Part shown: in pieces, positions 1 to 31,855 of the stretch
How positions within the stretch are numbered: position 1 is the first letter of the stretch
Layout of the letters: each line of letters starts with the position of its first letter
The notes under the pieces: generated by a model
Database searches by the model: none
What the model was told of the DNA's origin: nothing
Seen by the model: the letters and a program-made list of their open reading frames with translations, nothing else
Position numbers and translations under genes: made by a program
NCBI GenBank assembly: GCA_002841035.1
Contig: PHDR01000001.1
Span: 1 to 31,855, forward strand
Length of the DNA stretch: 31,855 bases
DNA from: Bacteroidetes bacterium HGW-Bacteroidetes-12
GTDB lineage: Bacteria > Bacteroidota > Bacteroidia > Flavobacteriales_E > Vicingaceae
Direction: 5' to 3'

Positions 1-157
1 TTATTATTTAGTTCTAATTAATATTTTGTGCTATCATTTTAGCTGGGTTCCTCCTAAATGATAGGCTGTTTTTTGTCATTCAGAAGGAATCTTGCTTATT
101 ATTTAGTTCTAATTAATATTTTGTGCTATCATTTTAGCTGGGTTCCTCCTGAATGAC
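1..157. repeat. 95-bp-period direct repeat with REP-like inverted ends (BIME-like unit, cut by window edge)
   Basis: 1-55 is identical to 96-150 (ttattatttagttctaattaatattttgtgctatcattttagctgggttcctcct). gtcattcagaaggaatc (75-91) is a near-perfect inverse of ggttcctcctgaatgac (141-157). Confidence 0.8.
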
Positions 158-173
158 GAAGGCTATAGAAAAC

Positions 174-222
174 AAAAAATGCTTCAATTAAGGCATTTTT
201 ATCCTTAAAAGAAGCATTTTTT
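174..222. terminator. Hairpin with T-tracts on both strands; likely terminates the minus-strand CRISPR transcript
   Basis: aaaaaatgcttc (174-185) and gaagcatttttt (211-222) form a perfect 12-bp inverted repeat, with an inner ttaagg/ccttaa stem. Confidence 0.65.
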
Positions 223-275
223 ATATCCGATATTCTTTTTTAACTTTTTGATTTTTAACAATTTTCGCAACTGCT
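223..275. promoter_or_regulatory. Putative CRISPR adaptation leader with IHF site (241-253)
   Basis: AT-rich stretch abutting the first repeat. The minus strand of 241-253 reads AATCAAAAAGTTA, an exact match to the IHF consensus WATCAANNNNTTR, 22 bp from the repeat. Confidence 0.6.
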
Positions 276-2220
276 AATATCGTGTTTCCTAATCTTTAAT
301 CAAACCACAACAATATTCTTCCATCAAGCAATGCATGGCTGAATATCGTGTTTCCTAATCTTTAATCAAACCACAACTTTAAATTGGAATTTGCTAATTG
401 CTTCAGCAATATCGTGTTTCCTAATCTTTAATCAAACCACAACTGTTATATTATTGTTGTCATAACCTAATTGAATATCGTGTTTCCTAATCTTTAATCA
501 AACCACAACATTAGTTATATCATAGCATATTAATCTAAGAATATCGTGTTTCCTAATCTTTAATCAAACCACAACAGGCTTTGGTGCGATGAATTATCTG
601 AAGAAAATATCGTGTTTCCTAATCTTTAATCAAACCACAACTATCTTTACGAGATGTAATTCTTGTGTTATAATATCGTGTTTCCTAATCTTTAATCAAA
701 CCACAACAACAACCATGTCAAATATATCAGGCGTAGTAATATCGTGTTTCCTAATCTTTAATCAAACCACAACCCGAGATGACCGCGATATGATAAGGAA
801 GGTAATATCGTGTTTCCTAATCTTTAATCAAACCACAACCTCTGAATATATTGAATGGTCTTTTGATAAATATCGTGTTTCCTAATCTTTAATCAAACCA
901 CAACTTAAAAGAAAAACACAAAACAATAGAAAAAAATATCGTGTTTCCTAATCTTTAATCAAACCACAACTGCTTCGTCTATTTTGCTTTTTAGCATTTT
1001 AATATCGTGTTTCCTAATCTTTAATCAAACCACAACCGACAAGGAGCGAGAACAGTTACAGCAACCAATATCGTGTTTCCTAATCTTTAATCAAACCACA
1101 ACTGTGATGTGCATGAACATTCATATTTCATTAATATCGTGTTTCCTAATCTTTAATCAAACCACAACCAGTAAGAGGAGAAAACGGTGATGTGGATTAA
1201 TATCGTGTTTCCTAATCTTTAATCAAACCACAACTATCAAGTAAGATACCTTATTTAATAGAGTAATATCGTGTTTCCTAATCTTTAATCAAACCACAAC
1301 AAAAACCTAAAGCTATGGAAATTACTGCAAATATCGTGTTTCCTAATCTTTAATCAAACCACAACACAAATTCTGTAAGTTCGTTGTCATCGTGCAATAT
1401 CGTGTTTCCTAATCTTTAATCAAACCACAACACCGCAAAGATACAACCAAACAGAGGTTAAAATATCGTGTTTCCTAATCTTTAATCAAACCACAACAAA
1501 ACGCAATTAAAATGATAAATAATAAAAATATCGTGTTTCCTAATCTTTAATCAAACCACAACAATGTGCTATGTCGGTAAAAGAAGGACGTAAATATCGT
1601 GTTTCCTAATCTTTAATCAAACCACAACAGATAAGAGTTAACAACGGAGCTATTGAAAAATATCGTGTTTCCTAATCTTTAATCAAACCACAACCTTAAT
1701 CGACATGGTAGTTAATTGGCTTTTAATATCGTGTTTCCTAATCTTTAATCAAACCACAACATGACTATGTTGCAGAAATACTAATTGACAAATATCGTGT
1801 TTCCTAATCTTTAATCAAACCACAACTTGTCGTAAAATCCGATTTTGATGCAATGAATATCGTGTTTCCTAATCTTTAATCAAACCACAACATGAAATGG
1901 CTAAGGAGCGAAATTGGAAGCAATATCGTGTTTCCTAATCTTTAATCAAACCACAACCGAAGCATGAACGAAGTGAAATACTAACTAAATATCGTGTTTC
2001 CTAATCTTTAATCAAACCACAACATAAATAATTATCATTAAAAAAACAACAATAATATCGTGTTTCCTAATCTTTAATCAAACCACAACAACGCAAGTTT
2101 TTATGTTGTTGATGAAAAAATATCGTGTTTCCTAATCTTTAATCAAACCACAACATCACTTATCCACTTTGGGAAGAAGGAAAAAATATCGTGTTTCCTA
2201 ATCTTTAATCAAACCACAAC
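276..2220 (-). CRISPR. Type II-C CRISPR array: 30 identical 36-bp repeats, 29 spacers (24 of 30 bp, 5 of 29 bp)
   Basis: Repeat aatatcgtgtttcctaatctttaatcaaaccacaac, or GTTGTGGTTTGATTAAAGATTAGGAAACACGATATT on minus, counted copy by copy from 276 to 2185. The lengths sum exactly to 1945 bp. Strand inferred from complementarity to the tracrRNA. Confidence 0.99.
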
Positions 2221-2412
2221 ATGGCAATTACGATTAAAAATGAAATTATTGCTGTTGTTCACCGACCTGTGTAAATGAATGATTATATACAAGTTAAGGT
2301 GTGTTTGATTTCATTTTTTCTATCCTATTTTTAGTAAAAAGGAGTATGTCAAAGAGCTTTAGTAGTTAAAATTAAGGAATATTCTATTTTTCATATCCCA
2401 CACCAAGTTTTT

Positions 2413-2694
2413 TTATTTATCTAAATAATGACCCATTGCAGAAAGCACTTGAACCGTTACGGTATTATTATTTATAGTATAAATCATACTGTCTTTTTGG
2501 TTAATTCTTCTACTCCATTTACCTGCAAGCTCGTGTTTAAGTTGTTCGGGTTGCCCAGTTCCTGTTGTTGGGTGGTCTGATAACTCTTTTAAAATCTGTT
2601 CCAACTTTTTAATGGTTGGTTTATTCCCAAATTTATAATGTTTTTTAATATCAATTTGTGCTGCTTTTTCTATTTTAAGCCTAAACTTCCCCAT
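2413..2694 (-). CDS. yoeB: Txe/YoeB family toxin (copy B; Ser at the position of the conserved catalytic Arg)
   Basis: GTGQPEQLKHELAGKWSRRINQKD...GHY matches the YoeB signature GKPEPLKH...WSRRI...HY. Overlaps the upstream antitoxin by 25 nt. Confidence 0.92.
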   Translation of the reverse strand: MGKFRLKIEKAAQIDIKKHYKFGNKPTIKKLEQILKELSDHPTTGTGQPEQLKHELAGKWSRRINQKDSMIYTINNNTVTVQVLSAMGHYLDK

Positions 2695-2906
2695 ACATCA
2701 TTTGGATTAATTTCTAAATAATCTGCACGTTTTTCTGCATCTTTAATTTTTTTAACAAACTCAGGGTTGTAAGGGCTTTTTTCTTTTACAACTGGTGCAC
2801 TAACAATTTCAACTGCTTTTTCTTTAGCAACAAAAGTTTTAAGAAAAGCTAAAAAAGTTTTTCCTGCAATGGTATTGTCGTTAATTTTTAATGTTAGTGT
2901 TGTCAT
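2670..2906 (-). CDS. Antitoxin, DUF2683-like (copy B)
   Basis: 78 aa directly upstream of and overlapping yoeB. The KSPYNPEFV motif is typical of Bacteroidota DUF2683 proteins (recognised from memory). Confidence 0.8.
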   Translation of the reverse strand: MTTLTLKINDNTIAGKTFLAFLKTFVAKEKAVEIVSAPVVKEKSPYNPEFVKKIKDAEKRADYLEINPNDVWGSLGLK

Positions 2907-2920
2907 ATATTGTAAGTTTT

Positions 2921-3202
2921 TTATTTATCAGCATAATGCCCTATTGCAGAAATAACATCAACCACTACGGTGGTATTGTTTATGGAGTAAACCATACGGT
3001 CTTTTTGGTTAATTCTCCTACTCCATTTACCTGCGAGTTCGTGTTTTAATTGTTCAGGCTGTCCTGTTCCTGTGGTTGGGTGATTTTTTAGTTCCTCCAG
3101 TATCTTTTTAATTTTTGTTTCAGCGGCTTTATTGCCTGATTTTTTATGTTTGGCAATATCGTCTTTTGCCTTTTGGGTTAAGAAAACTACAAACTTGCCC
3201 AT
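2921..3202 (-). CDS. yoeB: Txe/YoeB family toxin (copy A)
   Basis: Same YoeB signature, with KDRMVY retaining the Arg and a C-terminal GHY. Overlaps the antitoxin by 16 nt. Confidence 0.93.
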   Translation of the reverse strand: MGKFVVFLTQKAKDDIAKHKKSGNKAAETKIKKILEELKNHPTTGTGQPEQLKHELAGKWSRRINQKDRMVYSINNTTVVVDVISAIGHYADK

Positions 3203-3417
3203 AAATCGTTAACATCTTTTACTTCTGTTCTGTTTTTGCTTTTTTCGGCTTTGTTTATCATTTTAACAAACTCAGGATTGTAAGGGCTTTTTTCTTTTAC
3301 AACTGGTGCTTTAATAATTTCAACTGCTTTTTCTTTAGCAACAAAGGTTTTAAGAAAAGCTAAAAAAGTTTTTCCTGCATTTGTTTTGTCGTTAATTTTT
3401 AGGGTTAGTGTGGTCAT
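3187..3417 (-). CDS. Antitoxin, DUF2683-like (copy A)
   Basis: 76 aa, KSPYNPEFV motif, 48 of the first 52 residues identical to copy B, upstream of yoeB. Confidence 0.8.
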   Translation of the reverse strand: MTTLTLKINDKTNAGKTFLAFLKTFVAKEKAVEIIKAPVVKEKSPYNPEFVKMINKAEKSKNRTEVKDVNDLWASL

Positions 3418-3443
3418 AACTTTTATGTGTTCTATTCCTGTTT

Positions 3444-3451
3444 CAAAATTA
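3444..3451 (-). promoter_or_regulatory. Bacteroidota sigma70 -7 element for the DUF2683-yoeB operon
   Basis: TAATTTTG on the minus strand (consensus TAnnTTTG), 26 bp upstream of the ATG at 3417. Confidence 0.6.
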
Positions 3452-3474
3452 AGAAAAAATTATAAAATGAATTT

Positions 3475-3741
3475 TTAAGGAAAAACTTTATAAATATCGT
3501 TTCGTTTTACCAAACGAGCCATTTCAATCGTTTCATTGTCGTAATAAAATCCTAATCGGTAATTACCTATTCTAATTCGGTATGCAGTAGAATAACCTTT
3601 TAATTTTTTTAGGTTGGTCAACTCCTTTAAATTTTCAGCTTTCTCTATCTCTAAAATAATTGTTTTTACCTGTTCTCTCTCTTTTACATTCGTAATTTTA
3701 AGTAAATCTTTTTTAAAACTGTTTAAAAAGATGACTTTCAT
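3475..3741 (-). CDS. RelE/StbE (RelE/ParE superfamily) toxin
   Basis: 88 aa basic protein. MKVIFLNSFKKDL...KKLKG...YRIRIGNYRLGF...RNDIY is the RelE pattern. ATGA overlap with the upstream gene. Confidence 0.88.
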   Translation of the reverse strand: MKVIFLNSFKKDLLKITNVKEREQVKTIILEIEKAENLKELTNLKKLKGYSTAYRIRIGNYRLGFYYDNETIEMARLVKRNDIYKVFP

Positions 3742-3992
3742 TTTTTGTTTAAGATTTCCATAATATCATCACGGTTTGCCAAATCGGTTCTGTCGGCTTG
3801 TTGCATCAATAACAGTAAGCCTAAATCTTCTTTTTCTTCGCTGGTAAGTTTATCTAAGCGTTGTTTTTCTTTTTGAGCCACAAACCAACGCACGGCTTCT
3901 TCCATCAAGCCTTTTACACTGTTGTTTTCAAAAACAGATAATATCTTCAATTTGGTTAAAATAGCTTCGTCTATGTCAATATTTTTCCGCAT
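3738..3992 (-). CDS. Ribbon-helix-helix (CopG-like) antitoxin
   Basis: N-terminal alternating beta strand RKNIDID followed by two helices, acidic C-terminus, translationally coupled to relE. Confidence 0.72.
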   Translation of the reverse strand: MRKNIDIDEAILTKLKILSVFENNSVKGLMEEAVRWFVAQKEKQRLDKLTSEEKEDLGLLLLMQQADRTDLANRDDIMEILNKK

Positions 3993-4007
3993 TTGTTATT
4001 TTTTTTA

Positions 4008-4037
4008 CAAATATACACAATGTATATGATACATACA
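4008..4037 (-). promoter_or_regulatory. Promoter -7 element overlapped by a putative RHH operator
   Basis: TATATTTG on minus (4008-4015). Inverted repeat ATATACA-caa-TGTATAT (4011-4027), with further ATACA half-sites at 4029-4037. Confidence 0.6.
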
Positions 4038-4044
4038 GTTGGTT

Positions 4045-7000
4045 TTATATTTTTTCTATTTTGCCTGTTGGGGTTATTTGAACTTTTATTGGATTAAAAC
4101 TATACCACCCTGTTTTGCCCTCTCTAAATCCTTTAATATAAACATAATCCGCTTCGGTTGAAATTTTGCTATCCGTATGTCTTCTAAAACAGATTTCCAT
4201 AAAATAATCTGCTCCAGCAATCTTTTGAACCTTAAATAAATGGCTAAATATCTCCTTTTGGTTTAAATCCTCTATGTTTCTATCTTTCTCTAAAAATAGA
4301 AGAAACATATCATTTTCTTGAAATGTTTCTACAACCTCAACTCCATCGCTGGGCAATTGTACTATTTCATTATTTTGTTTTATCCGCTCAACTGCTGTCC
4401 AAAAACTAACCACATCTTTATCTAAATCCCCATTTTCTTTTTTATAAATTAAAACGTGATGATTATTTCTAGGGTTTACAAATTGGTTAATTTCCTTTAC
4501 TTGTTGGGCATTGCTCATTTCTTCTCTAATTCGCACTTTTTTAATAGGAACTCGTTCACCGTTTTTATTTTTTAAGGTGTAGAGCAAATCAATTTGTTTT
4601 TTCAAATCTTGTATTTGGTTGTTTAAAGCAGTTTCTTCTTCATCGCTATGCACTTTCTTTTTTTGCTTTTCTAAAACGTCTATGTGTTTTTTTATGGTTA
4701 CTTCTTCTTTTCGGGCATTTATAATAATTTTTCTGATTTCTAAGTCCACAATTTTATCCAATTGATTGTCCTTTAAATCTACTACCTTTTTACGAATGTG
4801 GTAACCTTTTGTAGTTTCAAAGGGAGCTTGTCGTTTCCCATACACGTTTTCTTTGTGTAATTGACCCCGTACGGCATTACCAACACTTGTAAATGTTTTT
4901 CCATTTTTGGTAATTTTCTTTCGTACTTCGGTGAGTACTTTTCGGTTTTGTTTGTGAGAAATCAATATTTTTTCGGCTTCTTTTTTGGCATCGGTATGAA
5001 AACCATTCCAAGGGTCAGGAAAATCTAATTGTTCTTTTTCAAATGAGTTTAATTTCTTTTTAGCATCACGAGCAGCATTATAAGCACTCAATTGCTGAAA
5101 ATAACTTTGTTTTGATAAAGCGATTACTAAGGCATCAATAGCGTGGTGGCGGTGGTCGTCTCTGTTTTTCTTTGGGTCAAATTTAATTTCTCCAGTGTAT
5201 TTATCTACCCAAATATTCCCTTCAACTAATGTTTGTTTTTCTTGTAAAAGTGGTTTGGGTTGTTCGATGGCATTGAAATCGGTTAATTCATTAAGAATAT
5301 CAAAAACAAACCAATATTTACCTGGTTTTTCATTGGTTTTAAATTGATGTTGAGCATCAATTTCAGAAACAAAAATACCTTCATCATTGACACTACCTTC
5401 CACAATAATTTTAGCATCCGAAACAATAGGACGTTCATTTATGGCTCTTTCAAATGAAGCATTTTCTGTATCAATATCCAACAACAACCAATATTTACCG
5501 TCTAATTCATTTGTTTCACACGAATAAATATACGATTTAAAAAAGCCTTCTTTTACTTCGCCAAACAACAATACTTGTTTTCCCGATTTTTTAGGTTGTT
5601 TATCTTTTTCGGGTGCTTCAAACTTTTTGTTTGTAATGGTAAATTTTGCCCAATACGAACCATTATCAAAACCTTTGGCAGTAACCAACCCAATGCCCTC
5701 ATTTTTAAATTTTTCCTTTTCAACCTTTCCTCTCAAAACTATTTCATTTTCTGAGGTTTCTGGTCTTTCTCTAAAAATACGTATGATTTGTTTTGGTTCA
5801 GAAAGTTTTAAATTCAACCAATATTCGCCATTTACCAATTCGGGAGTTTTAACTTCAAGTTTTACAAATTGTTCGGAGGTTTTAAAAACTCCTTTCTCCA
5901 CTTTGCCGGTAATGGTTGTTTCGTTTTCTCCTAATTTTGGTTTGTCATTGTAAATAGGTAAGGTTAAAACGGGTTTATTATTTTCATCCATTACCACATA
6001 ATGTGGTATTGATTTTCCTGCTTCTAATTTATAATCGGGCAAATCGACCAACATTACGGGTTGAAGTATATTATTTAAACCCCACAAATGCCTTAACTCG
6101 GCTGTTAAACCACCAGGCAAAACTCTTACATCTTCGCAAACTTGCGACATAATTTCTTTTGTTTTACGGCTGATGTAACGCATATCGTTTAATTGTCGCT
6201 CAATAAAACTACTTTTTACATCGGCATCTTCTACTTTAATTTTAGATGTAAATCGTTTGGCTTTTGGGTAAGGTAAGACTTTGTAAGCTCTTTGCTCTAC
6301 ATCTTCCCAGCTTGTTGCTCCTCCCCACAATTTTGAATCGCTATTTTTTAAATAAAATTGATAGGGAGTTAAGTTTCCTTTCAAACCATTAAACTTGGCA
6401 TCGCAAAGGGTTTTGTTGGCAAAACCATCATCTAAAGAAACGCTTTTAGGAATAATATGCTCAATCTGAATTTTATTTTCTCTGCCCAACACATCGCTAA
6501 TATTGATGGATTTATTGGTGTAAGGACAAACTGTAGTTACCCCTTTTTCCTGCATTTCTTTATAGAGCAACACTTTTTGGATGTTTTCCCTATCGTGCTT
6601 TAAGCCATATTCTGTTAACAATTTTCGAGCTTCGTCATTTTTGGTAGTGTTGTCATAAATTCTTCTCGTTTGTTCTTGCCTTCCTTTTTTGCTGTTTTTT
6701 ACTTCTCTTCCTAATTCAACTTGAATTCTATCAAATTTCCCATATTCACCAATTAGTTGGTTTACTAATCTTCGAGTTTCGTTGATACCTTGCTGCACAA
6801 TTGGGTTTCTTAAATTTTCAACCGCATCTAATCTATCTTGAAGTTGTTTTTCTTCAATTTCTTGGCTGTGATGATACAACTTGATAAAAGATTTGTCGTC
6901 TTTTAAAAATCCAAATTTATTTTCTGGGTCAGCCAAATAATTTTTAATTTTTTGAATTGCTTCTCCTTCTTTATTATTTTTCTCGTGATTAATTTTTAAA

Positions 7001-8664
7001 ATATCGTTTTCCAATTGCTCGTGAGCATCTTTAAAATAATCCCAACGTTTGCCAAATACATTTCTAACGCCACCTAAAATGGTGGCATCGCTCATTTGCA
7101 GTCCTTGTTGTAAATAGGGTAAAATATTTTTAATTGCTTTTAACGAAACATTAGAATAACCTTCTTTTAGATTGATTTTATCAACTTTTTCAATGTCTTT
7201 TTCTGCTAAACCAAAATCTTTTTTTAGTTTTTCTATTAGATTGTCGCTGTCTTCAAAAAAATGAAAACAATGCCAAATTTCTTCCTTGTTTGCTTCATAA
7301 ATTTCTTTGGAAAATAATGTACTTAAATGTTTAGTAGTAGAATTAGCTGCTACTTTTTGGTCGTCCGAATAATTCCATTTTTCATATTCCATTTTTAATT
7401 TTTTCGGAATTTCCGAAAAATTGAAATTACTGTCTTTTGAATTAATTAACTCTAATACTTGAAGTCGTTGTGTTTCTTCTAATTTCTGTTTTTTACCATA
7501 CTCAATGTTGTTGATGTATTGATACGCTCTAAATTCTTCATACAGAGGATGTGATAAATGGCAAGGCGTTTTTCCTCTTTGTAAATATTTGCCATTTTTA
7601 TCCTTAAAATCAGGCTCGAACCTACATTTTGCCAACAAGCCTTTTTGCGAACGCAATGGTCGCTGCCAAAATAGCACACTGTCTTGGCTTTTATGCTTCA
7701 CGTTTCCCTCATCATCGTGTTCAATTTTACCACCTAAAAATATTTTTAGTGGAACATTGGTTGTTGTAGTTACTTTATAAAGTGTTTTTTTACTTTTCCC
7801 GTCTTTTAACTCTTCAATTTTTACATTTTCAACACCATACTTATTTTGAAGGTTTTCAATTTTCTTTTTGTTCCTGTTATTTTTAAGACTTCCATTTAAA
7901 AATTGGATTTTTGTTTTTGTTGCGTTTTTGTCATCTAATCCTAAGGCTTTAGCTTGTCTGTTCCAAATTTGGTCAAATTCTTCCACATACATATCTCGCA
8001 AGGTGTATCTTGCTCTAACTCGGAGTTCATTGCCATTTTCATCGGTAATTAACTTAAAAGGTTCTCCTTCTTTCGGAAAAATTGAATGTAGAAAACTACC
8101 TAGGGTTTTTTCTGAAATTTGTTTTTGGGTATCTTTAATGCCAACCATTCCTGGTTTTCCTTTGTATATTGCTCCATCGTCTTTTCCTTTCCTATTACTC
8201 AAAAATCCTCTTCGCTGTATTAAATGATATAACACACGTCCCATTTGAAAAAGAGTCAAATCTTCATATAAAGCCTTTTCTCTTAAAACATAAGGATTTA
8301 GTCTGTGCCATTCTTCATAATTGGGTGAATCTGGTGCTTTTCTGCCTGCTTTTCCTTTTGTTTTCTCCCATTTCGCCCAAACATCTAACTCTAAATGAGT
8401 TAATGGACACATTTTTAAGTCAATTAATGTTCTAAGCAATTTTATTTTCCGAAGTCGTTTTCTGTAAAATTGTCGTCTTTGTTGCCTACTAGTTCTTCGG
8501 GAAGCATTTTTTGATTCTTCTTTATCTCCTTTTCCTATTGTATCAGCTTTTACTCCTTCTGGAAATATCCTACTTCCAATACCAAGTATTTTATTGTTTG
8601 TATCATCCACCACTGCCCACCCAATGCTGTTAGTTCCTAAATCTAATCCTAAAATTTTGCTCAT
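4045..8664 (-). CDS. cas9: Type II-C CRISPR endonuclease Cas9, 1539 aa, with large insertions
   Basis: RuvC-I LGLDLGTNSIGWA (D8), Arg-rich bridge helix, RuvC-II VELGRE (E650), HNH QIEHIIP...ANKTLC...FNGLKGN (H736), RuvC-III DHRHHAIDA (H1174, D1177). No csn2 or cas4 nearby. Confidence 0.99.
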   Translation of the reverse strand: MSKILGLDLGTNSIGWAVVDDTNNKILGIGSRIFPEGVKADTIGKGDKEESKNASRRTSRQQRRQFYRKRLRKIKLLRTLIDLKMCPLTHLELDVWAKWEKTKGKAGRKAPDSPNYEEWHRLNPYVLREKALYEDLTLFQMGRVLYHLIQRRGFLSNRKGKDDGAIYKGKPGMVGIKDTQKQISEKTLGSFLHSIFPKEGEPFKLITDENGNELRVRARYTLRDMYVEEFDQIWNRQAKALGLDDKNATKTKIQFLNGSLKNNRNKKKIENLQNKYGVENVKIEELKDGKSKKTLYKVTTTTNVPLKIFLGGKIEHDDEGNVKHKSQDSVLFWQRPLRSQKGLLAKCRFEPDFKDKNGKYLQRGKTPCHLSHPLYEEFRAYQYINNIEYGKKQKLEETQRLQVLELINSKDSNFNFSEIPKKLKMEYEKWNYSDDQKVAANSTTKHLSTLFSKEIYEANKEEIWHCFHFFEDSDNLIEKLKKDFGLAEKDIEKVDKINLKEGYSNVSLKAIKNILPYLQQGLQMSDATILGGVRNVFGKRWDYFKDAHEQLENDILKINHEKNNKEGEAIQKIKNYLADPENKFGFLKDDKSFIKLYHHSQEIEEKQLQDRLDAVENLRNPIVQQGINETRRLVNQLIGEYGKFDRIQVELGREVKNSKKGRQEQTRRIYDNTTKNDEARKLLTEYGLKHDRENIQKVLLYKEMQEKGVTTVCPYTNKSINISDVLGRENKIQIEHIIPKSVSLDDGFANKTLCDAKFNGLKGNLTPYQFYLKNSDSKLWGGATSWEDVEQRAYKVLPYPKAKRFTSKIKVEDADVKSSFIERQLNDMRYISRKTKEIMSQVCEDVRVLPGGLTAELRHLWGLNNILQPVMLVDLPDYKLEAGKSIPHYVVMDENNKPVLTLPIYNDKPKLGENETTITGKVEKGVFKTSEQFVKLEVKTPELVNGEYWLNLKLSEPKQIIRIFRERPETSENEIVLRGKVEKEKFKNEGIGLVTAKGFDNGSYWAKFTITNKKFEAPEKDKQPKKSGKQVLLFGEVKEGFFKSYIYSCETNELDGKYWLLLDIDTENASFERAINERPIVSDAKIIVEGSVNDEGIFVSEIDAQHQFKTNEKPGKYWFVFDILNELTDFNAIEQPKPLLQEKQTLVEGNIWVDKYTGEIKFDPKKNRDDHRHHAIDALVIALSKQSYFQQLSAYNAARDAKKKLNSFEKEQLDFPDPWNGFHTDAKKEAEKILISHKQNRKVLTEVRKKITKNGKTFTSVGNAVRGQLHKENVYGKRQAPFETTKGYHIRKKVVDLKDNQLDKIVDLEIRKIIINARKEEVTIKKHIDVLEKQKKKVHSDEEETALNNQIQDLKKQIDLLYTLKNKNGERVPIKKVRIREEMSNAQQVKEINQFVNPRNNHHVLIYKKENGDLDKDVVSFWTAVERIKQNNEIVQLPSDGVEVVETFQENDMFLLFLEKDRNIEDLNQKEIFSHLFKVQKIAGADYFMEICFRRHTDSKISTEADYVYIKGFREGKTGWYSFNPIKVQITPTGKIEKI

Positions 8665-8734
8665 AATGTGTGTGTTTTAAATAAAATCTAAAAATAGGTA
8701 TTTTTTTTATAAAAAAAATGATACTTTTACAGCA

Positions 8735-8827
8735 AGAAAAAAGAATCCTAATCTTTAATCTTATCACAATAAGGCTATATGCCGTAGATGAAAATCTTTA
8801 GTCCCGCTTCGGTGGGACTTTTTTTTT
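8735..8827 (+). ncRNA. tracrRNA (5' end approximate)
   Basis: Anti-repeat 8746-8770 pairs with repeat nt 1-25 (two G-U pairs, a 2x2 U-U loop). It is followed by the nexus AAGGC-UAUAU-GCC, the hairpin AGAU-GAAA-AUCU, and a UUCG-capped hairpin with a U-tract. Confidence 0.93.
8800..8827 (+). terminator. Intrinsic terminator of tracrRNA
   Basis: AGTCCCGC-TTCG-GTGGGACT followed by a run of T. Confidence 0.88.
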
Positions 8828-8829
8828 GT

Positions 8830-8884
8830 GTTCTCGATACGGTTCAACTCCGCTAAAGCTACATTAAACCTACTCGAACGGACA
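8830..8884. repeat. REP-like element
   Basis: 44/55 ungapped identity to 11639-11693 (gttctcgatac...tactcg..c.gaca). Confidence 0.8.
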
Positions 8885-8949
8885 AAAAAACAATATTGAA
8901 ACTTTCCACTAATTTCTATATCTTTATGGTTTATTTTATAAAGATAAAA

Positions 8950-10461
8950 ATGGAAATAATAAATTCTGTATTTTCTTGGCTAATCAAAAAGCGTATTCAT
9001 CAAATGGAACTTTTTATAAAATATCCTATTGATGTTCAAAACGAGCTGCTTCAAAAATTAATTTACGATGCTCGTTTTACCGAGTTCGGAAAACAACACC
9101 ATTTTAGCACCATTTCTACTTATCAAGAATATAAAAATAGCGTACCGTTGCAAGATTATAACGATATAGAAAAAACGATAGTCCGAATAAAACAAGGCGA
9201 ACAAAATATTTTGTGGCATTCCGACCTCAAATGGTTTGCTAAATCATCAGGCACAATAGGCAAAAGCAAATTTATTCCTGTAAGCAAAGAATCGTTAGAA
9301 AACTGCCACTACAAAGGCGGAAAAGATTTGCTGGCAATTTACCATCAAAATCATCCGCAATCGAAATTAATTTTAGGAAAAACCTTGGTTGTTGGTGGCA
9401 GTAGTCAGCTTAATCCGTTTAGCGAAAGTTCCTATTATGGCGATTTATCTGCCATCATTATGAAAAACTTTCCTTTTTGGGTGGAACAGCGTAGGGTGCC
9501 CGAAATGGAAATTGCTTTAATGGAAAATTGGGAAGAAAAAATTGAAAAAATGGCAAACTCCACTTCTCAAGAAGATGTTTCTAACATTTCTGGCGTTCCT
9601 TCTTGGACATTGGTGTTATTAAAACGAATTTTAGAAATTAACAACACAACTAATTTACTTGATGTTTGGCCCAATTTAGAGCTATATATGCACGGAGGAG
9701 TTAATTTTGCTCCCTATAAAAAGCAATTTGAAGACATAATTCCTTCCTCAAAAATGAACTATTATGAAAGTTACAACGCTTCGGAAGGTTTTTTTGGAAT
9801 TCAAGACCAACACAACAGCAATGAAATGCTCTTGATGTTAGATTATGGAATTTTTTATGAATTTATAGCCATTGAAGATGCTCAAAAAGAACAACCTACA
9901 ACAGTTTCGTTAGAAAATGTAATGTTGTATAAAAACTATGAAATGGTAATTACAACCAACGCAGGCTTATGGCGCTATCGGTTGGGCGATACCATTGAAT
10001 TTACTTCTATACATCCATTCAGATTTAAAATTACGGGCAGAACAAAACAGTTTATTAATGCCTTTGGCGAAGAATTAATGATACACAATGCCGAAATTGC
10101 AATTACCGAAGCCTGTAATAAAACACAAGCAATTGTAAAAGACTATACGGTTGCTCCCTTATTTCTTAACTCAACCAATTCGGGCAGGCACCAGTGGTTA
10201 ATTGAATTTGAAAAAAAACCAGCCGACATTACTATTTTTGAATATATGTTAGATGAAACATTAAAAAAATTGAATTCCGATTATGAAGCAAAACGTTTTA
10301 ACGGTATGATTTTGGCTATGCCCGAAGTAATTATTGCACAAGAAAATACGTTTTATAATTGGCTAAAGCAAAAAAACAAACTCGGAGGGCAGCACAAAGT
10401 ACCTCGATTAACAAATAATAGAAAAATAATAGATGAAATTTTAATGCTATTAACAAGATGA
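8950..10461 (+). CDS. GH3 auxin-responsive promoter family protein (acyl-adenylate ligase fold)
   Basis: FAKSSGT, YNASEGFFG, GLWRYRLGD and GGQHKVPRL motifs. The ATG at 8950 is preferred over the TTG at 8896. Confidence 0.9.
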   Translation: MEIINSVFSWLIKKRIHQMELFIKYPIDVQNELLQKLIYDARFTEFGKQHHFSTISTYQEYKNSVPLQDYNDIEKTIVRIKQGEQNILWHSDLKWFAKSSGTIGKSKFIPVSKESLENCHYKGGKDLLAIYHQNHPQSKLILGKTLVVGGSSQLNPFSESSYYGDLSAIIMKNFPFWVEQRRVPEMEIALMENWEEKIEKMANSTSQEDVSNISGVPSWTLVLLKRILEINNTTNLLDVWPNLELYMHGGVNFAPYKKQFEDIIPSSKMNYYESYNASEGFFGIQDQHNSNEMLLMLDYGIFYEFIAIEDAQKEQPTTVSLENVMLYKNYEMVITTNAGLWRYRLGDTIEFTSIHPFRFKITGRTKQFINAFGEELMIHNAEIAITEACNKTQAIVKDYTVAPLFLNSTNSGRHQWLIEFEKKPADITIFEYMLDETLKKLNSDYEAKRFNGMILAMPEVIIAQENTFYNWLKQKNKLGGQHKVPRLTNNRKIIDEILMLLTR

Positions 10462-10530
10462 TAAAATAAAGACAATAAGACGTAAAACTTTAGGAAAGAA
10501 ATGTTGAGTTTTAACTTTACGAACTTAACA

Positions 10531-10594
10531 GATTCTTCACTTCATTTTACTCCATTCGCTTAGGCGAATTGGTAAAATTTTGTTCAGAATGACA
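10531..10594. repeat. REP-like palindromic element (gattcttcac...ttcagaatgaca class)
   Basis: Ends in GAATGAC like the 141-157 element. Inner hairpin attcgc-ttag-gcgaat flanked by ttttac/gtaaaa. Confidence 0.55.
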
Positions 10595-10673
10595 ACAAAA
10601 ACAAAAAATGTGAAACTAAATAACAACTTTATGAACTTTACAAACTTTCTACTTTATAAACTAAAAATGAACA

Positions 10674-11295
10674 ATGAAAAAATATAGCTTACTACTTTTC
10701 TCAATATTAACTCTAAACCTAGTTGCTCAATCGCAAATTTCTATTCCTTTTGCAGGAAAAAGTTTTACAACCGACCAGTTTGGCAATTATTACGAATTTA
10801 GCGATGTTGAGATAAAAAAATATTCCAACAAAGGAAAGTTACTCTACTCATATAGCAATAATTTGCTTGGCGAAATTTCGAGCGTAGATGCTTATAATCC
10901 ACTAAAAATATTAGTCTATTTTAAAGAATTTACAAAAATTATCACACTCGACAACACCCTTTCTCCAACCTCTTCCATTATTGATTTAACTACGTTAGAT
11001 ATTGATGAAACTTCGCTGGTTTGTCGTTCTTATAATGATGGAATTTGGTATTACAACCCCATTCGTTTTGAACTTATACGGAAAGACATAGAGTTGAAAA
11101 CCACTAACAAATCAGTGCAAATAGCTAATTTATTGAACAAAAACATACAACCTAATTTTTTAGTAGAATATAACAATCAAGTATATTTAAACGACCCCAA
11201 AAACGGCACCTGAAAAGATTTTAGCCGTTCGGATAGAACAAAACCTAATTTTTAAACTCACCAAAAGCAAAGAACTTATCATTTCTAAAATTTAA
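10674..11295 (+). pseudogene. Exported hypothetical protein, apparently truncated by an internal deletion and frameshift (main ORF 10674-11213)
   Basis: Signal-peptide-like N-terminus. The ORF stops abruptly at NDPKNGT*. A +1 frame starting at the same point (11209-11295) reads PEKILAVRIEQNLIFKLTKSKELIISKI*, which resembles the family C-terminus as I remember it. Confidence 0.55.
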
Positions 11296-11566
11296 ATTTT
11301 TAATATACTCGAAACCAAAGTGTTTTCATTTCCCGAAAACCCATTTAGTTTCGGTCTATATTATTTCTTAATGTCTTAATATCTAAAGTTTCGGACTTGT
11401 TTTTATGTATTTTTTTTATAATTGCTAGTAGGTGTTGATTTTGTTGGTGTATTCAATTTTTAATGGAAGCATTTTTTGTTCTAATCATAATGTATCACTT
11501 AATTGGAACTGCAAGGCTTTTAACTTTTTCTTTTGTACTACATTGTTTCTGATGGGTCAAAAAAAC

Positions 11567-11693
11567 TGTCACTTCGAGTGTTTTGAGGCACGAAAAACGT
11601 ATCGAGAAGTTGATGGTTTTTTACTCCAATTTTATATTGTTCTCGATACGATTCAATTCCGTTAGCACTCCATTGAGCCTACTCGGACTGACA
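11567..11693. repeat. Inverted REP doublet
   Basis: tgtcacttcgagt...gtatcgagaa (11567-11608) faces gttctcgatac...actcggactgaca (11639-11693). Confidence 0.8.
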
Positions 11694-11823
11694 AAAGAAA
11701 ACGAACAAAATTTACCAAAGGTCGTCCCATACGCTCCTTCATCACACTAATCAGCTACTCCGAAACTTTAGTTAATATTTCAACACCTCCCCTTACCATT
11801 CAACCTCCATTTTTTACCTTTTA

Positions 11824-11851
11824 TGTAACATTTAGTGTAACACATTCGTCT
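11824..11851 (+). promoter_or_regulatory. Putative ECF sigma promoter
   Basis: TGTAAC-N17-CGTCT upstream of the ABC ATPase. Confidence 0.4.
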
Positions 11852-11892
11852 TGTTGTTATTTTTGAGTAATCGTATTGATAAACATTATTTT

Positions 11893-12759
11893 ATGGCAAC
11901 TTTAAAAATTGAAAATCTCACAAAAGTATATCCAAACGGAGTAAAAGCATTAGACAACGTAAGCGTAGAAATTTCTAACGGAATGTTTGGCTTACTTGGT
12001 CCGAATGGAGCAGGAAAATCATCTTTAATGCGCACCTTAGCAACCTTGCAGGAAGCTGATAGTGGTACCGTTTTTTTGAATGAAATAGATGTATTAAACA
12101 ATCCGATAGAACTAAGGAAAACATTGGGTTATTTGCCGCAAGAATTTGGTGTTTATCCAAAAATAACTGCCGAACAATTGCTTAATCATATTGCCATTTT
12201 AAAAGGCATCACCAACGGTAAAGAACGCAAAGAAATGGTGAATTATCTACTTCAAAAAGTAAATTTATACGAGCAACGAAACAAGTCGGTAAAGGGATTT
12301 TCGGGCGGAATGAAACAACGAGTTGGTATTGCTCAGGCATTAATAGGAAATCCGCAATTAATTATAGTAGATGAACCTACGGCAGGATTAGATCCAGGCG
12401 AACGAAATCGTTTTCATAATTTATTGGCAGATGTGGGGCAGGAGGTAATTATTATCCTTTCAACGCACATTGTTGATGATGTGCGAGAATTGTGTTCAAA
12501 AATGGCAATAATGAATTTAGGGCAACTTGTTTTTCACGGTTCGCCAACAGATGTTATACAAGAGCTTAAAGGAAAAGTGTGGCAAAAATCAATAGCACGA
12601 ACTGAGGTAGCCGAATATCAACAAAAATACCAAGTTATTTCCGATAAAATGATAGCAGGAACACCTCTTATACACGTGCTTTCAGAAACCAACCCAAGCA
12701 ATGGATTTGAATTGGTAGAGCCAAATTTAGAAGATGTTTTTTTTACGAAAATAAATTAG
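11893..12759 (+). CDS. ABC transporter ATP-binding protein
   Basis: Walker A GPNGAGKS, signature FSGGMKQR, Walker B IIVDEP, H-loop STH. The ATG at 11893 is preferred. Confidence 0.96.
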   Translation: MATLKIENLTKVYPNGVKALDNVSVEISNGMFGLLGPNGAGKSSLMRTLATLQEADSGTVFLNEIDVLNNPIELRKTLGYLPQEFGVYPKITAEQLLNHIAILKGITNGKERKEMVNYLLQKVNLYEQRNKSVKGFSGGMKQRVGIAQALIGNPQLIIVDEPTAGLDPGERNRFHNLLADVGQEVIIILSTHIVDDVRELCSKMAIMNLGQLVFHGSPTDVIQELKGKVWQKSIARTEVAEYQQKYQVISDKMIAGTPLIHVLSETNPSNGFELVEPNLEDVFFTKIN

Positions 12760-12778
12760 TAGTTAGTAATTAGGGATT

Positions 12779-12832
12779 ACTTTATGACTTTAAGACTTTA
12801 AGACTTTATGACTTTATAAACTTTTAACTTTA
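12779..12832 (+). repeat. ACTTTA(A/T)G short tandem repeat tract
   Basis: About seven 7-9 bp units immediately before the ATG at 12836. Confidence 0.85.
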
Positions 12833-12835
12833 AAA

Positions 12836-15800
12836 ATGTTTACAGAATTTTTCACAAAAGAAATCACAAGTGCGTTAAAACGCCCAATGATTTATATTTT
12901 TTTATTCATAATTACCTTATTGGTTTTTGGTGCTGTGGCTAGCGACAATGTAGTTATTGGCGGTTCGGTTGGTAATGTGTATAAAAATGCTCCGCACGTA
13001 ATAACAACCTATGTATCAATATTAACCATTTTTGGATTAATGATAGCCACTGCTTTTTTTAATAATGCAGCCCTGCGTGATTACGAAAACGATTTTAACG
13101 AAATTTTGTTCTCCACTCCAATTAAAAAATCGGCTTATTTTTTCGGTCGTTTTTTTGGAGCATTAGTGCTATCAACTATTCCATTGTTGGGCGTTTTTTT
13201 AGGTTTTTTATTAGGTGCAGTCATTGGTCCGGCAGCAGGTTGGATCGAACCCGACCGAATAGGGCCGTTTTATTTTAGTTCTTTCGTAAACAATTATTTG
13301 CTACTCATTCTTCCTAATATGTTTTTTGCAGGAGCTATCATTTTTGCAATGGCAAACCAATGGAAAAGCACCGTAATTTCTTTTGTTGGAACATTAATTA
13401 TAATTATTGGATACCTTGTTTCTGGAACGCTTTTATCGGACTTAGAAAATCAAGTATTAGGAGCATTAACCGATATTTTTGGTATGAGAGCTTATAGTGT
13501 TGATGCTCGTTATTTTACGCCTATGGAAAAAAATACTGTTTCTATTGGATTTAGCGGTTGGTTGCTCTACAACAGAATGATTTGGATAAGTGTAGGGATT
13601 TTGATTTTAGCAGTTGCCTATAAACTATTTTCTTTTACCGAAAAACAAAAGAAAACAAAAGAAATTAAACCCGAAAAGAAAACCATCACACAATTTTATT
13701 TGCCAAAAATTAGCCTCAACTTTAATGCAAAAAGCCAACTTACCTTTTTTAATAGTTTCTTTAAAATAAGTCTATTAAGTATCTTAAAAAGCACTACTTA
13801 CAAAATTCTTTTTGTGTTTAGCACCATTCTTATCATCGTAACTTTTTATGGCGGGTTTGAATATTATGGGTTGCACGCTTATCCGCTAACATACAATATG
13901 ATAGAAGACATAAACAATACCACTTCTATTTTTGTTATCATTATACTGGTGTTTTTTAGTGGCGAATTAATTTGGAAAGATAGAAATAGCCACATCAACG
14001 AAGTAATAGATTCCACACCGCATTTTTCAATTGTTTCGTTAATTGCAAAAGCCGTTTCGTTGGTTATTGTTACTTCATTAATCAACTTATTTTTAATATT
14101 AATTGCCCTATTTTACCAATTAATAAATGGCTACACTAATTTAGAACTTTCTGTTTATGCCTTAGATTTTTTATACAACAATTTGCCTAAATACGCTACT
14201 TGGTCTATGGTTTTGCTTTTTATTCAAGTAATAATTAACAATAAATACATTGGTTATTTTATTTCTATTTTATTTCTTTTTTTGTTAGATATTATTTTTT
14301 TAATGCTCGAAATAAATACCAATATGTTTAGAATTGGAGCAACACCAAGTATGACTTACTCTGATATGAATGAATTTGGACCAGCTCTTCCAAGTGTTTT
14401 ATGGTTTAATTTATATTGGTTTTTATTTGGTGTTTTCTGTTTACTTTTAGCGGGTTTGTTTTGGATAAGAGGCACTTCCGAAAGCTTTAAAATAAGAGTT
14501 ACTTCCCTAAAAAAACACCTTAACAAAAACTATACAATAGGAATTAGTAGTGTTTTTATAGCGTTTATTGGCGTTGCCGGATTTTTATACTACAATACGC
14601 AAATTTTAAATCATTACAACACTTCTGACGAAGATGAAAAAGACCAGATTGCTTATGAAACAACCTATAAAAAATACGAAAATAGTCTAATCCCAAAAGT
14701 GGTTGATATAAAATATGATATAGCCATTTATCCTGAAACAAGAAAAGTAGAGGCTAAAATTAAGCTGAAATTAGTAAACAAAACCGCTTTACCTATAGAT
14801 AGTTTACATTTTTCATTAACCAAAAAGTGGAATCAAAAAATATACATCAAAAATGCGAAGCAAGTTTTAAACGATGAAAAATTAGATTACACTATTTATA
14901 AATTAAATAAGGCTTTGTTGCCAAACGATACAATAGCCATTTTAGTAGAAGCAACATACATCAACAAAGGTATTGAAAATGAAGTAAGTAGCCTTGATAT
15001 TATAAAAAACGGAACCTTCTTCAATAATTTTAATATTTTACCCTACATGGGCTACAACGAGGGTGTAGAAATAGCAGATAAAAATACTCGAAAAAAGCAC
15101 AACTTACCCGAAAAAAAACGAATGCCCAAACTAGAAGAAAATTGTGGTGTTAATTGCATGCAAAATTATTTAAGTAATGGCAGAGCCGATTGGGTTACTG
15201 TAGAAACCGTAATATCAACCTCCATAAACCAATTGGCTGTTGCACCTGGTTCATTAATAAAAGAATGGCAAGAAAATAACCGAAATTATTTTAATTACAA
15301 AGTAGATACTATTTCTCAAAATTTCTACTCCTTTATGTCGGCAGAATATCAAGTAGCCCGAAGAAAATGGAAAGGAATAGATTTAGAAGTGTATTATGAT
15401 AAAAAACACACCTACAACACCGAAATTATGCTCGATGCCTTACAAAAATCATTAAGTTACTACACCGAAAATTTTGGTCCTTATTTTCACAAACAAGCCC
15501 GAATTATTGAATTTCCGAGATATTCCACATTTGCACAAGCGTTTCCTGGCACTATGCCCTATTCCGAAGCATTTGGTTTTGTTATCGATTTAAGAGATGC
15601 CGAAAAAAATAATGTAATCGACTTTGTGATTGCTCACGAAATGGCACATCAGTGGTGGGCTCACCAAGTAGTTGGTGCTAATATGCAAGGCGGAACAATG
15701 TTAAGCGAAAGTTTTGCTGAATATTCTGCTTTAATGGTGATGAAAAAAACATTGAACGATTCGTTAAAAATGAAAAACTTTTTAAAATACGATTTAGATA

Positions 15801-16408
15801 GATATTTGAATGGAAGAAGTGGTGAAACAGAAAACGAGTTGCCACTATACAAAGTAGAAAATCAAGGATATATTCACTACGGAAAAGGGAGTGTTATTAT
15901 GTATGCCTTGCAAGATTATGTTGGTGAAAAAAACGTAAACACCGCACTTAAAAACTTTTTAGAAGAATATCGATACAAAGAACCTCCTTACCCAACTTCG
16001 TTAAATTTTTTAAACCATTTAGAAGCTCAATTGCCCGATTCTCAAAAATATTTGATAACCGATTGGTTTAAAGAAATTACATTATACGACTTTAGATTAA
16101 CAGAAGCCTCCTACAAAAAAGTGAACAACAACTATGAAATTACAATGAAAGTAGAAGCTTATAAATTAAAAGCCGACACTATTGGCAACGAAACCAAAGT
16201 TGAACTGAATGATTGGGTAAATATTGGTGTTTATGCCGATAAAGATGAAAAAAAATTACTCTATGAGAAAAAAGTTCTGTTTAATAAGAAAAATAACCAT
16301 TTCACTTTTACGGTAAATGCCTTGCCTGCAAAAGCTGCCATAGACCCTCGTAAAATTCTTATAGAACGAGTTTATACCGACAACACAAAAAGCATAACAG
16401 AAATGTAA
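12836..16408 (+). CDS. ABC-2 type permease fused to an M1-family metallopeptidase domain
   Basis: Two multi-TM halves in the first ~590 aa, then a soluble domain with HEMAH (15635) and a downstream Glu in LSESFAEY, plus YIHYGKG. Confidence 0.9.
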   Translation: MFTEFFTKEITSALKRPMIYIFLFIITLLVFGAVASDNVVIGGSVGNVYKNAPHVITTYVSILTIFGLMIATAFFNNAALRDYENDFNEILFSTPIKKSAYFFGRFFGALVLSTIPLLGVFLGFLLGAVIGPAAGWIEPDRIGPFYFSSFVNNYLLLILPNMFFAGAIIFAMANQWKSTVISFVGTLIIIIGYLVSGTLLSDLENQVLGALTDIFGMRAYSVDARYFTPMEKNTVSIGFSGWLLYNRMIWISVGILILAVAYKLFSFTEKQKKTKEIKPEKKTITQFYLPKISLNFNAKSQLTFFNSFFKISLLSILKSTTYKILFVFSTILIIVTFYGGFEYYGLHAYPLTYNMIEDINNTTSIFVIIILVFFSGELIWKDRNSHINEVIDSTPHFSIVSLIAKAVSLVIVTSLINLFLILIALFYQLINGYTNLELSVYALDFLYNNLPKYATWSMVLLFIQVIINNKYIGYFISILFLFLLDIIFLMLEINTNMFRIGATPSMTYSDMNEFGPALPSVLWFNLYWFLFGVFCLLLAGLFWIRGTSESFKIRVTSLKKHLNKNYTIGISSVFIAFIGVAGFLYYNTQILNHYNTSDEDEKDQIAYETTYKKYENSLIPKVVDIKYDIAIYPETRKVEAKIKLKLVNKTALPIDSLHFSLTKKWNQKIYIKNAKQVLNDEKLDYTIYKLNKALLPNDTIAILVEATYINKGIENEVSSLDIIKNGTFFNNFNILPYMGYNEGVEIADKNTRKKHNLPEKKRMPKLEENCGVNCMQNYLSNGRADWVTVETVISTSINQLAVAPGSLIKEWQENNRNYFNYKVDTISQNFYSFMSAEYQVARRKWKGIDLEVYYDKKHTYNTEIMLDALQKSLSYYTENFGPYFHKQARIIEFPRYSTFAQAFPGTMPYSEAFGFVIDLRDAEKNNVIDFVIAHEMAHQWWAHQVVGANMQGGTMLSESFAEYSALMVMKKTLNDSLKMKNFLKYDLDRYLNGRSGETENELPLYKVENQGYIHYGKGSVIMYALQDYVGEKNVNTALKNFLEEYRYKEPPYPTSLNFLNHLEAQLPDSQKYLITDWFKEITLYDFRLTEASYKKVNNNYEITMKVEAYKLKADTIGNETKVELNDWVNIGVYADKDEKKLLYEKKVLFNKKNNHFTFTVNALPAKAAIDPRKILIERVYTDNTKSITEM

Positions 16409-16624
16409 CAATTTGAAAATGTAGCAATGTAGCAATGTTGAGCTTTTAAAACATTTTTAACCTCTAACTTCCTACTTCTGTCTTCCAACTTCTGACTTTA
16501 AAAACCACAGAGGAACACGGAGTTATGCCACGAATGCACGAATTTTTAATAGTATTGCTTCCTACTTCGGATTTCTTACTTCATAAAATTATTTTTTTTA
16601 GAACACTCTCCTGCAATTAATTTA

Positions 16625-16632
16625 TAATTTTG
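16625..16632 (+). promoter_or_regulatory. Sigma70 -7 element
   Basis: TAATTTTG, 32 bp before the kinase ATG. Confidence 0.55.
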
Positions 16633-16664
16633 TACTTTTAACCGCTTTATAGAAACACACATTT

Positions 16665-17288
16665 ATGATAATAGCAATAGCAGGAAATATAGGCTCAGGA
16701 AAAACTACTTTAACCAAACTTTTAGCAAAACATTACAAATGGGAACCTCATTTTGAAGATGTTGACGACAATCCTTATTTGAACGATTTTTATAACGATA
16801 TGCAGCGTTGGTCTTTTAACCTACAAGTGTATTATATGACAAGCCGAATAAGCAAAATTCAAGAAATAAGAAAAGGGAAAAAAACCGTTATTCAAGACCG
16901 AACCCTTTATGAAGACGCCTATATTTTTGCACCTAACTTACACTCCATGGGCTTAATGACCACCCGTGATTTTGAAACCTATTTTTCCTTATTTAAACTA
17001 CAAGAAACATTTATAACCCCCCCCGATTTATTAATTTACCTTAGGGCTTCTGTGCCAACATTAGTAAATCAAATTCAAAAAAGAGGTAGAGATTACGAAG
17101 AAAGTATAAGATTAGATTACCTCAAAAGACTTAACGAACGCTACGAAGCATGGGTTTCTACTTACGATCAAGGAAAAATTTTAATTATTGATGTGGATAG
17201 TAATAATTTTTCTGAAAAAGCCGAAGACTTAGGTAAAATAATCCAAAATGTAGATGCCGAATTACATGGTTTATTTGAAGGAAACTAA
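16665..17288 (+). CDS. Deoxynucleoside kinase
   Basis: P-loop GNIGSGKT, DRTLYED motif, lid RGRDYE. Confidence 0.93.
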   Translation: MIIAIAGNIGSGKTTLTKLLAKHYKWEPHFEDVDDNPYLNDFYNDMQRWSFNLQVYYMTSRISKIQEIRKGKKTVIQDRTLYEDAYIFAPNLHSMGLMTTRDFETYFSLFKLQETFITPPDLLIYLRASVPTLVNQIQKRGRDYEESIRLDYLKRLNERYEAWVSTYDQGKILIIDVDSNNFSEKAEDLGKIIQNVDAELHGLFEGN

Positions 17289-17395
17289 TTTTAATGTGTT
17301 GATATTTAATTAACAAGACGAAAGAACAAAGGTATTAAGAAATAAGACTTTATGAAAGAAATGTTGAATATTAAGTGTTGAATTTCAAATGTTTT

Positions 17396-17478
17396 AACCT
17401 TATAAACTTTATGCTTTATAACTTTATAAACTTTATAAACTTTATACTTTATAAACTTTAGACTTAATTGACTTAACT
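17396..17478 (+). repeat. ACTTTATAA-type short tandem repeat tract
   Basis: About nine degenerate units upstream of yebC. Confidence 0.8.
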
Positions 17479-17495
17479 AATAAAAATAAATAAAA

Positions 17496-18215
17496 ATGGG
17501 AAGAGCTTTTGAATTTAGAAAAGCAAGAAAAATGAAACGCTGGGGTCAAATGGCTCGCACGTTTTCTCGCATCGGAAAAGACATAGTAATAGCAATTAAA
17601 GCTGGCGGACCCGACCCCGAATCGAATTCCAGTTTAAGAGCCGTAATGCAAAATGCAAAGGCAGCCAACATGCCTAAAGAAAATGTTGAAAGAGCAATAA
17701 AAAAAGCCACTTCAAAAGATGTTTCCGACTATAAACAAGTAATTTTAGAAGGCTATGGACCGCACGGAATTGCTGTATTAGTTGAAACCGCAACAGACAA
17801 CAACAACAGAACAGTAGCCAACATTAGAAGTTATTTTAACAAATGTGAAGGCAGTTTGGGCGTTTCTGGTTCTGTAATTTTTATGTTTGACCATACATGC
17901 AACTTTAGAATAGCAAAAACAGGAATTGACATTGAAGAATTAGAACTCGAACTAATAGATTTTGGTGCCGAAGAAGTTTTTGATGATGAAGATGGCGTTA
18001 TTGTTTATGCACCTTTTGGAAGTTTTGGTTCATTACAAAAGCATTTTGAAGAAAATAACATTGAAATTTTATCGTCAGGTTTTGAACGCATACCTCAACT
18101 AACCAAAAAACTAACACCCGAACAACGTGCCGATATGGATAAATTACTTGAAAAAATTGAAGAAGATGATGATGTGCAAAACGTATATCACACTATGGAT
18201 GAAACAGAGGAATAA
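17496..18215 (+). CDS. yebC: YebC/PmpR family protein
   Basis: GGPDPESN, NMPKENVERAIKKA, YEG-like LEGYGPHG, TDNNNRT, EDDDVQNVY. Confidence 0.95.
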   Translation: MGRAFEFRKARKMKRWGQMARTFSRIGKDIVIAIKAGGPDPESNSSLRAVMQNAKAANMPKENVERAIKKATSKDVSDYKQVILEGYGPHGIAVLVETATDNNNRTVANIRSYFNKCEGSLGVSGSVIFMFDHTCNFRIAKTGIDIEELELELIDFGAEEVFDDEDGVIVYAPFGSFGSLQKHFEENNIEILSSGFERIPQLTKKLTPEQRADMDKLLEKIEEDDDVQNVYHTMDETEE

Positions 18216-18234
18216 TTAGGTTAAAAAAAATGAT

Positions 18235-18242
18235 TAATTTTG
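18235..18242 (+). promoter_or_regulatory. Sigma70 -7 element
   Basis: TAATTTTG, 22 bp before the desaturase ATG. Confidence 0.55.
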
Positions 18243-18264
18243 TATCAAATTATTTATTATTTTA

Positions 18265-19347
18265 ATGGAACAACAAGTAAAATTTAACACCAAGATTAAC
18301 GCAGATTTCACAAAAGAACTAAGAGCTAGAGTAAATAATTATTTCAAAGAAAATAATATTTCTAAATATGGAAACGCCAATATGGTTATTAAAACCATTT
18401 TTATGTTGGCACTTTATATTGTTCCTTACATATTAGTTCTAACCAACACTTTTGAAAACACTTTTTCCGTTTTTCTTTTATGGGTTTTAATGGGAATTGG
18501 TATGGCAGGAATTGGGTTATCCATTATGCATGATGCCAACCATGGCGTTTATTCAAAAAATAAAAAAATAAATTCAGCATTAGGTTACTTAATAAATTTA
18601 GTAGGTGGAAGTGCTATTAATTGGAAAATACAACACAATGTGTTGCACCACACCTATACAAACATTCATGAACACGATGAAGATTTAGACTCTGGTGGTT
18701 TAATGCGGTTTTCTGAACATCAAAAACGATACAAATTTCACCGTTTTCAAAAATATTACGCTTGGTTTTTATATGGATTATTAACCATTTCTTGGTCGTT
18801 AAAAAAAGATTTTATTCAACTTAAACGATACAAAAACAGAGATTTACTAAAAACACAAGGAGTAACTTACAATCGAGCATTTAACAATTTAGTAATTGTT
18901 AAAATTTTATATTTTGCCCATATAATTGCACTTCCTTTAATTTTTGCACATCAAACTTGGTGGATAACGATAATTTTCTACCTCGTTATGCACTATGTTT
19001 GTGGATTTATACTCTCTACTATTTTTCAGGCGGCACACGTTGTTGCCGAAACCTCTTTTCCTATTCCTGATAGTGTTGGTAATATGGAAAATAATTGGGC
19101 TGTTCATCAACTTTATACCACTGCCAATTTTGCAAAAAACAACCGAATTTTATCTTGGTATGTTGGAGGATTAAATTTTCAGGTAGAACATCACTTATTT
19201 CCAAATATTTGCCATGTTCATTATCGAAAATTATCAGAGATAGTTAAGAAAACAGCTTTAGCATATAATCTACCTTACCATTCTAGTTATTCTTTTTTTG
19301 GGGCATTACGAAGTCATTATCTGCTTTTAGATAGATTAGGAAAATAA
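18265..19347 (+). CDS. Membrane fatty acid (acyl-CoA) desaturase
   Basis: Three His boxes HDANH, HNVLHH and QVEHH, with hydrophobic segments between them. Confidence 0.93.
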   Translation: MEQQVKFNTKINADFTKELRARVNNYFKENNISKYGNANMVIKTIFMLALYIVPYILVLTNTFENTFSVFLLWVLMGIGMAGIGLSIMHDANHGVYSKNKKINSALGYLINLVGGSAINWKIQHNVLHHTYTNIHEHDEDLDSGGLMRFSEHQKRYKFHRFQKYYAWFLYGLLTISWSLKKDFIQLKRYKNRDLLKTQGVTYNRAFNNLVIVKILYFAHIIALPLIFAHQTWWITIIFYLVMHYVCGFILSTIFQAAHVVAETSFPIPDSVGNMENNWAVHQLYTTANFAKNNRILSWYVGGLNFQVEHHLFPNICHVHYRKLSEIVKKTALAYNLPYHSSYSFFGALRSHYLLLDRLGK

Positions 19348-19422
19348 AACCTACTCTCATTTGTAAATTTTCTTCTTTTAAAAACTAAATATTACGGCTA
19401 TTTTTGTTCAATAAAAATTGCT

Positions 19423-19450
19423 TGCAACTTTATTGTTATTTTTGAAGTCT
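19423..19450 (+). promoter_or_regulatory. Putative ECF sigma promoter
   Basis: TGCAAC-N17-AGTCT upstream of the T9SS cargo gene. Confidence 0.35.
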
Positions 19451-19479
19451 TACTTATTTGTTATTACTAAAATTAAAAA

Positions 19480-22400
19480 ATGAACTTAAAAAAATCAATT
19501 TGTTTATCCTTTATTTTATTTGTTACATCAACATTGCTAATTGCTCAAAGAGGAAAAGATGGTGCTAAGATAATTTCTGGTACCGAAGTTGTAAATGCGT
19601 TCACAATACTTACGAGCAACGCTAGTATAGGGTCAACATCAATAACCGTAGCAAACAGTTCTTTAACCACCAACTTCCCAACACCACTTTCACAAGGCGA
19701 TCTAATACTAATCTATCAAGTTCAAGGAGCATCAATAGAAGATACTGTTGATAATATAAATATCGGAAATTCATCGAGATTTTTTCAATCTTGGGGCTCA
19801 ATTACAAATTATAACAATACTGGAAACTATGAGTTTCTTCAAGTTTCAAGTGTTCCAAACGCAACAACCATAAACTTTGATTGTGCATTATCATTAAACT
19901 ATACCGCTGCCGACAGGGTTGTTGTAATAAGAGTGCCTAGATACACTTCTTTAACAGTAAATAATGGTGGGATTTTAACCACATTGCCTTGGAATGGTTC
20001 TATCGGTGGTGTTTTAGCTGTTGAGGTTTTAGGTTTAACAACAATTAATACGGGAGGAACTGTTGATGTTAGTGGATTAGGATTTAGAGGGGGAGCAGCA
20101 TATACAACAAGCGTAATAACTGTTAATGGAGGATTACGTTATGCAGATGCTAATAATTTAGCATTAGAAGGTACTGAAAAAGGAGAAGGAATTGCTGGGG
20201 ACCAAACTGTTTACGCTACATTTAATTTAGGAGGTGCTGGATATTGCAGGGGTGCAGCTGCAAATGCTGGTGGTGGTGGAAATGGGCATAACTCCGGTGG
20301 TGGTGGTGGTGCTAATGCTGGAGACATTTTAAATTGGAACAGAGGAGTTGGAACTCCAGATATAAGTAACCCTAATTATATTACAGCATGGGGATTAGAT
20401 ACAACATTACAACCAACAACCGTATCTTCTGGAGGCGGAAGAGGTGGTTATTCTATTTTAAAAAACAATAGAAACGAACTAACCACTCCTCCTAATGATG
20501 TATTATGGGGTGGCGATTTCAGAAGAGATAATGGAGGTTTAGGAGGCAGACCGTTGGATTATTCCACTGGAAAGCTATTTTTTGGTGGTGGTGGTGGTGC
20601 TGGAGAAGGCGATAATGGTCAAGCTAGCAATGGTGGTAATGGAGGTGGTTTAATTTTTATTTCTTCCTACGGTAATATTACTGGTGGTGGGAAAATTAAA
20701 GCAAATGGAAGAAATGGTGTTGATGTTAATCCGGGCTCTGCACCAATTGGACAACTTAGGGGTATAGATGCTGCTGGAGGTGCTGGTGCTGGAGGAACAA
20801 TCATTTTAAAAACAACTGGCACTGTTTCTTTAACAGATTCTATTGTTGCAAATGGAGGACGAGGCGGTAATCAAGTATTGGTTGCTGGTTTATTTGCAAC
20901 CATTGATGAAGGAGAAGGTCCTGGTGGTGGAGGTGGTGGTGGTTATATTGCTATTTCTGCGGGAACCCCTCCTTTAAGAGTTGCTAATGGTGGTATAAAT
21001 GGAGTAACTAATTGTCCTTATGTTTCGTTATTCCCTCCTAATGGAGCTACAATGGGTGGAACTGGTTTAGCAAATGAAACCATTAACAGTTTCGATATTG
21101 TTGTTACTGGAGATAGCATTTGTGCTAACACAACTGCTTTAATTTCTGCTTCATTAACAGGTAATCCTCCTTTAGGAGCATCTATTGAATGGTTTGATGC
21201 TCAGTTTAATGGAAACTTAGTGTTTTCTGGCTCTAATTTTACGACACCTATATTAGCAACTTCAACAACCTATTGGGTTAGAGTTTGTCCTGCACCCTAT
21301 TTAGTACCTGTTCTAGTAACCGTTGTTCCTTGCACTTTTCCTATAGCAAATTTTAGTTCTTCAGACAGTTCCATTTGTATTAATGATTGTATTAGTTTTA
21401 CCGATTTAAGCTCTGGAAGTCCAACAAATTGGTCGTGGTATTTCTTTGGATCTTCCACTCCTACTTCATCACAACAAAATCCAACCAATGTATGTTACCC
21501 CAACGCAGGAAGTTTTGATGTAGCTTTAGTTATAAACAACACAAATGGACAAGATTCTATCTTTATAGCTAATTTTATTACCATAAACCCTCTACCAACT
21601 GTTGTAGCTAGTAACAATACTTCTATTTGTTTGGGAAGCTCAGCCACTATTTCTGCTTCTGGAGCGTTAACTTACACTTGGAACAATGGCTTAGGTGCTG
21701 GTCAAAATCATGCTGTTTCTCCAATTACAACTACAACCTATATTGTTACTGGAACTGATGTGAATGGTTGTCAAAATACAGATAATGTTGTTGTTACTGT
21801 TATTAATTGTGGAAATTCTCCTATTGCTAATTTTAGTGCATCAGACAGTTCCATCTGTATTAATGATTGTATTAGTTTTACAGACTTAAGTGTAGGATTA
21901 CCTACTAATTGGACGTGGTATTTCTTTGGATCTTCCACTCCTACTTCATCACAACAAAATCCAACCAATATTTGTTACCCAACTTCTGGAAGTTTTGATG
22001 TAGCTTTGGTTGTATCAAACGCAAATGGACAAGATTCTATTTTCTTAACTAATTTTATTACTGTAAATGCACTTCCTAATGTATTTGCAAATACAACCAA
22101 CGATACTATTTGTTCAGGAAATTCAGTAACACTAACAGGAAGTGGAGCGGCAAACTATACTTGGAACAATGGCGTTGTTGATGGCGTTTCAACCACACCT
22201 CCTACTCTACCAATTACTTATAATGTTGTTGGCACCGATCTTAACGGTTGTTCTAATTCAAATTCTGTTACCGTTTATTCTACTCCTCCACCTGTTGCCA
22301 CTAGTTTATTGGTTCCTGCTTCTGATTTTTGTGTGAACATTGGTGTTTTATTTAATGCCTCTTTTTCTCAAAATGCAACAGTATTTAACTGGATAATTTC

Positions 22401-23085
22401 CCAAAATACGAATGTTATTTTTACAGATACAGCCGCTCAAACATCATTTACTTTTACGAGTGCAGGGCAATATACTTATATGCTTATTGCTTCAAATGGT
22501 TGTGAAAGTGATACATTAATTGAAAACATTACTGTTCAACCAATTCCTGTTGCTAACGCAACTTTTTCTTCGTTAATAGATTTGTGTGCTGGTGTTCCTA
22601 TTTTATTTGATGCTACTAACTCCTTAAATTCAGCTGGATTTTTATGGACATTTAACGAAGGTAATCCAAGCATAACCAATTCAAGCACAAACCCAATTAA
22701 TGTAACTTTTGGAGATACAGGCACACACAATTTTACGCTTGAAGCAATAAATATTTGCGGAAGAGATACTTTTGAAGGTTCTATTTCTATTGATTCTTGC
22801 TTATTTATTACGCCATCGTTTACAATTCCAAATGTATTTAGCCCTAATAACGATGGGAATAATGATTTTTTCTTTGTTGAAAGTTTTGAGTTAGATGCTT
22901 TAGATATGAAAATATATAACCGATGGGGCGAGAAAATTTTTGAAGCCAATGAAATCAATGCAGCTTGGGACGGAAAAACTACCTCAGGGAACGAAAGTTC
23001 TGAAGGTACTTATTTCTACATTATTACAATTACCATTTCGGGGAAAAAAGAAGTTTATAAAGGAACATTATCTTTATTGAGGTAG
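19480..23085 (+). CDS. Secreted glycine-rich, PKD/Ig-repeat protein with a gliding-motility-associated (T9SS type B) C-terminal domain
   Basis: Signal peptide, poly-Gly N-terminal half, PKD repeats (PIANFS...W.W.F...QNP...Y...G.F.V.L), C-terminal IPNVFSPNNDGNND...IYNRWGE...WDG...GTYFY...GTLSLLR. Confidence 0.9.
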   Translation: MNLKKSICLSFILFVTSTLLIAQRGKDGAKIISGTEVVNAFTILTSNASIGSTSITVANSSLTTNFPTPLSQGDLILIYQVQGASIEDTVDNINIGNSSRFFQSWGSITNYNNTGNYEFLQVSSVPNATTINFDCALSLNYTAADRVVVIRVPRYTSLTVNNGGILTTLPWNGSIGGVLAVEVLGLTTINTGGTVDVSGLGFRGGAAYTTSVITVNGGLRYADANNLALEGTEKGEGIAGDQTVYATFNLGGAGYCRGAAANAGGGGNGHNSGGGGGANAGDILNWNRGVGTPDISNPNYITAWGLDTTLQPTTVSSGGGRGGYSILKNNRNELTTPPNDVLWGGDFRRDNGGLGGRPLDYSTGKLFFGGGGGAGEGDNGQASNGGNGGGLIFISSYGNITGGGKIKANGRNGVDVNPGSAPIGQLRGIDAAGGAGAGGTIILKTTGTVSLTDSIVANGGRGGNQVLVAGLFATIDEGEGPGGGGGGGYIAISAGTPPLRVANGGINGVTNCPYVSLFPPNGATMGGTGLANETINSFDIVVTGDSICANTTALISASLTGNPPLGASIEWFDAQFNGNLVFSGSNFTTPILATSTTYWVRVCPAPYLVPVLVTVVPCTFPIANFSSSDSSICINDCISFTDLSSGSPTNWSWYFFGSSTPTSSQQNPTNVCYPNAGSFDVALVINNTNGQDSIFIANFITINPLPTVVASNNTSICLGSSATISASGALTYTWNNGLGAGQNHAVSPITTTTYIVTGTDVNGCQNTDNVVVTVINCGNSPIANFSASDSSICINDCISFTDLSVGLPTNWTWYFFGSSTPTSSQQNPTNICYPTSGSFDVALVVSNANGQDSIFLTNFITVNALPNVFANTTNDTICSGNSVTLTGSGAANYTWNNGVVDGVSTTPPTLPITYNVVGTDLNGCSNSNSVTVYSTPPPVATSLLVPASDFCVNIGVLFNASFSQNATVFNWIISQNTNVIFTDTAAQTSFTFTSAGQYTYMLIASNGCESDTLIENITVQPIPVANATFSSLIDLCAGVPILFDATNSLNSAGFLWTFNEGNPSITNSSTNPINVTFGDTGTHNFTLEAINICGRDTFEGSISIDSCLFITPSFTIPNVFSPNNDGNNDFFFVESFELDALDMKIYNRWGEKIFEANEINAAWDGKTTSGNESSEGTYFYIITITISGKKEVYKGTLSLLR

Positions 23086-23112
23086 ATAAATAATCGAATT
23101 TCTGGTTATTAT

Positions 23113-23159
23113 TTAAAGAGAGATGGGCTTGTTCTAAGAACAAGCCCATCTCTCTTTAA
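23113..23159. terminator. Perfect 23-bp-arm palindrome between convergent genes (bidirectional terminator candidate)
   Basis: ttaaagagagatgggcttgttct-a-agaacaagcccatctctctttaa. Confidence 0.7.
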
Positions 23160-23182
23160 TGTAGAAAATAAATATAATGTAA

Positions 23183-23494
23183 TTATGCTTCAGCCGTTGG
23201 ACCTCCAAAATTCATTGGAATTCCTGCTGGACCTGGGTCTTTAATTTTACCATTTTTAGCTTCAAACTTTTGAATGTTATCATCTAAAGCAAGCAATAAG
23301 CGTTTAGCATGTTCGGGGGTCATCAAAATTCTTGATTTCACTTTTGCTTTGGGCATTCCGGGCATAACTTTTACAAAATCAATCACAAATTCAGAATTTG
23401 AATGGCTTATAATTGCTAAGTTAGAATAAATTCCTTCTGCAATTTCTTCACTTAATTCAATATTGAGTTTATTTTCTTGGTTTTCTTCGCTCAT
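23183..23494 (-). CDS. DUF3467 family protein
   Basis: GIYSNLAIISHSNSEFVIDF...SRILMTPEHAKRL, in its usual position after rpoC in Bacteroidota. Confidence 0.88.
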   Translation of the reverse strand: MSEENQENKLNIELSEEIAEGIYSNLAIISHSNSEFVIDFVKVMPGMPKAKVKSRILMTPEHAKRLLLALDDNIQKFEAKNGKIKDPGPAGIPMNFGGPTAEA

Positions 23495-23505
23495 TTTTTC
23501 TAATT

Positions 23506-26500
23506 TTAATCTTGAATAATTGCTCTTTCAGCAGTTGCTTTTTTAAGTAGTTCATATTCTTCTTTAGAACCAACAACAATGTTTCTGAATTTTTTAAGAC
23601 CTGTACCTGCTGGAATTAATTTTCCAACAATTACATTTTCTTTCAATCCTTCTAATTCATCAACTTTTCCTCTAATTGCTGCTTCGTTTAAAACTTTAGT
23701 AGTTTCTTGGAAGGAAGCTGCAGAAATAAAGCTATCAGTTTGAAGAGATGCTCTTGTTATTCCTTGAATAATTGGGCTTGAAGTTGCTGGTACAGCTTCT
23801 CTACTTTCAACTAATTTTTTATCCATTCTTTTCAATTTAGAGTTTTCATCTCTTAATTGTCTTGAAGTTAAAATTTGACCTGGTTTAATCACATCAGACT
23901 CACCTGAATCAGTAACAATATATTTATCATAGATGTAATCGTTTTCTTCCATAAAATCACGTTTATTTACAATTTCTTTTTCTAAGAATTTTGTATCACC
24001 CTGATCTTCAATAACAACTTTTCGCATCATCTGACGAACAATTACTTCAAAGTGTTTATCGTTAATTTTTACTCCTTGTAATCGATAAACCTCTTGAACT
24101 TCATTCACAATATATTCTTGAACAGCTGTAGGTCCTTTAATCGCTAAGATATCAGATGGAGTAATGGATCCTTCTGAAAGAGGATTTCCTGCTTTCACAA
24201 AATCATTTTCTTGAACCAATATGTGTTTAGAAAGGTTTACTAAGTATTTTTTAACTTCACCTGTTCTTGATTCAATAACAATCTCTCTGTTACCACGTTT
24301 AATTTTTCCAAAAGAAACTATACCATCAATTTCGGAAACAACTGCTGGATTAGATGGATTTCTCGCTTCAAATAATTCTGTTACCCTTGGCAAACCACCT
24401 GTAATATCACCTGTTCCACCTGCTGTTCTTGGTATTTTCACAAGAATATCTCCTCCATTAACTTTGTTGCCTTCATTCACTATAATATGAGCTCCAACAG
24501 GTAAGTTATATGTTCTTAGCACTTCATTTTTTGAATTTACTACATTTAATAAAGGTATTTTTTTCTTGTCTTTAAATTCAGAAATTACTTTTTCAGTAAA
24601 TCCAGTTTGCTCATCTGATTCTTCTTTATAAGTAGCTCCTAACTCAAAATTTTCAAAAGCAACTTTTCCATCAACCTCTGTTAAAATCACAGCATTATAA
24701 GGATCCCAAACACAAATTTTATCTCCTTTCTTAACTTTATCACCATCTTTAACAAAGACTTGAGAACCATAAGGAATATTTCCTGTGGTTAAAACAACAT
24801 TGGTTTTAGTATCAATAATTTTCATTTCAGCAGAACGTCCAATTACTAAATTAATTTTCTCTCCTGCATCATTTGTTTTTTCTATTGTTCTTAATTCATC
24901 AATTTCTAAACGACCTTCATATCTAGCTTCAATTCCAGAAACACCAGTAATTTTAGATGCTGTACCCCCAATATGGAAGGTTCTAAGTGTTAATTGAGTT
25001 CCTGGCTCACCAATAGATTGTGCAGCAACAACACCAACAGGTTCTCCATGTTGCACCATTCTGCCTGTTGATAGATTTCTTCCATAGCATTTAGCACAAA
25101 CTCCTTTTCGTTGTTCACAAGTTAATACAGAACGTATTTCTACTTCATCAATATCAGCAGCTTCAATCGATTCAGCTATATCTTCTGTAATTTCATCTCC
25201 AGAAGCAACAATTAATTCATCGGTTGTTGGGTTGTAAATATCATGAACAGATGTTCTACCTAATATTCTATCAAATAAACTTTCTACAACTTCGTCATTA
25301 TTAATTAATGAAGTTGCTATTAGTCCTCTGAGGGTTCCACAATCATCAGAAGTAATTACCACATCTTGAGAAACATCAACCAATCTTCTTGTTAAATAAC
25401 CCGCATCGGCTGTTTTTAAGGCTGTATCTGCCAATCCTTTACGAGCCCCGTGAGTAGAAATAAAATATTCCAAAACGGACAAACCTTCTTTAAAGTTTGC
25501 TAAAATTGGATTTTCGATAATTTCTTGACCGTTAGATGAACCTGATTTTTGTGGTTTAGCCATCAATCCTCTCATTCCTGATAACTGGCGAATTTGTTCT
25601 TTAGAACCCCTTGCCCCAGAATCAAACATCATATAGATTGAGTTAAACCCTTGGTTATCATTTTTAAGGTTATCCATCAACACATTAGTAAGTCGAGTAT
25701 TCGTATGTGTCCAAATATCTATAATTTGATTGTAACGTTCATTGTTGGTAATGAAACCCATGTTATAGTTATTCATTACCTCGTTGACTTCAACATTAGC
25801 TTTTGCTACAAAAATTTCTTTTTCTTTAGGTATCATAATATCGTCTAAGTTAAACGATAAACCACCTTTAAAAGCCATATCATAACCTAATGTTTTGATA
25901 TCATCTAAAAATTCAACTGTTTTTTTAGGCCCACTAATTTTCAATACTTTACCGATAATATCTCGTAGCGATTTTTTTGTTAGAAGTTCGTTAACGAAAC
26001 CAACCTCTTCTGGCACCAATTCGTTAAAAATAACTCTTCCAGCTGAAGTATCAATTAGTTTTGTAACAATTTCACCGTTTTCAACATCTTTGGTTTTAAC
26101 TTTAATTTTTGCATGAATGTTTAATTTCCCTTCATTCAGTGCAATAATAACCTCTTCTGGAGAATAAAAAGTTTTTCCCTCTCCTACAATAGGATGTTCT
26201 TTTGTTGAAATTCTTTCTTTTGTAATATAATATAATCCAAGAACCATATCCTGAGATGGTAGGGTTACTGGAGTTCCATTTGCTGGATTTAAAATGTTAT
26301 GAGAGGATAACATTAATAACTGTGCTTCTAAAATTGCCGCATTACCTAAAGGTAAATGCACTGCCATTTGATCTCCATCAAAATCGGCATTAAATGCAGT
26401 ACAAACTAGTGGATGTAGTCGAATTGCTTTCCCTTCTATTAATTTTGGTTGGAAAGCCTGAATACCTAAACGGTGCAATGTAGGTGCACGGTTAAGCAAA

Positions 26501-27813
26501 ACTGGATGTCCTTTTAATATGCTTTCTAAAATATCCCAAACAACTGGTTCTTTTTTGTCAACTATTTTTTTAGCTGATTTAACTGTTTTTACAATGCCTC
26601 TTTCAATTAATTTGCGGATAACAAAAGGTTTATAAAGCTCTGCAGCCATATCTTTTGGAATACCACATTCGTGTAATTTCAAATCTGGTCCAACAACAAT
26701 TACAGAACGAGCAGAATAATCAACACGTTTTCCAAGTAAGTTTTGACGGAATCTACCAGATTTACCTTTTAAACTGTCTGATAAAGATTTTAAAGCTCTG
26801 TTTGCATCTGTTTTAACAGCACTTGATTTTCTAGAGTTATCTAGCAAGGCATCAACAGATTCTTGAAGCATACGTTTTTCATTTCTCAAGATTACATCTG
26901 GAGCTTTAATTTCCATCAATCTTTTTAAACGATTGTTTCTAATGATAACTCTTCTGTATAAATCATTCAAATCTGAAGTAGCAAATCTACCACCATCTAA
27001 CGGCACTAAAGGTCTTAATTCTGGTGGTATAACAGGAACTACTTTTAAAATCATCCACTCTGGACGGTTGTCTATGTTTAATTTAGATGCTCTGAATGCT
27101 TCAACAACCTGAAGTCTTTTTAATGCTTCGTTTTTACGTTGTTGAGAAGTTTCATTGTTTGCTTTGTGTCTTAAATCATAAGAAAGGCTATCTAAATCTA
27201 ATCGTTTTAGTAATTCATACAACGCCTCAGCACCCATTTTAGCAATGAATTTATTTGGGTCTGCATCATCTAAATATTGATTTTCTTTCGGAAGCGTATC
27301 AATAATATCAAAATACTCTTCTTCAGTTAAGAAATCTAAGTATTGAATTGGTTCTCCTTCACTATTAGTAACTCCAGCCGAATTAATTACTACATATCTT
27401 TCATAATAAATAATAGCATCTAATTTTTTTGTAGGCAATCCTAATAGGTAGCCAATTTTGTTTGGTAATGACTTGAAATACCAAATATGTGCAACAGGAA
27501 CAACTAACGAGATGTGTCCCATTCTTTCTCTTCGTACTTTCTTTTCAGTTACTTCAACGCCACATCTATCACAAATAATTCCTTTGTATCTAATTCTTTT
27601 ATATTTTCCACAATGACATTCAAAGTCTTTTACAGGTCCAAAAATTCGTTCACAAAATAAACCATCTCTTTCTGGTTTATAAGTTCTGTAGTTTATGGTT
27701 TCTGGTTTTAATACTTCTCCACTTGATCTTTCTAAGATTAATTCTGGAGATGATAAACTGATAGTAATTTTAGAAAAATTACTTGTTGTGTTATAATCAC
27801 GTTTAAAAGCCAT
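23506..27813 (-). CDS. rpoC: RNA polymerase beta' subunit
   Basis: KPETINYRT, Zn-finger CHCGKY...CDRCGVE, catalytic [17 protein letters not shown]. Confidence 0.99.
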
Positions 27814-27847
27814 AATATGTATAGTTTGTTTGGGTTAGTTTTTAATG

Positions 27848-27885
27848 GTTGATGAAATTGTTTTTATTAAAGCAATTTCATCAAC
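27848..27885. other. Hairpin in the rpoB-rpoC intergenic region
   Basis: gttgatgaaattgttt / aaagcaatttcatcaac arms. A T-tract follows only on the plus (antisense) strand. Confidence 0.6.
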
Positions 27886-27906
27886 TTTTATTTTTTTTGT
27901 TTTCAA

Positions 27907-30900
27907 TTAATCTAATGTAATATTAAGTGCTAAGCCTCTTAATTCATGAAGTAATACATTAAAAGATTCTGGAATACCAGGTTCTGGCATTGGATCTCCT
28001 TTTACAATCGCTTCATATGCTTTTGCTCTACCTTTTACATCATCAGATTTAATAGTCAACAATTCTTGTAAGATATTAGCTGCTCCATAAGCCTCAATAG
28101 CCCATACCTCCATTTCTCCAAAACGTTGACCTCCAAACTGTGCTTTACCACCAAGAGGTTGTTGTGTAATTAATGAGTATGGTCCAATAGAACGTGCGTG
28201 CATTTTATCGTCAATCATGTGTCCTAATCGAAGCATATAGATTACCCCAACAGTTGCTGGTTGATCAAATCTATCGCCTGTTCCTCCATCATAAAGATAT
28301 GTTTTTCCATATTGAGGAACACCTGCTTCAATACAGTATTCATTGATTCTCTCAACACTAATACCATCAAAAATTGGAGTTGCAAATGTTTTTCCTAGTT
28401 TTTGTCCGGCCCATCCTAATACAGTTTCATACACTTGACCTAAGTTCATCCTTGAAGGTACTCCAAGTGGATTAAGTACTATATCTACTGGAGTTCCGTC
28501 TTCTAAGAAAGGCATATCCTCTTCTCTAACAATGTTTGCAACAATACCTTTGTTACCATGACGACCCGCCATTTTATCTCCAACTTTAAGTTTTCTCTTT
28601 TTAGCTACATAAACTTTCGCTAATTTAAGAATACCTGCAGGTAACTCATCTCCAACAGAAATGGCGTATTTTTTACGTTTATTTTGTCCAAGAATTTCGT
28701 TAACTCTTATATTGAAATTATTTAAAATATGTTTTATTTGATTATTTAATTCATCACTTGTAGTCCAATTTTTAGAGTCAATAAAGATGAAATCATCTAC
28801 TTTTTCTAACACTTTTACAGTGAATTTTGTTCCTTTAGGAATAATTACTTCATTGTAATAATTAACAACACCTTGACTTGTTTTGTTGTTTACTACAATA
28901 TATAATTTATCTATAAGAATTTTTTTAAGTGCTGAAATCTCTCTATTATATTCCTCATCTAATTGTGCTATTATTGTTTTTTCTTCTGCCCTACTTTTTC
29001 TATCTTTGATTGCTCTTTCAAACAATTTTTTATCAACAACAACACCTTTTACAGATGGTTTTACTTTCAACGAAGCATCTTTAACGTCACCTGCTTTATC
29101 TCCAAAAATGGCTCTTAATAATTTTTCTTCTGGAGTTGGATCTGTTTCTCCTTTTGGAGTGATTTTCCCGATAAGAATATCGCCTTCTTTAATGTCAGCT
29201 CCAATTCTTATCATTCCGTTTTCATCTAAATCTTTAGTAGCTTCTTCACTAACATTAGGTATATCAGAAGTTAATTCTTCCTCTCCTCGTTTGGTATCTC
29301 TAACTTCTAATGAAAATTCTTCAATATGCACAGAGGTAAAATAATCATCTTTTACTACTTTTTCAGAAATAACAATCGCATCCTCAAAATTATAACCTTT
29401 CCAAGGCATAAATGCTACTTTAAGGTTTCTTCCAAGAGCAAGCTCTCCATTTTGTGTTGCATATCCTTCACAAAGAACTTGTCCTTTTTTCACTTTATCA
29501 CCTTTTCTCACAATTGGAGTAAGATTTAAACAAGTATTTTGATTGGTTTTTTTAAATGTAGCTAATTCATAAGTAACGGAATCTCCATTAAAACTAACCA
29601 ATTGCTCTTCTTCTGTTCTATCATATTTTATGGTAATGTTTTTGGCATCAACATATTCAACAATTCCATCAGCTTCTGCATTTATCAACACTCTAGAATC
29701 TTGAGCAACTCTAGCTTCTAGTCCAGTTCCAACAATTGGTGCTTCTGGTCTAAGTAAAGGAACCGCTTGACGCATCATATTTGATCCCATCAAAGCACGG
29801 TTGGCATCATCATTTTCCAAGAAAGGAATTAATGATGCTGCAATTGATGCAATTTGATTTGGTGCAACGTCCATTAATGCAATATTTGCAGGTTCTGTTA
29901 CTGGAAAATCACCATCTAATCTGCTTTTTACTTTTTCTGTTAAAAAGTTCCCTTTTTCATCAACTTTAGCATTTGCTTGTGCAATGACTTTTTTATCTTC
30001 TTCTTCTGCACTCAAATAAATAACATCTTTTTTGAAGTTAACTTTTCCATCTTCAACAAAACGATAAGGTGTTTCTATAAACCCTAGTTTATTAATTTTT
30101 GCATATACACATAAGGAAGAAATCAAACCAATATTTGGTCCTTCAGGTGTTTCAATAGGGCAAAGTCGACCGTAGTGTGTGAAGTGAACATCCCTTACCT
30201 CAAAACCAGCTCTTTCTCTTGATAAACCTCCTGGTCCAAGTGCTGACATTCTTCTTTTATGAGTAATCTCAGATAATGGATTGGTTTGATCCATAAATTG
30301 AGATAGTTGATTTGTTCCAAAGAATGAGTTAATTACAGACGATAATGTTTTTGCATTAATCAAATCTGATGGAGTAAAAACTTCGTTGTCTCTCACATTC
30401 ATTCTTTCTCTAATTGTTCGAGCCATTCTTGACAGTCCAACACCAAATTGGTTGTGCAATTGTTCTCCAACTGTTCTTACTCTTCTGTTACTTAAATGGT
30501 CAATATCATCAACCAATGTTTTTGAATTGATAAGTTCAATTAAGTATTTAATGATGCAAATAATATCTTCACGAGTAAGTGTTCTAGTATCAGAATTTAT
30601 ATCTAAACCTAGTTTTTTGTTTATTCTGAAACGACCAACTTCTCCTAAATCATACCTAGTTTCAGAAAAGAAAAGTTTATCAATAACACCTCTAGCTGTT
30701 TCAACATCTGGCGGTTCAGCGTTTCTTAACTGACGATAAATATGTTCAACCGCTTCTTTTTCAGAGTTAGAAGGGTCTTTTTGCAATGTATTATATATAA
30801 TAGCAAAATCTGATGTGTTTACATCTTCTTTATGTAAAATAATTGTTTTAGAACCAGAATCAATAATCTCATCAACATGAGTTTTATCAATAATAGTTTC

Positions 30901-31737
30901 TCTATCAATAATTACTTCATTTCTTTCGATAGAAACAACCTCTCCAGTATCTTCGTCCACAAAATCTTCAACCCATGTTTTTAGAACACGAGCGGCTAAT
31001 TTTCTACCTAATATCTTTTTTAATCCAGCTTTACTAACTTTCACTTCATCTGCTAAGTTAAAAAGCTCTAATATTTCTTTATCTGTTTCAAAACCAATGG
31101 CTCTAAAAAGCGTGGTTACAGGTAATTTTTTCTTTCTGTCAATATATGCATACATCACATTATTAATGTCTGTAGCAAATTCAATCCAAGAACCTCTAAA
31201 AGGGATAATTCTTGCTGAATATAATTTTGTTCCATTGGCATGTTTGCTTTGACCAAAGAAAACGCCTGGAGAACGATGCAATTGTGAAACAATAACACGT
31301 TCAGCACCATTGATAACAAAGGTTCCTTTAGGTGTCATGTAAGGAATTGTTCCTAAATAAACATCTTGAACGATAGTCTCAAAGTCTTCATGTTCTGGAT
31401 CAGTACAATATAACTTTAGCTTTGCTTTTAAAGGAACACTATAGGTTAACCCTCTTTCAATACATTCATCAATTGAATATCTTGGCGGATCGATGAAATA
31501 ATCCAAAAATTCCAACACAAACTGATTACGTGCGTCAGTAATTGGAAAATTCTCACTAAATACTTTAAATAGACCTTCAGAAGCTCTATTTTCAGGAGTT
31601 GTATCTAATTGAAAATAAGATTGAAATGATTTTATTTGTATATCCAAGAAATCAGGATATTCTAATTGGTTTATGGTAGATGAAAAATTAATCCTTGGAT
31701 TAGCATTTTTCTCTTTTGATGCCAATGTTTTATTCAT
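27907..31737 (-). CDS. rpoB: RNA polymerase beta subunit
   Basis: [47 protein letters not shown]. Confidence 0.99.
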
Positions 31738-31855
31738 TAGTTGTTGAGAGTTTAATAAGTTAAAATGTATAATTTTTGTTTCGTTTTATGTTTACTTAAA
31801 CACATAAAACTTAACATTTTTAATCAAAATTTACATTAAAATTTTGATTTTTTAA

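Follow-up and report, generated by a model that had tools for sequence, protein, structure and literature searches.

Toxin-antitoxin cassettes between cas9 and the array of a type II-C CRISPR locus are probably cargo at a recurrent hotspot

In F. columnare, a parDE toxin-antitoxin (TA) module lies between cas9 and the CRISPR array (PMC6895309, 2019; Hoikkala et al. 2021, PMC8092290). In type I systems, the CreTA element consists of the small RNAs CreT and CreA; the latter, a degenerate mini-CRISPR, directs the effector to the toxin promoter, which is thereby repressed (PMC12737573; PMC10097628). Arrays of Clostridioides difficile adjoin type I TA genes (Maikova et al. 2018, as cited in PMC8092290), and in Leptotrichia HicAB is linked with Cas13a and is reported to be activated by Cas13a activity (PMC13448076).

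The stretch of DNA analyzed here (the window, 31,855 nucleotides) is the whole of contig C299, and its features are collected in Table 1. As in F. columnare, cas9 is followed by same-strand type II TA genes at the acquisition-distal end of the array and then by the array itself. The F. columnare repeat (GTTGTGGTTTGATTAAAGATTAG...) is nearly equal to that of the window, whose crRNA sense is given by the minus strand (GTTGTGGTTTGATT...). In F. columnare, however, there is one parDE module, whereas the window holds three modules, RH3-RelE and two DUF2683-YoeB; the F. columnare leader and cas1-cas2 are located past the array, with the crRNA transcribed towards the leader, an architecture that the window shares except that cas1-cas2 are not on its contig. 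CreTA shares with the window a TA element inside a CRISPR-cas locus and the proposed result that the loss of cas genes becomes costly, but its coupling is mechanistic, whereas the window encodes protein type II TAs with a putative operator of their own, and neither a CreA-like repeat nor a spacer matching in the seed was found. C. difficile and Leptotrichia resemble the window in the physical linkage of TA genes to arrays or effectors, for which a second line of defense has been suggested; they involve, however, other TA types and other CRISPR types, and nothing like the Cas13a-HicAB activation has been shown for Cas9. Superintegron TA cassettes stabilize chromosomal gene arrays and islands by killing deletion segregants. 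Like the cassettes of the window, they are small autonomous TA modules in a dispensable, recombination-prone region, but the window has no attC or integrase context, and stabilization of a CRISPR locus is an analogy only.

Table 1. Positions of the CRISPR-cas and TA features in the window
Feature	Position	Strand	Description
61-nt element, two copies	1-61 and 96-156 (region 1-156)	.	inverted-repeat partner at 72-90
Acquisition-leader-like region	123-275	.	homologous to the region between cas2 and array in relatives
CRISPR array	276-2220	minus (crRNA sense)	30 identical 36-nt repeats, 29 spacers of 29-30 nt
Array-upstream region, transcription-start/acquisition-distal	2221-2412	minus	conserved motif AAAGCTCTTTGACATACT at 2343-2360
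Toxin 3, YoeB copy B	2413-2694	minus	93 aa, TIGR02116 66.2 bits, paired with antitoxin 3
Antitoxin 3, DUF2683	2670-2906	minus	78 aa, PF10884 42.5 bits
Toxin 2, YoeB copy A	2921-3202	minus	93 aa, TIGR02116 74.8 bits, paired with antitoxin 2
Antitoxin 2, DUF2683	3187-3417	minus	76 aa, PF10884 43.8 bits
Toxin 1, RelE family (RelE/ParE)	3475-3741	minus	88 aa, PF05016 27.7 bits, above cut-off
Antitoxin 1, RH3/ribbon-helix-helix-like	3738-3992	minus	84 aa, PF22180 E 2.6e-4
Spacer with putative RH3-RelE promoter/operator	3993-4044	minus	52 bp, ATGTAT-CAT-ATACAT palindrome and TATATTTG box
cas9	4045-8664	minus	1539 aa, long Flavobacteriia-type II-C with internal repeat insert
Candidate tracrRNA	8745-8824	plus, divergent from cas9	anti-repeat 8745-8780, terminator hairpin 8789-8824

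The Cas9 of the window matches the profiles TIGR01865 (501 bits), HNH_4 (PF13395) and RuvC_III (PF18541), which cover the RuvC and HNH nuclease domains of a type II-C effector, and it is 59-83% identical to its relatives in loci L014-L021. Neither csn2 nor cas4 lies next to cas9, whose upstream neighbor is a GH3-family gene. The best repeat/anti-repeat RNA duplex found (-28.2 kcal/mol) involves the anti-repeat of the candidate tracrRNA, an element kept at the equivalent site upstream of cas9 in 8/8 close relatives. The minus-strand orientation of the array is assigned because this tracrRNA pairs with the repeat. Another candidate anti-repeat, at ~2300-2315 in the gap between the TA genes and the array, was given up for the element that relatives share ahead of cas9. 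The Rfam search of the window gave no match at threshold; a weak sub-threshold match to 'Ysr49' merely overlaps the candidate tracrRNA.

Six small ORFs, all on the strand of cas9, occupy positions 2413-3992, and five of them score above the cut-off of a TA family. The sixth, antitoxin 1, shows a weak RH3_dom match (21.5 bits, under the cut-off of 27) and no NCBIfam match; its gene overlaps that of toxin 1 by 4 bp, and its homologues (64-87% identical) are followed by a RelE-like toxin in every case. Toxin 1 gives a full-length match to RelE3 of PDB entry 3bpq (chain B; E 8e-15). The scores of both YoeB copies exceed the equivalog cut-off of TIGR02116 (51.8 bits), and antitoxins 2 and 3 are 77% identical in alignment. 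The gene order given by the original prediction (cas9, RHH-RelE, DUF2683-YoeB twice, array, all on the minus strand) agrees with ORFs, profiles and repeats alike. The 52 bp that it gives between the cas9 stop and the start of the first antitoxin gene are likewise exact, and a simple minus-strand scan from cas9 through the cassettes to the array found no terminator. Co-transcription of cas9, cassettes and array is therefore possible.

The partner of YoeB in modules 2 and 3 is DUF2683 (PF10884), not a YefM/Phd-type antitoxin. In the model of the DUF2683-YoeB complex, residues 43-76 of antitoxin 2 contact YoeB with a score of 0.62 (best control 0.00), a mark attained by 51 of 78 solved complexes and by 2 of 108 mismatched pairs; the model thus supports binding of YoeB by the DUF2683 C-terminus. 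We take the catalytic residues of YoeB to be Glu46, Arg65, His83 and Tyr84 (E. coli numbering). In the alignment to E. coli YoeB (2a6q), copy A retains the catalytic Glu and Arg together with the C-terminal His-Tyr (PE, DR-MVY and HY), and copy B carries Ser where the catalytic Arg65 aligns: its QKDSMIY stands against ENRLIY of the solved YoeB and QKDRMVY of copy A. A single DUF2683-YoeB module on a 2.2-kb scaffold containing Ns (L034) may reflect either polymorphism or a collapsed paralogue, and this scaffold was left out.

According to the original prediction, the TA modules occupy the cas1-cas2 slot. This assignment fails because the cas9-array gap of relatives holds no cas genes. The layout of this Cas9 clade (layout A) is tracrRNA<- cas9-> array-> <-cas2 <-cas1, and in 20 of the 21 layout-A relatives with more than 1.5 kb of sequence past the array, cas2-cas1 (PF09827, PF01867) are found convergent beyond it. 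The distance from cas2 to the array is at most 280 bp in 15 of these 20. Where it exceeds 400 bp, for example in L015, L054, L059 and L117, cas2-cas1 are still present beyond; the gap is filled with REP-like repeats and a transposase in L015, and two TA modules lie at the array/cas2 junction in L117, which is of the same genus. Hence, the cassettes do not replace cas1-cas2, whose normal place is past the array and off the contig. The window displays the 'split' II-C architecture of Flavobacteriia, and the reading as a Cas9 locus that swapped its adaptation genes for toxins is unsupported; in annotation, such cassettes should not count as evidence of missing cas1/cas2.

The left end of the window bears on the place of cas1-cas2 as well. 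Positions 123-275 are 74-81% identical to the region from the cas2 stop to the array in L016, L018, L019, L021 and L120-L125. The contig ends 275 bp past the last repeat, at the same final base in the NCBI copy, and it does so within a dispersed repeat, as a related copy of the 61-nt element is present in an intergenic region of contig C170. Among Logan contigs from four public runs (~3-6x), the sole end piece spans positions 26-150 and gives no extension of the left end. The original statement that there is no cas1/cas2 thus applies to the contig only. Cas1/cas2 just to the left of the window, one of two findings that the original prediction had named as jointly counting against it, are likely: the architecture of 20/21 relatives and the leader homology speak for this placement, and the missing cas2 ORF at the leader-like region and the lack of II-C genes on the 434 contigs stand against it.

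Taking these absences at face value, the locus would be interference-only, as originally suggested, with cas1-cas2 deleted or displaced and any new spacers acquired in trans, for example through the V-A adaptation genes of the same genome. No cas2 ORF adjoins the leader-like region, and stops occur in all frames to its left, whereas in 15/20 relatives no more than 280 bp separate cas2 from the array. Searches of all 434 contigs with Pfam Cas1/Cas2 and the proteins of relatives found no II-C cas1 or cas2; the only Cas2 match in the assembly is on C45 and goes with a type V-A array. Contig C227 of this genome carries cas12a, and C45 combines a Cas1 C-terminus with cas2 and the V-A-type array. 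In addition, L026 (F. aciduliphilum) has no cas1/cas2 in 8.7 kb past its array, and F. columnare is documented to use the Cas1 of another system in trans (PMC8092290). Nevertheless, little weight attaches to absence from the assembly, because the source is a low-coverage MAG (87.6% complete, 434 contigs, ~5x in public runs), in which the V-A cas1 itself is assembled only in part. Contigs retrieved through close Cas2 clusters were rejected as the source of the missing cas2, since their leaders are merely 74-81% identical and the contigs therefore derive from other organisms. The leader is conserved, all 30 repeats are identical, cas2-cas1 are retained in 20/21 relatives, including those with more than 400 bp in between, and the contig breaks off in a dispersed repeat. 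With the place of cas1/cas2 in this clade falling off the contig, the interference-only state is unsupported, and we regard it as rather unlikely.

The TA genes themselves are not unique to this strain, contrary to a possibility raised in the original prediction. The survey of Cas9 homologues that it proposed found TA genes recurring at the cas9/array junction, in 13 of 37 related loci, and such an arrangement is published for F. columnare; GIY-YIG genes occupy the junction in 3/37, and 21/37 loci are without cargo, with a cas9-array gap of 5-210 bp. For RelE/ParE/YoeB-type toxins, the junctions yielded 14 ORFs and the 353 kb flanking these loci yielded 0; the HMMs were built from the junction toxins and would overlook flanking TA genes of other families. 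No type II TA was found in the gaps of ~42 loci with the canonical order cas9-cas1-cas2-array. A non-random association between TA and CRISPR is therefore supported, and in the split II-C architecture type II TA cassettes have a strong, recurrent hotspot at the cas9/array junction.

Occupancy of this hotspot is patchy. On the Cas9 tree of the 37 loci, at least 12 changes of the 'empty' state are needed; L014, which is closest to the window (83%), has nothing in its junction, and L015, the next, has RH3-RelE only. Relatives conserve the motif AAGTTCTTTGACAT ~75 nt ahead of the first repeat, directly after the cas9 stop when cargo is absent. In the window it remains beside the array, and thus the cassettes sit between cas9 and the motif. 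The RH3-RelE module precedes the motif in the window and L015 and follows it in L027; these differing sides indicate independent insertions.

The position of the motif also bears on the idea that the cassettes became a domesticated expression element: since no terminator follows, their promoters would drive or modulate pre-crRNA synthesis that enters the array at its acquisition-distal end. The cassettes are oriented like crRNA transcription, no terminator separates YoeB copy B from the array, and transcriptome data of F. columnare allow leader-distal transcription (PMC8092290). However, the conserved motif stays beside the array independently of the cassettes, 21/37 loci have no cargo at all, and II-C repeats are reported to have promoters of their own (Zhang et al. 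2013, as cited in PMC8092290), which makes this role very improbable.

The best fit is given by what the original prediction had kept as its fallback, accumulation at a hotspot. We estimate a probability of roughly 0.6 that three self-contained type II TA cassettes have stacked at this known hotspot, stabilizing the locus incidentally at most. The cargo would consist of one RelE with its RHH-like antitoxin and two diverged DUF2683-YoeB pairs, lodged in the short and presumably non-essential stretch that separates the cas9 stop codon from the array end where transcription starts, in a type II-C host locus that would read tracrRNA<- cas9-> [cargo] array-> <-cas2 <-cas1. The junction would act as a recurrent landing or retention site for small selfish or defense cassettes that are quickly gained and lost; in this Cas9 lineage, parDE, RH3-RelE and GIY-YIG genes were observed there. 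Each module is expected to behave as an ordinary autoregulated TA pair, with its own promoter repressed by the antitoxin, whose C-terminal tail would neutralize a ribosome-dependent mRNase; once antitoxin synthesis is halted, the toxin would block translation. Any benefit to CRISPR would be indirect, through an independent abortive-infection layer or through incidental stabilization of the cas9-array linkage, since deletions removing the junction would release the toxins. Promoter activity, toxicity and any stabilizing effect of the cassettes are properties that we infer. As F. columnare carries parDE at the junction and is genetically tractable, whether TA genes stabilize or back up Cas9 immunity is directly testable there.

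Self-containment is illustrated by the RH3-RelE module. A GTATATTTGT box with AT-rich palindromes is found upstream of homologous antitoxins in both CRISPR-linked (L015, L027, L115) and non-CRISPR loci (L116, L118), and from this conservation the box and palindrome between cas9 and antitoxin 1 appear to be the module's own promoter/operator. With up to 3 mismatches allowed per 18 nt, no CreA-like solitary repeat was found apart from the array, and the sole spacer match in the TA region extends over 14 nt within an antitoxin ORF and leaves the 4 PAM-proximal nt, and thus the seed, uncovered. Self-targeting or CreA-like regulation was rejected, all matches being at chance level only. Consequently, the shared-transcript sensor of the original prediction gains nothing, given a promoter/operator conserved in either context and no CreA-like element or seed-matching spacer.

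The families found in the window are mostly located away from CRISPR. RH3 antitoxin homologues lie downstream of cas9 in 4 of 43 evaluable loci, and DUF2683 homologues are between cas9 and array in 0/66; the family- and order-level searches around the genome of the window have little power, covering 87 genomes only. A different picture is obtained for one TA lineage, the junction ParD, which looks more than opportunistic. Among its close homologues, 44 of the 75 evaluable sit 44-56 bp downstream of a cas9, in a sample ranked by likeness to CRISPR-linked queries, and ParD identity tracks Cas9 identity (Spearman 0.60), with related loci not being independent. Such a pattern speaks more for co-inheritance or selection than for hitch-hiking alone. 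No ParD homologue was detected in the genome of the window at E 1e-6. In a single MAG (L021), the reading frame of Cas9 continues at its end into the C-terminal half of ParD, which binds the toxin, with parE next. The fusion occurs in L021 alone among 401 sampled family genomes, as surveyed with an insensitive 41-aa query, and it may be an assembly artefact.

These data bear on whether, as the original prediction suggested, the TA array is wired to Cas9 as a dedicated guard or dormancy back-up, co-transcribed with cas9 and the array, such that loss or inhibition of cas9 expression would free RelE and YoeB and arrest the cell in the manner of a protein analogue of CreTA. Such wiring would accord with the single strand, the tight packing and the lack of a terminator-like site, with the recurrence of TA genes at the junction, and with the mostly cas9-linked ParD lineage and its fusion in L021. 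It is, however, difficult to reconcile with an RH3-RelE module that has its own conserved upstream box wherever found, with TA families mostly unlinked to CRISPR, with patchy occupancy in which the closest Cas9 relative is without TA, with the absence of a CreA-like element and a lone 14-nt spacer match outside the seed, with the loss of the catalytic Arg in YoeB copy B, and with a fusion that is confined to one genome and possibly artefactual. A dedicated guard is therefore considered improbable. The broader proposal that junction protein type II TAs are selected guardians of Flavobacteriia II-C loci, with parDE specialized and the triple RelE/YoeB stack of the window an independent re-invention from generic cassettes, is equally doubtful; if true, it would represent a protein counterpart of CreTA for Cas9. 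Outside the junction, many metagenome contigs show the order cas1-cas2-YafQ-antitoxin.

The ORF list and family scans bear out the gene order of the original prediction: after a 52-bp spacer 3' of cas9, six small minus-strand genes form three overlapping toxin-antitoxin (TA) pairs, RHH-RelE followed by two DUF2683-YoeB modules, and lead to the CRISPR array. The predicted lack of an obvious terminator agrees with a simple scan, in which the stretch from cas9 to the array yields no terminator on the minus strand.

Genes and CRISPR array of the Cas9 locus in the window
Feature	Position	Strand	Evidence
cas9	4045-8664	minus	1539 aa; TIGR01865, 501 bits; HNH_4 and RuvC_III
Antitoxin, RH3/ribbon-helix-helix-like (pair 1)	3738-3992	minus	weak match
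RelE toxin (pair 1)	3475-3741	minus	above PF05016 cut-off; full-length match to RelE3 (3bpq), E 8e-15
DUF2683 (pair 2)	3187-3417	minus	family scan
YoeB copy A (pair 2)	2921-3202	minus	above TIGR02116 equivalog cut-off
DUF2683 (pair 3)	2670-2906	minus	family scan
YoeB copy B (pair 3)	2413-2694	minus	above TIGR02116 equivalog cut-off
CRISPR array	276-2220	minus (crRNA)	30 identical 36-nt repeats

An insert of ~300 aa (window 5164-6060), with four to five degenerate repeats and a recurring Y-W motif, separates the HNH and RuvC-III regions of Cas9; in alignment A1 it is kept in the nine long Cas9s of the clade and is missing in the ~1130-aa relatives. Among the toxins, YoeB copy A retains, by alignment with E. 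coli YoeB, the catalytic Glu and Arg and the C-terminal His-Tyr. In copy B, Ser (codon 2488-2490) occupies the catalytic Arg position (E. coli Arg65), where copy A and the solved YoeB proteins have Arg, and from this substitution it may be attenuated. The complex model of the DUF2683 C-terminal tail (residues 43-76) with YoeB A scores 0.62 (best control 0.00), a mark that 51 of 78 solved complexes attain, as against 2 of 108 mismatched pairs, and it supports binding of the tail to this toxin. A near-identical metagenome contig (L034; JGI 3300038334, 2262 bp) carries RH3-RelE and then a single DUF2683-YoeB module, 97.6% identical to copy B, which could reflect strain polymorphism or assembly collapse of the paralogues.

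The modules had been placed in the cas1-cas2 slot, and no such slot exists in this clade. Arrays, Cas1 and Cas2 were mapped in loci that encode relatives of this Cas9, 18 from genomes and 80 from metagenomes. About 42 of them follow the textbook order cas9-cas1-cas2-array; in 37, the array follows cas9 and the adaptation genes lie convergent beyond it (cas9-> array-> <-cas2 <-cas1). Every Cas9 closely related to the window's (59-83% identity) sits in this split architecture, and cas2-cas1 lie across the array in 20 of the 21 split loci whose sequence extends more than 1.5 kb past it. The sole exception, Flavobacterium aciduliphilum DSM 25663 (L026:13603-23390), shows no cas1 or cas2 within 8.7 kb beyond the array and has an IS200-like/RAYT-type ORF in their place; it is a candidate for true loss of the adaptation module. 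The F. columnare locus as published matches the split layout: the leader and cas1-cas2 share one side, parDE separates cas9 from the array, and crRNA is transcribed in the direction of the leader (PMC8092290, PMC6895309).

The further claim of an interference-only locus with TAs in place of cas1-cas2 is unsupported, since the window, the entire contig C299 of a 434-contig MAG estimated to be 87.6% complete, ends 275 bp past the array, and the relatives' cas2-cas1 lie beyond. Positions 123-275 are 74-81% identical to the relatives' stretch between the cas2 stop and the array, the acquisition leader; left of this region no cas2 ORF is found, with stops in all frames. In 15 of 20 relatives cas2 ends at most 280 bp from the array; in the others it is farther away, but cas2-cas1 still follow. 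Such array-cas2 gaps contain REP-like repeats and an IS200-like transposase in L015, and two TA modules within 1.9 kb in L117, a locus of the same genus. At the contig end, a 61-nt element occurs twice (1-61 and 96-156, 98% identical), with inverted-repeat arms at 72-90 and 140-157, and a related copy is found in an unrelated intergenic stretch of the same genome, between era and a CoA-binding protein gene (C170:1993-2060). The element is possibly a dispersed, REP/MITE-like small hairpin repeat, and the assembly probably broke because of it. II-C-type cas1 or cas2 were found on none of the assembly's contigs, and public runs yielded no extension of the left end; because these cover the window's DNA only ~3-6x, in short Logan contigs, the absence from the assembly weighs little. 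The II-C cas1-cas2 pair is quite likely located further left of the contig end. The genome also has a type V-A system with an intact cas12a (C227:340-4149; TIGR04330, 1448 bits), and on a 1.9-kb contig (C45, L001:1-1888) a Cas1 C-terminus and cas2 accompany a V-A-type array whose repeat is GTCTATCAAGACTTTAAAATTTCTACTATTGTAGAT.

The best partner of the Cas9-locus repeat is an anti-repeat at 8745-8780 (plus strand), upstream of cas9 and divergent, followed by a terminator hairpin at 8789-8824; the same element occupies the identical position in 8/8 close relatives. Since this anti-repeat pairs with the repeat, the crRNAs have minus-strand sense (GTTGTGGTTTGATT...) and are read from the TA side in the direction of position 276. 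This candidate tracrRNA is undisturbed by the TA insertion. In split loci, the cargo-free cas9-array junction measures 5-210 bp, with the conserved motif AAGTTCTTTGACAT directly 3' of the cas9 stop and ~75 nt before the first repeat. The window retains its copy beside the array (2343-2360), so that the three cassettes sit between the cas9 stop and the motif. In relatives (L014, L018-L021), the motif is followed by a stretch that resembles an anti-repeat (CAAACCACAACGGAAAA...TTTTCC) and is able to base-pair with the first repeat at its 5' end; in the window, the hairpin is degenerate.

Far from being unique to this strain, which the original prediction had counted against itself if joined to cas1/cas2 just left of the window, TA genes at this junction recur in 13 of the 37 split loci: ParD-ParE (L016, L047, L054, L075, L080, L091), a broken toxin (L082), ParE with only a ParD remnant (L021), an antitoxin only (L017, L025), and RH3-RelE homologous to the window's first module (window, L015, L027). 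Three further split loci have a GIY-YIG gene there. HMMs of the junction toxins detect 14 ORFs within junctions, whereas 353 kb of sequence flanking these same loci yields no hit. No type II TA is found in the gaps of the ~42 canonical-order loci, which contain RAYT-like, RhuM, HIRAN, GIY-YIG and nucleotidyltransferase genes. RAYT-like (HFHxxV motif) or RhuM-family genes are frequent after cas9 in these loci (L038, L071, L078, L088 (between cas9 and cas1), L110, L114), so the site 3' of the cas9 stop seems to take cargo generally. On the Cas9 tree, occupancy is patchy, with at least 12 changes for 'empty' and at least five for parDE; by Cas9 likeness, L014 is nearest (83%) and carries no cargo, L015 in second place has RH3-RelE only and L035 in third is again empty. 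RH3-RelE lies before the array-upstream motif in the window and L015; in L027 it comes after the motif, an indication of separate insertions. At the other junction, from array to cas2, L117:5883-8085 (G005:C14) carries RelE-like and DUF2683-YafQ modules, and many metagenome contigs (L121-L127) read cas1-cas2-YafQ-antitoxin; in this group the YafQ stop is 4 bp from the cas2 stop.

Family linkage was assessed by scanning species-representative genomes with antitoxin alignments. Among the best 80 ParD homologues, 44 of the 75 evaluable start 44-56 bp downstream of a cas9 stop, the array usually lying ~350 bp further on (L128-L207, Flavobacteriia; e.g. L128:7001-7243). One ParD/ParE lineage is thus predominantly cas9-linked, which in the literature consulted appears to have been noted for F. 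columnare only. For RH3, cas9 precedes 4 of 43 evaluable homologues and a further two at contig ends; for DUF2683, 0/66 lie between cas9 and the array and 3/66 adjoin cas2; and the 24 RelE-like matches in 87 genomes of the window's own family are nearly all remote from cas9. Consequently, the window's modules belong to generic Bacteroidota TA families. Upstream of RH3-RelE, the box GTATATTTGT and AT-rich palindromes are common to CRISPR and non-CRISPR sites; the box agrees with the Bacteroidota -7 consensus TAnnTTTG, and its presence in both contexts fits an autonomous, autoregulated cassette. As to the proposed analogy with CreTA, the CRISPR-regulated RNA toxin-antitoxin of type I systems, no CreA-like solitary repeat is found in the window outside the array, and the TA region has a single spacer match, which spans 14 nt and misses the PAM-proximal seed. 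Collectively, the TA stretch is best read as autonomous cassettes stacked at a known hotspot that recurs in the split II-C architecture; the prediction had kept this reading, as passive accumulation, for its fallback. The effect of the cassettes would at most be an incidental stabilisation of the locus or a separate layer of abortive infection.

A less likely reading, in which the TA modules have a dedicated guard function for the Cas9 locus, draws on the cas9-linked parDE lineage, on the correlation of ParD with Cas9 identity (rho 0.60; none for ParE) and on one in-frame fusion, although none of these points bears on the modules of the window itself and related loci do not count as independent samples. 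In the fusion (L021:14560-14788; MAG Flavobacteriaceae bacterium, G103:C1), the Cas9 ORF reads through, without a frame change, into residues ~38-81 of ParD, its C-terminal half (72% identical to junction ParD), and next overlaps the start of parE; the DNA-binding N-terminal half of ParD is missing. Either a natural fusion of Cas9 with an antitoxin or an artefact of assembly may lie behind it; an insensitive query detected no other among 401 sampled genomes.

For F. columnare, TA genes in the cas9-array interval are already on record, without functional study (PMC6895309, PMC8092290), and protein TAs linked to Cas9 go unmentioned in a 2025 review of TA-CRISPR coupling. The window is a further member of the cas9-TA-array loci, with three modules and different TA families: parDE at the F. 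columnare junction, RH3-RelE and two DUF2683-YoeB modules here.

Follow-up and report, generated by a model that had tools for sequence, protein, structure and literature searches.

The cas9 locus

The window analysed here is the whole 31,855-nt stretch of contig PHDR01000001.1 of the MAG Bacteroidetes bacterium HGW-Bacteroidetes-12. It carries a CRISPR array, a cas9 gene (product P0001) and a tracrRNA anti-repeat, upstream of cas9 and divergent from it, with a hairpin and T-run nearby (Table 1). Array and anti-repeat both belong to the cas9 locus, as in type II systems; csn2 and cas4 were absent from the window, and so were cas1 and cas2. No Cas1 match was obtained in the whole MAG (87.6 % complete). 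The lack of cas1 was rejected as a biological feature: only 275 nt of contig remain beyond the array, and an assembly break is more likely because related loci have cas2 and cas1 beyond the array (both genes are present in 38 of 47 related loci, beyond the array in Flavobacteriaceae). In the window, cas9 is flanked by three toxin-antitoxin pairs and a gene of the GH3 family.

P0001 matched the curated equivalog model TIGR01865 (cas_Csn1) with 501.3 bits (cut-off 100). Pfam HNH_4 was recognised with an E-value of 8.7e-18 and RuvC_III with an E-value of 2.1e-31, the latter in two stretches split by an insert. The catalytic set is complete (D8, E650, E735-H736, N759, H1174 and D1177), in line with an earlier note on this DNA, which had described the nuclease residues as intact. 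The HNH motif (E735-H736...N759) has Glu where Asp is usual, a substitution without exception in the clade described below.

Table 1 Features of the cas9 locus (window positions) and the basis of their assignment
Feature	Position	Strand	Basis
CRISPR array, 30 copies of a 36-nt repeat, 29 spacers of 29-30 nt	276..2220	(-)	
cas9 (P0001), type II-C, 1539 aa	4045..8664	(-)	TIGR01865, Pfam HNH_4/RuvC_III, catalytic residues
RuvC-III catalytic helix H1173-H1174-A-I-D1177	5134..5148	(-)	Residue mapping
Insert, residues 869-1167, all-beta (half-unit, four units, half-unit)	5164..6060	(-)	Motif mapping, hhalign, AF2
U5h, C-terminal half-unit, residues 1138-1167	5164..5253	(-)	Model strands 1145-1153, 1160-1164
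Repeat U4, residues 1079-1137, Trp 1118, most acidic unit (mean charge -6.6)	5254..5430	(-)	hhalign, charge count
Repeat U3, residues 1024-1078, Trp 1059	5431..5595	(-)	hhalign
Repeat U2, residues 968-1023, Trp 1005	5596..5763	(-)	hhalign
Repeat U1, residues 909-967, Trp 949	5764..5940	(-)	hhalign E: U2 8e-15, U3 4e-12, U4 3e-9
U0h, N-terminal half-unit, residues 869-908, last two strands and Pro linker	5941..6060	(-)	Model strands 886-892, 898-903
HNH nuclease core (HNH_4, residues 713-768)	6361..6528	(-)	Pfam; wider domain (~650-815) used for docking
tracrRNA anti-repeat, upstream of cas9, divergent	8746..8769	(+)	21 of 24 bases are the reverse complement of the repeat
Hairpin with T-run near the anti-repeat	8821-8890		Inverted repeat I16

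A repeat-built insert within RuvC-III

The motif LRHLWGLNNILQ occupies residues 857-868 of P0001 and RDDHRHHAIDA residues 1168-1178, so that 299 residues lie between them, as the earlier note had read from the translation. The insertion site is the surface loop joining the W-G-L helix to the RuvC-III catalytic His/Asp helix. The C-terminal border of the insert, N1167, stands seven residues ahead of the catalytic H1174, and K1165, K1166 and R1168 (motif K-K-N-R) just precede H1173, H1174 and D1177; the alignments of GeoCas9 and CbCas9 with P0001 pick up again at residues 1164/1165.

The insert is made up of four full repeats of about 56 aa, flanked by an N-terminal and a C-terminal half-unit. 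Motifs of the form G-x-Y-W start at residues 946, 1002, 1056 and 1115, which places the four Trp where the earlier note had located them. The self-alignment that it had proposed as a check was significant: when the four units were compared pairwise by Smith-Waterman, with 500 shuffles as background, z was 3.9 to 13.9 and 0-2 shuffles reached the observed score, and profile-profile comparison with hhalign (unit profiles of 38 homologues) gave probabilities of 89.5-98.4 % and E-values of 2e-6 to 8e-15. The four full repeats announced by that note therefore stand; its single partial fifth does not, being replaced by two half-units, one at each end. The N-terminal half (U0h) corresponds to the last two strands of a unit and the C-terminal half (U5h) to the first two; joined, they show a weak resemblance to a full unit (hhalign probability 31-53 %, E 1e-4 to 5e-4). 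U5h is a nearly invariant hairpin (E-G-x-I-W-V-D-K-Y-T-G-E-I-K-F-D-P) leading into K-K-N-R, with G, W, G, I, F, D, K, N and R as invariant columns around it. A conserved basic linker, K-D-K-Q-P-K-K (~1019-1026), lies ahead of U3, K1020 and K1025 being its conserved basic positions.

No repeat remains in the insert at the DNA level, the units being significant in protein only. The insert arose via ancient tandem duplication inside a Cas9 lineage, and the earlier proposal of an old internal amplification of a small beta-rich module beside the non-target-strand active site agrees with these protein-level repeats and with the distance of seven residues to the catalytic His.

Comparison with other Cas9 proteins

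In a tree of Cas9 proteins, insert carriers and six compact Cas9s formed one clade (support 97/97). The nearest relatives of P0001 are compact Bacteroidota type II-C enzymes of ~1050-1170 aa (L004, L005, L007-L010; P0157, 1167 aa). Downstream of the insert they are 37-51 % identical to P0001, and P0157 shows 45 % identity to it over 1132 aligned residues. They share its flanking motifs, i.e. the LR-x-x-W-G-L helix and K-N-R-x-D-H-R-H-H-A-x-D-A. These motifs are separated by 12-18 residues in the compact enzymes (71 in L005/P0157) and by 38-49 in CbCas9-like ones, as against 299 in P0001. The compact enzymes also lack three small REC insertions of P0001 (90-110, 240-255 and 275-328).

The best-scoring solved structure for P0001 was CbCas9 (Chryseobacterium type II-C, PDB 8iyq/8wmh; E 3.8e-47), which at 1442 aa is also a large II-C enzyme from Bacteroidota and shares the nuclease motifs of P0001. 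Residues 874 and 1165 of P0001 align to CbCas9 989 and 1025, so that CbCas9 has ~36 residues where P0001 has 299; the extra size of CbCas9 lies in REC, whereas the size excess of P0001 lies mainly in RuvC-III. CbCas9 works with the accessory protein PcrIIC1, but no gene for a PIN-domain (PcrIIC1-like) protein adjoins cas9 in the window.

A profile search of 1.84 billion representative proteins recovered the domain in Cas9 only (37 clusters, insert of 297-329 aa in all). The length was 294-335 aa in about 100 homologues with measurable flanking motifs. Orthologues exist in cultured hosts, e.g. Gelidibacter, Bizionia and Flavobacterium orientale. Two expectations of the earlier note accordingly failed, namely that repeat number might vary among Cas9s and that the module might occur in non-Cas proteins. 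The insert was present in two of 63 other sampled Bacteroidota genomes having Cas9, and may have been gained once. Among type II-C Cas9s, it is an accessory domain specific to one clade.

The 71-aa loop of the compact relative L005 (genome G109) was considered as an evolutionary intermediate. By eye it has the look of a repeat junction (Y-W ... K-E-K-P ... G-x-V-x-K-G-x-F), but it has one homologue only, and its scores against profiles of the collapsed half-units, the N-terminal part and the full insert (~1-4 bits) were not significant; the loop is no more than a lead. Fp2Cas9 (1548 aa, PMC12609912), considered as a characterised member of the clade, probably falls outside it: its HNH Glu stands at 868 instead of the ~745 expected in a clade member of its length, which points to a CbCas9-like architecture.

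Conservation of the insert

Mean identity to relatives was 45 % for the insert, 46 % for WED/PI and 56-64 % for the nuclease cores; the insert evolves at the pace of WED/PI, and these two are the least conserved regions of P0001. This low conservation, together with the range of 12 to 71 aa spanned by the loop at the insertion point among Cas9s, would suit a tolerated passenger, i.e. a duplicated loop fixed once and functionless by itself. We consider such a passenger very improbable, given that a length of ~294-335 aa is held across lineages diverged to 22-40 % identity, that 26 positions are invariant and many more nearly so in the 38-sequence insert alignment, and that no truncated or decayed insert was found among the 37 clusters from the 1.84 billion representatives. 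Purifying selection keeps the insert at constant length.

Predicted fold and its neighbours

The insert matched no Pfam or NCBIfam model and no solved structure, and our literature search found no paper describing it, in agreement with the earlier note, in which the repeat had not been recognised as a named Cas9 domain. Its AF2 model (ma70d5eb4a959; pLDDT 86) consists of beta strands only. Predicted alone, U2 and U3 gave one compact domain (pLDDT 94.4, pTM 0.83), and they appear to form a single intertwined double barrel at the tip of the insert. The ranges of the structural alignments are nested (model 115-228 as one unit, 63-105 with 236-285, and 19..316 as another unit); they point to U1 pairing with U4 and to the two half-units sealing the domain at its base beside RuvC, the U0h segment being paired with the C-terminal half in the VIA alignments (model range 19..316).

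Foldseek searches with the whole insert returned no match at E <= 0.001 in PDB, AlphaFold DB clusters or BFVD, and a feature search of the ESM Atlas gave no usable match. The top PDB match, Thermus RNAP beta' (5vo8_D; E 0.011, probability 0.18, TM 0.14, rmsd 18 A), was dismissed as not meaningful. By analogy only, the lineage-specific inserts of RNA polymerase beta' (arrays of sandwich-barrel hybrid motifs) are likewise tandem or nested small beta modules in a surface loop near an active site.

For the U2+U3 model, the nearest neighbours in PDB, AlphaFold DB and ESM Atlas were weak and consistently of the TOBE, Mop, OB_MalK and ModE/ModG types (Foldseek probability 0.63-0.99 among those matches), so that the AlphaFold and Foldseek check proposed earlier yielded a confident all-beta model with weak OB-barrel neighbours. 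In such barrels (GlcV 1oxs, ModE 1b9m, ModG 1h9m, ModC 3d31, PotA 8zx1), two beta units of ~55 aa are intertwined over ~110-120 residues, an arrangement that U2+U3 may share. Regulatory barrels of the TOBE/Mop/MalK type are known to bind ligands or partner proteins, not nucleic acid.

This resemblance, together with the invariance of Cys 1049 and of several aromatic residues in the insert, raises the idea of a putative ligand-sensing module, in which the paired barrels would bind a small anion or metabolite and tune RuvC, by analogy with TOBE/Mop domains. We regard it as improbable: hmmscan of residues 860-1175 gave no match to TOBE, TOBE_2, TOBE_3 or OB_MalK even at E <= 1, no ligand-binding motif could be assigned, and we know of no Cas9 regulated by a small molecule.

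TOBE-type domains also often mediate regulatory protein contacts, and an evolutionary rate as fast as that of WED/PI would fit a surface that meets changing partners. The insert could accordingly be a putative interface with outside proteins, either an Acr shield over the HNH/RuvC face or a dock for a host or Cas partner (e.g. Cas1-Cas2 in spacer acquisition); Acr shielding and partner docking, like nucleic-acid binding, had been suggested in the earlier note. Against this, the 47 related loci have no accessory gene in common except cas1 and cas2; RAYT-like Y1 transposases are frequent around them, and an unknown protein of 218 aa turns up in five loci only. To our knowledge, no Acr acts on the insert-carrying clade. 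We consider an outside interface unlikely, if less so than ligand sensing. Similarly unlikely is the proposal that a loop hairpin, duplicated fivefold, gave rise to a TOBE-like regulatory sensor or docking module; this Cas9 would then be under natural allosteric control.

Charge of the insert and the non-target strand

In SpCas9, K974A and R976A impair non-target-strand cleavage alone (PMC5680257), and R976A and H982A relax nick position (PMC12571883). The K-K-N-R motif at the end of the insert holds the counterparts of K974/R976. Since the insertion point adjoins residues needed for non-target-strand cleavage, the OB-like barrels might be a putative nucleic-acid clamp that holds the displaced non-target ssDNA, the PAM-distal duplex or the heteroduplex, and thereby stabilises the R-loop or feeds the strand into RuvC. 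The slightly basic character of U1 (+2.0) and U2 (+1.4) and the conserved basic linker between U2 and U3 are compatible with it. However, the net charge of the whole insert is -8.6 +/- 5.0 (38 homologues) and U4 is strongly acidic, while the remainder of the protein is at +48, so that the data speak slightly against a surface that binds nucleic acid in general; moreover, the best fold neighbours, all of them weak matches, belong to the TOBE/Mop barrels and not to the OB folds that bind nucleic acid. A clamp is for these reasons a minority reading, albeit the most plausible of the alternatives weighed here.

The best explanation as a whole, which we put forward tentatively, joins the clade-specific beta accessory domain shown above with a mechanism that we infer with slightly more reserve: the insert would act in cis on the nuclease step, without being itself catalytic and without binding DNA in a general way. 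Chain connectivity, the only guide to its placement, puts its root on the rim of the non-target-strand groove directly ahead of K-K-N-R, and from there the insert would present a largely acidic beta surface. This surface might act as a wall or gate for the displaced strand on its way into RuvC, and might offer the mobile HNH domain a face to dock on. The outcome would be a coupling of HNH position to RuvC cutting, or a restraint on RuvC until the R-loop has formed. In favour of this mechanism are the acidic net charge of the insert, its TOBE/Mop/MalK-type neighbours and the lack of an accessory gene, cas1 and cas2 apart, common to the 47 related loci.

Docking of the HNH domain (650-815) against the insert was predicted with an ipSAE of 0.43 (best of three controls 0.00), a pass rated as weak support for the insert touching the HNH domain of the same enzyme. 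In the calibration, 58 of 80 solved complexes passed, as did 2 of 110 mismatched pairs; passes at or below 0.60 comprised only 7 of the 80 solved complexes but both of the passing mismatched pairs, and such a pass errs more often than not, save where the guess had been likely from the start. The predicted contact excludes the catalytic E735, H736 and N759. Entropy at the interface versus elsewhere was 1.13 vs 0.87 for HNH and 1.44 vs 1.47 for the insert; the interface is no better conserved than its background, so that the weak docking pass gains no independent support from conservation.

Significance

The growth of Cas9 is generally credited to the REC lobe, and REC tolerates insertions better than other domains (PMC11871365); here, a whole lineage has gained a folded 300-residue domain in RuvC, 1-3 residues away from the basic motif responsible for positioning the non-target strand. 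The domain is conserved and apparently previously undescribed. It offers a clean case of a new domain born inside a single protein family as a loop element was serially duplicated, with no copy elsewhere among 1.84 billion representatives. As our literature search found no structure or biochemistry for any member of the clade, it is a directly testable target. Should the domain gate or guide the non-target strand, or park HNH, nature would here have solved the control of nick position and of RuvC activity, which prime-editor work pursues through the R976A and H982A mutations (PMC12571883).

The cas9 gene and its locus

The type II-C Cas9 of the window (P0001) scored 501 bits against the Cas9 equivalog TIGR01865 (cut-off 100) and matched the Pfam domain HNH_4, its RuvC_III match being broken into two stretches. 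The catalytic set (D8, E650, E735-H736, N759, H1174 and D1177) was found complete, bearing out the claim of the earlier note that all nuclease residues are intact. The HNH pair (window 6457-6462, residues 735-736) reads Glu-His where Asp-His is usual; this Glu is invariant across 38 clade members, and the same substitution (E868) was reported in an active enzyme, Fp2Cas9 (PMC12609912). Among large flavobacterial II-C enzymes, we found biochemistry for Fp2Cas9 alone (Flavobacterium psychrophilum, 1548 aa); judged by the position of its HNH residue (E868), it appears to be CbCas9-like rather than a carrier of the insert.

The CRISPR-Cas system looks complete except for the adaptation genes. Neither cas1 nor cas2 was found within the window, nor Cas1 in the 87.6%-complete MAG. 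The contig ends 275 nt past the array, inside a ~55-nt direct repeat (copies starting at 1 and 96), and in related Flavobacteriaceae loci cas2 and cas1 are encoded on the opposite strand, past the array; an assembly break is therefore the probable reason why they are missing. The locus is chromosomal, since its contig also carries rpoC and rpoB.

Three toxin-antitoxin pairs (2413-3992, minus strand) stand between cas9 and the array, the usual place of cas1/cas2, and small genes homologous to these occupy the corresponding position at a Lutibacter locus (L033:12060-12598). RAYT-like, weakly IS200-like Y1 transposase genes (~190-230 aa) are frequent extras in ~14 related loci, between cas1 and either cas9 or the array; in L033 one of them adjoins a palindrome-rich 130-nt unit in 4.2 copies. 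In five loci (L055, L061, L063, L066 and L070, e.g. L070:12394-13047), all annotated as Bacteroidales or Marinilabiliaceae MAGs with an insert-bearing Cas9, the stretch from cas9 to cas1 also encodes a 218-aa protein without Pfam or PADLOC match, which could be a lineage-specific accessory gene.

Features of the locus, of the Cas9 insert and of related loci (window nucleotides unless stated otherwise)
Feature	Position	Strand	Remark
CRISPR array	276-2220		30 repeats
YoeB/ParE-like toxin + DUF2683 antitoxin	2413-2906	-	
YoeB/ParE-like toxin + DUF2683 antitoxin	2921-3417	-	second pair
ParE-like toxin + small RH3-like protein	3475-3992	-	
cas9 (P0001)	4045-8664	-	1539-aa translation
N-terminal half-unit	residues 869-908		last two strands + Pro linker
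U1	residues 909-967		full repeat
U2	residues 968-1023		full repeat
U3	residues 1024-1078		full repeat
U4	residues 1079-1137		full repeat
C-terminal half-unit	residues 1138-1167		first two strands
tracrRNA anti-repeat	8746-8769	+	followed by hairpin
M1-peptidase-domain protein	12836-16408		
T9SS-sorted PKD-repeat protein	19480-23085		
rpoC + rpoB	23506-31737	-	
Y1 transposase genes	L033:14973-16054; L042, L044, L045, L051, L053, L057, L058; L060-L062, L066, L067		related loci

Repeat architecture of the insert

The motifs LRHLWGLNNILQ (residues 857-868) and RDDHRHHAIDA (1168-1178) are separated by 299 residues (869-1167, window 5164-6060), exactly as described earlier, and the four G-x-Y-W motifs place the Trp residues at 949, 1005, 1059 and 1118, again as noted. 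The closest solved Cas9, CbCas9 from Chryseobacterium (8iyq), has ~36 residues at this site. In the sampled Bacteroidota Cas9s without the insert the motifs were 12-18 aa apart in compact proteins, in line with the earlier reading, 38-49 aa in CbCas9-like ones and 71 aa in one genome.

Repeat units were cut at the conserved linker prolines. The self-alignment was significant: the four full units (U1-U4, ~55 aa) matched one another in pairwise local alignments (z = 3.9 to 13.9, 500 shuffles each), and their profiles (38 homologues) did so with hhalign (probability 89.5-98.4 %, E 2e-6 to 8e-15). Both tests agree with the internal amplification previously proposed, i.e. an array created by duplication. 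Four full units thus stand, but the supposed partial fifth is really two half-units which, once joined, weakly resemble U1 and U4 (hhalign probability 31-53 %). As the insert opens and closes with a half-unit, the layout is half + 4 + half.

Residues 850-1185 were modelled with AlphaFold2 from an alignment of 38 homologues (mean pLDDT 86); from one flanking RuvC helix to the other, the model consisted of beta strands only, consistent with the small beta-rich module suggested before. Modelled alone, U2+U3 (962-1080) reached pLDDT 94.4 and pTM 0.83, so this pair is predicted to behave as an autonomous compact domain, a putative double barrel with TOBE-like neighbours; that the insert serves as a TOBE-like ligand sensor seems very improbable to us. 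Searches with the whole insert gave no significant structural match in the PDB, AlphaFold DB clusters or BFVD. The ranges aligned by the structural searches point to a nested pairing of repeats in the model, i.e. residues 115-228 (U2+U3), 63-105 with 236-285 (U1 with U4) and 19..316 (both half-units) as three units.

Distribution and origin

With the insert as query, a word-indexed search retrieved 157 proteins; all 120 matches listed carried Cas9 Pfam domains (HNH_4 + RuvC_III), and among them the gap was 294-306 aa (335 in one) down to 40 % identity, wherever both flanking motifs could be located. An exhaustive search of 1.84 billion representative proteins with an insert-only HMM gave 37 matches; each was a Cas9 or a fragment of one, and the gaps measured 297-329 aa. 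No other repeat number and no non-Cas9 protein appeared in it, contrary to the variation and wider occurrence envisaged earlier.

Carriers include Gelidibacter, Bizionia, Lutibacter, Halpernia, several Flavobacterium species, Marinilabiliales/Bacteroidales, one Cytophagales MAG, and Chlorobiota and Caldisericaceae MAGs. The last two groups (L062 and L079; L077) are on contigs binned outside Bacteroidota, which suggests either an error in binning or horizontal transfer. Of 400 further Bacteroidota genomes, sampled evenly, 63 had a Cas9 C-terminal homologue and only two the insert.

A maximum-likelihood tree built from the sequence on either side of the insert grouped all 21 carriers with six compact Cas9s (~1050-1170 aa) in one clade (97/97 support), whose internal branching was unresolved; a single gain would be compatible with these sequences. 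The excess of P0001 over the compact relative P0157 consists of the insert and three small REC insertions. At the P0157 locus (L005, genome G109; P0156 ORF residues 430-501) a 71-aa loop occupies the insertion site and looks by eye like a single junction between repeats (Y-W ... K-E-K-P ... G-x-V-x-K-G-x-F). The loop could have preceded the array or be left over from it; insert-derived profiles scored it at ~1-4 bits, which is not significant.

Constraint, position and possible role

Mean identity between P0001 and 25 full-length relatives was 64 % for RuvC-II + HNH, 58 % for the REC lobe, 56 % for the rest of RuvC-III, 46 % for WED/PI and 45 % for the insert. The strictly kept length of the insert and its 26 invariant positions (38-sequence alignment) fit a peripheral but selected domain; a passenger without function is the least credible reading.

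The insert ends seven residues ahead of the catalytic H1174, immediately before K1165/K1166/R1168, the counterparts by motif alignment of K974-V-R976 in SpCas9 (a one-residue offset being possible); R976A and H982A loosen the positioning of the non-target-strand nick (PMC12571883). Given this insertion point, homology would place the domain's base at the rim of the groove for the non-target strand. The C-terminal hairpin running into K-K-N-R-D-D-H-R-H-H is almost invariant. A direct nucleic-acid clamp is conceivable, if rather doubtful: the insert has a net charge of -8.6 +/- 5.0 (38 homologues), the remainder of the protein +48; U4 has -6.6, U1 and U2 about +1 to +2, and a basic linker (K-D-K-Q-P-K-K) is conserved between U2 and U3.

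Only cas1 and cas2 recurred throughout 47 related loci, so an obligatory dedicated partner gene is unlikely; an interface with an outside protein or an anti-CRISPR has little probability. Docking of HNH (650-815) against the insert was graded 'weak support' (ipSAE 0.43; best of three controls 0.00). In the tool's calibration, 58 of 80 solved complexes but just 2 of 110 mismatched pairs passed; passes at <=0.60 comprised only 7 of the 80 and both of the mismatched pairs. These counts are only roughly applicable here because our own alignments were supplied. The predicted interface involves a non-catalytic HNH face and, on the insert, both half-units and U1-U4, mostly U3 and U4; its residues were no more conserved than background, so the docking pass stands alone. 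We tentatively propose that the insert may act in cis at the nuclease step, where it would wall or gate the groove of the non-target strand and would supply a docking face to HNH.

The 2025 CRISPR-Cas classification mentions no such insert-bearing variant, a study of Cas9 size expansion put growth down mainly to REC (PMC11871365), and our literature searches otherwise found no description of the insert. The cas9 gene is real and ordinary-looking; its accessory domain is unusual and apparently undescribed. We are confident that it is a Cas9-exclusive, clade-specific and selectively maintained beta-barrel array arisen by internal duplication. This analysis contributes the exclusivity and fixed length of the domain in the exhaustive search, the putative U2+U3 double barrel with its TOBE-like neighbours, the weakly supported HNH docking with its negative conservation control, the acidic charge, the regional rate comparison and the link through the literature to K974/R976.
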